In this document: positions 1 through 64,000 of the stretch, piece after piece
How positions within the stretch are numbered: the first letter of the stretch is position 1
Layout: each line of letters starts with the position of its first letter
NCBI GenBank assembly: GCA_964016885.1
Contig: OZ024751.1
Coordinates: 45,198,001 to 45,262,000 of the forward strand
Length of the DNA stretch: 64,000 bases
Direction: 5' to 3'
Source of the DNA: Eledone cirrhosa
Lineage: Eukaryota
Translations under genes and position numbers: made by a program
The notes under the pieces: generated by a model
Told to the model about the DNA's origin: nothing
The model's input: the letters and a program-made list of their open reading frames with translations, nothing else
The model's database searches: none

Positions 1-109
1 TACATGTTTATTTGTTAATATTCCCTTTACGTCTGAAACCTAAACTGTAACACTTAGAAGACACATACTTTTTTAATCCAAACAGTGACAACCAGTGGCA
101 TTGTATGAA

Positions 110-274
110 GTACTATGAAGAAGTGGTGCTAGTGCTGTGAAATCTTGCATCTATTTCAGCTCTTCTTATTAACTCCATTGTTTCTTTCCAGGGAAATGTT
201 GAAAAATAAACCTCATTTGGTCATTCCATGAGAGTGTCTTGGTCAGCCTATAAACTTTTCAGCCAACCCTCGTA
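110..274. mobile_element. Mariner-like MITE, partial (right TIR)
   Basis: Ends gtcagcctataaacttttcagccaaccctcgTA; same family as 24750-24960, 37783-37963 and 62100-62300. Confidence 0.6.
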
Positions 275-672
275 CATAAATATATGCTGGAATCTAATAA
301 TCTAATATAGTTTGTTAGTGATATCTATCTATGTAGAGACTATACTTGGAAATATTTCTCTTGATTTAGTTATATTAAATATTGGTTTCCCCAAAGAAAT
401 AGTTCTATATATGATTTTTTTCTAAATGAATTACATGAGTAGCTGAAAGCATAATAACAGGTTCTAAAATATTTTAAATTAATATTAAAGCTATAAAAAT
501 ATTTTAAATTAATATAAAGCTCATCAAAATCTAATAAATGCACAACAGAGTTAAATAAAATATATTCTTATATTAGATGTAGATTATAGGCATTGCTGTG
601 AGTTTAAGTTGTTGATTTTACAACCACATGGTCTCAAGTTCAATTCCACTGTACAATACCATGAGTAAGTCT

Positions 673-953
673 AAAGTCTGTCTCAATCCCGGAGGCTCAC
701 CAGGTCAGTGCTTATCCCAATTTTCATGGCATGAAGCGACTGAGAATACAAAATTTCCCCCTGTACAAGATGCCAGTCTATCACAGGGTTAAATCCCCAG
801 CTATTGCTGGTACTCATTTTCAGCTGAGTATACTGGAGTGACATGAAATGAAGTGTTTTGCTCAAGAACACAACACACAACCATGTCCAGTAATTGAACT
901 TGCAGCATTATGATTGTAAGTCCAACATACTTACCACTAGGCCACATGCCTCC
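673..953 (-). mobile_element. tRNA-headed SINE
   Basis: Reverse complement begins ggaggcatgtggcctagtggtaag with degenerate A/B boxes; body matches the copy at 59728-60010. Confidence 0.7.
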
Positions 954-1940
954 ACTACCTTCAGTAAACATTTACTATATCCTTCGGTTGACCAATGCAA
1001 TGTGTATGAAATTTTGTCAGTCGAAACTTTGCTGAATCCTGTTATCCTTGTGTATATGTGTGTTAATTTGTTTCTATTTTGAATATAGCACAGATTGCTT
1101 GTTTAAATCCTTCAGAACTCACCAAAAAGTATTTACAGCTCTACACAACAGGGATTCTTGGAAAATATATATTTCTAGAATATTCATTATGTACAAAAGT
1201 AAAATCTCTCTGTCACTCTCTTCCCATCTCCATCACCAAACACTCTTTTATAGAGCTATCTGTGAAACTTCATATGTATGCATGTTTGGTCCTGTAACTC
1301 CTGTGTAAGTTGAGGAGGCACCATATTCAGATACAGCCGTTTTAGCTCATTTTAAAACCTAGTGGGGCCTATTTCCTCCAAGTCTGAATACAGCAGATTT
1401 CTTCCAGAGGATAGAGTGAGAAAGAGATATAAAGGAAGAATTGACCTCAGTATTAGACTGGTATTTTTTTTTATCAACCTTTGATGGTTAGAAGGCAAAT
1501 TTAACCTCGGCGGAACTTGAACTTAGAAAGCAGAGACGAATACTGCAAAGCATTCTATCCAATGTTCCAACTCTACCAATTCACTGCCTTATTACTTCAT
1601 ATGATATATTGTAAAATGAACATTTTATCCAACACGTTTTATTTTGTTTTCAATTGTTCACATGATCAACTTGTTTTGTCTTCTTTATTGGCTTAGATAT
1701 GGCTCCCAGTGCTTGTCTTGTTTAAGAGTAACCTACTACCACCACCACTTACCAAGTTTATCAATATCTTGCCTTGGGTTATACTCATTCCATTTACAAA
1801 GCCGACACTCCTACATTGAAATATTTTCAAGTTTACTTGTGTGTGTGTGCACAAAACTATAAATCTATGCATTTTCTGTCCATCCGTTACACAAATGTTA
1901 CAATCTGACAAAATCTTTTTTAGATGTTTTCATCTATCTG

Positions 1941-2003
<63 letters not shown>

Positions 2004-2072
2004 GTGATATTTTTCATTATTGCAGTGTCAATTGATTTGTTTTTCATGTCTTGTAGTTTTGCTGCACATTTA

Positions 2073-2111
<39 letters not shown>

Positions 2112-2130
2112 TTTATAAATTATATATATT

Positions 2131-2367
2131 ATCATCATCTTTTTGACATCTGTTTTCCCTGCTAGGAAGGGTTGGATGGGTCTACATAGACCAAATCAGT
2201 ACTAAAGTGGGGCTACTGATCTGCCAGACAGGCCAGGTGTCTGTATCTCACTTACATACAGTCACATGGTCAACCGAGTACACAGGAGAGGTTGCCATGT
2301 CTTTGGGACAAGCCTGTCTAACCCATGCTAGCATGGAAGATAGACGTTAAACGATGATGATGATGAT
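2131..2367. mobile_element. Two oppositely oriented SINE/LINE 3' tails
   Basis: Left end atcatcatc...ccctgctaggaagggttgga is the reverse complement of the family tail; right end is aacccatgctagcatggaagatagacgttaaacgatgatgatgat. Confidence 0.55.
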
Positions 2368-3668
2368 ATTTACATACTTGGCTGCGTCTTTGCCCATGTT
2401 GTGGGACATACAGACTGCATTACTGAATCAACTCTTCCTGACTTCTAACAAAATGTCCAATGAATAACTGCCAAACAATCTCTGTTAACTAGTGGGGAGG
2501 TACATGTTTGGTCATATACATATTGATTGGTGACATGGTCAGTTCTGCTGATGTTAAATATGATTAGGTGTTAGTTTTCTTCTTTGGTGTTTTTATATGC
2601 AACAGTTATACGTATAACTGTTGCATATAGAACAGGCTGTTGTTTCCTCAGACCTAATATGTCTGGGTTTACATTATCCGAGATTTAGTTACCACTTCTA
2701 CTATGTCAGGCCTTATGATCAAAAGTGCTCTGGTGATAACCACCCTGTTGTATCTGGCCTTACATTATCTGGTCTGTCCTTTCTCCTTTATGAAGGTGCA
2801 TGTCTTAATGATTAAGATGTCGGGCTTACAATTGTGCAGTTCGATTCCTGGACTGGGTAATGTGTTGTGTTCTTGAGCAAGACACTTTATTTCATGTTGC
2901 TCTAGTTCGCTCAGCTGTTACCCTTACTCTTTCTCCTTTATGGTTGTAATGTGTGATTTAACTGAAACTTAGCTGCTATTTCTACCATGTCGAGTGACTG
3001 CCTAGAAGGCCCTTCATTGGTTTCTAGTTGATGTCATTGTTGTTTGTGTGCAACCAGTATGGCTATGGCCATACTGGACAATCCCTACGATCTGATGACA
3101 AGAAGCAGAAAATATTGTTGAAAAGGTTTAAAATTGAATATATATAACTGCATTGCAGATCTTGAAGATGCAAATGAGCGTTGCACACACACACTCTCTC
3201 TCTACACACACATATATATATATATTCACACACACATATATACATACATACACACAGAGGAAATTTACTGAAAACTTTTTTTTTGTAATATTTAGTCTAT
3301 TCTAGGTGTTTGCTTATGATAATGACTCTGATTTCCTTTGTGTTGGAATATCTTGGAGAAAAAAAAAATCAATTGTCTTCTTCCTTATTCTCTTTTCATA
3401 TTTAATCCTATCACTGTACATTATGATATCTTATAAATCAGTTATACATCTGTGTGTGTTTTCAGGCTTCTCTGTCTGTCTACTTGACACCAATGAAGAA
3501 GCAACAACTGTTGGAAGAGAGAGAAGATATTTTATCTCTTTGTACCTGATTCTTTTTTATGGCTTATTAACGACACAAGCCATTGTCTTATAGATGCAAT
3601 AAGTAATATTTAGTTTCTTTACCAAACTTTAACAAAGCTATGTTTGTATGTTATATATATATATATAT

Positions 3669-4021
3669 GGAGGCACATGGCTTAGTGGTTAGAGCATTGG
3701 CCTTGCAATCGAAAGGTTGTGAGTTCAATTCTCAGACCAGGTGATGTGTTGTTTCCTTGAGCAAGACACTTTATTTCACATTGCTCCAGTTTACTCAGCT
3801 GTAGAAATGAGATGAGATGATAGGGACTGGGGTCCCTGTCATTCCACTGTAAAGTGGACGTGTAGGCGCCACGGAAAAAAAGCACCCAGTACTCACTGTA
3901 AATGAGGTTGGTGTTAGGAAGGGCATCCAGCTGTAGAAATCAAGCCAGAATCAGTTCCCGTCCCACCCTTGCAAGCAGGGAAAAGCGGACGTAAAAATGA
4001 TGATGATGATGAAAATGATGA
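3669..4021 (+). mobile_element. tRNA-headed SINE with RTE-type (GAT)n tail
   Basis: Head ggaggcacatggcttagtggttagagc...gagttcaattctc; tail ccttgcaagcagggaaaagcggacgtaaaaatgatgatg; near-identical inverted copy at 35090-35434. Confidence 0.8.
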
Positions 4022-4029
4022 TATATATA

Positions 4030-4101
4030 TAGCTGAGCGTAGTTTCGATCTATAGACCACTGGGTTATGGGCCCAACACGCTACCACTGCACCACTCTGT
4101 T
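4030..4101 (-). pseudogene. Initiator tRNA-Met (CAT) pseudogene
   Basis: Reverse complement AACAGAGTGGTGCAGTGGTAGCGTGTTGGGCCCATAACCCAGTGGTCTATAGATCGAAACTACGCTCAGCTA is colinear with eukaryotic tRNA-iMet (GGG/CCC anticodon stem, ATCGAAA T-loop). It has two acceptor-stem mismatches, a T-stem mismatch and no poly-T terminator. Confidence 0.85.
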
Positions 4102-6323
4102 ACCAACACACACACACATATATATATATATGAGAGAGAGAGTGTTGGTTTGTAGTAATTCATTAATTTTGAAGTTGGGTAAGATTACGTCTCTCTCTCT
4201 ATATATATATATATATTATATATGTGCATGTGTGTGTATGTATATAATCGTCATCATTTAATGTCCATTTTTCCATGCTTTCAAACATTAGACAGGTTGT
4301 CACATTATGAGTCAAGTCAGATCTGGAGATTGTGTCTTGCTCATACAGGTCTGTATTTTGGCTTAGTTTCTACACCTGGAAGCTCTTCCTAATTCCAACT
4401 ACTTTACAGGGTTGACTGGCTGATTTTTCATTGTGTCACCAACACGACCACTTTACAGGGTTAACTGGCTGGTTTTTCATTGTCACCAAAACGACCATCT
4501 TAAAATATTTATATAAGATATAGCTGGGAAAACAGATGTTAAACTATAATGATTTCTAGTATAGGCACAAGGCTAGCAATTTAGGGGGAGGGGAAAGTCG
4601 ATTAAATCGACCCCCAGTGCATGACTGGTACTTTATTTTATCGACCCAGTAAGGATGAAAGGCAAAGTTAACCTCGGCCGGATTTGAACTCAGATCATAA
4701 AGGGTCGTAACTCTATGCTGCAAAGCTTGGCATCGAACTCTCTACCGATACTGCCAAAATGATGTTGATATAGATATCACCATCAATTTTAGGGTCTCTC
4801 TTCCACTCACAACATTGCTCCATCTCTGAGGTTTAGTGTTTTGAAATCAATTCTAATCACGTTTGCTACTAATATATAAATAACATATACAACCATTACC
4901 ATATAAAGATATTACAACCCTTACCACTAATATATAATATATTACAACCATTACCACTAATATATATATTAGAATCCTTACCCCTAATATATAAAATAAG
5001 ATATTACAACCCTAACTCCCAATATATAAACAACAAACTTAATATATTTCTATCTGACAAGAAACAGTTATCTCCAGAAAAACTTCTATGGTAGTCCTTA
5101 TTAGAACATGGGTTTTTGTGTGTGATTCTATGATTTCATCTTATCTTTGATAGTTCCATTTACATTTTCTCATAATCTCCTAAAATATTCTGTATTTTAG
5201 AATCAACTAGATGTCTTTATATTATTTGAAAAAGGTCATATATCATTGTATGTAAAAACTCAATATCACATTTTTATATATTTACATATGTTTAATAAGC
5301 ACAAGAAAGTAGATATAAAATAGTGAGGATAATGATAGTGAAAGAAACTGCATTTTTTTTTTTTTTTTTTTTTTTTTTTGCACAAATTGACCTCATTAAA
5401 TCGTGTTATCTTATTTGATTTGGTTAAATCTTGTTTCAATAACTTTATTTTTAAAATGTTCATCAAATAAAGATTTGTTTTTCTCCCTTTAGTAACTTAA
5501 CTAGTTAGTTAGAATAACTATGGAAATAAATTCAAAATTATTTGGCACTCTCATATATCTCAAGGGATATATTGGCACTATTTTTTCACTATTTTTTAAC
5601 TTCACGTTGGCACTATTTGTAGATGTTTTGGTGTAAATAACTCCAACACTATTTGATAGTTTCATGAATGTTTATCTTCTAGCAATGATTCAAGGTATCT
5701 TTCAGTATTATTGATAGTTATTGAAATAATTGAACTGCAAATTTTGTATAAATAAATTCCCAACAAACTAAGGTTGTTTCATTTTCATGGGGTTTTTTAT
5801 GAATAGTGTAAGTTTTAGTTTCGCCTCTATAAATTTTAAACTCGATACTTATGTAAAGTAATCAATATTAATTAGATTTAGGCTCATCATCATCATTATC
5901 ATCGTTTTATGTTGGCATGGGTTGGATGGGTTATCACAGTCTGAGATAAAATGGGCTGAAGAACTGTGGCTTGCTCATGTTTCATTCTTGGCATGGTTTC
6001 TATGGCTGGAAAACTTTCCTAATGCCAAACATGTGTTACATTGTAAAATGCTTAGTGCAGGAATGGATGAGGGGAAATGTGTTTGTTGGAAAATTTTACT
6101 AGATGAGAAATTGATTTCAATTAAATAGAATTTTACATGGGCCTAGTTACCATATATACTTGAATATAAGCCGACCCCTATTTAATGTCTGAGATATAAG
6201 CAACAATCCAAACCCCATTTATAAGCCGAGGCAGGTAATCAACACATTGTTTAGATGGTGCAGTTTTGAAATCCTCATGAGTGGAAGAATATACTTATGA
6301 AGTTTTAATATTTTGATATTTAA

Positions 6324-6544
6324 CCCTTTAGCATTTACATTACTCTATATATACTATTGTATTTTCACGGTAAAAGCTTTATCTTACATAAATATCTCAC
6401 ATAATATTGAATCTACGAGATTTTGATATTATTTATTTTGAGAACAATATTTTAACATTAATATGAGTGGGCGGTTACAGCTGGTTTGAACAGAAAGAGG
6501 TGAGACAATTCTGGCCAAATATGGCCGGTTTAAATGCTAAAGGG
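6324..6544. mobile_element. TTAA-flanked (piggyBac-like) MITE
   Basis: TTAA|ccctttagcattta ... taaatgctaaaggg|TTAA; six copies in the window. Confidence 0.8.
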
Positions 6545-7317
6545 TTAAAATATTTTGTGTTGTTTAGAGAATAGTTTTTGTTTCATAACTCCATTATGTA
6601 AAGATTTTTTTTTTACCAATTTACGATTGTTTTGAAGACCGTATTCATTCAAAACATATAAAAAACAATAGGAAATATCAATTTCATGTCGAAAGTGAAA
6701 CTTGTAATATTCAACCCCAAAGGGAAACCGAAGTAATATTCACCTCAAAATATTTTAGCACCACATTTACATAGAATTTTTCAGCAAAATATTGACCTCG
6801 AATATGCCCCCCACACACATTTTACATTCTTTTTTTTTTTTGTCATATTTTATATATGAATATATGGTAATTCATTTTAGTGCTATTATGTAAAATGTTT
6901 AATTGAAGAATGAATTGACAATGAGATAAATTTGTGTTGTATGTTAGAAACAAAACATTGCATGTATTACAATAGTGACTAATGCTGCCTTAATTTAATA
7001 CGTGAATGTTAGCATGTATTTCAGATCAGATTTTCATATTGTAAGAAGCAGCACAGGTATCCTAAGAGATTGGGAAGAAAGGAGGGGAGGAATAAACCCA
7101 AGGACGATGTTTTATTTATTTTATTTTATTTGCTAGCATCCTAACTTATATCTGGGAAAATTTCAGGGTTTTTTTTTTGTGTGTATTGAGGTGGGAGATG
7201 AACATGTTTTTACAAGTGGATAACCGACTTATTACTAACCATTGAAGCATGTTAGTCTAAAATAGACTAACATGTAGATGGTACTTTGAACAAATGCAGT
7301 ATCTTCAACAATACCTT

Positions 7318-9232
7318 TGGCCTAGCAAGTCCAGTTCCCTAAACTGGCCAAGCAAGTCCACCACCTTAAACTGGCCAAGCAAGTCTACTACCTTAAACTG
7401 GCTTAGCAAGTCCAGTTCCCTAAACTGGCTTAGCAAGTCCAGTTCCCTAAACTGGCTTAGCAAGTTCCGTTCCCTAAACTGGCTTAGCAAGTCCAGTTCC
7501 CTAAACTCGCTTAGCAAGTCCAGTTCCCTAAACTGGCCAAGCAAGTCTACTACCTTAAACTGGCCAAGCAAGTCTACTACCTTAAACTGGCTTAGCAAGT
7601 CCAGTTCCCTAAACTCGCTTAGCAAGTCCAGTTCCCTAAACTCGCCTGGCAAGTCCAGTTCCCTAAACTCGCCTGGCAAGTCCAGTTCCGTAAACTCGCC
7701 TGGCAAGTCCAGTTCCGTAAACTCGCCTGGCAAGTCCAGTTCCCTAAACTGGCTTGGCAAGTCCAGTTCCCTAAACTGGCTTGGCAAGTCCAGTTCCGTA
7801 AACTGGCCTGGCAAGTCCAGTTCCGTAAACTCGCCTGGCAAGTCCAGTTCCGTAAACTCGCCTGGCAAGTCCAGTTCCCTAAACTCGCCTGGCAAGTCCA
7901 GTTCCCTAAACTCGCCTGGCAAGTCCAGTTCCCTAAACTCGCCTGGCAAGTCCAGTTCCCTAAACTCGCCTGGCAAGTCCAGTTCCCTAAACTCGCCTGG
8001 CAAGTCCAGTTCCCTAAACTCGCCTGGCAAGTCCAGTTCCCTAAACTCGCCTGGCAAGTCCAGTTCCCTAAACTCGCCTGGCAAGTCCAGTTCCCTAAAC
8101 TCGCCTGGCAAGTCCAGTTCCCTAAACTCGCCTGGCAAGTCCAGTTCCCTAAACTCGCCTGGCAAGTCCAGTTCCGTAAACTCGCCTGGCAAGTCCAGTT
8201 CCGTAAACTCGCCTGGCAAGTCCAGTTCCCTAAACTGGCTTGGCAAGTCCAGTTCCCTAAACTGGCTTGGCAAGTCCAGTTCCGTAAACTGGCCTGGCAA
8301 GTCCAGTTCCGTAAACTCGCCTGGCAAGTCCAGTTCCGTAAACTCGCCTGGCAAGTCCAGTTCCCTAAACTCGCCTGGCAAGTCCAGTTCCCTAAACTCG
8401 CCTGGCAAGTCCAGTTCCCTAAACTCGCCTGGCAAGTCCAGTTCCCTAAACTCGCCTGGCAAGTCCAGTTCCCTAAACTCGCCTGGCAAGTCCAGTTCCG
8501 TAAACTGGCCTGGCAAGTCCAGTTCCCTAAACTGGCCTGGCAAGTCCAGTTCCGTAAACTCGCCTGGCAAGTCCAGTTCCGTAAACTCGCCTGGCAAGTC
8601 CAGTTCCCTAAACTCGCCTGGCAAGTCCAGTTCCCTAAACTCGCCTGGCAAGTCCAGTTCCCTAAACTCGCCTGGCAAGTCCAGTTCCGTAAACTGGCCT
8701 GGCAAGTCCAGTTCCCTAAACTCGCCTGGCAAGTCCAGTTCCCTAAACTCGCCTGGCAAGTCCAGTTCCGTAAACTCGCCTGGCAAGTCCAGTTCCCTAA
8801 ACTCGCCTGGCAAGTCCAGTTCCCTAAACTCGCCTGGCAAGTCCAGTTCCCTAAACTCGCCTGGCAAGTCCAGTTCCGTAAACTCGCCTGGCAAGTCCAG
8901 TTCCCTAAACTCGCCTGGCAAGTCCAGTTCCCTAAACTCGCCTGGCAAGTCCAGTTCCCTAAACTCGCCTGGCAAGTCCAGTTCCCTAAACTGGCTTGGC
9001 AAGTCCAGTTCCGTAAACTGGCTTGGCAAGTCCAGTTCCGTAAACTCGCCTGGCAAGTCCAGTTCCCTAAACTCGCCTGGCAAGTCCAGTTCCCTAAACT
9101 CGCCTGGCAAGTCCAGTTCCGTAAACTCGCCTGGCAAGTCCAGTTCCCTAAACTCGCCTGGCAAGTCCAGTTCCGTAAACTGGCTTGGCAAGTCCAGTGC
9201 TCTAAACAGGCCTAGCAACCCAGTACCCTAAA
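7318..9232. repeat. 27-bp tandem satellite, about 70 copies
   Basis: Unit tccagttccctaaactcgcctggcaag with a few variant positions; produces the 645-aa and 637-aa ORFs on opposite strands. Confidence 0.97.
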
Positions 9233-10235
9233 CAGCCATTGCATTTTGAGTAAAATCTAAACAAGGGATCTCCAAACTTTTTAGATGATCAACATCGCCC
9301 CTCTTTCTTCCTCAACTCTTTCATAAGCCCCCACACATGTACAAAAATAAATAAATAAATAACAGATCAGTAAACACAATAAGAAATAAAATAGACAATC
9401 AAGACTAATTATATATCAATCTAAATAAATCTATAAAACAAATTGTACTATTTTATATATTTACAATTTTTTGTTTACAAATGTCAGCTTCTGGCTCAAA
9501 AGTTCACTCAATCTGGGTTGTCCCATTGACCTCTGGAGCAGAGTATAATATCGACCTAGTTTAAATTGTCAGTTTCTAATAAGTTTTTCTTAGAATTTCT
9601 GTAAAATTGTTGATCTTAGGGAGGACATCCAGCTGTAGATATCATGTCAAAAATGGAGTGTATGAGCAACCCATGCACCCCACCCCCACCGGTCTGTCTA
9701 GTCTTAGATTGTGACAACCTATCCAACCCATGCAAGTATGAATAGATGTAAAACTGATGATGATGATTCCTCAGTTTAAAGATATGGCCTCTGGCTTTGG
9801 AAATATTTGATAGAGAAACAAGGTTGATTAAACATATTGCATTTAGGGCGGCACTTAGATTGAAACTTGTGTGTCCATATCTATAGTTAATGTCAATCAA
9901 TATAGTACATTTCTAATGTTCTATCTTCTTGACAAAGGCCATGGTATTTACCTTTTTAACTTTCTTCTCATTCATATTCTTTTCCATGTCCAACCATGTA
10001 CGACTGAAGATCTATCTTAGTTGACTGCTAGTCTGTATCAATGGCAACCTCAGAGACAACACAGATACTCAATATTTAACATTTACTGAGAAAATTTGGA
10101 AAATACTATTTATTACATGTAGGAGAGGTTGTCAATGCCTCCCCATCCACATCAGCAGCAGCAGCTACTGCTAATTCCATTCCCAACATAGCAAAATAAC
10201 TTTAGAGCTCAAATATTTTATTTTTGTGTTCATAC

Positions 10236-10440
10236 TTAAACCGGCCAAAACCGGCCAGAATTCTCTACCTCTTTCTGTTGAAACTGGCTGTAACTGGTCG
10301 CTCAAACTGATGTTAAGGTATTATTCTCAAAATAAATACTTTCAAAATCTCATAGATTCGATATTATGAGATATTATGCGAGGTAAAGCCTTTACCATGA
10401 AAACATAATAGTATATATATATAATGTGAATGCTAAAGGG
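10236..10440. mobile_element. TTAA-family MITE, left end damaged
   Basis: Internal sequence matches 6324-6544 in reverse; ends tgctaaaggg|TTAA. Confidence 0.7.
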
Positions 10441-10579
10441 TTAAGTTAGCAACACCTCAAATACACTCTACTTTATAGTTACATCTCAATCATTTCATTG
10501 TCTTTAGCACAAAAAAAGATTTAGGAGGGGGAGTATACTGAGAATGGCCTCTTATGAAATGCAAACTCGTGGGTGGTCA

Positions 10580-10845
10580 AAGTAGAGTGGCTGATGTAGC
10601 GGGGGTCTCTGGCTGTTCCACATGGCAATGCTTTCATCGTCCTGGAGGAGTACATCCACCCGGAGTAATGAGGCTCTGTGAGGTGGAGTGGCTGATGTAG
10701 CAGGGACCAATGGCTGTTACCCATGGCAATACTTTCATCATCTTGGGAGGAGTACATCCTACCGGAGGAATGAGGCCCTGTGAGGTGAAGTTTGCTTATG
10801 TAGCAAGGGCCAATGGCTGGTCTCTGTAGCAATACTTTCATTATT
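10580..10845. repeat. Degenerate tandem repeat of about 100 bp, about 2.7 copies
   Basis: gagtggctgatgtagc...catggcaat(g/a)ctttcatc...ggagtacatcc recurs near 10585, 10686 and 10787. Confidence 0.75.
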
Positions 10846-12168
10846 TTGTAGAGTCTTGCTCCATCCTCTTTCCTCATTCTTTCATTTTTTTATTTTTCTT
10901 TCTTTATTGCTAACATATTATTTAATTTAACCCTCTGATAAAATGTTTAAAAAGCCTACTGGAACACATGCCGTCTACTTACATTCGTTGAATACATACA
11001 ATAATCTGTAGTGAATATAATTATCATCATTGTTTTTATGTCCACTTATATATATTATAACATATACTTAGTGTAAAGTGGTTGTTAAGGAAACTTGCCA
11101 AACAAAGGGTGGGGAGGACCCTTCAGTCATGTCAAGGATATGACAGCCTCTTTACTGTTGGTGATCTATATGATTAACACACCCACTACATGCTGTAAAG
11201 TGGGTGATAGGAAAGGCATCCAACTGTAGAAAGCTTGCCAAACGAAGAGTTGGGAGTACCTTTCAGTTTGTGTCAAAGACATGACAAATCTCCTCTGTGC
11301 ACTCAATAGAGATACGGATCCCTTGCCTGTCTGGGAGGTCAGTGGCTCCGCTACAGTAACCGACTTGGTCTATGATAACCTATCTAACCCTTGCTAGCAG
11401 GGAAAGTGGACATTAAGCGATGATGATGATATGGCTCTTGTTTTTTTGAAAAACAACTTCATTGTACATGACTAGAAGCTAACTACCAACACACTGGGTT
11501 TTTTTCATCACCATCTTACTGTTATTCCAAACAATTGAACTAATGAGTGGTGTGGAAAGGACAGGAGCCATCATATATTACTGTTATACCTAACCAAACC
11601 AAACAATTAAATTAACCAGTGATGTGGTGTGGAAGGTAGAAGAGCATTATATTAAAGTGTTAGTAATTGATTAGCTGGGTTTTTCTTTTTCTGTCTTAAG
11701 ACTATCCAGCCATTTTAATCAGTATTAATTCTTCACTGATGATTATGTCAATATATGAAGTTTAATTATTTCACCAGAATGTTATTGTTACCGTCATTTG
11801 CCCTCCTCAGTGTTTAATCTGCATAGTATCTTTATTATTAGTCAGAAGTGAAAGGTCGTCATTGCTGATGTCTTGTCAATATTTATGTGTAGCAGTTACA
11901 CCATTCCATATACAGGATGTAACAAGAATCATCCTCATAATTATATGTTCATTTGTTTAAAAGATATAGCTTTTGGATACACCCTGTGTGTTGTGGTTTG
12001 ACCCTTCGTAAATCTTCATTGAGGAGACTTCTGAACTCCCAAACTAAAATGATCCACAGAAGACAGCCGATGAGTGGGAATTGTCCTTGTGTTTGTGTCT
12101 TCCATGTTTTCACCCACGTGTTTTTGTTTTTTTTTTTTCTAATTTAATTATTTATATATATATATATA

Positions 12169-12576
12169 TTTAGTTAAGAACTCAGGGTAGTCTTTTACAA
12201 TTAAATAGCTCTAAGAAAAAAGCTTTTCCGTGCCGTATAATATAATTGAATAAACAAGAAAGATGAACACTAATATAAACATACATGTGTTCGAATCGTA
12301 AGGACCAAATTTGCTAGGGTGAAAAAATACTAACTATAGCAATATAGTTTGTTATCCTTAACTTTAAATATTAAATTAAGAAAAATAACATACCGATATT
12401 GGGCACATATAGGTATGTTATTTTTCTTAATTTTCCTTAATTTAATATTTAAAGTTAAGGATAACAAACTATATTGCTGTAGTTAGTATTTTTTCACCCT
12501 AGCAAATTTGGTCCTTACGATTCGAACACATGTATGTTTATATTAGTGTTCATCTTTCTTGTTTATTCAATTATAT
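12169..12576. repeat. Fold-back element: about 155-bp inverted arms plus a unique tail, between (TA)n tracts
   Basis: 12240-12394 is the near-perfect reverse complement of 12412-12576, with a 10-nt insertion in the right arm and a 17-nt loop. Confidence 0.92.
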
Positions 12577-12700
12577 ATATATATATATATCATCATCACC
12601 ATCATCACCGTTTTACATCCGTTCTTCCACGCTAGCATGGATTAGACGGGTTGTCCTGTTGTGGGCAGTGTCTGGTCGGCTGACCATGCCTTGCTCATAC

Positions 12701-14787
12701 ATCATCATCATCATCATCATCATCGTTTAACGTCCATATTCCACACTTGCATGGGTTTGGACGGGAGTTTTCCCACTTGCGGCAAGAGTGGTTGCCTTGC
12801 TTGCATAGGACTGTCTGGCGGGTTGTCTATGGCTGGATGCCCTTCCTAACACCAACCACATTTAAAGTGTGGAACTGGGAGGTTTTTACCATGTTACCTA
12901 CACGGCCACATTACAGCGTGGACTGTGTGTTTTTTTTGTCGTGACACCTACACGACCTCATTTGTTTCGGCCTGGATGTTGTGGTACCAACATAACTTTA
13001 CATTGAAAGGGGCGGTGTGGATGGGGTGAGGGTAGTGGGACGGGGGTGTATTTTGTTAGAGGTGCCTACTGACTGTAGTAGGTTTTACTTTGTATTTAGG
13101 TAAGGCGGGTCTTCTCTATTACTGTGTACCGCCAAAGATCTCGGTCCAGTGACATTGTCTTGGAGAGGTGTAAGTGTGTGAGGTCGGGATTTATCAAGCC
13201 GTCCCAGGTTTTTCTGGGTCTGCCTACTCCGTGGCTACCGTCTATTTTTATTGCCCTGCACTTTTTTATACAGCTGTCGTCTTTCATGCGCATCACGTGA
13301 CCATACCAACGTAGCCTTCTCTTGAGTAAACAACATCTGATCCCTCTTATTTCTAATTTTTTCCTTAGTTCGTTAATGCTTTGCCGTTCACGTATATTAC
13401 TATTATACATCCAGCGGAGCATGCAAGCTTCGTTCCTCTCTAGTCTGCGTATATCCTTTGCACACAATGCCCAAGTCATCATACAGCCTGCCTTTCATTT
13501 TTAGGGAGAACCCTTTAGCGGCTAATAGTGGTATAAGCTCTCTGAACTTTTTCCATCCTGTTCTGACTCTAACTACTGTACTTTCAGAGCACCCTCCCCC
13601 ACTGCTGATTTTGTCACCCAGGTAACGGAAGCTGTCCACTATTTCTATAGAACCCTCTGTGCAATTGAAAGAGCTAGTATTCTGTGGGCACTTGCTGCTA
13701 CTTATTGCACCAGAGCACCGGCCACATGTAAAATCTATGTTCTTAGTTAGCTTACCTGTGATCCCACTACATCTTTTATGTACCCATACTTTGCATTTGG
13801 GACATAAAATGGAGTTTCTACCTACTCCTTTCCTACACACTGAGCATGGCCATTTCCCGGATGGGACCGGCACCCTATTTTCCTTCATACAGACTAGAAC
13901 TTTAGTCTTAGACAGATTAATTTTAAGGCCTTTTGATTCTAGGCCGTGCTTCCATGTTTGGAATTTCTTCTCTAGTTCGGCCATTGATTCAGCTATGAGC
14001 GTTAGATCATCTGCGTATAGGAGTTCCCATGGGCAGCCAGTCTTGAACTCCACTGTTATAGCCTGAAGGGCAATAATAAATAGTAGGGGGCTAAGAACAG
14101 AGCCCTGATGAACACCAACTTTTACGCTAAACTCTTCACTATATTCGTTGTTAATTCTAACCTTGCTGACTGTTTCTTTATACATGGCTTGTATAGCTCT
14201 CACAAGCCATTCATCAACACTTAGTTTTCTAAGAGCCCACCAGATAATGGAACGGGGGACTGTGTCGAAGGCTTTCTCCAAGTCGACAAAAGCTAAGTAT
14301 AGGGGTTTACTTTTAACTAGGTACTTCTCCTGTAGTTGTCGTACAATGAAAAGAGCGTCTGTGGTACTTTTGCCTGACACAAACCCGAACTGCATTTCAT
14401 CTAGATCAATTCTCTCTCTGATTAGTTGCGCTATTACTTTTTCCGTGACCTTCATCACTCACCTGGTCGATTAATTTAATGCCTCTATAGTTACTCCTAT
14501 CTAGGGCATCTCCTTTACCCTTGTAGCAGTTAATGATGATGCTGCTACGCCAGTCCTTCGGAACAACCCTATTCTGTATGACTTGGTTTACTATCCGGGT
14601 GACCATGGTGTGTCCCACCGTTCCAGAGGCTTTCAGCATTTCAGCAACTATTTCCGAAGGCCCAGCCGCCTTACCCGTCTTCATATCTTTGATTGCCTTA
14701 CTTATTATACTACCTTCGACTAACACTGCTGGTCCCTCTATTGGGTCGATGTGGGGGAGACTGTCTTTCTCCCATTTATTCTCCTCA
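12701..14787 (-). mobile_element. 5'-truncated, frameshifted RTE-clade LINE (RT domain, Cys/His finger, 3' UTR, (GAT)n tail)
   Basis: Three overlapping ORFs (14406-14855, 13403-14458, 13096-13482) carry NYRGIKL, QFGF, FVDLEKAFD, GVHQGSVLSPLLF, LYADD and the RTE C-terminal RLRWYGHVMR...GRPRKTW. Confidence 0.95.
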
Positions 14788-14965
14788 AAATATATATATA
14801 TATACATAGTGTTAAAACAATCAAATTTTAGTTTAGAACATTTATTTGCATACAATTGTTTCTTCCAGAGGGAAATCTGGAATCATCAGTCATACTGGTA
14901 ACCGGCTAGTACTTAGTACTACCCTCCATATTTATAATTGTATTAAACATATATAATTTTCTTAT

Positions 14966-15010
<45 letters not shown>

Positions 15011-15091
15011 AAAGGTAAACAGAAATAACAACACAATCGGTACAGTATATGGAAGGGATATATTAGGTTAAAGTTTGATTTGCCAGGAAGA

Positions 15092-15134
15092 GGGTTTTAA
15101 CGTTTCAGACGCTAGTCCTTCGTCAGAACAAAGA
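15092..15134 (-). ncRNA. Hammerhead-like motif, degenerate, resembling Penelope terminal-repeat ribozymes
   Basis: Reverse complement ...tgttCTGACGAa-ggac-tagc-gtct-GAAACGTTaaaacc; core and stem II present, stem I poor. Confidence 0.45.
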
Positions 15135-15344
15135 ATGAGAAATAAGATAGATTGAGGGGACGGGTGGGATGAAATTGGAAAAAATGTCTTTAGATAAAAA
15201 TAACAGGTCCATTCATATTGACTGTTGCTGGCGTTTTGTGTATCATTTATTTTTTTAGAAAAGTGGATGACGGAGCGCATCTACCTGAAATGGAAAAAAA
15301 AAAAGTTTTGTAAAAGGAGCTATACTTGTTATATATATATATTA

Positions 15345-15442
15345 CAGTGGTAGAATGCTCGCCTGCCATGCGGGCGGCTCAGGTTCGATTCCCGTCTAAC
15401 CCATGCTAGCGTGGAAGATGGACGTTAAACGAAGATGATGAT
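15345..15442 (+). pseudogene. tRNA-Gly(GCC) fragment fused to an RTE/SINE 3' tail
   Basis: cagtggtagaatgctcgcctgccatgcgggcggctcaggttcgattcccg matches the D-loop to T-arm of tRNA-Gly-GCC and runs directly into tctaacccatgctagcgtggaagatggacgttaaacgaagatgatgat. Confidence 0.85.
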
Positions 15443-15694
15443 ATAAAACAAATTAGGATGATAGAAATAAGTTTTTACATGGTTTAATTCTTACTATTGT
15501 TTCTTATCTATTATTTTTTTAAATATATATATATTGGAGAATGTACATACATGCGTGTATATAAATGTGTGTTATTGTATGTCTGTATCAATCTACAGAT
15601 ACTTGTTTACATATTTGATACAACTTTATAGGTACTTCTTACTCATGTTATATATATATGAATATATATTTTTTTCTTCTTCTTCTTCTTTCAG

Positions 15695-15917
15695 CATCGA
15701 CAAAGTTCCTAAGATCTCGTCTCCAGTTTTAGTGATCCATGGCACCGATGATGAGGTGATTGATTTCTCGCACGGCCTTGCTATATATGAACGGTGTCCT
15801 AGAGCAGTGGAACCATTGTGGGTAGAAGGTGCAGGCCATAACGATGTCGAACTCTATGGACAATATCTTGAGAGACTCAAACAGTTCATCCACACAGAAC
15901 TAGATTATCTATATTAG
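15695..15917 (+). CDS. ABHD17: Alpha/beta hydrolase domain-containing protein 17 (depalmitoylase), last coding exon
   Basis: Polypyrimidine tract and tttcAG acceptor at 15693-15694, phase 2; [65 protein letters not shown] matches the ABHD17 C-terminus with catalytic Asp and His. No upstream exons found in the window. Confidence 0.95.
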
Positions 15918-16189
15918 TACTGTCTAATTAAAAAAAAAAAAATCAAACAAAAAAACAAAATCAATGCTAATCTAAATTTTCTTTTTCTTTTTTTTTTTTT
16001 TGTTTTTGTTTTGTTATCAATCAGTTGGTCGCCTGAGGAGCATGGCTGATTCCTAACTATCACTAAATGCAGAATGACTAAGAGAAAAACTAAAAAGATG
16101 ACAAAAAATTACCTACTACTACTATACTACTACTGTTCACCTAAATATTACAACTTGAGTTGTGAAACTTTTCTAGACACTGAGAATAT

Positions 16190-16191
16190 GT

Positions 16192-16239
<48 letters not shown>

Positions 16240-16367
16240 TATATACACATATATATATAACATATATATAAATATATATACACACACATATATATATATA
16301 TAAATATATACATATATATACATAAATATACACATATATATATAAATATATACATATATATATATAC

Positions 16368-16432
<65 letters not shown>

Positions 16433-16452
16433 AATGTATGTATGTATGTATG

Positions 16453-16494
<42 letters not shown>

Positions 16495-16764
16495 TATATA
16501 TCCACACACACACACGTGTATGCAAGTGAGTACTGTATACTTTATACACACTGAGAATGAAATACATACATACATACATACATACATACGTGTGTGTGTG
16601 TATATGTGAGTTTGTGTGTGCAAGCGAGTGCTGTACACTTTATACACACTGAGAATAAATGTGTGTGCGTGCTATATACATTCTTCTTTCAGTACACTAA
16701 ATAATTGTTATATGGAAAAGAAAAGAATGAAGGATCTTTGTTTTTTATTATACACATACACATT

Positions 16765-16799
<35 letters not shown>

Positions 16800-16857
16800 G
16801 TGTGTACATGTAAATATTTATACATATATATGTGTGTGTGTATATATATATATATAT

Positions 16858-16894
<37 letters not shown>

Positions 16895-16900
16895 TTTCTT
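16190..16900. repeat. Compound (TA)n/(CA)n/(TATG)n microsatellite field
   Basis: Directly visible; source of several spurious YI-rich ORFs. Confidence 0.9.
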
Positions 16901-17074
16901 TGAGATTTAAGTTCTTCTTCGCAGACTTCAATCCTGTCACTCACCAAATTAACAGGGCTCCTTTATTTAAGCTAAGACAATTCCAGGGATTTGTGAATAT
17001 TTGAGTTAATGTGCGGCTGTTGTGTGTGTATCGATGTACTTTCACTCATGTAATGGATGTACGTCTCTCTAGTA

Positions 17075-17105
<31 letters not shown>

Positions 17106-19764
17106 CATATGTACACACGTGATTGTTTGTGTGTGGTTATTCCAGCAAACTCAGATGGAGAATGTTTTATAAATATTGACTGTACCACTAGTCAATTGAA
17201 TTTGGAGGATGTGAGTCAGTTTGCTTTGTTCTTTCTTAGGAAACTCCCAGCATTTCCAGGCTTTTATGCAAATCTATTGTTAAATAGTCCATATGTACCT
17301 ATGATAATAGGTACAAATGAAAATCTATTGCCTGGATACAACAGTTGTTTGTATGTTTCACATTAGTTCACTCAACATAGATTTTTTTTTTCTCATTTTG
17401 TTCACCCTACATTCACATCTGCTGGGCAGCTGACCTTTACAAGAAGTCATGACATGTGTTCCCTGACCCTCATTTAACACAGACCCCTGTCAGTGTTGCT
17501 GTCGATGGAGAAGTTACCAGTGGTGATTAGTATCTTTATGTCCAAGTTGCCGATCTCTTAAAGTTTCCTGCCTAGTATCCAAAATATTGATACTGGCACT
17601 GACAGACACTAATAAAGCATTAGAGGATATATGGTCTTAATGAATGCAGACAGCTCTAAGTTGTGCATCTTCCAAAGTCTGCTGAAAGTAGTATTCTCAT
17701 CAATTGGATTTGGAGGATGTGTGGCAGTTTGCTTTGTTATTTCTTTCTCCTCAATTTTGCCATATTCTAACGTGTTATCAGTGGAGACACATCATTAATA
17801 TTCATCTCCCTTGTCTGTTTCACAAGTTCCTTGATAGATTACTATATAAAAAAAAACTCTTCTTCTTGTGACCAATCTCCCATTCCTATATCCTGTGAGA
17901 ATGTTAGAGATATTACCTGAATATAGCATGGTGGTGTATATATACATACATATGTATTTTGTTTGTATATATGTGGGTATAAATGTGTACAAATGTCTGT
18001 GTATGTGTGTGTGTGTATATATATATATATATAAAATGTATGTATATGTGTGTATACATATATGCATGGGTGTATAGGTATGTATGCATATATGTGTGTG
18101 TATTTGTGTATATGTATGCTTGTAAGTATGTGTGTATGTACATATACGTGTATGTATATTTAGTATTCATTATGATAAACAAAATGTTTTGTTTTTCAAT
18201 TTCTTTTCTTCCATTTTCAATTATAACATTTCTTTTTCTACACCTAACTGATCAACCTCTTCTAATTATCATTAATTAATTAATTCTTCTCTTCCCCTTC
18301 ATTTCATTTCATTTCATTGATTAAATAAATAAGATAAATATACTATAAAATGCCGATTTAGTAGGGCTGAAAAAAGACACGAAGTTTACATGCGTGTGTG
18401 TGTGTGTGTGTACACAAACACTCGCGCCTGATCTATACATATGCCTATGCATTACATAAAGTATGTATATATACATTACGTATGTGTATATATATATACA
18501 CATACACATATATATATATGAGGGATAGCTAACACATGGAGAAAAGAGAACTCAATATATATGTGAAGAGACGACTGAAGAATTGTACCTTCAATTCCTT
18601 TAATGTGTGTATGTTTACTATATATATATATATATATATATATAGTACATACATATATATATATATATATATACATATACATATGTACCAATACACACAC
18701 ATATATACATGAATTTAGTATATGTGTGTGTATGGCTATTTATGTGCATATATGTATGTATGTATATATACACATACATATATGTACAAACACATGTACA
18801 TGTGTATGACTATTTATGTGTACATATGTGAATATATGTATGTATATCTACACATACATATATGTACAAACACATATATACACCTACATAGATATACGCA
18901 TATATATACACTCACACATGCATTTAGTGTGTGTGGCTATTTATAATATATGTATATCTATAAGCTCTTTGGTATTTTTACTAAAAATTGATAAAAACAA
19001 AAATCTTTGCCTCTAAAAGAAAAAAAAAACAATCTTCATGGTCACAATTTCACACTTTAGTTGGTTTACCTTCAAAATAATAATATTTTTAGTTAACTTT
19101 CAAAGCTTTATTTATTCAGAGTTGTTATTATCCTTACGGTGGTCGATAAAATAAAGTACCAGTAATGCACTGGGGTCGATTTAATTGACTTTCCCCTTCC
19201 TTTCAAATTGCTGGCCTTGTGCCTAAATCAGAAACCATTATTATTATTAATACCCTTACGAGGTCGATAAAATAAAGTACCAGTAACACACTGGACTTTA
19301 TTTAATCGACTTTCCTCTCCCCCCAAAAAATTGTTGGCCTTGTGCCTATATAAGAAACCATTAATATTATTATATTTTTAAAATCCACCTCCATAGATTC
19401 TTCTGTTTAAATCTAAATTTTCAATCCTTAATTTCCATTTTTGTTTGAAACGTTTATCATCATCTTCATTATTACACTATAAATCAATTCATCAATACTT
19501 ATGAACCTCTTTAAAGTAATCAATTAATTATTGAACATTTTTTTAATGTGAAGTTGCATGCGCTACTGGTTAGGGTGTTGGATGCATGATCATTAATTCA
19601 TGGGTTCGATTCCTTGACTAGGCAGTAAATTGTTTTTGAGAGCACAATGCTTCGTTTCATGATAGGACTGGAGCCCCTCTATCATTAAAACAGCCAAAAA
19701 ACATGTGAGTTAGATGCAATCTGATAGGAAGCCAACTAAATCTTCATAGATACAAGCTGCAAAT

Positions 19765-20153
19765 CTTTTTTTTTTTTTTTATGAACTTCCTTTAATTGGT
19801 TGAAAGTGTTACTTATAACGCACTACAAAACCAAAATATATTCACATTTCAAAGCTTTTTTCTCTTTGTTTAGGATTTCATGACATTTTTTTTGTTATCT
19901 TCATAATTTCTGATGTATAAATTAGTGATATTAACACATGCAATCAGAATATACTGTATTCCTTTTTTTTTTTTTATGAACTTCCTTTAATTAGTTGAAA
20001 GTGTTACTTATAACGCACTACAAAACCAAAATATATTCACATTTCAAAGCTTTTTTCTCTTTGTTTAGGATTTCATGACATTTTTTTTGTTATTTTCATA
20101 ATTTCTGATGTATAAATTAGTGACTTAACACATGCAATCAGAATATACCGTAT
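19765..20153. repeat. Tandem duplication, 195-bp period, 2 copies
   Basis: atgaacttcctttaatt...catgcaatcagaatatac begins at 19781 and again at 19976. Confidence 0.92.
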
Positions 20154-21120
20154 TTCCTTGTATCAAAGACACTGTTTTGCCCCACTCCCCCCAAGTCTTG
20201 GCGGTTATGTTAGTCAGAGGCCTTTTTTTTTTCTCCACCTTAAATTTACCATCTCCAAATGAAGATTCATCCACGATATTTGAGTGACTTTGATGCTGGG
20301 AAATACAGTATGTAATTTTGTTCAATAAAAAAAAAAACTAGGTGAGATTTATTATATTTATTTTTTTTTATTAACTTTATTTTAAGTAATAAAATGCCTT
20401 TATTATAATTTTTTTTTTTTTAAATGAAGGTTTTATTTGATTTTCTGTTTAACTGGGTTGGAAAGAGTGCTGTAAACTGGGAGAAAGAGAGACAGAGTTT
20501 GGACAAATGATCTTGACAGTAATTCTTTGTGGCATTTGCATTTTTCAAAATATAATCTTCCAAAATAGAGTGCTGTTTAAATTTACTCTATCAAGGATAA
20601 TATTTGTTTGGGGAAGGGAATATATTCAATGCTATATGTTTCTTAAAGAGGCAGAATATTTACTTGTTCCGCCTGGTTAGGGGACAAGAAATAATGATAA
20701 GCTAAAACAAATGTTTATTACATATAACATACCATTACAAGCACAAACCAGTTCAGAAATGTTCTGATGACCCTGGTTTTGAAAAGGTATCTTCACATTA
20801 TGCATATATATATACACACACAGATTATATATAGATAGCTAAAATCCTGACCGTGCCTCTAAGCTGTTTCAGCTTGGCACTGAGGTCAAATTCTGCCTAT
20901 CTCTATCTTATATATATATATATATATATGCCAGCGTGGAGAAATGAACGTTAAACGATGATGATAATGATATTTGCACATACATTATATATTTATCTGC
21001 CATGGATACTTTAAATAATATTTCAAATTAATATGTTATTTAAATGATAAAATGTATAATATATATAATATATAGGATATATTTCTATATCTTCATATAA
21101 TATATTCTATATATATATAA

Positions 21121-21303
21121 GCTATAGCTTATTTAAAGTGAATTTCTCCTTCCCAATTCACATTTCCTACTACAGGACTCATCAGGAGAGAATGTATGTT
21201 GTATCCCTCCTGGGGATTACTGTTGTATGAAACCCGAAGCATACAAATGAAATTCACATTAAATAAACTATGTATAACGCTGTATTGAGTACTTTCTCCC
21301 TTC
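21121..21303. repeat. Degenerate fold-back element with hammerhead-like remnants
   Basis: Arms tagcttatttaaagtgaatttc / gaaattcacattaaataaacta; minus strand CTGATGAgtcctgtagtagGAAA, plus strand CTGGGGAttactgttgtatGAAA. Confidence 0.5.
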
Positions 21304-22740
21304 TATATCAATAAAAAAAAGCTTATATACACATACATGTATGTGTGTGTGTATATATATATATATATGCACATTATATATACATAAGTATATGTATATG
21401 TGTATATATTTTACTGAAAGGGGAAATAAAATGAACCCTTCCTATTCTTTAAATTATAGTTTGAAGAATGCTTTATAAGCTGTCCACTTTATAAAACATG
21501 ACATTCATTAAACACATAACTATAAACAGTAAATACCGGCCAATGTGTTTCTTGGTTATTGCTCTGTCAATACTTTCTTCTCTCCATATTAGCATTGCAT
21601 ATTCCTTTTCATTACTACTATCATATTAAAATATTATGTTCTATTAAGATATCTCCTTTAACCCTTTTGATGCCAACCTGGTCATCCATTTGAGGTCGAT
21701 AAAAATGTACCAGTCTCATACTGGTGTCGATTCTTCCTCTATATCGCTTTCTTCCATTCTCTCACTCTTTATCCTTCTCTGGAAGAAATCTGCTGTATTC
21801 AGACCTGGAGAGAGATGGGCTCAGCCAGGTTTTAAAATGCCCTAGAAATGCCAATAAGGTAACTGTCTAGAATTTTCAAACCATTTGGAAAATAAAAGGT
21901 TTAGAAGAATTTAATAATATAACTTTCTCATTATTAAGCTGGTGTTTGGAATAAAATTATGATGAAATGTTTTTAGTTAACTATAAACACTTCAAACTAA
22001 GCTGCTTAGTATCAAGGAACCGAGAGTGGTCTGGTATCAAAAGGTTTTTTTTTTTTGTCTGCCCCCCCTCTTAGTCATAATCTTCAGTTCTATAAACTGT
22101 ATATTATTTACATTTTGTAATATTGCATATACACAAAAATACATACATAAATATATAGGTATGGCTGTGTGGTTTAGAAAGTTCACTTTGCAATCATGTG
22201 GTTTCAGGTTCAATGTCATTGCATGGCAGTTTGGGCAAGTGTCTTCTATCCTGTCAGTGAAATTTAGTAGACAGAAAGTATGTGGAAGCCTGTCATATAT
22301 AGTTGTATTTTTGTTTCCACATGTTTTCACAATGACACCAATTAAGCTAGACATGAGGCTGGGATAGATGTCTCTTGTTCAACCAAAAATAAGTTCCTAC
22401 TCGAGAAACTAGTAGAATTTTGTTGACATTCTCATAGTTTTAGTGGGATGAAGAAGAGAGAAATGGTCCTCCTGCGGTCATTTAGCATAAAGGTTTGGGG
22501 TCTAGAGATTTTTACCCAGTTTTACTACTAAATTCTTTCTTAATCCTCACAATTATCAAATAATGTTTGTATAATGTATTGAAATTATGGAGTTGAACTG
22601 ATGAACCTCGTCACTTGTGTCATTATTTCATTGATTCCAGCTCAACCTAAATCTAATCCATTATTGAATGTTGCTTAAGTCTCTTATAACTGCAACACTC
22701 TCATTAAAAACATCTGTTTTCATTCAGGTTTCAAATATAA

Positions 22741-22772
<32 letters not shown>

Positions 22773-23995
22773 GCCGTCGAAACGGCTTGAGCTCAGCCAT
22801 CGGGGTCTTACTTATTCCTATTACCCACTCTACTACCCTAAGTATTGAGTACTTTGGTGCGTTATGGTCCACCTGGTTCCTTACCACATTTCTTTCGTTA
22901 TATATATATATATAGTCAATGATGATATTGGTGTCACAAGAAAAAGCACTTGGTAGTGTATAAGTTGTAGGCCAGAAGCAAGTTTCTCTCTCATTAAAAA
23001 CATGTCTTCATTTGGTTTTCAAATATATAATTATATATAATATTAGTGTTGCAATAAAATGCACCTGGCAGTGTGTGGGATCATATATGTGTATAAGTTG
23101 CTGAAACATATGTAAGCTTAATGCAGGTTCCCAGTCCATCCTTGGCAACAGTACCTCAGCTTCAGTATCCAGCTGCTTAACATTTTTCTGACCATATATC
23201 TAATGAAATACAGTACCTATATGTTTCAATTAATTTACACATCTAATGAAATACAGTGCTGATGTGTTTCAATTAATTTTGAAACTATTAAGATTTTGGA
23301 AAGAATTAATATAATATAATAACCAATTCTTATGTTATTAAACTGATATTTAGAACAGCAAAAACATCTAATTTTGATGGGAAGTTTTTAATTTAAATAT
23401 AAACACTGAATTAAATGGCTTTGTACCATAAAACAAGGGGCAGTCTCAGTTGTGTTGGTATGAAAACGGTTAAATTGCAGGAGATAGTCAGATATAACTT
23501 CCTGGTTTTACCAGCTTGATTTTTTTTTTTTTATTATTGTTATTGTTGTTGTTGTTATGAGTAACTAGCCCCTTTGTTTTATGGAGTAAGTTATGTTAAT
23601 ACAACAGTGTTTTAATAAATATTCCCTTTACAGGTATACATTTTTTAGGGACATGCTGTATAAAGAGTGGTGTGCTCAAGCAAGGAAATGCTATAAAATA
23701 GCTTATAAATCAGGGTAAAGAACCCCAAAGATGGGAAAAGAAGCCTCCCTGTTTTATATACTATTCTTTATATTAACTTTATCCTCTTAGCACTTTGTAA
23801 AAGTCTCAGAGATCAGCTATGTTTACGAGTTGTTTGATGGATAAGTCATATTTAGCTTCATCACCAAATTATAATAATGCAATGTTTGTTGTTTATGTGA
23901 GTGTGTGACATACAGAAAATGATCCAACTGATGTACCAGTAATGAAAAAATACTGCATATATAATATATGTATCTGTATAAATATATATATGCAC

Positions 23996-24034
<39 letters not shown>

Positions 24035-24749
24035 TCTGACAAGCAGATTGATACTGGAGTTAGGTCCATAACTTCCATGGATGACCTTGAGCAAATACTC
24101 GATAAAATGTATGTAACATTTTTCTTAGTGTGTGTGTATATATATATATGGAGAGAGAGAGAGAGAATGCATCAATGAAAACATCTTAGAAAGAATTAGT
24201 CACATCATCAACAATTATGTGACAGGTGGGCAGCTGTGATTTCCATTATATTATAAGACTTTGCTTCTGTCTCATTTTATTTCTATTTTCTATTTTGTTT
24301 CAATTGTTTCTTCTCTGCTGTTCTCTTTTTAATTACGTTCAAGAATCAAAACTGAAATTTGCTTTATGTAAATTTCTGTCTTACCTATCTTATTTTTGTT
24401 AGCTTTGCCTCTCATCATTACGGAGTCGATGAAATAAAGTACCAGTAATGCATTGAGATCAATTTAAGTAATTTTCCCTTCCCACCAAAATTGTTGGCCT
24501 TGTGCCTAAATCAGAAACCATATTTTTGTCTCTTGTTTAGAAAATTTAATTTGGTCACAACATATACCTCCTCTCTTTTTATCTGATTTCTGAACTGAAA
24601 ATATTTGGTTCTGCTGGAGCTATAAAAAATATCTGAACTTAGCAATGACAGTGGAACAAATACCTTATTGCTATTTGTATGGAAATTTTAGTTTCGTCAT
24701 AGCTGCAAATATTTTCTTCTCATAAACTTACTGTAATTTCAACATAGAT

Positions 24750-24960
24750 ACAAGGATGGGCTAAAAAGTTCAAAGGCTGACTTTGAAGGAGTGATGCTGT
24801 AGCTGTGAAATCTTGCATGCATTAATTTCAACTCCTCTTATGAATAACTCCATTGTTTTTTTGTTTTTTTTCCAGGGGCTAATGTTGAAAAATAAACCTC
24901 ATTTGGTCATTCCATAAGAGTATCTTGGTCAGCCTATGAACTTTTCAGCCAACTATCATA
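24750..24960. mobile_element. Mariner-like MITE
   Basis: Imperfect TIRs acaaggatgggctaaaaagttcaaaggctgac ... gtcagcctatgaacttttcagccaactatcata. Confidence 0.7.
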
Positions 24961-26119
24961 TACCATTTCTTGAATTTTTACAATTCTTCCTTCATCTTGC
25001 ATTTCTCTCAATTTTTAATTTTTTTTAAAATCATATTAATCTTGGAATATTTTATAGATAATTCCACTTTGGGGATCTTTGAGAAAAATGAATGGTAATT
25101 TTTCTGCTGCTTGTTTTAACTCTTTTAGCTCTTCTCAAATTCTCCCTTTTATTTTCTCAAAAGAGAAAAAAACTGAATGAGTTTCATTTGTTTTTGTCTA
25201 TTATGTCTATTTGGTTTTCCCTATACAATTTATCTCTCAACATCCTGTTTCACATGAAACCACATTAGCAAGGCATTTCTTGAAAAGTACAAAACAGCAC
25301 TATCACTACATTACATTAAAAATTGAAGTATTTATTCCAATACTGCAAATTTTCACATTGACCTCTCCATAATTTAAGATACGATTAACATTGTTTAAAT
25401 CAACAAACCTTTTTTTTAGATATTTTCTGCAAAATCGAGACAACTTTGCATATGCAACATTATCTTTAGAAAAAAATAACTGCATCACATTAAAAATCAG
25501 TCTTTATTTTAATACTGCAAATTTTCACAAAGATCTCTCGTGCAGTAAATAAAGACACTATAAACATTTGAATTAACAAACCTTTTAGATGTTCTCTGCT
25601 AAATTATTACAGGATGTTAAGAGTTAATGGATTGAATATAATCTATTAAAACTAATATGAATACATATGTGGCCTATTGACTGTAGAGAAAAACTGAACT
25701 TTTCAATAATTATCTACTAATATGGAATTAAAACCTTCAACATTCTCTTAGATCAAAGCCATACTGTTATGGCCAGTAATAGACAAACTTAACCGCTCTT
25801 TAAAATGATGTTTTTCATATATCATGTTCATGGCAAAGTTGGAGAAACATTTGGTGGTATCAGTAAAGCAGCTGACAAAATGTTTTGTGACTTTTAGTCA
25901 TGGCTCTTTGATGTTCTGAGTTCTACTCCTGACTAGGTCAACTTTGTCTTTCATCCTTCTGGGGTTGATAAAATAAAGTACCAGTCAAGTACTGGAGTCA
26001 ATGTAATTGACTTATCCATCCCCCAGATTTCTGGCATTGTGCCTAAATTAGAAAGAATTATAAACAAAATGGTTGACTTAAGAAACATTGGCGAAATGTG
26101 TGTGTGTGTGTCCCATTGC

Positions 26120-26274
26120 AAATGACCATAATAATAGTTGATTACTACAAATAATAGTTAGGAAAATCAGGTAAACTACCCCTAGGGACAGAAAACGTGA
26201 GATGTGGGGTTTGATTCCTTACAGGTGCCTCTGTCCACTTTTACCCAATTTTCTCAACTATTATTATGGTCATT
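26120..26274. repeat. Short element with inverted termini
   Basis: aaatgaccataataatagttga ... tcaactattattatggtcattt, 22-bp perfect inverted ends. Confidence 0.7.
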
Positions 26275-26650
26275 TATTTTGGGACACCACATTTCATGCT
26301 TATTTTCTTCATTACAAAACTGATGAGTAGTTATCTTAGAATCTTAGAATATAGCAGAACAATTTTTCTTTTTAAAACAAACCTTTAAATGGTTCTATCT
26401 TCTGTGATAACCACTGTGGTCACCTAAGAAGTTCCTAGTACCATTTCTGATGCCTTATCAATGATTCCAATCTTTTACTTCTGTAGAAAAACTGCAACCA
26501 TCATTCCTTTAATCTTGCTTGGTTTGTGATGCATCTGAAGTTACTGAAACAAGACAACTCAATCTGTAAATCTTGCTACAGCACACCTGGTTTTCTTTTT
26601 AAGATTTTCTAAATAAATAAATCCCTCCCTACACGTATTATTGAAGTTAA

Positions 26651-26844
26651 CCCTTCTGATATCAAGGTGTCCAAAACCAGCTCTGGTTCTATGAAACAAA
26701 CCACCCATTTTAAAGAGTTCTTGTTTAAATTATAATCGTCCAACATAATTCTATATATAAACCAGTTTTTTTTTTGTAAATGCTATCTTAATAAATTTTA
26801 GTAAATCTTCCTGTGTATTTCATCAGAAACATGCTAATGAAAGG
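26651..26844. mobile_element. Second TTAA-flanked MITE family
   Basis: TTAA|cccttctgat ... taatgaaaggg|TTAA; related degenerate copies near 21660, 23200-23470, 26980-27195 and 51225-51530. Confidence 0.55.
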
Positions 26845-29274
26845 GTTAACTAGTTAATGATTTGCTATCTAGTATAATTAATGCTTACTATGCAAATATA
26901 TTTGGTCATGTTAATATTTATTTTCAGTTCTGAACAAAAAAAGTTTAATCTGTAAAAACTGATATTTTTTTTTTCTTTCTTATAACACTTTCATTACCAT
27001 ATTTCTAATGAAAGACACTGCCTGTGATTTTTAGATAATTAAGAAATTTGAGTGATTTATTAATATCCCTATCTCATCATTGAGCTGGTGTTTGGAACAT
27101 AACTTAAAGATTCGTACATAAAATTATTATAAAAGGTTATTTTTAGATAAATATAAGCAATTAAAAACAAACAGGATTTGGTGCCAAAAGGGTTAATTTA
27201 ATGGTTTATAGTTTTGTTTTTTATTAAGATACTACAAAATTACACTTTGGAATTTTCTTCATAAAATTTCCTCAGGGATATTGTCATTATATCTGCATTG
27301 AATTTTTGACAATGAAGCAAGTAATTCCAAAGTGACTCTCTACAATGAAAAACTAAAAAAATTTGATAGAGCTGTTTTTTTTTCTTAGCTAGGGCTTTTT
27401 ATTTATTTTTATTTTTCCTTTTTCTTCAAATTATACATTCAAATTAAAGGCATGTTCACTTTATATTTCATATTTTCTAGTTTGCAAAAACATAGTGTCA
27501 ACTTAAATTACTATTTAAAAGGATTGAAAAATAGTAGATTTAAAAGTATAAAGATTTTTTACCATTTCTAAGAATTCATTTTTTTTTTTTCTTTTTTCAC
27601 TCCCCATAAATAACAATTTCATGTTTACATTATGTATGATTCTTAAAAGGATATGGTTCTCTTATTGCTGGTTCTTACTTTAAATTTCTGAATATCTCTA
27701 TACCATTTCATTTATTTATTATTATCATTAGGTGGATTGGCTGTATTGGTAGAGTATCAGACATGCTTTACAGCATAGGGTTATGGCCCTTTACGTTCTG
27801 AGTTCAAATCCTGCCGAGGTTAGCTTTGGCTTTCATCCTTACGGGGTCGATAAAATAAAGCACCAGTAATGCACTGGGGTAATTGCTGGCCTTGAGCCAA
27901 AAGTAGAAACAATTATTATTTAATGTTAGACTTGTTTATAGCAAAGTAGCATCTTTGTAACTATTTTTTTCCTCTATCAGACATGAAAAATCTTGACATG
28001 ATTGAAACTTTATAGATTTTGTTTATTATATTTCTGGACATTGGCCCTACCCTTCATGAATCCTCACAGTCACCTCTCATTGCCTTCCCTACTTAAATTT
28101 CATTGGTTTCCAGATCTCATTAAACCTGCAAACTAATATGTAAATAGCATTAGTTTGAAACTGTTTAATTAAAAAAAAAAAAAAAAAAAATTTTTTTTAA
28201 AGACACTGTCTGCTTAATTCTCTCCTCTTCCTCTTCTTCCACTGTATCTCCATCTCAACCAAGTGAAGTTGTAGTGACTTCAAATTCTCATATATATATA
28301 TAAATATATATACACACACCTCTTTTCTCCCCTCCCATTCTTTGATTGGATACGGGAGGGAAAATCTTGGAATTTTTCTCTACATAGAGGTGACAACCAT
28401 AAATGATATATTCAAAAATATTATCTTTATCTATGGTGGATTTCACAAAACTTTCCTGAAATCCCAGAATTTTATTTTTTAACCCTTTTAAAGCTCTGAA
28501 TAATTGATCATGAGGTACCTGACAAAAAGTGTGAAATACCTGTGGTTAAAAAAGGGTCTTTTTAAAAAATTTTTTTGTAATATGATGCTATTTCTGAAGC
28601 TAAATGTACAATTATTTTTTTTTTATTTATTTATTTTTTTTTTTTTTGTTACATGCATCTCTGTTGAAATATTTTTTGATTATGACAATGCTATTGTTCG
28701 AAATGACTAGTTTAATAGGAAACCTGGGGTTTTCTCTCTACAAGACGTCGGTGCCTACTTAAACAGATTTTATGGTACTAAAACACCAAACATGATGCAT
28801 GAATCTTAGAACATAGACTATGAAGTTTGTTTTCTTTTTCTTTTTTTTTTTTCATTTAAACTCTACATTTTTTTTCTCTCTCTTTCAGTCTTTATACTTT
28901 CTCTTCTCATAGTTTTAAAATTGTGATTGTGAAAGCAGATAATTATCTTCATCTTCATGATCAACTGAATTTTTCATAATAAAAAGAACTAAAAAGTAAA
29001 GATTTCTGTTGTTTTCTCTTTCATTTGTTTCAATCATTGAACTGTAACTATGCTGGGACACAATGGGAGATAAGATAGACCCTCCTTTATGTTTATATTT
29101 TGGGCAATAGTACATATTGGGAGAATTTTCTAAATATACCTAGAAATATATTTTGAGAGAACCGTAATAGGTGAGAGCAGAAAAAATGAATATTCTATAA
29201 CACTAAATACACTAAATAACAAACACTTGGCAGGGAGGACCTGTCATACATTAACCCTTAGGAGATGACAGTAA

Positions 29275-29792
29275 TGTGCTGTGGTGTGGTGACTAGAATA
29301 GTGTGGTGACTGTGGTTTAGCGTGGAGTAGTGTAGTGTATTGGCTGTGTAGAGTGGAATGGTGTGTAGTGGGGTGTAGTGGTGGTGGCCATGTTGTGTAG
29401 TGGGGTGTGGTGTGGAATGGTGTAGTGTGATGTAGTGTAGTGTGCTGTGTAGTGGCCGTGTTGTGTAGAGTGGAATGGTGTGGTGTGGTGGCCGTATTGT
29501 GTAGTGTGATGTAGTAGAGTGGAATGGTGTAGTGTAGAGTGGTGTGGTGGCCGTGTTGTGTAGTGTAGTGGGGTGTAGAGTGGTGTGGTGGCCGTGTTGT
29601 GTTGAGTGGAATGGTGTAGTGTAGTGTGGTGGCTGGGGTGTAGTGTGGTGGCTGTGGGGTGTAGAGTGGAATGGTGTAGTGTAGAGTGGTGGCTGTGTTG
29701 TGTAGTGTGATGTGGTGGCTGTGCTGTGTAGAGTGGTGTTGTGTAGTGGGGTGTAGGGTGGCCGTGTTGTGTAGTGTGGTGGCTGTGTGTGT
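29275..29792. repeat. GT-rich low-complexity repeat (GTGTA/GTGTG pentamer-based)
   Basis: Recurrent gtgtagt, gtggtggccgtgttgtgtag and gagtggaatggtgtag modules. Confidence 0.85.
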
Positions 29793-30767
29793 ATTGATGT
29801 TAAATAGCAACAACAATAAATATAACAGCTGTTTTAGCATTAGCAGAAAGTACAACAGCAACAATAACAACAATAGTAAACTGATTAATATTAACAATAA
29901 TAAACTGAATAATATTAAGAACAATAAACTGGACAACAACAATGAACTGAATGACAACAACAACAACTGTTGCCAATATACTTAATCATAACAATACTAA
30001 TTATCTCGATTGAAAAGATAGCAGCCATTCCCCACCCACAATGAGGACAAATGCACACCTAAGACTGACCTCTAGCATCAGATGTAACTTTAAAGTGAAA
30101 CTAGTCAAACTAGCTTTAGTTGACCACATACATTGTGTATATATATATATATGTGTGTGTGTGTATGTATGTTTATATATACATATGTATATAAATATAC
30201 ATATATAGCAGGGAAAGTGGACATTAAAACGATGATGATGATATGCATGCATGCATATATATATATTCAAGTAAGAATATATATATATATGCATGCATGC
30301 ATATATATATATTCAAGTAAGAATATATATATATATGCATGCATGCATATATATATATATTCAAGTAAGAATATTTTCGAAACAGCGAGTGGGTTTGAAA
30401 TTATTGTACGTCAATACTCATCTTTTTCCATTTCTCCGAGGGTTCTTAACCCCACTATCAGGCTAAATAATTTCTTTAATTTATTTAGTCAAAATACGGC
30501 GATATATATATGTATGTATAACTGACACCACTAAGTCATAAAAAACTGACATAAGAAAGACAAGAATGACAACAGAAGTCAATGTTGTGAGTGGATGGCA
30601 TGTCTGACAATTATGTGGGGGTGCGGTGTAGTGTGTGAGTTGGGGTATGGTGTGGTGGGTGTATGAGTGTAGCATGTTGTGGTGTGGTGTGTGTGTCTAG
30701 GCTCGGACTGATTTAAATAGCTTGACTTCAGGTATATAGACTGTATATATGCATACTCATGAATTAA

Positions 30768-30964
30768 TCCTTTTGCATTTAATCCGGCCAGAATTCTCTC
30801 ACCTCTTTCTGTTCAAACCAGTTTAACTGGCCACTCATATTGATGTTAAGGTATTGTTCTCAAAATAAATAATATCAAAATCTCATAGATTCGATATTAT
30901 GTGAGATAAAACCTTTACCATGAAAATACAATAATATATGTAGAGTAATGTAAATGCTAAAGGG
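30768..30964. mobile_element. TTAA-family MITE
   Basis: TTAA|tccttttgcattta ... taaatgctaaaggg|TTAA. Confidence 0.75.
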
Positions 30965-31889
30965 TTAAGACATAGACCTGTTTGTTGTGGTTGGAATGTT
31001 CACTCGGCAGTGACAATGTAGCATTTTGGGCAAGTGTCTTCTACTATAGCCTAGTGACATTTAGTAGACAGTATCTGTGCAGAAGCCCATCATATATATG
31101 TGTGTGTGTGTGTTAGACACCTCTGTCCATATTTTTCCATCTCCAGAGGTACTTTACCTGGTTTACTCAACTATTATTCGCATAAAGACAAACTACACTC
31201 TCATGGCGTTCTCTGAAAATGTTCCCCTCCCCAAGAAATTTGGATCAACTCAACTTATAGGAGTTCTCTCCCTTGCTTACATCACAGGATTTGAACACAC
31301 TTAAAGGGTGTATGGGCTTGAAATTATGAGAATAGTCTCAGTTTCCTTTCACCATATTTAGAATATGGATCCTTACTTGTATGTATGTATGTAAGTGTGT
31401 GTGTTTGTTTGTATGTCTGTACATGTGTGTGTATATGTGCATGTGTGTTTCTGCATATGTCTGCAGTGTCAACACTAGCACAGTTTGATGTTTGTCTATG
31501 TCCTACATAAACACTACATCTCACAGCTCAGTCGTTTGAAAGTAACTTACATAAAAATAAGTGTTGAGGTGAGGAAGGACATCCAGTTATAGAATACTGC
31601 CTGAAAAAAATGTCTTGACCAATCCAAATCAGCATTGGAAAAGATTTCAGCATTGAAAAATGATGATGATGATGATATATCAGGAATATTATATAGTTGT
31701 TCTCCCCTCTCTCTCCTATTCTTCACATATTAGTGGTTGCTCTAAGGAAGGGTATCCAACCATAAAACACTATTGTCTAGATATACATCATTTTATCACA
31801 CTGCTCTACAGTTGCTATGGTAACTGTGCAATAGCCATTTCTATGAAACACATTGAAGCATGAAAAAACAAAAGTCTTATTATTAAAAG

Positions 31890-32112
31890 GTGATGGTGGT
31901 GTTGGTGTTGATGGTGACGGTGGTGATGGTGACGGTGGTGATGGAGTAATGGTGATGATGGAGTGATGGTGATGTTGGCAGTGATGTTGGTGCTGGTGAT
32001 AATGATGGTGATGGGGTGATAGTGATAATGATGGTGATAATAATGACGGTGGTGGTGATTATGATGATGGCGATAATGATGGTAGTGGTACTGCTGGTGG
32101 TGGTGGTGGTGT
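31890..32112. repeat. (GAT/GGT)n trinucleotide low-complexity tract
   Basis: Directly visible. Confidence 0.85.
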
Positions 32113-32397
32113 TTATGATCTTGTCAACTTTAGATCATTTTCAAAAATAGTTCACCTCTTCTGTATTTATAAATAAATTTATTAATTTAAACAGACCTGC
32201 CCCCACCCACCCTTAAATACTTTCTGAAATATAAAAAAAAAATGTTTTCCAAAGAAACTGATTTAAATAAACAGATTCTATATTATCATCATCATCTTCG
32301 TTTAACGTCCATCTTCCACGCTATTATATATATAGAATCAGTTATTAACTCCATATGGTATATAAATCATATAAAATTCTATATATTATATCATATT

Positions 32398-32436
<39 letters not shown>

Positions 32437-32839
32437 AAGTTAAAATCTGTTCAAAGCAGTCAGGCTCATGTTTATCTCTGATTTCATTTTTCATCAGCGT
32501 TAAGCAACTGAGAATATGAATATAACAGTTTCTCCTGGACAGGAGTCCAGTCCATCACAGCGGTAACTCCCAGCAAACTGCTGGTAGTTTAACAGTTCCC
32601 CATAGACAGGATGCTAGTCTATCACAGGATTAATCCCCAGCTACTGCTGGTAGTACAAACATAAGTGGCTGTTTTCCTGGCAGCAGCTCTGAGGATATCA
32701 CAAAGTTGAGTGTCCTGATGGTAATTTGGGGGATGGTAAATGACTCCATGTAGCAGTGTTGACATGGTCATACATATATCGCAGAAAAAAACTTCCTGCT
32801 GTGATTGGTTCAAATCAACACAAGGAATTGCCAACAACT

Positions 32840-33260
32840 GACTTGGTAAACACCCACAAAATTATTAACCATCTTGCCAACAACAACCCTGAGTACCTTT
32901 TTGATTTCCATGTGTCTAACACACGTGGACATGCCCACAAAGTCAGAAAACAGCACAGTTCCCATGACTTTCGGCAACATTTTTTCACGCTCAGAGTTGC
33001 TGAAGCATGGAACAAACTACCTGCATCGGTTGTTAGCTGTCGGGACACTGCATCCTTTAAGGCCTCCATGCTTCCCGAGATCTGCCAACACTACACCTAA
33101 TGTGCCCCCTCCATACACATACACACATGTATACCATGACTCATACACTATTCACTTCCCTGACATTTGTGTATTATTCTATGTACTATACATATACCTT
33201 TGACGAGTTGTAGTGCACCTGAGCACTTTACACAATAATTTCATTATTATTATTATTATT
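32840..33260 (+). mobile_element. CR1-like LINE 3' fragment with (ATT)n tail
   Basis: NTRGHAHKVRKQHSSHDFRQHFFTLRVAEAWNKLPASVV matches the TRGH...FFxxRV...WNxLP C-terminus of CR1/L2 ORF2; ends ttc(att)n. Confidence 0.8.
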
Positions 33261-33906
33261 ACAGCAGCTCCCCTGGACAGGATGCTAGTCCATCACAGAT
33301 GATGATGGGGGGGGGGGGGAGAAGATGGTGATGATGGTGAGAGTGGTGAGGGGGAGAAGATGATGATGATGGTGGTGGTATTGGTGATGGTGGTGGCAGT
33401 AGTGTGGTGATAATGATGATGGTAGCAGTAATGGTGGTGGTGGTAGTGTAATGATGATCAAGATGATGGTGGTGGTGGTGGAGGCAGTGGTGATGATGAT
33501 GATGATCAATACAAATAATGGGAGAAATAAAATTAAAAAAAAACACTTTTTCGTAAATATGAAATAGAACTTTAATTAGATTTCATTTCTGACACTGTTT
33601 TACATTGAACAGTAATTAATTATGTCAAATATAGAAATGAATTAGAAGGGAAAAAAATTAAACTCTTCTATTAAAGAGGAGAAAAAATAAAAATAATATG
33701 GAATGATGATATGTGATGTGAATGAGACAAATACTTTATTAATGTTATAATACTTGATTGATCAATGGATCTCCGTCAGATACGACGATGAGTACTCCAG
33801 TTTTTCAGTCAACAGAACAGCCTGCTTGGGGAAATAATGTGTATTTGGCTGGGCATTTTACAGACAAGTCTACCCTTAATGTAATTCTCAGGGAGAACTA
33901 CATTAA

Positions 33907-34087
33907 TCCTTTAGCATTTAAACCGGCCATATCTGGCTAGAATTCTTTCACCTCTTTCTGTTTGAACTGGCCACTTATGTTCTCAAAATAAATAATATCA
34001 AATTCTCATAGATTTGATATTATGTGAGGTAAAGCCTTTACCGTGAAACTACAATAGTAAATATAGAGTAATGTAAATGCTAAAGGA
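33907..34087. mobile_element. TTAA-family MITE
   Basis: TTAA|tcctttagcattta ... taaatgctaaagga|TTAA. Confidence 0.75.
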
Positions 34088-35089
34088 TTAAGGATACATG
34101 TGTTGATGGAATGCTCAGCCACTTGCATGTTAATTTTATGAGCAGGCTAGGCACTTCATAGACATGTGTACTATTAATCTAATTCTATCAGGAAGTCACT
34201 CCATGTAGTGCCACTACTGCTCCAAATTGAGAGATCACAGCTCAGATACTACGGGCATGTGGTTAGAATGTCTCAGGAAAGAATTGCTGGACAGATTTTA
34301 TGGGCAGAACCAACTGACAGGGGACCCAGGGGTAGACCCTGAGCAAGATGGTTGGATAACATTCATGGGCATACATAAATATATATATACACACACACAC
34401 ACACACATATATTATATATATATATATAAGAGAATAGGGAATAACCAGGATTTAAATTATATATATTCTAATAGTTTATTATGTAATATTATGTCATAAT
34501 GGTGTATTATAATAGTTAGTGTAGATAATTTAATTGCAAACTGAAAAACGTTGATTAGTTTAGTGTTGTCACAAAGACATGTTGGACTTATGTACTTGAA
34601 GTTAGAGAAGGAAGAAAAAGAAATGCCATCATTGTAGCAATAACAAGTATTAGTACATAACATGTTAGAATCGTTAACTTAATGAAGCAGATATCTGCTC
34701 ACATTTCTCAAACAACACATCCTTTCAAGCAATACACAACCTAACCATTGTAAGTGATTATACCATTATTCCTCATCTTCTGCTTCTTTTACTCTTCCTC
34801 CTTCTATGTCTCCCCCTTCTTCTACGTCTCCTCCCTCCTCCTCTAAAGCCATACCAATGGGTTAATGTTCATGACTGAATCGTAAAATCTAATTTATAAT
34901 TTATACATTCTTTTATTCTTTTACTGGGGTCAGTCATCAGACAACGGCCATGCTGGAGCACCACCTTGAAGACATTTAGATGATTATACCAACTCTAGTA
35001 CTTGTTTTTTTTTTTTCAAGTCTGGTACTTTTTTATATTGATCTCTTTTCATTGAACTGCTCTCTCTCTCTTATATATATATATATATA

Positions 35090-35432
35090 ATCATCATCAT
35101 CATCATTTCATTTTACGTCCGCTTTTCCCTGCTTGCAAGGGTGGGACGGGAACTGATTTTTGGCTTGATTTCTACAGCTGGATGCCCTTCCTAACACCAA
35201 CCTCATTTACAGTGAGTGCCGGGTGCTTTTTTGCCGTGGCGCCTACACGTCCACTTTGCAGTGGAATGATAGGGAACCCAGTCCCTATCATCTCATTTCT
35301 ACAGCTGAGTAAACTGGAGCAATGTGAAATAAAGTGTCTTGCTCAAGGAAACAACACATCACCCGGTCTGAGAATTGAACTCACAACCTTTCGATTGCAA
35401 GGCCAATGCTCTAACCACTAAGCCATGTGCCT

Positions 35433-35434
<2 letters not shown>
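35090..35434 (-). mobile_element. tRNA-headed SINE with RTE-type tail
   Basis: Near-identical reverse complement of 3669-4021. Confidence 0.8.
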
Positions 35435-35477
<43 letters not shown>

Positions 35478-35975
35478 TATATAAATATCATCATTATCAT
35501 GCTGTTGATTATATATATATATATATATACATACATATAAGAGACAAAGCTTGTCGAATAGAACGGATATACCAGGAACTATGAAAAGTGATTCCATTTT
35601 TTGGTATCTTTTTTTTTTGTTGTTCTTGTGTCCCCACCCACCACCACCACCTCATACACCCACACCACCACCACCACTATCATCATAGCTGTTCATTACA
35701 AGTAGCCATTAATTAGCGAATGTTTTCACTTTTGTTCATCGCAATTAACTTGGAATAATATATTAGTTAATTGAGAAAGCGTTGTGTCAGCTAATTAGTG
35801 AAGGTGCTAAGCATGTATTTATTTATTTATTTCTACCTTTCCCTCAACAGAAGAGTTACCTGGTCTTTAGAACCACTTCAATGTTACAGTTATTGTTAGT
35901 CACCTATCTTCTTGGAATGGTGGATATAGTCTATATTATAATAACAGTGTTGTCCGTCTGTCACACTTACTTTAT

Positions 35976-36295
35976 ATAGAGAGGGGCAGCGCCAAGTGAG
36001 AGGTATCCATATAGGTAGAGAGAGGGGGAGTGCCAAGCGAGAGGTATCCATATAGGTAGAGAGAGGGGCAGCGCCAAGCGAGAGGTATCCATATAGATAG
36101 AGAGAGGGGCAGCGCCAAGCGAGAGGTATCCATATAGGTAGAGAGAGAGGGAGTGCCAAACGAGAGGTATCCATATAGGTAGAGAGAGAGGGAGTGCCAA
36201 ACGAGAGGTATCCAAATAGATAGAGAGAGGGGGGAGTGCCAAACGAGAGGTATCCATATAGGTAGAGAGAGGGGGAGTGCCAAACGAGAGGTATC

Positions 36296-36362
<67 letters not shown>
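35976..36362. repeat. 38-41-bp minisatellite (about 8 copies) followed by (GA)n
   Basis: Unit agagaggggcagcgccaagcgagaggtatccatataggt; the block 35950-36077 is duplicated at 36710-36837. Confidence 0.92.
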
Positions 36363-36365
<3 letters not shown>

Positions 36366-37468
36366 TGTTTTCGAGGTGACAGAATGAGGTAGAGAGAAAG
36401 TTATGATGTTGCCCTCATCTATATAGAGAGAGGAAGAGCTTCAAGCGAAAGAGATGTGTGACAGAAAGGAGAAAAAGATGTCACCCTCCTCTAGTAATAT
36501 TAATAACAACAATAATAATGGTTTCAGATTTACGCACATGCCAACAATTTTGGGGGGATGGGGAAAGTAATTAAGTCAACCCCAGTGCATTGCTGGTACT
36601 TTATTTTATCAACCATGTAAGGGTGAAAGGCAAAGCTAACCTCGGCGGGATTTGAACTCAACGTAAAAAGCAATAATAATAATTTAATTATGATGATGAT
36701 ATATAATTTTTGTCCGTCTGTCACACTTACTTTATATAGAGAGGGGCAGCGCCAAGTGAGAGGTATCCATATAGGTAGAGAGAGGGGGAGTGCCAAGCGA
36801 GAGGTATCCATATAGGTAGAGAGAGGGGCAGCGCCAACAATTTTGGGAGAAGGGAAAGTCGATTAAATCGACCCGTGCATTACTGGTACTTTATTCTATC
36901 TACCCCTAGACAATTTGTCATACCCTTAATATAATTGAAGGGTCCTTTCAATCCTTTGTTTGGCATGGTTTCTACAGCTGGGTGTACAAGGTGTATTCTA
37001 TTGTGTCCAGACCAACCCTAGACAAGTTGTGATGCCCCTGACATTAACTGAAGAGTCTTTTTCACCCTTTATTTGACACAGAAAATAGAATAAGATAAAA
37101 GTAAGAGGTTGTGTTTATTTTAGCCGAAAGCAGAGATTGTAATTTAAGATGCTCAAAAGACTGATCTTCACCTCTCTCTCATCAGTTAATCCCCTAAAAC
37201 AATGAATTCTAGAAAATAATCATGTTTACTAATCCCAACAGATCCCCTTATTTTCTAGAATAACAACAACAACAACAAAGATCATTAATAATGTTATTAA
37301 CAACTGATTCCATTTTGCACTTTTACAGGTCTTGTGTGTGTGTGTATGAGAAAGAGAGAATGTGTGTGAGTGAGTGTGAGAGAGTGATTGTCAATGAGAG
37401 AGTGTGTGTGTGTGTTTTTGACTGCTAATAATGAGATAAAATTAATTTACACACACATGCCCAACAGG

Positions 37469-37511
<43 letters not shown>

Positions 37512-37782
37512 TAAACATACAAACACAACACTAATTATACACACACATACAAAGGTACACCATTTAAGATTGAGAAACCCAACACTTTGTAATGTTTTAA
37601 ATAGCTTACAGAGATTAAACTGGCCATTCTTCTGGATAACCAGTTCTATGACAGATAATAAATTGGTGACTGAAATTTCAAATTTAAAAATAAAATTTTA
37701 AAATCTTTATCACCATATAAATATGTTTGCATGTGTGTGTATTTTTAGGTTTACAAATCTCTAAATATTTCTATCTACATAT

Positions 37783-37963
37783 ATAAGGGTCGGCTGAAAA
37801 GTTCAAAGAATGACCAAATGAGGTTTATTTTTCAACATAGTCCCTTGATGCAGTTATTAATTAATAAGAATTAATAAGAAGAGTTGAAATTAATGCATGC
37901 AATATTTCAGTTCTAGCATCACTACTTCATAGTCAGCCTATGAAGTTTTCAGCCGAGCCTCAT
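37783..37963. mobile_element. Mariner-like MITE
   Basis: taagggtcggctgaaaagttcaaagaatgac ... gtcagcctatgaagttttcagccgagcctcata. Confidence 0.65.
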
Positions 37964-38608
37964 AAATATGTTTGTGTGTGTGAGTATGGGTTTACAAATA
38001 AGAATAAAGTACTTAATACATGTATTAGAATTTATTAATTTATTGAAAGCTGATCCTTCTCTTCATTACAATTCTCTGAATGTCTTGGTTAAACCTGTTA
38101 ACATCACATTCCTGGAGACACCTTCAGCCTTCTGATACCAACTTGCTCCTGGTTCTATGATACATAGAGTAAACTTCATTTTGGTTTGAATTATTTGGTG
38201 TCACTAAGAATCATGACTTGGTGATGAATGATATTTGAGTCATGTTTGATAGAGTATTTGAGTCAAATACACAGTATTTGAGTCAGATATACAGTATTTG
38301 AGTTATGTTTTATAGAGAGTATCTGAGTCAAATACACAGTGTTTGAGTCATGTTTGACAGTATTTGATTCATGTTTGATTCAGAGTATCTGAGTCACTTA
38401 GAATCATTAAAACAGTTCCAACCATGACCATCCATACATTGACCAGTGTCAACATATGATACTCTACTTTGCTAACCAATGTCAATGTATAATATTTTAT
38501 TGACCCAACATCAATATATATATAGTATATAGACCAGTGTCGATATTTCATCTTGTATTATCCCTTACACTTTATATCCCTAAAAATAATAAATAAAATT
38601 GTTTATCT

Positions 38609-39370
38609 TCATCTATTTCTTCTGTCCTCATTTCTATAACCCCTGTCTCTGTATTTAGAATTGAAATTCTCTCTCCCCCTTTCTCTACTTCTGTAGCTCC
38701 TGTCAGAATTCCCACCTCTGTCCCCTCTATCTCGATAATCTCTGTTATCACCCCTAGAATATTCTCCAAACCTGTTATCTTTGTATTGGAAGTCCCTATT
38801 CTTCTGGTGGTAACTGTCCTTGTAGTCCCATTTCTTATAACCACTGCTACTATCTGAGCTGACAATTATGGGTTTTTTAAAGGGCCGGTCCCTCCCACCA
38901 AATCGTAATTGTCCTGACTCTTTATTGCCTCCAAAGCCCCCTCCAAGTCTACGAGGAACCCAGTTTTTCAAAACTCGTTCCCGTTCAAAGTCAACGAATA
39001 TTTCGGAGCCATCCAACTGAGCTTTATTGGCTTGAATGAAGGCTTTACGTGCAGAATATTCCTCCACATATTCTATAAACCCATAACAGCGTGTGAACCC
39101 TGTAACAATATCACGGACAAGACGAAGCTGTTGAATTTGACCGAATTCACTGAAACATTTTCGGAGGCTGTTTTCATCAGTTTTAGGGTTGAGTCTTGAG
39201 GTAAATATTGTCTTTCCGGGATCACCAGCAACCTGTTTGTTAGGTTTATATTTACAGTTCAGTGCTCGTATTATGCCGTGGTCATGTGCTAACTCATCAG
39301 TTCCATCAATGCTCCCTGCCATTAGGGGGTCATAGACATGAGCAATAGGAGACCAAAGATCCTCAGCCAT
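38609..39370 (-). CDS. SNRNP35: U11/U12 small nuclear ribonucleoprotein 35 kDa protein
   Basis: MAEDLWSPIAHVYDPLMAGSIDGTD...HDHGIIRA; RRM with GDPGKTIFTSRL and VRDIVTGFTRCYGFIEY; WVPRRLGGGFGGNKESGQLRFGGRDRPF; R/D/S-rich tail. An acceptor AG (plus 39379-39380) lies 8 nt before the ATG, implying a separate 5' UTR exon. Confidence 0.96.
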   Translation of the reverse strand: MAEDLWSPIAHVYDPLMAGSIDGTDELAHDHGIIRALNCKYKPNKQVAGDPGKTIFTSRLNPKTDENSLRKCFSEFGQIQQLRLVRDIVTGFTRCYGFIEYVEEYSARKAFIQANKAQLDGSEIFVDFERERVLKNWVPRRLGGGFGGNKESGQLRFGGRDRPFKKPIIVSSDSSSGYKKWDYKDSYHQKNRDFQYKDNRFGEYSRGDNRDYRDRGDRGGNSDRSYRSRERGRENFNSKYRDRGYRNEDRRNR

Positions 39371-40859
39371 TGCTTCTCCTGAAACAAAACAAAACAAAAC
39401 AAATATATATTACTTGTTTCTACTTTTTGCACAAGGCCAGCAATTTGAAGAAGCTGGGAGATGGGGAAAGTCGATTAAATCGACCCCAGTGTGCTACTGG
39501 TACTTTTATCAGCCCTGTAAAGATGAAAGGAAAAGCTAACCTCGGCGAGATTTGAACTTAGAATGCAAAGGGCTGTAACTATATGCCACAAAGTACGGCG
39601 TCCGATGCTCTACTGATACTGCCAATCCACCGCCATCACAAATATAAATTAATAAAAACACGTAAAACAAGGGCATCCAGCTGTAGAAACCAAATCAGTC
39701 CTGTATGAGCATGACATGGTCACCTGACCTAGCATTCCCCACAACAGGACAACTCGTCTAACCCATGCTAGTGTAGAAAAATGGACGTAAAATGATGATG
39801 ATGAATTAAAACAAATAAATAAATAAAAATATACAAATAGGAAAAAGCATGAGTAGGACAGGTATTCCAATGTTAAGGAACTAGAACAAGATTTTGTCAT
39901 CCAACTCATCAACACACAGATATGCATAACCCAATGAGGGAGTCTTTATGAGAAGTCACCCAACTTGTTAGAAATAGCAGTCATGTCACACTCAAATAAC
40001 ACATTTTTTTTAATTTCAAAATTAATGTATATATAAACCCATAACACTTGATGGAGCTACAGAGGTACTGCAGTGATATATGGTATTTCTTGGGCATTTA
40101 AAACTTGGTGGAGCCTGTCCCCTCCTAGGGTCTGAACACAGCCAATTTCTTCCAGCAAGAGAAAGAGAGAGGGAGAGAAGGGGAGCGAGAAAGACATATA
40201 ATGAAGAATCAACTTCGGTACAAGACTAGTATTTATTTTTATCAACCTCGATATTATAAAAGACAAGGTTGACTTCAGAGTACATTGAGCTAGAACAAAC
40301 AGCAAAATAGTCTATCTGACTGTCAATGCACATCGAAATAGGATGGACAATATTTGACTTTGCCATAGTTAAATCAAAAGTTGTTTCCCTTTAAACAAGG
40401 TTTGCATGATACATGTAATAATTGTTTCTACCTTTGGCACAGGGCCAGCAATTATCCTAGTATGTTACTGATGCTTTATTTTATCGACCCCGCAAGGATG
40501 AAAGGCAAAGTTAACCCCAGCGGGATTTGAATAATAGTCGAGAGTTGGCGGAGAGTTGATTTGCACCTTTTCACCCAACTTTAATCCTTCATATGCTTCA
40601 CATGTCCATACCAGCACAATCTTCTTTCTTGCACACTACATCTGATTCCTCTCATATCCAGTTTTTCTCTCAGCTCATGTGTGCACTCTCGTTGATGCAC
40701 ACAAATACATCCAGTGTAGTATACAAGCCTCCTTTTTTCCACTACCATACAACATACTGGGATTGATATGATTAGCTAAAGGCCATAAAGGTGTTTCCCC
40801 AGCATAGCAAGCCAAACTTTAAGAGTAATATACCTAATTATAGCGAAAAACAGAGCAGA

Positions 40860-41175
40860 GTGAATGAAATAAATAGAAGTAGTCTTGGATAGTATTAGTG
40901 AAATAGGCTGAATATAGTTTGGTATAGAGCAGGGTGGATGGAAGAGACAAATATATGTCAAAGGACATTTGTAATACATTGAATATAGTTTGATATAGAA
41001 CAGGGTAGGTGAAATAGATAGAAGTGGTTTTAGAGCATATTGGTGACACAGAGTGTATATTGTTTAATATAGAACAGGGTAAGTGAAATAGATTGGAGCA
41101 TATATTGAATAGTATTTGTGACACACCCCAAATATAGTTTAATATAAAATAGGGTAGGTGGAATAAATAGAAGTT
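40860..41175. repeat. Degenerate tandem repeat of about 70-80 bp
   Basis: gaatatagtttgatatagaacagggtaggtgaaatagatagaagt recurs about 4 times. Confidence 0.65.
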
Positions 41176-41510
41176 TTATGTTTACCTAAAGTGGCTTTGT
41201 CAATCAACATTCCTTAGTTCACCTGGCCACTCCTCAGGCATATTAATCATAAAAACACAGGTAAATATACATATCATCATCATAAGTCCACTTTATATAC
41301 TGGCATTGACATATATAAATATATAGACATGTGCACACATGTGTGCATCATCATCATCATCAATTAACGTCTATTTTTCCATGCTTACATGAGTTAAGTG
41401 TGTTGTCATGCTATGAGATAAGTCAGGTCAGGTGACCAGGTTTGCTCATACAGATCTGCTTTAGTCCTGGTTTCTACAGTTGGATGCCCTTCCATGTTAC
41501 AGTGTAATAC

Positions 41511-41575
<65 letters not shown>

Positions 41576-41914
41576 AGACAGAGAGAGAGTTTTTATTGAC
41601 TGACTTCTATTGAGTGGCTAAGTTAACATTTGGTTTAGAAAATCAAAATGGCTTCTGTTGATAGGAATAATAATATATTGTAACTTAGATTAGAATGTGA
41701 GATATTTTTCAAAGTTGAGGGAATGGGGGGAGCAGTTGAAAGAATAGACCTATGTTTGACTGGTACTTTGACAGGTAAGCTTCAACCCTCCCTATCCACA
41801 ATTATTTGAAATGAGAATATAAAGGGACATAACTGCATAATACACTGCTAGTTATGGTACTCAGTCATGTCATTCTAGAGCTGAGATTCCATCACGTGCA
41901 TTGTTAATGTGCAA

Positions 41915-42220
41915 GATGAACTGAGAGAGAAACTGGGTATAAGAGGAATCAGAAGTAGTGTGCAGGAGAGTAGACTGTGTTGGTATGGAAATGTGATGCA
42001 GATTAGTGGTGATTGTTGGGTGAAGAAGTGCTAAATAATCTCAGTGGATGGTAGCCGCAGTAAAGGAAGACCAAGGAAAATTTGGATTGAAATGGTTAGA
42101 ACTGATCTCAGATGAACTGATCGGAGATGACAAAGGGATGCGATGAGTGGAGAGCTGCTGTACTAAGAAGGACCAGTCCAACCCATGCAAGTGTGGAATA
42201 ACAGACGTATGATGATGAGG
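41915..42220 (+). mobile_element. Decayed RTE LINE 3' fragment
   Basis: Translates ELREKLGIRGIRSSVQESRLCWYGNVMQ...GRPRKIW, homologous to 13096-13482, followed by the aacccatgc tail. Confidence 0.75.
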
Positions 42221-42539
42221 GTGATAACAAGAGACAGCTGCAGAGTCCTCTCCACCCTTTGTTTGTAAAGTTTTCTATGGCTGGATGACCTTCCAATCAC
42301 CAACTACTCTACAGAGTGTACTTGGTGCATTTGGACAGTGTATATATTTATGTGCTCAATAATATACTTTGACTGTTATTCATTCGATTGTCTCACTAAA
42401 TGATACTCCAAGATCTCTATTATTTCGCTGATTGCTTAATATTTGTCTTTGATATAAACGTGAGAGAGAGAGAGTGGAAGAGAGAGGTGGGAAAGAGGGA
42501 GAAGAGATAGGGTGGAGAGAAAGAGAGGGGGAGCTGATA

Positions 42540-45300
42540 CCATTTGTTCAGGGAATTTAGCTATCTTATAACTTTCGATCTTTCTTATTCCGTTCTGCAT
42601 TTATTCATGTCTGTCTTTATTATAAATGTTAAAAAAAAGTTATTTAAAAAATTTATTATTGTGGAAATGTTTAAGAAAAGTAAAGAAAAATTGGTGGAGT
42701 TTGGTAGATGACTAAAAGGATATGATTTGTTGATGGAGCTCTCTGTGCCAGGAGGAACCACATAACGGGATCTATGGTGTGTATAATAATAAGTGGGCGT
42801 ACAAGCAATAAATGACGTGTAGTTATTGTATGTGGCAAAGAAAAAATTGAAGTGAAAGTGGAAAAAGTGAAATAGGTTTCGGTGAAAAGCGAAACCAGTC
42901 CAAAAACCGAAATAAAAAACAAAAAAACTAGCATCGAAAGACCTAACACGCTGCATCGCCTAACACCATCACCTCTTCCTTGGTTATTAATTATCATTAT
43001 TATTATTTTTTTTTGTAGGAAGGGTTCACCGTTTTGTAAACATTAAAATCAGGTGTTCTCTCTTTCAGGCGTTCACCTTTTAAACTTTGACCTGAAAAAT
43101 ATTCAGGCTGTGCGTCAACTGCACCATTCTTAACAGCATGCTCTTATATTCATATGACAAAATTAACAAAAAGAAAATCATCTGCAGCGGAAGTAATTTA
43201 GTTATTATTATATATATTTAATCCCGAAGAAAACTTTACAGACAATTCTTAAATTATGAACTATTCCTACAAACCACCAAATACTGAAAAGAATTTGAAC
43301 TACAACATATACACAGTTATTCCAATTATTGATATAATATTTTTCTTTTTTTTTATATATATCAGTATAGCCTTGCGTTTATTAAACATATAAATAATTG
43401 GAATAAATATGAAATTGAAAGTAAAAAATCCCACATACATATTGAAATTTATCGTTAAATTTTGTTGAAAATACTCAATATATAATATCATATAAAACGG
43501 TGATATTAATTAAGGAAATAACAGTAAAATAAAACATGAAAATATATATTTACAGTTTTAAACACAATACTTTAATTTTACTTTAAACACAAATAAAATA
43601 AAAAGACTTACATTTTATCTGAATAGCGTACACTACCGGTCTTTGCCTTAAAAATGTCCCCGCTGATAAGTATTTCCCAGCGTGTTTTAATATAATAAAG
43701 CTGTTAAAGAATTGATAGAATATGTTCTCTTTATAAAAAATATAAACACTGTCGATGAATTAATCAATTATTTAGTTTAATTAATAACAACGACGAATAA
43801 TTCTTATTTACTGACTGATATAGTTTCGATATCCGAAAGAATATTCCGGAATGGTGTTCTGCGAAATATATTATTAATTACTTTATATTCAAGTTGAAAT
43901 ACTTAAGGCACGTTAATTAATAGCATTTAATAATCATTTTAGTGGGGTTTTTTTTATAAAGTTCTGTTAAAATATAAATTTATTAAGCTATTTAAAAATA
44001 TTAAATTATCAAAATATTATATTTGAAAATGTATTGAGAGTGAGGGCAACTGTTTCGCCTCTTCACCGTTTTAGTACTGATGTATATGTTATTTCGATCT
44101 CTGCGCCTTGCTAGTTATATATATATATATTTATATATTTATACACACACGATAATTTATCATTACTGGAGTTGAAGTAAGTAACAAGATATTACTGACA
44201 TTGCTTAACTTTATTCTCCATCGAGTAAACATTATCAATCTTCTGTTTATTGTTTGATTTTTGTACATTTTTGCACGAAACATTCTCTTAGCTGAGTAAT
44301 TTCGTGTTAGTTGAAATGTAGCAAAAATTGATAGATTGTCAATCAATAAATGTTTGGTTTCTTTTATTTCTCTATTTCTACTAAAATACATTTCATTCCA
44401 CTAGAATTTTCTTTGAGATAAATATCTTATTCATAATATTCAATTTATTATGAATTCAACAGATTGCATTTCGTTGTGTGTTGTGTCTAGTTTATTCAAC
44501 GTAATACATGTAATTTGACCCCTCACTCTAGATATTATACTTAATTTGTAGTTGAATAAAACTGAATTTATATGGATGTTAGATACATCTAAACCACTAC
44601 TATCTTCTAGAAAATTGTGAATGTCTTTTTCTATTCATCATCGTATATTGCTGTTCCTTTATATATTCTACATCGGTCACCTTGGTAGGAATCCGACGAA
44701 TTGTTTCAAGTCCCCATTTGCTAACCTATTTTCATTTTATTGTTTCTACATTATGAAAACTATCTTCATAATTAATCCATCTATTAATTCTATCTTTAAA
44801 TTTATTTCCTAAAGAAGCATTATTTAATAATGTATTGTAACAATACTACTGATTTCTAATTCAGACACAAGGCCAGCAATTTGGTTGGTGGGAGAGGGTG
44901 GGGGAGAAGTCGATTCTATCGACCAGTATTTGACTGGTACTTTATTTTATCGATCCCAGAAGGATGAAAAGCAAATTTGGCATCTTTGTGATTTGAACTC
45001 AGAACGTAAATAAATTCTGTAAATCATTTTCTCCGACGCTCTGACGATTTTGTGAATCCACTTCCCTTTAATAATGTACGACAATAAAGTTATACAAGCA
45101 TACCATTGTTTTATTCAGTGCCTCTTTGATTTCGTAATTTATTTTTATCCCTTTTTTCACTTACCTTTAATCTATTTTCTCATTCAAGTATTTTTCATCA
45201 TCCAAAATTAAACGATATTCTTCCATTATCAGTAGATTTCTTATAATAATTCCTAATACTTCGCTTCAGAGAGACGTAAGTATTTAGAATGAGGACTAAA
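42540..45300. promoter_or_regulatory. Probable divergent promoter and 5' UTR exon region between SNRNP35 and FKBP8
   Basis: CpG visibly more frequent and repeats sparser than in the flanks; candidate GTAAGT donors on minus (plus 43606-43611) and on plus (45276); both genes need an upstream non-coding exon. Confidence 0.45.
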
Positions 45301-48300
45301 AGAAAACTTGGTCACTGCGTAACGTGAAAGGTTTCATTATTGATTTGTACGTTTTTAAATATCTGATCTATAACGCTCTGTGAACTGCATCAAGGAAATA
45401 ACTAAAAGGCTCCATGCCGGATAAAGAGTGGGCTTCATTTATAGATCTAATCGATATCTATCGCATATTGCAGTACATGCTGATAAAGTTTATATTTCAC
45501 ACATACTCGACCTTCTAGAAAATGCAGTTATATTCCTCGTAAACGACGCCTTAAAAGGACACACTGGGTCTTTTTCCTTTTAGCGTGGATTCTTTTTACC
45601 CACCCCATAACATTATTTATTATACATAAAAAAAGGTCTTCGATTATTATGAAATACGATGAACTTTATATTTCACATACATGTACACACAACTGTAGCA
45701 AATAGAACTATATAGTCCTTTCCTCTACTTTCCCATACAGCCAGATCTGCCCTTCTTTACGCCTCCCCTTTTTCTCATTACTTGATTTTACTTTTATCTT
45801 TCTTTTTCATATTTATGGAATCATTATAAGCAGTTTGTAATGTTATGCATATAACTGTGAATATTTACTAATCCCCGACAGTATCTTTCAATGAGTAGTT
45901 GTTTAGATATCAACATGTTACTAGTAAATTTTGAGTCCTTCTTTGTCTAGAGACACGTGAAGTAAAACAAGGAAATAGGTTTAGCAGGAAATCGAAACCG
46001 TATGTACATTTTGTTGCGACTTGTTCGAAATAACAACCAAATTCCCTTCAAGTCCTTCCGTTTTAAAATATTGGATAATCTGGAAGACACATTTCCTTTT
46101 AGAGTTTTTTTAAGCACAGAACCTAACTTTTTTTTTATTATGATCTTTTAAAAAAGGGTCTCCGGATTTTTATGTTTTAAACACCAGAGATTAAGAATCC
46201 GTGTTTTCTTTTCTTTTCTGTTTTTTAAATAAAAAAAAATGGCTATGATTTGGAGATTTATGGCTGCAGTACTTTTTGTTTTTATATTTAAATCATCCTC
46301 ATTATCATTTTAACGTCCGCTTTCCCTGCTAACCAGGGTTGGACGGGTCTACATAGATCTAGTTAGTACTGAAGCGGGGCTACTGATCTCCCAGAAAGGC
46401 TGAGGGGTCTGCATCACGCTTACGTACTGAAAAGGAAGTGGAATGGATTGGATATATATATAAAAGCTCTGTGGTTATAAATAGCTATAAAGCCCTTTCG
46501 AATGGATTGTTGTTTGAAAAAAAAAAAAAAATTTTTTTATTTTAAAATATTACCTCAGGATTCAGAACCGAAAGACCTTTTTTTTTTTTTTTTTTTTTCT
46601 TAAAAAAAGTCATAATAATAGTAAAAAAAAGTCATGTCCTTCGACCTGTAACTCTTGGTGGAGTTGTAGGGGCACCATTGTGACACCTCCTTTCAGGTCT
46701 GATTTTTACCACACTTTCTCTCCTTCTAGAGAAGGAGTGATAAAAAGATATAAATGAAAAATCAACACTAGTATTGGACTGGTGTTTTTTTTATTGACAT
46801 CGAAAGGATTTGAACTCAGAGAGCAGAGAGTCAGAACAAATACTGTAAATCATTCTATTCACCATTCCAATTCATTGCTTCAATAAAACACTACATTGTC
46901 CAGTATGTCCATCTCTATTGAAGACAGCAGGGTGTGATTTGAGGGAAATATGGATGCTCTCTCTAGTAGATTGAGCAATCATAAAGAGGCTCTCTAGTTG
47001 GTTTGTTATATAATACTGTTTTTTTATCAAATCGTGATTAAAATGTCAAAGTGAACTCACATAAGACCTCATTTACCAAAACTGTTTGCTGATAGCAAGG
47101 ACAAACTATTGGCTACCATCTCACTCTCTCTAATCTAATATTTCCTTTATCAGTGTCCGCCCCCACCATCACCACTACCTTTAATTTTCCAGCACTGCCG
47201 TTGTAAAATTCCCACTAGTCATCATGTTGTACAAACTCTTTTTTCTTTTAAATTTTGTTTATTTACACTATCAGTGTTTTCGACTAGGTACAGGGGGAAG
47301 GTGTGTGGCCTAATGGTTAGGTTGCTTGACATATGATTGCAATGTCATCGGTTCGATTCCTACGTTGTGTTCTTGAGCAAAACACTTTATTTCACATTGC
47401 TCCTGTATACTCAGCTGAGATGAGTACCAACAGTAGCTGGGGAGTTAATCCTGAGATAGACCAGCATCCTGTCTAGGGAGAGTCCTGTACTCTTAACCAC
47501 TTAGCACCAAGGAAACCAGAGATAAGCACTGGCCTGATGAGCCTTCAGCTTATAACAGACTTTAACTAACTTAACTACAGGGTATCTATGTGCTGTAAAA
47601 GGGGGGAAGTAAAAAAGTTGACACCAAGAAGTATATGAAACCATAAACCATTGCTTCGAATAGTCCCATGCCAAAATGGCAAGGGTCAGTTTAAAAATAA
47701 TCCTTTCTAACAAGGCCAGCAATTTGGGGAAAGGGAAACATTGATTACATCGATCCCAGTACTTACCTGGTACTTTATTTTATTGACCCCAGAAAGATGA
47801 AAGACAAAATTGACCTTAGAATGTAAACAGTCGTAAATAAAAATCTCAAAGTGTTTGTCCGAAGCTCTACCAATTAATGCCAATCTACTGGTTATTGTAA
47901 AAATGATGATGACACAAAGTGAACATGTAACTATAGGTTAAACTGCACAAGAACTTACAGCCTACTTAGTCGTTCAACCTGCTAAAAATAATAGCTAAAT
48001 CTCTCTAAAACCACACACTACTTTAGTAAATAAGGAATGATACGTTGGACAGATGTGATGGTCATGATTGGAACACCTTGGATCATAGGTCCTCTCAATC
48101 AAGGCTGACCAGGAGCTAAACAGCAATGAGGGTTCTTCTGTGCAGTCACTCAACATGCTAATATTAGAAACCAAATCACCCCCAATTACATCCTACTATC
48201 TTACATTTGACAGGATGATCAAGGCTGGAAAGGCTTTTAGTCATAAGTTTTCTCATAAATCCCTCAAAATTCTTCATTAAATAATTGAAATGGAGTGTAT

Positions 48301-48849
48301 TTCATTAGAAATATGTTCCTGAAAAGTGTAAGTAATTTTTCCTTTGAGTCTGGTTAGTAATGCTGTCTTTTGACTTTTAATTTATTGTTCTTTTTGTAAC
48401 CTCAATCTTTTGTGACTATATTTTTTTCTTATAAGTAGATTGCCTTTGTCTTTCAATTAAATATCAGTCTAATCAAGTATTTATAACTTTATATATTGTT
48501 GTGTATTACTATGTTGGTGTTGATCAACTAAAATCTTATAATACCATTCACTTTAGGAAAGAGATTTTGGTGGAGATTTTCATTTAAATATAAACAGTTA
48601 AAGGAATGTATGTTTAGAAAATAGCGAGTGGAATTTGAAAATTGAATTAGAAGATTTTGCTGTAACTTTGACAAAATATTATAGTCTAATAATAATGGGG
48701 CGTATAAACCCATTGAAGGGAAAAAAATCTTGTGGTATTAAAAAGTTGAAAGAACATCGCATTGTTATGTAGTATTCTGTATATATTTCAACATATTGAT
48801 GAAATTGGTACTGGTTTTCTGTGTTTTCCAGAATATTCTGAAGTTCATT

Positions 48850-50007
48850 ATGCCGTCAACCCCCACTGAAGTTCCAGAAGCTCCCGGGCCAATTAATGTC
48901 GCTAACATTGCAGACCAAGCTAGTGTGAGCCACCAACATGGCAATGGTGAATTTGAATTAGATAAGAATGAAGAACATTTATCAGTAACAAAAGAAACTT
49001 GGAATGGAGACACTTCTGGCAAATCTAATGATTCTGGAGGATGTCAAGCAGAAATTAGTACCTCTCAGTTAAATTATTCTAGTAACGCTACTGTAACTAT
49101 AGGTAAAACTGCACAAGAACTTACAGCCGCACTTGGCCCTTCAGAAATGTTAATCAAAGCTCCAGATAGTGTATTGAACTCTCATCAATCTACCAGTGAT
49201 GAAGCAGTGATTGAGAAACCAGGTACTCTTGAACCTTCAGAAATGTTAATCAAAGCTCCAGATAGTGTATTGAACTCTCATCAATCTACCAGTGATGAAG
49301 CAGTGATTGAGAAACCAGGTACTCTTGAACCTTCAGAAATGTTAATCAAAGCTCCAGATAGTGTATTGAACTCTCATCAATCTACCAGTGATGAAGCAGT
49401 GATTGAGAAACCAGATACTCTTGAACCTTCAGAAATGTTAATCAAAGCTCCAGATAGTGTATTGAACTCTCATCAATCTACCAGTGATGAAGCAGTGATT
49501 GAGAAACCAGGTACTCTTGAACCTTCAGAAATGTTAATCAAAGCTCCAGATAGTGTATTGAACTCTCATCAATCTACCAGTGATGAAGCAGTGATTGAGA
49601 AACCACCAGAATTGTCGTTAAACCAATCAGTAGAAGCAGATGTGACGAAAGAAGAAGAACAACAACCACAAGTAAACGAAGAAGAAGAACAACAACAACC
49701 GCAAGTAAAAGAAGAAGAAGTAATACAAAATGAAGTAATATGTTCAGAGGAAAGTGGAGCTGCTCACGGTGATGTAAACATTTTACAGACTAAAGAAGTT
49801 TCAGTTGAATCTGGTAAAGATAGACTGTCAGAAAGTAAAGAGAATGCTGTGAGCCAAGATCAAAATACTGATTCACATGCTCAAGTTAAAGATAGAGGAG
49901 ATATTGAGGAATCAAAAGTTGGTGAAAAAGTGAACAATGTTTCAGAGACTGTTGAAGACTTTCTAGAAACTACGGATATTTTAGGCAATGGATTGCTTTT
50001 GAAAACG
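48850..50007 (+). CDS. FKBP8: FKBP8 coding exon 1 (acidic N-terminus with 5 x 32-aa repeats)
   Basis: Acceptor ttccAG 48830-48831, ATG 48850, ends TDILGNGLLLKT|GTAAGT (FKBP8-type DILGNGLL motif); 1158 nt, phase 0. Confidence 0.88.
49138..49605 (+). repeat. 96-bp coding tandem repeat, about 4.9 copies
   Basis: ccttcagaaatgttaatcaaagctccagatagtgtattgaac...gagaaaccaggtactcttgaa; peptide PSEMLIKAPDSVLNSHQSTSDEAVIEKPGTLE. Confidence 0.97.
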
Positions 50008-50212
50008 GTAAGTCACATGACTCCTGTGTCCTGTGTCCAGTCATATTCCTCTGCCCTGTGTCCAGTCCTCAGTGTCATGTCATCAGACCATGTGTCTCCT
50101 CCTCCATTTAACGTCTATCACCCCTGCTAGCAAAAGTCATTTTTTAAAGAACATTTTGAGCATCTACCTGAAAATTAATTACTTTTGTTTATAAATATAC
50201 AAACAACCAAAG

Positions 50213-50250
<38 letters not shown>

Positions 50251-50254
50251 GCAT

Positions 50255-50490
50255 TATCATCGTGTTTACGCCCATTTTTCAATGCTTGCATAGGTTGGAT
50301 GGGTCCTTTTCAGCACAGCCTCTCTCCACTCGCCGCATTCCTTCATCATCTCTGTGAGTCTCAGCAATTTATGATCAGCTCTACCCAGGTCTTACTTGGT
50401 CTACCTCTACTGCGGCTTCTTTCCACTGGGATTTCCTGGCGTTTCTTCATCCAGTGATCATCATCGATGCACATCACATGTCCGTTACAC
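50255..50490 (-). mobile_element. Decayed RTE LINE 3' fragment in an FKBP8 intron
   Basis: GHVMCIDDDHWMKK...RSRGRPSKTW plus the aacctatgcaagc tail. Confidence 0.65.
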
Positions 50491-50566
50491 ACATACGTAT
50501 ATATATTTTTTTCTTCTGTTTTGTTTTTAACTGTTCCTTTTCTAAATCTTTTTTCCATTAATTTAG

Positions 50567-50714
50567 GTTATTAAAAAAGGAGATGGACAATTGACCCGAC
50601 CATTACAAGGTCAGAAAGTTACTCTAAAAACAGAAGGTTTCCTCCCTGATGGAAAAGTCATTGACAAAAATAATTCCATTTCATTTATATTAGGTGATGG
50701 TGATGTAATTGCAG
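50567..50714 (+). CDS. FKBP8: FKBP8 coding exon 2 (FKBP domain)
   Basis: tttAG|VIKKGDGQLTRPLQGQKVTLKTEGFLPDGKVIDKNNSISFILGDGDVIA|GTAACT; phase 0 to 1. Confidence 0.93.
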
Positions 50715-51105
50715 GTAACTTTGGTTTCTTTCTCATTTTTGCTTTTAAATATAAATTAGAAATTAAGTGCCATGATGGCTGTATTTCTAGTTTATTTTAC
50801 ATCTTTTATTTATTAAAAAGCTTTTTTTTGGGGGGGGGGGGGGGTCAATGGAATGGTTCTCTTCCATGACTGTTACAGGTTCTCTGAGACTGGTATCTCA
50901 CCAGATGTATGTATTAATGTTCCATTAATTGTTAAAAATGAAATGATAACAAAGATGTTAGGATGTTACTTTACAGTTATTTATTGGTTCTCTTATATTT
51001 CGGGGATAAGATCGCTTCATCAAAAGAATAATTGAAGTAACTAATTTGGATATATAGATATCTTTTAGATTTTTATGTTTGCCTTGATTATTATATTGTT
51101 TGTAG

Positions 51106-51193
51106 GCTGGGACATTGCTGTTGCTTTGCTGCAAATAAATGAAATAGCTGAATTAAAATGTGATGCCAAATATGCCTATGGTAGCCAAGGCAG
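51106..51193 (+). CDS. FKBP8: FKBP8 coding exon 3 (FKBP domain)
   Basis: tgtAG|GWDIAVALLQINEIAELKCDAKYAYGSQGR|GTAAGT; phase 1 to 2. Confidence 0.93.
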
Positions 51194-52200
51194 GTAAGTT
51201 TAATATTTCATGAGATTCCCTCTTAACCCTTTCAGTAACATATTTCAAATAAAGGACAGTGTATGTCATTAACCATTTTGTTAACATATTTTTAATGAAA
51301 GACACTGTCTATAGTTTTCAAATCATTTCAAAAATAATAATTTGGCGGGATTTAGTAATATAGAAAACTTTCTCATTAAGCTGGTATTTAGAGGAAGGTT
51401 TTTAGATAGATATAAGCACTTTAACCTTTTAGTTACCATATTTCTAATGAATGGCAGTGCCTATGGTTTTCAAATAATTTTGAAAATAATCAGGAATTTC
51501 TCATTATTACACTTGTGTTTGGAACATAACTTAACAAAGGTTTTCATACAAAATTATAATAGATGGTCTTTACATAAATATATCCATGTGTATCGAGTTT
51601 GGAATAGGTACACCATGTCTCAGTGTATTGTAAGAAGTGACTAAAAGGGTTGATATCGGAAAGGGCATCCAGTTAAAAAAGTAAAAAAGATTACTTTAAA
51701 AAGTTCCATTCAATTTATGTCAGCATGGAAAAGTCAACATAGAAGCAATTATCTATCTATCTTGAAACCTCTTGGGGCTGCAGTCAGGATTATACATATC
51801 TCTATACCCACTCTGCATCTCCCATGATTAATGGTCTCTTCGGTCTCAGCACCACACACTCTCACACTCTATATATATATCTGTTTGCATATGTATATAT
51901 ATATGTGGCAGTGTATATCTGGTGTAGAATAGATACACTATATACCTGTGTGATGTAAGAAGTGACTGAAAGGATTGGTGTCCCATTCAATCCCTGCCAC
52001 CATGATGTGTTTTCCAATGATACTAAAGTTGTGTGTGTGTGTATATACTTTTCAATGAGACTAAAGTATGGATATGTTTGTGTTTTTGAATGATAGTAGA
52101 GGATGTGTATGTGTTTTGCAATAATGGTCGAGGATGTGTGCGTCTTTTTTTATTTGTTTTCTACTTGATATCAGCCACTGTCTTTTGTGTTGTATTGTAG

Positions 52201-52311
52201 ATATCCTGATGTGCGAAGCAATATCACCATTAGATATATCCTGGAACTACTTGACAAAGAACCAGGACCAAATTACAGTTTCATATCACTTGATGAACGA
52301 CTTCGTCATGC
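52201..52311 (+). CDS. FKBP8: FKBP8 coding exon 4
   Basis: tgtAG|YPDVRSNITIRYILELLDKEPGPNYSFISLDERLRHA|GTGAGT; phase 2 to 2. Confidence 0.92.
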
Positions 52312-52789
52312 GTGAGTATAATATTGGTGTTGTTTGTTTTATTGAGACAACATTCTTCTTCTTAGCATTTCATCTGCTCCGACATGTCAACATATCCAAT
52401 ATGTGGAATGTAGTAAAGAAAGAAACAAATAAACACCAATACATTCCATGTCATTCACCAAATATAAATATACAGTTGTCCCCCCGGTATTTGTTGGGGT
52501 TACGTTCCTAGAGGACCTGCGAAGAGTGAAAAACCATGAATATTGGACGTGGTCCATAAAACTGCCTATAAACGTCAAAACATAACGTAAAATATAGGCC
52601 GGCAAATACGGTATATTGTTATCAATAATTTAGCGTTAAAAAGCGTGAAAACCTTTTGTTGTTAACAGTGGGATTAGCTCTCTAAACCTCTTCTGTCCTA
52701 TCCTTATTCTAACTATTATGCTCTCAGAATACCTAATTATATATATTATTTTTCTATTTTCCCTAATTTTTTTCTACTTTCTTCTCTAG

Positions 52790-52864
52790 ATCTGTCAAAA
52801 AAGAACGAGGAAATTATTTATTTACTCGAAATGATTTTCACGGCGCTATTAACTCTTATGTAAA
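52790..52864 (+). CDS. FKBP8: FKBP8 coding exon 5 (TPR1)
   Basis: tctAG|SVKKERGNYLFTRNDFHGAINSYVK|GTAAGT; phase 2 to 2. Confidence 0.93.
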
Positions 52865-53248
52865 GTAAGTATCACAATAACTTCTTTTCTTTATAGTAAT
52901 CCTCATCACCACCGTCATCATCATCATCACCACCATTGTTTTTACATTGTTTTTTTCCCATGTTAATATGGGTTGGACGTGACTTTTTGAGGCAATGTTT
53001 TACAATCGGATGCCCTTACATAACAATTTTTAAAATTCATTAGTGCGACATAAATCAATTTATTTGTTTCAGACGAAGAACCTTTTATACAAAATTTGTC
53101 AAAGACTGTACTATTATCACCTTCTGCTAACATCTATTCTCACCTATTAACACCTTCTATTATCACCTTCCATTAACACTTTCTATTATCATCTTCTATT
53201 AACACTTTCTATTATCATCTTCTATTATTGTTGTTATCTCTGAAACAG

Positions 53249-53360
53249 AGCTATCAGTATTATTGATCAAGAGGAAAATATTGAAATGACAGAGAAAACT
53301 GAACAGATTCGGGCAGAAAAAATTAAATGTTACAATAACCTGGCAGCTGCTCAAATTAAG
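53249..53360 (+). CDS. FKBP8: FKBP8 coding exon 6 (TPR)
   Basis: aacAG|AISIIDQEENIEMTEKTEQIRAEKIKCYNNLAAAQIK|GTAAAT; phase 2 to 0. Confidence 0.93.
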
Positions 53361-53886
53361 GTAAATATTGTTTCTTTATAACACCTCTTACATTGGGTAC
53401 TGTTGCTGTTGTCACCTTATTACTGATGTTATGGTCATCTTTTTACTCTTGCTATGGTCAGCTTGTTACTCTTGCTATGGTCAGCTTGTTACTGTTGCTG
53501 CTGGACATATACAAATGTCACTGTCTTCTCTAGTGTCAATGTGAAAATATGTGTGGCTACATACATATAATCGATGGGCTTCTGCACAGTTTCTGCCTAC
53601 CAAACTTCACTCATAAGGCATTAGTCTGCTCAAAGCTATAATAGAAGGCCCCTTGCCTAAATTAACATGCAATGGGATTGTACCCCAAACTATGAGGTTT
53701 AGAAGCATCATCATCATCATCATTGTTTAATATCCATTTTCTATGCTTGCATGAGTTAAGCAAGCTGTCACTTTATGAGACGGGTCAGGTGAGGCGACCA
53801 TGTCTTGCTCTTACGGATTTGTTTGGGGCTTGGTTTTTATGGCTGAATCCCCTTTGATAAACATTTCAATGTCTTCTGTTTTGTAG

Positions 53887-53976
53887 ATTGAAAGATATAC
53901 TGAAGCTGTGAAAGCATGTGAAGAAGTTTTAGAACATGACCCCAAAAATGTCAAGGCACTTTTTAGAATGGGAAGA
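53887..53976 (+). CDS. FKBP8: FKBP8 coding exon 7 (TPR)
   Basis: tgtAG|IERYTEAVKACEEVLEHDPKNVKALFRMGR|GTAAGT; phase 0. Confidence 0.93.
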
Positions 53977-54208
53977 GTAAGTTTATCAGAGAAACAACTA
54001 TTCAATTATCTTTATTTTCTTTTGTAATATTTTAAATTCATTCTTATTTATATTAAAACCTGTGTGGCATTGATGTTTCCATATAATCACAAGTTGGATG
54101 GGTTTGGAGTTTGTTGGCTTAACAAATTTAGACATTACTTCACTGGGGAGCAATTTAAAAAAAGGACAATAAGAAAAAAAATAATATTACCTAATATTGT
54201 AAATTTAA

Positions 54209-54416
54209 CCCTTTAGCATATACATTACTCTATATTTACTGTTATATTTTCATGGTAAACACTTTACCTCACATAACAATATCGAATCTGAGATTTTGAT
54301 ATTATTTATTTTGAGAACAATACCTTAACATCACTATGAGTGGCCGGTTACAGCCAGATGATCAGAAAGAAGTGAAAGAATTCTGGCCGGATATGGCCAG
54401 TTTAAATGCTAAAGGG
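54209..54416. mobile_element. TTAA-family MITE in an FKBP8 intron
   Basis: TTAA|ccctttagcata ... aatgctaaaggg|TTAA. Confidence 0.78.
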
Positions 54417-54480
54417 TTAAAGCAGTAATGATTATTTATTAAACATTTTGTTGATGCTAACTTGCCATTCTTTACTCTAG

Positions 54481-54558
54481 GCTTATGCTGCCCAAGATGA
54501 AACAAAAGAAGCTATTATACAGATGAAGAAAGCACTAAAATTAGAGCCAGAAACTAAG
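54481..54558 (+). CDS. FKBP8: FKBP8 coding exon 8 (TPR)
   Basis: tctAG|AYAAQDETKEAIIQMKKALKLEPETK|GTGACA; phase 0. Confidence 0.92.
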
Positions 54559-55293
54559 GTGACATTTCTGTACTCACTGTTCACATATTTCATGCTGTCT
54601 TCATTAACTCTTAACATCCTGTAATCATTTAGTAGAAAATATCTAAAAACATGTTTCTTAATTCAAATGTTTACTGTATTTTTACTAGTGGATAGATCGC
54701 TGTGAAGATTTTTGTTATTACAGTGAAACCTTGAATTTTTAATATGATGCAGTCATAATGATAGGGGCTCCAGTCCTATCGTGTTACAACTCACCCCTGT
54801 GTAGGTTTAGCTGGCCTTTTACACATAGATTTCTCAGGTGTTTTAATGACAGGGGCCCCAGTCCTATCATGTTGTTACAGATCACACCTATGTAGGTTTA
54901 GGTGGCTCCCTACAAGGTTGCATCTCATTGGAGGTTTCTCAAGTGTTTTAAAGATATGGGTATTTTATCATGGCATAAACACTAAAAAAGAGTCTTCCCA
55001 AAACATTGGCAGGTTTTCTATGTCTGGATGTCCTTCATATCACCAACCATTTTACAGAGTGTACAGGGTGTGTTTATCCTGTAGATCACAAATACAAGGG
55101 AGGTTGTCATGTCTTTGACACAGTTGGAGGGTCCTTCTAATCCTTTGTTTGACAAGCTTTCTGTGTCTGGATGTCCTTCCTATCATCAACCATTTTACAA
55201 GTGTACTGGGTGTATTTATCATGTAGATCACCAACACCAACACAAGATGTGTAGATTATAAGATTACTATTAAAGGCCTTTGTTTTCTTTCAG

Positions 55294-55419
55294 ATTATTC
55301 ACCAGGAACTATCAAAACTCACCAAAAAGTTATCTAAGGAAACACAGTCTGAGCGTAATATGTGTAAGAAAATGTTCCGTACTGATAAACCTCCTGCTAA
55401 ACCACCTTCAGATTATTCT
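55294..55419 (+). CDS. FKBP8: FKBP8 coding exon 9 (post-TPR helix, calmodulin-binding region in orthologs)
   Basis: ttcAG|IIHQELSKLTKKLSKETQSERNMCKKMFRTDKPPAKPPSDYS|GTAAGT; phase 0. Confidence 0.92.
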
Positions 55420-55439
55420 GTAAGTTTTGGCATTTTACT

Positions 55440-55587
55440 TTATTCCTAAACACATTATCCCTAAACATATTATTTCTAAACACATTATCCCTAAATGCAT
55501 TATTCCTAAACACATTATCCCTAAATGCATTATTCCTAAACAATATCCATAAACACATTATTTCTAAATAAATCCCTAAACACATTA
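55440..55587. repeat. About 15-bp minisatellite
   Basis: tattcctaaacacat / tatccctaaatgcat units. Confidence 0.8.
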
Positions 55588-55990
55588 TGGATGGCTGGTC
55601 ACAAACAAGTTCAGTACATAATCAATGCCACTGACCTCTCAGATGAGACTTTGTATTTTATATAAATTGAATTTATAATCATAATTGTGATATAAATAAA
55701 AATATAGTAAACTGTTCCTTTATTTTATAAGTGTAAAAATTCCATTTTTGAAATAATCAAAGATTTAGAGGGAATACTAAAAACGAAAGATAATTATTGA
55801 TATTGGGGTAGAAGACAACAAAACCAAAACCCTGTAGGATTCTAAATAGCCCCCTAAATAACACCCCATTTTTGGCTAGATTTCTATGGTCCTTCCAGGC
55901 CTTCATAATCAAATTGATAACTTATCCCAGATATTTAATGAAACTATGTCTGATTTTTGTTTTTTATTTCTTTTCATTTTATTGTTTCAG

Positions 55991-56065
55991 TCTTGGAAAT
56001 GGTCAATTATTGCTGGTAGTTTGGTCGTGGTATTACTTTCATTAGGTGTTGCGTACTTCCGTTAG
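55991..56065 (+). CDS. FKBP8: FKBP8 coding exon 10 (C-terminal tail-anchor helix and stop)
   Basis: ttcAG|SWKWSIIAGSLVVVLLSLGVAYFR*; WKW plus hydrophobic helix plus basic terminus, as in FKBP38. Confidence 0.92.
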   Translation, partial: SWKWSIIAGSLVVVLLSLGVAYFR

Positions 56066-57729
56066 AGAGCAATCACTACACCTGATAGCCAGCAATTCTC
56101 ATGGGACCACTAAAACTTAAAACTTGATTACAACTATAGAACATTTTAATATTTACAAACTGAAAATTGAAAACTTGAAAAAAATATAAATTCTTATTGA
56201 AAAAAACCAACAAAAAACAGCAAACAACAAAATTCTCAAAAAAACTTTTGCAGCCTCCTCCTCCTCCTGCTGTCTTTAAACTTTGAAAGTGATGAGCACG
56301 ATATTCTTTCTTGAAATTTTTTTCTAGATGAAAGTGGAATCTACTTTCATGATTCTTGTAGCAAGCACTATCATGTTTTCATAAAGTCTTTGTATTCATT
56401 TTGAAAATTCAAATATTTTTTTCTCAGGAACTTTAAAATACTTTTTTTTTTTTTACTTTCATTGTTCTATTTTTTTGCATTTGCTTTTTTTTCTTTTTTA
56501 ATTTAAAAAAAAAATTTGATAAAAATTTCATTTAAAAAAAAAACTTTTTTTTTTTTCATCTAATCACAATAACTTAAATTTGGTTGGAGAAACCACGCAA
56601 AAGTGTCTTGATGGTTGGTTTCTGTTTCGGACTAAAAAAAAAATATTGATGTTGGGGTAGAAGACAACAAAACCAAAACCCTGTAGAATTCTAAATAGCC
56701 CCCTAGTTTTGTGTTTATGATTGCTTAGTTCCCCTTCTACTATGAAAGTTATCATTGATGATTGTTGTTGTTTTTAGATCCAGAACATGTTTTCCAGAGC
56801 CATGACCAGCCTGGCTCTTTAGAAGTATATTTAATGTCCTTCTTTCCTTCAAAGATGGTGGAGTGGAATTTGAAGGTGATTTAGCTGCTATTTTTAGTAG
56901 CAAGTTTAGCAACCGTCATTGGCTCAAGTCAGCATAGGAGCCTGGCTAATATGTAATATATTGTCAACAGATGTTCCTTGTGAACTATAACAAGGTATAA
57001 ACAGGTGTAATGACGTAGGAGCAGGCATGACAACATCGTTAAGAAATATGCTTTGTAACAACGTTCTATTTCATTGCAATCGTATCTTCTACCATAATCT
57101 AGGGCTGGCCCAATAACTTGTGAATAGACAGAAACTGTATAGAAGCCTGTCATATATATGTATATGCGTATTTGTTTCTGTACTGTGTCTTCATAGTTGA
57201 CAACCATTTGGACAGCATTGGAGTTTGCTTATATCCTACAGCTCAGCAGTTTGATATGCAAAGACCAGTAGAAAAAAAAGTACCTTACTTAAAAAAACTA
57301 AAAAAACTATTGGCACCAGGAAGGGCATCCAGCCAAAGAGTACTGCCACAACAAGTCTCGTCCAACCCATGCCAACATGGAAAAAGGAAAATGATGACAA
57401 TGGTAACAGTGATAAAACTGGACAAAATCTATATCAAGTCATACATTGATCTTATTAATATCATTCCCTTTCGTTTTTAAAAGTAATGAATGTATGTGTG
57501 GGGTATGGTTTAAGATATTAGGATTTTGTATTAATTAAATATAACTTGATTTTTATTTTAAAATTAACGAGAAATATGTCAGCAAATTATGAACGACAAC
57601 AAAACAATGTTTACACAAGAAATAAATTTTAAAAAGTGAAATATTTTAAATCTTGTTAAAATAGAATTTAAAATATTTGCTAATAAATTATTGCAGATTT
57701 AAATATATTTTGAATGTATGTTGGCTTAA

Positions 57730-57925
57730 CTCTTTAGCATTTAAACTGGCCTGAATTCTCATATCTCTCTGTTCAAACTGGCTATGACTGGCTGCTCATA
57801 CTGACGTTAAAGTATTGTTCTCAAAATAAATAATATCAAAATCTCATAGATTTGATATTATGTGAGATAAAGTCTTAACTGCAAAAATACAATAGTATAT
57901 ATTGAGTAATATAAATGCTAAAGGG
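57730..57925. mobile_element. TTAA-family MITE
   Basis: TTAA|ctctttagcattta ... taaatgctaaaggg|TTAA. Confidence 0.75.
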
Positions 57926-59727
57926 TTAATAGCAACCTGTTTCAACAAAATAATTTTTTTCTATCAAAATAATCAAACAAGTTGGGCATACATTCCCTTA
58001 TCAAAGTGGACAGTTAACAAAAAAAAAAAATTGCTTTGAAGCAGCTTATGTTAAGTTACCATTTTTAAAACTTAAAATGTGATTTATTAAATATTTATAT
58101 CGACTGGCCAATAAATAAGACTTAAAATGCTTAAAATGACCAGTATGTTGTGCTACCATTACCCCAAAGCAAGACTGACAATTGCTTGGCCTGTTGTAGG
58201 TGTGAGTTCATATCACACACATGATAATATCCACTTTTTATGTCAAACTTGTTGAACTATTTACATTGTAAAGACAAAAACACCCATGTTCAAGCAGCTT
58301 TCGTTAAGTTAACATTTATTTAATGCTCTGTGAGGATGATTGATATATATGTGTGAGAGGAAGATAGTCAAATACGGAGGCCTGACCAACCACTTCCTCT
58401 TTGCACTGGTCTCAGTCAAGACCTCTGGCATCCTTGATCCCCGCACTGCTGATTTTCTCTATAAAGTCAGAAAGACAGCAGTCTGCTTGAGGACAGCCTT
58501 GTGATGAGTGGTGGTTGCTGCAGCGGGTGTCTCTAGCAATTCACTCCCTCCCTTCTTTTCTTTCGTTAATTGATCCTTTATTTTTTTGTCTTGCTTTTTT
58601 GTTTCCCATTTATTATATACTGCTCAATAATTGTTATCCAATGTCTGTAATTTGAAGGCGATTTTGCTGCTAATGTTAAGTGTTGATTCACTGCGCCTTC
58701 TGTTGTTTCCCTAAGAAAAAACAAGATATTTAAACTGTTGTCGTTATTTTTTAAGGATAAGAGGAAACCCTATACGTGGCTTTCACTTTTTCAAATAACA
58801 CGAACAATTGTCAAATTTGTCATTGCAATTCTGTCATTTCAGAAGACGAAAGAAAAATAAGTCCAGTAACTTCTAAAATTTGAGAGTAGTTTATGGTTAA
58901 CAGTGGAGACAACTCTGGAACTATTTCAGTAGATATAATTTGAAAATGGTTATATTTTATTGGATAAAGAATTAAAAAATATATAGACTGTTGGTTAGAA
59001 ATAAAAAAAAATCTGTGCTCATCGCCTTTATAGACGTTCTCTAATTAAAAGTTGTGCATAATCAAAAGAGTACATTGTATTTAATCAGTTTGAATCATTG
59101 AAATTTGTTGGGAGGAAATAGGAGCAAGAAGGGAGATAAGTCAGATTGAAGATTTGAGAGTAAGCATGGAAAATGGAAGTGAAATACGGTTGATTAATGA
59201 GAGGAAATACAGGGGGATTAAATGGATTTAGAGCTCTTGCTAATTCCTAGTGTAACAAACAACGGTATCTCACGACCATGTCACTTAATGAAAATGAAGG
59301 CGCGTAGACAGACTTACAGTCATAATGTCGTGGGTTCGATTTCCAGTATACTCAGCTGAAAATAAGTACCAGCAATAGCTGGAGGTTCAGCCCAGCGATA
59401 GGCTGGCGTCATGCCCAAGGATGGGGGTTGTAATCGCAGTTACTTAATGCCACGGAAATTGAGATAGCAGCCTAATGAGCCTCAGGGTTCGAGACACGAA
59501 CTAAAGTGGTTATTCACTTGACCTGCTAGAAATAGTTGCGAAGCTAAATTCCCAACCCATGCGTCTTAAAGTACACACTAAAGAATTTATATATCCTTAA
59601 AAATAGACGTGATGGTCACAGCTGGAATGTCTTTAATGGATAACTTGAAGTCAAATCAACGCTGCCATCACATATACGAGATTGTCAATTTCCTGCAACT
59701 TCAGTTTTTTTGTTTATATATATATCT

Positions 59728-60010
59728 AAAGTCTGTCTTAAGCCAGAAGGCTCATTTGGCCGGTGCTTATCCCGGTTTCATGGCGTGAAGCGACTGAGAG
59801 TACAAGACCCCCCCCCCCCCCGGACAGGACGCCAGTCCATCGCAGTCCAACCTCCAGCTATTGCTGGTACTCATTTTCAGCTGAGTAAACTGGAGCAACG
59901 TGAAATAAAGTGTCTTGCTCAAGGAAACAACACATCACCCGGTCCGAGAATTGAACTCACAACCTTTCGATTGCAAGCCTAATGCTCCAACCACTAAGCC
60001 ATGCGCCTTC
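59728..60010 (-). mobile_element. tRNA-headed SINE (same head as 3669, different tail)
   Basis: Reverse complement begins gaaggcgcatggcttagtggttggagcattaggcttgcaatcgaaaggttgtgagttcaattctcggaccggg and ends agacagacttta. Confidence 0.8.
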
Positions 60011-60169
60011 ACACACACACAGTTTTTTATGGTATCGAAACATATTTAATGTGTATGGTAATCGTGTTTCCCTTTAAATAATGGATCTTAGTTCAGAACC
60101 TCGACAATTCAAATTCAAAAGATATATTTAGAGAGAAAAAGTCATATATCGTTTGAGAAACACTGTTTT

Positions 60170-60252
<83 letters not shown>

Positions 60253-60294
60253 CACGATATTAACAAATGGAAACTATATTTATAAAACCATATT

Positions 60295-60359
60295 TATTTC
60301 ATTATACATATTTCAAGGATACCAAGTTAAATTATGGTATGCCTTCATCAGACAAAATA
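60295..60359 (-). ncRNA. Type I hammerhead ribozyme motif (mirror copy of 61030-61094)
   Basis: Exact reverse complement of the plus-strand motif in the right arm. Confidence 0.72.
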
Positions 60360-61029
60360 CAATATATACCAGTTTTATAAATAAACATTGACGTACCCTT
60401 TTAAAATGCAACCGTTACTTTTGGAAGACATCAGGACTGGTATACCTTCATCAGACAAAATACAATATATACCAGTTTTATAAATAAACATTGACGTACC
60501 CTTTTAAAATGCAACCGTTACTTTTGGAAGACATCAGGACTGGTATACCTTCATCAGACAAAATACAATATATACCAGTTTTATAAATAAACATTGACGT
60601 ACCCTTTTAAAATGCAACCGTTACTTTTGGAAGACATCAGGACTGGTATACCTTCATCAGACAAAATACAATATATACCAGTTTTATAAATAAACATTGA
60701 CGTACCCTTTTAAAATGCAACCGTTACTTTTGGAAGACATCAGGACTGGTATACCTTCATCAGACAAAATACAATATATACCAGTTTTATAAATAAACAT
60801 TGACGTACCCTTTTAAAATGCAACCGTTACTTTTGGAAGACATCAGGACACCTGATGTCTTCCAAAAGTAACGGTTGCATTTTAAAAGGGTACGTCAATG
60901 TTTATTTATAAAACTGGTATATATTGTATTTTGTCTGATGAAGGTATACCAGTCCTGATGTCTTCCAAAAGTAACGGTTGCATTTTAAAAGGGTACGTCA
61001 ATGTTTATTTATAAAACTGGTATATATTG

Positions 61030-61094
61030 TATTTTGTCTGATGAAGGCATACCATAATTTAACTTGGTATCCTTGAAATATGTATAATGAAATA
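61030..61094 (+). ncRNA. Type I hammerhead ribozyme motif
   Basis: tattttgt-CTGATGA-aggcatacca-taatttaact-tggtatcctt-GAAA-tatgta-TA^-atgaaata: stem I 8 bp (2 GU), stem II 10 positions with one C-C mismatch, quasi-palindromic stem III, AUA cleavage triplet. Confidence 0.75.
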
Positions 61095-61224
61095 AATATG
61101 GTTTTATAAATATAGTTTCCATTTGTTAATATCGTATATCTACTCCAAATACTTGTCGAGTGCTTTATATCAGTTATAAAAATATTTGCTTGTTGTATCC
61201 CAACAATTTAAATAGAACTTTTGC

Positions 61225-61257
<33 letters not shown>

Positions 61258-61261
<4 letters not shown>

Positions 61262-61567
61262 TAATTAAAAGTTTAACAAGGTTCAATGAATAAAGTTTCA
61301 CAATAGATTATAGGCACTCTACAGAGAGGTTTTCTGGAGTTATATTAATAAATATAGACATTCATGTGATCAAATATATTTTATTATACATATTTCAGAG
61401 ATACTGAGCTATTTCAACAGCTAAATTATAACCATCAACATAGTCAAGGTATGTCAGGCATCAACTTATTTTATCTGATGAGGACGTACTGTTGAAATAG
61501 CTCAGTATCTCTGAAATATATATAATAAAATATATTTAATCACATGAATGTCTATATTTATTAATAT
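61258..61567. repeat. Fold-back element: 79-bp inverted arms plus tail
   Basis: 61342-61420 is the near-perfect reverse complement of 61489-61567; flanked by TA-rich tracts. Confidence 0.9.
61467..61532 (+). ncRNA. Type I hammerhead ribozyme motif
   Basis: tattttat-CTGATGA-ggacgtactg-ttgaaatagct-cagtatctct-GAAA-tatata-TA^-ataaaata: perfect 8-bp stem I, stem II 10 positions with one C-C mismatch, palindromic stem III AUAUAUAU. Confidence 0.8.
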
Positions 61568-61838
61568 TTTGAAGCAATATATATATAGTTATAGATATAT
61601 ACACATATATTTATGAATATATACACACACGACTCTGAAAGGTGTATTATTAGTAAATGTTTGTTCCATACTTTGATTTTCAGAACTATACGATTCAATA
61701 TATCCATCCTTTCCTACACATAAAAAAAAAGATAGTAAGGTAGAGACTTGGTTGCTATCTTTAGCAGACAGAGTGACCTCGTAAAGTCTCCCCTTTGACT
61801 AAAAAAAAAAAAAAATGAAGAGATTTAAATTACACCGA

Positions 61839-61894
<56 letters not shown>

Positions 61895-62099
61895 GAAAAT
61901 AGGAACAGATGTTGCCACCAAACGTCATTTGATTAACTATGTAGCAGATATATCGATGGAAATAAGCTTGCATTACATATAAATTGACCACTTGGTGAAT
62001 ATATTTAAAAGGAAGAATCATACTTATTATTTTAAAAAATATATATTAAATGAAATGGATTTATTGAAAATATATATTTAGCGTAAATATTTAGATATA

Positions 62100-62300
62100 T
62101 ACGGGGATCGGCTGACTATGAAGGAGTGACGCTAAAGCTGTATGACGTTAGAGCTGTGAAATCTTGAATGTATTAATCTCAACTCTTCTTATTAGTAACT
62201 GCATTGTTTCTTTCCAAGGACTATGTTGAAAAATAAACCTCATTAGCTTACTCCATGAGAGTGTCTTGGTCTGCCTATGAATTTTAAGCCGACCCTCGTA
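62100..62300. mobile_element. Mariner-like MITE
   Basis: TAcggggatcggctga ... aagccgaccctcgTA with internal sequence shared with 110-274 and 24750-24960. Confidence 0.7.
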
Positions 62301-63044
62301 AACAGCAAGCTGTTTCTATTGGCTTTAGATCTTGGAACAATCTTTTAAATATTTAAATAATTTGTCGACAAAGAGAAAGTCTATATTACATCGTTTATGT
62401 TTTAAAAACAAAATAAGTTTAAGGGATATAATAAGTGCTATACTATTTTTTTTTATAAAAAAAAATTAAACTACATTAAAACCTCAGCATTCGATCTTTT
62501 TCACTGTAATGGAAAAAACGCAACGATTAAACGGAAAAGTGAAGTGTTACCAGAAAAATCATCTACATTTTATAAAGAGCTATTATTGCTAGAGTAGTCC
62601 AATCCTTCTCACTCCTGTTAGAGGAACTCCTCCCTGGTTGACCTCCACTGCTTTGTTTGGTTTTGGCCATGTTAGGGGTGTAGCTGTTTCACCACACTTG
62701 GTCAATTGCGGGCTATTTAAACCCTAGTTGGATGTACGTTGACTCCGAAGAGTTCATCCGCCCTTTTAACAGCTCTTGCTTTTTTTGTACTGCTGGGGAT
62801 TCCACTTACTCTCCTCACCAGACCAAGGTTTGGTTGGGGAGCTAGTTTAGTCGCCAACTACTTAACTATGAAGCAGATTGTACTGGTTTACATGGTACCA
62901 GTAGCAGGCAGAAGCCTGACCTGACTCCCAGAGTTGTATGACATTTTAATTTATTTTTTTGTGGTCATATAATCTTGTGTTGAAAGAGTCAGTGTAAAGA
63001 TAAGGTTACTTAGTACAGAAAACACGCATCACCGGGCAATGAGA

Positions 63045-63832
63045 CTTTACAGGGTTGCTAGACATGCTAGAAATAACAGCCAGATGTCCATAAAATTACA
63101 CCCCACCGTCTTTATAAAAGGAAAAGCATATTAAATAAAGTTTTCATGTCTCAGGGAACCCCTACAAAATATTATTAGATACCCCGCCGAGGTTCACTTT
63201 GCTTTTCATCCTTACGGGATCGATAAAATAAAGTACCAGTAATGTAATGAGTATTTGCTGGCCTTGTGCCAAAGTAGAAACAATTATTAATCTCTAATCC
63301 TTTTATAATTTTATCGTAGTTCACGTCGTAAACATAATATATTTGTTTCCGATAACTGGTTTAAAGAAATCCTGATCCTCTTTTTGTCAAATTTATTGGT
63401 AATGCAAAAAAGAAAAGCAACAAAAAACAACCATACTGTTCCTAAGTCCACACATTAACTTTGCCTTTTATCCTTACGGCGTCGATAAAATAAAGTACCA
63501 GTAATGCACCGAGTATTTATTGGCCTTGTGCCAAAAGTAGAAACAATTATCTTATCACTGTTTCTCGCGGAACCCTAAGATTCCGGAGAACACCGGTCGA
63601 GAAACGCTACTCTACAGGGTTGCTCGACATGCTAGAAATAGCAGCCAAATGTCCATAAAGTCACACATCCCATCGTCTTAATAAAAGGAAAAGCATATTA
63701 GATAAAGTATACCCCCCAGGTAATGAGACTACAGGGTTGCCATAAATGCTAGAAATAGCAGCCAGATGTCCATAAAATCACACATCCCACCGTCTTAATA
63801 AAAGGAAAAACATATCAGATAAAGTATAGCCC
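63045..63832. repeat. Three about 100-bp direct repeats with two interposed SINE-like pieces
   Basis: tacagggttgct...atgctagaaatagcagccagatgtccataaaatcacac...aaaggaaaagcatatta near 63048, 63613 and 63730. Confidence 0.8.
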
Positions 63833-64000
63833 TAGATCTACTAGGTCCTCTCGTCGACTCATGTCCGTATAAATATATAAATCTACAGATACCTGTGAGT
63901 CTGTACGTATTTGATACAACCATACACAAGTAACCCTAACCAGCATCAAAATAAATTAATTCGGTAAATCTGACGAAATATTTTCTCATTTCAAAATCTA

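Follow-up and report, generated by a model that had tools for sequence, protein, structure and literature searches.

The locus and its two fold-back elements

The window analysed here is a stretch of 64,000 nucleotides from Eledone cirrhosa (assembly GCA_964016885.1, 3.0 Gb; contig OZ024751.1, positions 45,198,001 to 45,262,000 of the forward strand). It holds a tandem array of about 2 kb with a 21-bp period and several open frames (7261–9231), a disrupted LINE reverse transcriptase containing a PHD-like insert (13096–14882, minus strand), the last exon of an alpha/beta hydrolase that we take to be ABHD17-like (15471–15917, plus strand) and an RRM protein in one open frame, presumably SNRNP35-like (38609–39409, minus strand). 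A further gene (48742–56062, plus strand) has a tandem-repeat-expanded acidic N-terminal exon, weak FKBP matches, and TPR and transmembrane exons; we assume the name FKBP8-like from these motifs. Two inverted SINE-like copies with a common 46-nt arm lie at 59342–60001, with a weak tRNA match at 59944–60001. The elements studied lie 3′ of the FKBP8-like gene, about 4 kb beyond its last coding exon. An intronic position was considered and rejected, since that gene ends near 56060.

Element A has its left target in a (CA)n and then (TA)n microsatellite (60171–60249). Behind it stands an inverted, 5′-truncated copy of the family-A terminal repeat, or pLTR (60250–60849, minus strand), which stops at a short arm end, followed by a direct fragment of the same pLTR (60851–61139, plus strand) that is 97–98% identical to the ends of two full-length elements (L085 and L086). 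The direct fragment carries a type I hammerhead motif (61030–61094, plus strand; core at 61038), predicted to be cut at AUA after 61086, and the inverted copy carries its mirror (60295–60359, minus strand; core at 60351 in the descriptor scan), with a predicted cut after 60303. A tail of about 90 nt (61140–61229, plus strand) equals the start of the 5′UTR of full-length elements and includes the first copy of a bulged hairpin (61142–61164, plus strand), 2 nt 3′ of the arm end. The (TA)n run at 61230–61259 is common to the tail ends of A and B. Element B then comprises its tail (61260–61341, minus strand), which has a 17-nt deletion at the arm junction relative to L061, its own first hairpin copy (61313–61340, minus strand), a pLTR fragment truncated inside stem II and devoid of CUGAUGA (61342–61420, minus strand) and an opposite pLTR fragment ending in a TA-rich run (61421–61581, plus strand). 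The last is 97–98% identical to the 3′ ends of two ORF-bearing family-B copies (L063 and L129) and contains a type I hammerhead (61467–61532, plus strand; core at 61475) with a predicted cut at AUA after 61524.

An earlier, sequence-only reading of this locus had described two neighbouring inverted repeats with homologous tails, each bearing hammerhead motifs. The inverted arms were recovered, 292 nt at 99% identity in A (60247–60538/60851–61142) and 79 nt at 97% in B (61342–61420/61489–61567), and the tail homology is real. A descriptor scan of both strands found the three motifs where they had been placed and no others in the window. A hammerhead in each element held good for the pair in A and for the plus-strand copy in B, but B has a single complete motif, its tail-side minus-strand copy being truncated inside stem II.

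Element A also contains 103-bp tandem units (60335–61054), five to the left and two to the right of the palindrome centre, with a 3-nt spacer. They include the CUGAUGA half of the hammerhead core but lack the GAAA half, and hence do not form an array of ribozymes. Because the junction of this array matched the genome at five places, all within the window locus, the array is a local duplication. Among public contigs, three runs from one sample gave loose (AT)n ends behind 61139, and no contig spanned the locus over 60900–61700. Long inverted repeats with inner tandem repeats, units that are 100% identical and whose number is without confirmation from reads, and weak miRNA model scores could all fit a MITE or Foldback DNA transposon, a miRNA hairpin or an assembly artefact. 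However, inner breakpoints vary among copies, the ends are asymmetric with a one-sided tail, and in place of the fixed symmetrical terminal inverted repeats and transposase parent of a MITE or Foldback element there is an ORF with RT-type motifs, so we find this explanation scarcely credible. The miRNA hairpin was rejected separately, as the Rfam miRNA matches were below gathering and were judged generic hairpins.

Terminal fragments of Penelope-like elements

Both halves of the locus are dispersed repeats (best 40 candidates scored for each half). Among the loci returned, the commonest form is an inverted truncated copy joined to a direct copy, with a one-sided tail and (TA)n on both sides, which bears out the earlier suggestion of a mobile, (TA)n-associated repeat. 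In longer copies the tail continues into an ATG followed by a long ORF. Full copies read pLTR (with hammerhead), tail, 5′UTR, ORF, long AT-rich 3′UTR and pLTR, and are often preceded by an inverted truncated copy. In the family-A copy L091, for example, (TA)n, an inverted copy, a pLTR, the tail, an open 742-aa ORF, a 1.75-kb AT-rich 3′UTR, a second pLTR and (TA)n follow one another, and direct pLTRs with an inverted 5′-truncated copy and an optional tail were also seen in L083–L088, L093 and L095. The family-A ORFs of L091 and L081 are both uninterrupted over their whole length and are 98.8% identical in DNA. Related ORFs lie 5′ of the family-B hammerheads in L063 and L127–L129, and the A and B proteins are 56% identical. 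Two more families, C and D, share this layout, with proteins 43–57% identical to that of A.

The Penelope link that had been suspected is thus borne out, since the same ends flank RT/endonuclease ORFs in the longer copies. Two other parts of that reading have to be given up: the repeat is not non-coding, as longer copies carry an RT/GIY-YIG-type ORF of about 740 aa, and A and B are two different families with a common TA target rather than one family. Pairs of other families share one TA run at two further loci (L008 and L046), which accounts for finding A and B side by side. Head-to-head palindromes are a known product of Penelope-like elements (PLEs; PMC3846280), and from sequence comparison the fold-backs in the window are almost certainly short head-to-head terminal fragments of two PLE families.

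We also considered a non-coding retrozyme or satellite family spreading via circular RNA. Type I hammerheads at very high copy number, tandem 103-bp repeats with no ORF at the window locus, and the argument that retrozymes derive from pLTRs are all in keeping with it, and non-LTR retrozymes likewise have a type I hammerhead and are PLE-related (PMC7229834; bioRxiv 10.64898/2026.07.22.740005). In those sources, however, non-LTR retrozymes are direct tandem units with a full ribozyme in each. Here the 103-bp units have no GAAA half and a junction confined to the window locus, neighbouring hammerheads in short copies are inverted rather than tandem, and the same ends flank ORFs in longer copies. 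A retrozyme origin is therefore highly improbable.

The clade of the elements was judged from the protein and from element structure. The element protein has no RT or GIY-YIG match in Pfam or PDB; its domains were assigned from motifs, relatives and Atlas neighbours. The open 742-aa ORF contains LYRDD and VY..YVG, the arrangement of an EN+ PLE (RT plus C-terminal GIY-YIG endonuclease); PF01541 (GIY-YIG) is matched by 3 of 40 homologues, and Atlas neighbours carry GIY-YIG/RVT_1 at 0.95–0.97. Named homologues come from Argonauta; no relative was found in viral contigs. Hydra PLEs are defined by RWK, DKT, CxCx5C, CxxC/CxH, the absence of CCHH, (TA)n targets and hammerheads, and include the family Hydra-1_Obim of Octopus bimaculoides (Craig et al. 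2021, PMC8557442). The protein described here has RWR, DKT, LYRDD, CxCx5C, CxxC and CxH: RIRWR and SDKTNNLY supply an RWK-type motif and DKT instead of DKG, and by inspection there are a CNCRNKSNC linker, CDLC and CCRH, no CCHH, and a single Cys inside the GIY-YIG core. A by-eye comparison likened it to Hydra-1_Obim end to end. With the Hydra clade the elements further share a single ORF with RW[K/R], (TA)n insertion, a hammerhead near the 3′ end, an optional tail and inverted truncated copies (PMC8557442). Families A–D thus very likely belong to the Hydra clade of PLEs, as far as these sequence characters go.

Several features set them apart within it. Their pLTR-to-pLTR length (4.0–4.3 kb in family A, due to the long 3′UTR) exceeds the typical, non-diagnostic, Hydra length of less than 3 kb, and their tails measure about 85–100 nt compared with 30–40 nt in published Hydra elements (PMC8557442). 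Stem II here spans about 10 bp and always includes a C-Y mismatch, against 3–7 bp in the published Hydra table, and stem III, AUAYRUAU/AUGCGCAU, is unlike those of the Hydra hammerheads published there. The hammerhead of Hydra-1_Obim is different too, four of five probe words being absent from the supplement parts compared (PMC8557442), and A–D are for this reason regarded, on sequence, as further families in the known Hydra clade. Whether the repeat was already catalogued, which the sequence-only reading had left undecided, has a divided answer: the kind is (Hydra-clade PLEs with hammerheads, among them Hydra-1_Obim), and families A–D are absent among the published Hydra hammerheads compared.

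Two observations on the longer copies stand by themselves. Asparagine-rich ORF stretches lie between the RT core and the endonuclease (L091:2700–2830 and 3010–3080) and recall the N-rich inserts carried by rotifer PLEs (PMC3846280). Large palindromes of two inverted 3′UTR copies (L061:5075–6480 and L081:653–2355) are likely to yield long double-stranded RNA or substrates for A-to-I editing.

Hammerhead motifs and their covariation

As had been described, stem I measures 8 bp in each of the three motifs in the window, stem II has nine pairs plus a C-C mismatch at position 4, the loop is 10 or 11 nt long and stem III is self-complementary. Strict matches were found in none of 30 local shuffles. 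Rfam, proposed earlier as a check, gave no hammerhead match in 58000–64000 (no model at E≤5) or at seven further loci, the gathering score not being reached. Two other proposed checks had positive outcomes: ORFs of RT/GIY-YIG type were found beside the same ends, and a genome-wide pattern for hammerhead groups A–C, family D being left out, returned at least 79,207 matches with one in the control, or at least one motif per 38 kb. This compares with about 4,000–9,000 copies in coelacanth and Xenopus (PMC4209133); it is not a record, because the axolotl has 126,247 type I motifs (PMC7229834).

Stem II was examined for covariation in 194 contexts, which yielded 19 variants seen at least twice and 6 subfamily representatives. 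Among the representatives stem II was 96% paired, compared with a maximum of 87% in column shuffles and 40–62% in slid controls, and seven of its nine pairs had changed on both sides, counts that ignore the relatedness of copies. Position 4 is C-C or C-U in all variants. Stem III is self-complementary throughout and in family C has changed from A-U to G-C as a palindrome, while in family D the C-C mismatch persists next to a stem I of 5 bp that is unrelated to the others. The motifs thus combine a type I core (CUGANGA/GAAA/NUH) with three helices and covariation support, and the claim of a conserved RNA structure with palindromic stem III was upheld. When 96 flank-anchored copies were taken from loci chosen without using the core, 79 were intact, 6 were truncated and 11 (of the 90 non-truncated copies) had changed cores. 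No fewer than six further type I hammerhead groups, whose stems differ, occur in the loci compared (L008, L061, L080, L038, L049, L143 and L095); one is that of family D, the only one linked to an ORF.

A hammerhead inside a PLE is an ordinary, known arrangement. As in the minimal or atypical type I hammerheads of metazoan PLEs (Cervera and de la Pena 2014, PMC4209133), the motifs lie in pLTRs, have a long helix II and a palindromic helix III, and occur mostly as solitary copies or close inverted pairs. Unlike that type, those described here lack both an extra nucleotide after A9 and a fixed G10.1-C11.1, pair 10.1-11.1 being A-U or G-U, not G-C.

Stems I and III of the monomer are weak: the pairing probability of stem I is 0.24–0.27, and the stem III duplex of A and B contributes only −2 to −3 kcal/mol. 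This weakness, the missing G10.1-C11.1, the low activity that metazoan PLE hammerheads show in vitro (PMC4209133) and an anole PLE hammerhead that cuts only with protein (PMC11167929) would suit a fold kept as a structural or protein-binding element without appreciable self-cleavage. Against this, the CUGANGA/GAAA/UA core is kept across families whose proteins are only 43–57% identical while all three stems change, and a palindromic stem III, as found, is what dimer cleavage needs. We regard a purely structural role as unlikely, and the hammerhead is probably cleavage-competent in full-length RNA. In read-through RNA of either window element the modelled probability of the hammerhead stems was 0.0, because the antisense arm pairs with them. 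The copies in the window are most likely inert remnants, since their antisense arms would mask them in such RNA.

A duplicated hairpin at the element ends

Full copies carry two copies of a bulged hairpin (RCUC-Y..R-UN-GAGY-RCU), one in the tail and one just before the ATG, and the hairpin is found in all four families, A–D. A copy-1 pattern matched the genome 12,673 times (control, 0), and an exact hammerhead core lay upstream in 23 of 30 loci picked on copy 1. Copy 2 sits 15–40 nt before the ATG; a pattern of copy 2 plus ATG gave 474 matches (control, 0), and an ORF start lay behind copy 2 in 29 of 30 loci picked on copy 2 alone. Taken singly, the hairpins have weak folds (z −0.4 to −2.3), and the upper stem is almost absent from copy 2 of family A.

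A distant test set was drawn from metagenome loci (best 80 of 517; proteins 31–39% identical). The strict hairpin descriptor matched 25 of 64 usable distant 5′UTRs. Defined by sequence only, the hairpin was present in 48 of 58 distinct 5′UTRs (twice in 28), compared with 1.7% of shuffles, and the standard motif was absent from the other 10. Pairing at upper pairs 1–3 reached 92, 63 and 73%, values that none of 2000 column shuffles attained; at pair 4 it was the same as the highest shuffle value, and at pair 5 it was at the chance level. This shuffle test on 58 5′UTRs is the fair one, the alignment with a near-invariant lower stem having been preselected for pairing. A reverse-complement control for the relaxed anchor matched 40 of 64 and is uninformative because GAGYRCTY is nearly palindromic; shuffles were used in its place. 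In four distant 5′UTRs without the standard motif (L270, L278, L316 and L318) a variant that includes GAG is repeated; it may be the form that the hairpin takes in a subclade.

In published Hydra consensus sequences (PMC8557442) the hairpin is clear by eye in Hydra-2_Amil, Hydra-1_Ajap (twice) and Hydra-2_Ajap, and it is seen with departures in Hydra-1_Crog and Hydra-1_Obim; a sixth consensus is incomplete. The hairpin gave no Rfam match at seven loci, and no description of it was found in the PLE literature searched, which did not extend to Repbase or Lunse et al. 2017. A duplicated hairpin beside the element ends is therefore an apparently new feature.

Element ends were located by measuring how far the first (TA)n lies from the predicted cut. 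These distances are bimodal in family A (43/99 at 47–58 nt, 37/99 at 137–149), family B (34/63 at 51–59 nt, 16/63 at 146–151) and family C (12/42 at 38–45 nt, 22/42 at 129–138), and also in family D. Some A–C loci had been picked with the tail; those picked by hammerhead alone are likewise bimodal. On the same scale the hairpin copies start at about 55 and 142 (A), 61 and 157 (B) and 51 and 142 (C). Each end cluster falls −1 to 9 nt 5′ of one of the hairpin copies, in most cases where there is a short stretch of TA. Counting only ends that can be mapped on the read-through copy near the motif, 105 of 112 ends here and 3 of 3 at metagenome loci fall at most 9 nt 5′ of a hairpin, and most mapped ends overlap TA by 1–5 nt.

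We propose that the hairpin is a clade-wide start signal for the reverse transcriptase, each copy fixing one end and the pair creating the PLE tail, a reading that the sequences make somewhat more probable than its negation. The GIY-YIG domain would nick (TA)n and the RT would prime on the nick, as PLE biochemistry suggests. The ORF protein would bind a hairpin and copying would begin immediately 5′ of that hairpin, so that ends form with or without a tail. As in the anole PLE, two internal start sites would define the tail; here the hairpin would be the positioning signal and a TA stretch would anneal to the nicked target. Early termination and a strand switch could then produce short palindromes such as those in the window. 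Two hammerheads are predicted to pair via the palindromic stem III and to cut at AUA, a reaction that would probably be slow or protein-assisted.

The main rival is that the hairpin motif acts as DNA (in endonuclease recognition or as an internal promoter) or in translation, the ends arising from TA microhomology alone. The near-palindromic GAGYRCTY, the almost invariant lower stem and the 1–5 nt of TA microhomology at most ends would be expected from it, and the tail of Drosophila Penelope has been reported necessary for endonuclease recognition (cited in PMC11167929). Compensatory changes in the upper stem, however, imply a single-stranded fold, other TA stretches in the AT-rich arms are rarely used as ends, and in four families each of the two end clusters goes with a copy of the motif. 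On this evidence we hold the rival to be rather unlikely and retain the start signal.

Two internal RT start sites also define an optional tail in the anole element PAc (Poseidon, Anolis; Frangieh et al. 2024, PMC11167929), which shares an AT-rich target and an upstream hammerhead with the elements described here. In vitro, in the one PLE so studied, hammerhead cutting was protein-assisted and dispensable for insertion. The PAc starts, however, lie inside the ORF at an AC-rich stem-loop and have no homology to the cut DNA (PMC11167929), whereas those proposed for the octopus elements lie in the 5′UTR at short TA stretches, with a conserved hairpin after each.

Collectively, our results are best explained, with a probability of about 0.8, by PLE end fragments that likely belong to the Hydra clade, carry hammerheads predicted to act as dimers and have a hairpin that likely sets the starts of reverse transcription. 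Within the start-signal reading, hairpin-bearing Hydra-clade PLEs would, on balance, occur in octopus, coral and sea cucumber as well as in marine plankton metagenomes. PLEs are the closest relatives of telomerase RT, and the choice of their start sites and the purpose of the tail have been approached in a single in vitro system. The hammerhead group offers a large set of natural variants for covariation studies, in which the C-Y mismatch is conserved. A clade-wide hairpin at both ends, open ORFs that are 99% identical in DNA and a simple (TA)n target make the proposal directly testable. If it is true, the hairpin would be the first sequence-defined priming signal in the telomerase-related class, accompanied by some 80,000 covarying hammerheads and by open ORFs suited to reconstitution.

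Follow-up and report, generated by a model that had tools for sequence, protein, structure and literature searches.

We conclude that the palindrome at positions 60254–61135 of a 64-kb stretch of DNA from the octopod Eledone cirrhosa (contig OZ024751.1; hereafter the window) very probably originated, as judged from its sequence, as a recent non-coding insertion of a Penelope-like retroelement (PLE). The best explanation as a whole, to which we give a probability of about 0.75, is a young insertion made in trans that combines truncated copies joined head to head, re-annealing in stem II of the hammerhead, and slippage. According to this explanation, a PLE enzyme acting in trans would have laid down two 5′-truncated copies of the element's 3′ end (a pseudo-LTR with its hammerhead), joined head to head within a (TA)n target with their 3′ ends facing outward. 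One arm would have been begun at the far reverse-transcription start, tail included, and the other at the near start. The overall form of the insertion is already known, and it is the junction between its repeat units that is odd.

The original prediction of a palindrome with five units on the left and two on the right is borne out, with the left arm at 60849–60254 on the minus strand and the right arm at 60851–61135 on the plus strand. The features of this element, and of a second element beside it, are as follows.

60171–60252, unstranded: target at the left end, (CA)n followed by (TA)n, the latter at 60210–60252
60254–60849, minus: left arm, a 5′-truncated copy ending at the short 3′ end, with four inner units and an outer copy
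60295–60359, minus: the left arm's complete minimal type I hammerhead, with cleavage predicted after 60303
60436–60847, minus: four identical 103-nt inner units of the left arm, with the stem I 5′ strand, CUGAUGA and the stem II 5′ strand only
60848–60850, unstranded: palindrome centre, two of its three bases continuing the left arm as in the junction and one lying outside both arms
60851–60953, plus: inner unit of the right arm, with the same sequence as the four on the left
60945–60953, plus: junction 9-mer with a derived T, the exact reverse complement of 60913–60921 within the unit
60954–61135, plus: right-arm outer copy to the short 3′ end, running 49 nt beyond the predicted cut
61030–61094, plus: complete minimal type I hammerhead of the right arm, with palindromic stem III at 61078–61085 and predicted cut after 61086
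61136–61224, plus: one-sided extension of 89 nt, a candidate PLE tail with modest likeness to the extension of the second element
61225–61257, unstranded: (TA)n separating the two elements
61247–61263, plus: 17-bp direct repeat, a candidate target-site duplication flanking the second element, other copy at 61577–61593
61264–61576, unstranded: second, diverged head-to-head element, with arms at 61342–61420 (minus) and 61489–61567 (plus) that differ by 2 mismatches in 79
61467–61532, plus: the second element's complete minimal type I hammerhead, with cleavage predicted after 61524

The inner units are identical in all five cases, and the two outer copies carry C instead of T at unit position 95 and depart from the 103-nt unit at position 102, where they enter the remainder of the hammerhead. 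It had further been proposed that the units hold only the 5′ half of the hammerhead and that only the outermost copies are complete. Both statements agree with our analysis, since CUGAUGA is present in the units and GAAA is absent from both strands, junction included, and a full minimal type I hammerhead lies at the outer end of each arm. The palindrome had also been described as folding perfectly around a 3-nt loop. The 285 mismatch-free pairs exist, but in an outer register in which 60254–60538 pairs with 60851–61135 across a 312-nt spacer. The perfect run around the 3-nt loop at 60848–60850 is 197 bp long and is ended by the C/T variant, so that a 285-bp stem with a 3-nt loop requires three units to be looped out. 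Point differences between the copies numbered 0 in 864 compared bases (95% bounds of 0.35% per site and of 1.05% for arm versus arm), which implies that the insertion is young or has been homogenised. Target-site duplications are optional in PLEs, and a 9-bp candidate for the first element (60244–60252 with 61225–61233) is weak, the 9-mer occurring 32 times in the window.

On the basis of their architecture, we class the two elements as PLE-derived insertions that are truncated or non-autonomous. Inspection by eye of the frames in and near the 970-bp element revealed no RT or GIY-YIG reading frame, and because this frame is missing we do not class the element as an autonomous PLE. In the first element, the hammerheads on opposite strands lie 687 bp apart. 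Truncated PLEs are described as carrying paired minimal hammerheads on opposite strands, with 100–700 bp between them (PMC4209133), and the observed spacing fits this range and so supports a PLE origin. PLE insertions are reported to be 5′-truncated and to favour (TA)n as target, often with a truncated copy joined in inverted orientation to the 5′ end and a tail of 30–40 bp at one end (PMC8557442), and head-to-head palindromes are given as the common PLE form (PMC3846280). In vitro, according to the account in PMC11167929, the PLE enzyme cleaves AT-rich DNA on both strands, extends each of them and uses uncut RNA as template, two internal start sites defining the tail. Of the arms examined here, one continues for 49 nt and the other for 138 nt beyond the predicted cut, which fits an uncut-RNA template with two start sites as in that account.

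The locus shares with endonuclease-containing PLEs (Penelope/Poseidon, Neptune, Nematis and Hydra) a minimal type I hammerhead close to the 3′ end, an inverted 5′-truncated copy, a one-sided extension that is a candidate tail, an AT-rich or (TA)n target and the presence of adjacent copies. Unlike insertions of these PLEs, it lacks coding sequence and its extensions are about 80–90 nt long rather than 30–40. Moreover, ordinary PLE partial tandems keep their 3′ end and vary at the 5′ end, whereas the units found here are cut at the 3′ side, inside stem II, and have one common 5′ end. Naiad PLEs share the (TA)n target and the tandem or inverted form, and Naiad remnants are reported from cephalopods (PMC8557442), but Naiads are without a canonical hammerhead and the complete core found here sets the element apart from them. 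We found no related loci in the phage collection or in prokaryote genomes. The literature covered, which left out most subscription journals and supplements, yielded nothing on octopus hammerhead elements or half-hammerhead tandems.

The window contains 42 CUGANGA sites, three of which pass a minimal type I hammerhead descriptor, all in these two elements (61038 plus, 60351 minus and 61475 plus). The descriptor was formulated once the motif had been seen, with 100 shuffled windows as its control, and a single descriptor site occurred in one of these 100. Set against this control, three passes among 42 sites indicate that the hammerheads are not due to chance. Each has a stem I of 8 bp, a stem II of nine pairs with a C-C mismatch and a palindromic stem III of 8 nt, and the catalytic core (CUGANGA, GAAA and UH) is present together with helices I and II. 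Positions 15.2–16.2 and loop 3 are palindromic, forming an 8-nt self-complementary stretch with a duplex energy of −2.2 kcal/mol. All 20 hammerhead pairs are intact in both distinct sequences; eight of the pairs vary, three of them on both sides. As controls for covariation, slid registers pair at 32–60%, and 66 of 500 shuffles equal the score, two distinct sequences allowing no better. A model built from the three hammerheads (two of them distinct) and run over the window returned the hammerheads themselves, the half copy in the second element (32.7 bits) and 11 weak matches at E >1. A cryptic hammerhead spanning the junction was considered and rejected, its best model score being 13.9 bits (E 3.8) with GAAA absent.

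An Rfam scan of the whole window at gathering score gave one match, a tRNA, and none to hammerhead families, and a scan of 58000–64000 at E up to 10 gave 25 matches, none of them hammerheads. The G10.1–C11.1 closing pair, which is highly conserved but not absolute, is missing, its place being taken by A-U then G-U in the first element and by G-U then G-C in the second. Stem I has a pair probability of 0.03 in the monomer fold, and folding z-scores for the hammerheads, the unit and the 3′ ends are unremarkable (−1.5 to +1.1). We counted the lack of an Rfam match, the missing G10.1–C11.1 pair of the first element and the stem I probability against hammerhead activity. Hammerheads of the minimal class in PLEs are reported to cleave poorly and as dimers (PMC4209133; PMC6765202), and PLE hammerhead cleavage is said to be aided by protein (PMC11167929). 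In common with the PLE minimal hammerheads described by Cervera and de la Pena (2014, PMC4209133), those of the present locus have an intact CUGAUGA and GAAA-UH core, a long helix II and a short palindromic helix III, the last of which implies dimeric or protein-assisted cleavage, here a prediction. Unlike the hammerheads described there, helix II consists of nine pairs with a conserved C-C mismatch and is closed by A-U or G-U instead of G10.1–C11.1, and helix I consists of eight pairs, mostly A-U. The complete plus-strand hammerheads at 61030–61094 and 61467–61532 are 437 nt apart and their stem III palindromes are cross-complementary. In principle, a mixed hammerhead dimer could arise in a transcript begun at the palindrome centre, though the second hammerhead would be masked by its own inverted arm. 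Elsewhere in the window, 15126–15095 (minus) holds a hammerhead-like core with CUGACGA, a 4-bp stem II and GAAA with a short palindrome, about 100 nt from (TA)n. It failed the descriptor because its stem I is poor, and is probably a decayed PLE end from a different family.

The second element lies about 130 bp from the first and carries one complete hammerhead and one 3′ half. Identity between the elements from hammerhead to tail is 74% (126 of 171 columns of a composite), and the short 3′ end of the second element is at most 3 nt from the homologous position in the first. Its inverted arm begins within the stem II 5′ strand, 3 nt short of loop II. The 17-bp repeat, whose 11-nt core occurs only twice in the window, both times flanking the second element, would set the left limit of that element at 61264 and place a 78-nt one-sided extension (61264–61341, minus) inside the insertion. 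In both elements the extension sits on the shorter arm. The two extensions align collinearly with a score matched by 27 of 5000 shuffles. Over 10000 shuffles, the corresponding counts were 237, 221 and 149 under three scorings and 5677 under strict local scoring, and 110 of 12486 stretches of the window score as high as the extension pair. This collinear likeness (p about 0.005–0.02, and null under one of five scorings) is suggestive only. Tail-like likeness was absent from the control flanks (1322/5000 and 1644/5000 shuffles), and the likeness of the 5′ part of the unit to the centre of the second element was not significant (4330/5000 and 2554/5000 shuffles).

The second element also informs the reading of the junction, having C at the position that matches unit position 95; since this C is common to it, the T of the inner units is derived. 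The chance of the junction 9-mer is about 0.02 if three bases are free, and 0.38 if the palindrome centre explains two of them. Both arms start at most 2 nt from the junction phase. The unit junction had been placed at the loop of stem II and ascribed to repeated template switching at the hairpin, or to slippage. Its location in stem II stands, but the exact site may be the variant base, 7 nt ahead of loop II, where there is a microhomology of 6 nt. Switching at stem II is likewise upheld, as the junction and the inverted arm of the neighbouring element both break in the 5′ strand. Its repetition is not, since one switch followed by copying and slippage accounts equally well for the array. The original prediction had recognised neither the ordinary head-to-head PLE form of the palindrome nor the candidate tail or the second element.

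In the explanation that we favour, a polymerase at the 5′ limit of its template would re-anneal through a 6-nt ATACCA match in the stem II 5′ strand and recopy 103 nt at least once during insertion. Copying would carry the junction to the opposite arm, and slippage between identical units would yield five units versus two. To this particular sequence of events, with re-annealing in stem II and recopying during this insertion, arm-to-arm copying, and slippage setting the counts, we give an even chance. A single locus is compatible with more than one order of junction, inversion and expansion.

The junction could instead have arisen by DNA rearrangement after insertion, if a palindrome with one copy on each arm gained it by a replicative quasi-palindrome template switch, followed by arm-to-arm copying and slippage. 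Quasi-palindrome correction is described as a known type of mutation, and the junction 9-mer does make an imperfect inverted repeat of the unit perfect; moreover, the 204-bp DNA hairpin predicted at the centre is very stable (−238 kcal/mol). However, this route would require several successive events and yet leave no point mutation in 864 bases, and we consider it unlikely. A similarly improbable scenario is that a source locus already contained the 103-nt array, formed when a tandem PLE derivative underwent microhomology deletion or duplication, and that the arms are truncated copies of the transcript of this array. The identical junctions would be simply accounted for, microhomology deletions are reported as frequent in PLE copies (PMC3846280) and non-autonomous PLEs are reported to form multicopy head-to-tail insertions (PMC8557442). 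Both 5′ truncations would nevertheless have to fall within 2 nt of the phase of the 103-nt unit, which we infer would happen in about 5% of cases if truncation were random, and the 64-kb window holds no further copy of the array.

It is also conceivable that the PLE RT jumped from the 5′ end of its template into stem II at every one of the five junctions (four cycles plus one), in telomerase- or DRT2-like repeat addition, the last 7–9 nt being lost when the cDNAs were joined. Under such reiterative copying, the same junction in both arms, the unequal counts and the common start phase would follow without an extra step, and the 6-nt direct match that borders the unit resembles an alignment region. 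An RNA template that begins at the junction would fold into a 9-bp helix closing the 5′ part of the unit, with the template's 5′ end near the re-entry site and stem II kept, but this fold is no stabler than those of shuffled sequences (z 0.30), and the first 7–9 nt of the supposed template are missing from both terminal units. PLE RTs are described as sister to telomerase (PMC8557442), and DRT2, which produces 120-nt concatemers, is the nearest precedent in unit size (PMC12039810). The likeness to telomerase and DRT2 is one of working only and consists of identical units bordered by a short direct match, at a size similar to the 120-nt DRT2 unit. Unlike those systems, the locus contains no dedicated template RNA or enzyme and gives no sign that the repeats arise in a programmed way. 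Moreover, the case rests on a single locus, the second element is without such repeats, and the literature searched yielded no instance of repeat addition by a PLE enzyme. We therefore think it quite doubtful that a PLE RT with repeat-addition processivity, recopying a defined 103-nt RNA segment and realigning each time on the 6-nt match in stem II, left the four plus one inner units in the genome as a fossil of its activity.

An assembly artefact, affecting the inversion or, more likely, the unit count, is less probable still. Perfect identity between copies would be expected of one, and complex PLE insertions are reported to trouble assemblies (PMC8557442). On the other hand, the symmetry ends at the homologous short 3′ end, the flanks are unique on both sides and the neighbouring element of the same build has 2 mismatches in 79. 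The assembly appears sound, in that the window is free of N, a 1.9-kb array of a 27-bp repeat (71 copies with 5% variation) has been resolved in it and the frame stays open across nine exons of the upstream gene. A fold-back read, which would neither end at the homologous 3′ end nor have unique flanks, is an unlikely source of the palindrome, and we give the unit count as assembled. Finally, the presence in an animal genome of short, PLE-derived tandem units next to a type I hammerhead might suggest a non-LTR retrozyme array giving rise to a 103-nt circular RNA. This reading is largely refuted, because GAAA occurs in none of the five inner units and the junction-spanning score is as low as given above. 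Retrozymes are reported to have monomers near 300 bp (PMC7229834) and to require that no fewer than two consecutive units contain a complete hammerhead (10.64898/2026.07.22.740005), and units of 103 nt with half a ribozyme cannot self-cleave into monomers or circles.

The nearest gene upstream of the palindrome encodes FKBP and TPR domains, nine of its exons giving an open frame that ends at 56065, and its domain layout suggests FKBP8. The large exon of this gene contains a 96-bp tandem repeat (49138–49605; 4.9 copies, 99% matches) that stays in frame, each unit encoding 32 residues, and is a recent expansion of a coding repeat. Placement of the palindrome inside an intron of this gene was rejected, as the frame ends at 56065. 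The palindrome is located about 4.2 kb downstream of the stop codon, with six AATAAA hexamers in between, and may be intergenic or lie within a long 3′ UTR. Scanning for bacterial promoters gave results at chance level, which is uninformative for animal DNA. Just left of the palindrome are an inverted pair of SINE-like repeats (59342–59482 and 59748–59894; 76% over 150 nt), which is possibly another source of dsRNA, and a tRNA-like head (59944–60001).

The insertion most likely has no function for its host. A transcript of the palindrome had been expected to form 285 bp of dsRNA, and the fold prediction agrees, with a helix of 285–289 bp from either strand, on the condition that the locus is transcribed through. 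In such a read-through transcript, the hammerhead helices have a predicted pair probability of 0.000, and read-through would thus produce a long hairpin in which the ribozymes are silenced and which would be a substrate for ADAR. Loci with near-perfect hairpins are reported to be unusually many in octopus, where hyper-editing is high (PMC5625713), and by analogy RNA editing of the locus is plausible but ordinary. The locus illustrates one origin of the long near-perfect hairpins that, according to the same source, are common in octopus and track with hyper-editing.

We regard the locus as a clean, young octopod example of a known form of PLE insertion, whose unmutated junction appears to record the template switches of the enzyme. 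The steps that produce tandem and inverted PLE structures are still described as undefined (PMC8557442), and since two adjacent elements are both broken in the stem II 5′ strand, a genome-wide test is simple. If the repeats were the product of reiterative synthesis, they would have a bearing on the origin of telomerase repeat addition. True repeat addition would amount to telomerase-like behaviour in the sister retroelements of telomerase, with stem II as the realignment site and a role for the hammerhead beyond cleavage.

Several other features were observed in the window. An intronless, single-exon RRM gene at 38612–39373 (minus) resembles that of the U11/U12 snRNP 35K protein, and the best of 1613 matches to its product is the Octopus sinensis U11/U12 35K protein, at 86% identity. 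At 13096–14882 (minus), upstream of an alpha/beta hydrolase exon at about 15700–15917 (plus), lies a broken non-LTR retrotransposon that has an RT domain (RVT_1, E 6e-29) and a PHD-like domain. The region 7320–9233 is a 27-bp minisatellite (70.9 copies, 95% matches) in which several frames are open for more than 500 codons. A weak tRNA match (31.1 bits) with a CAU anticodon is present at 4030–4101 (minus), between inverted repeats at 3847–3951 and 4355–4458.
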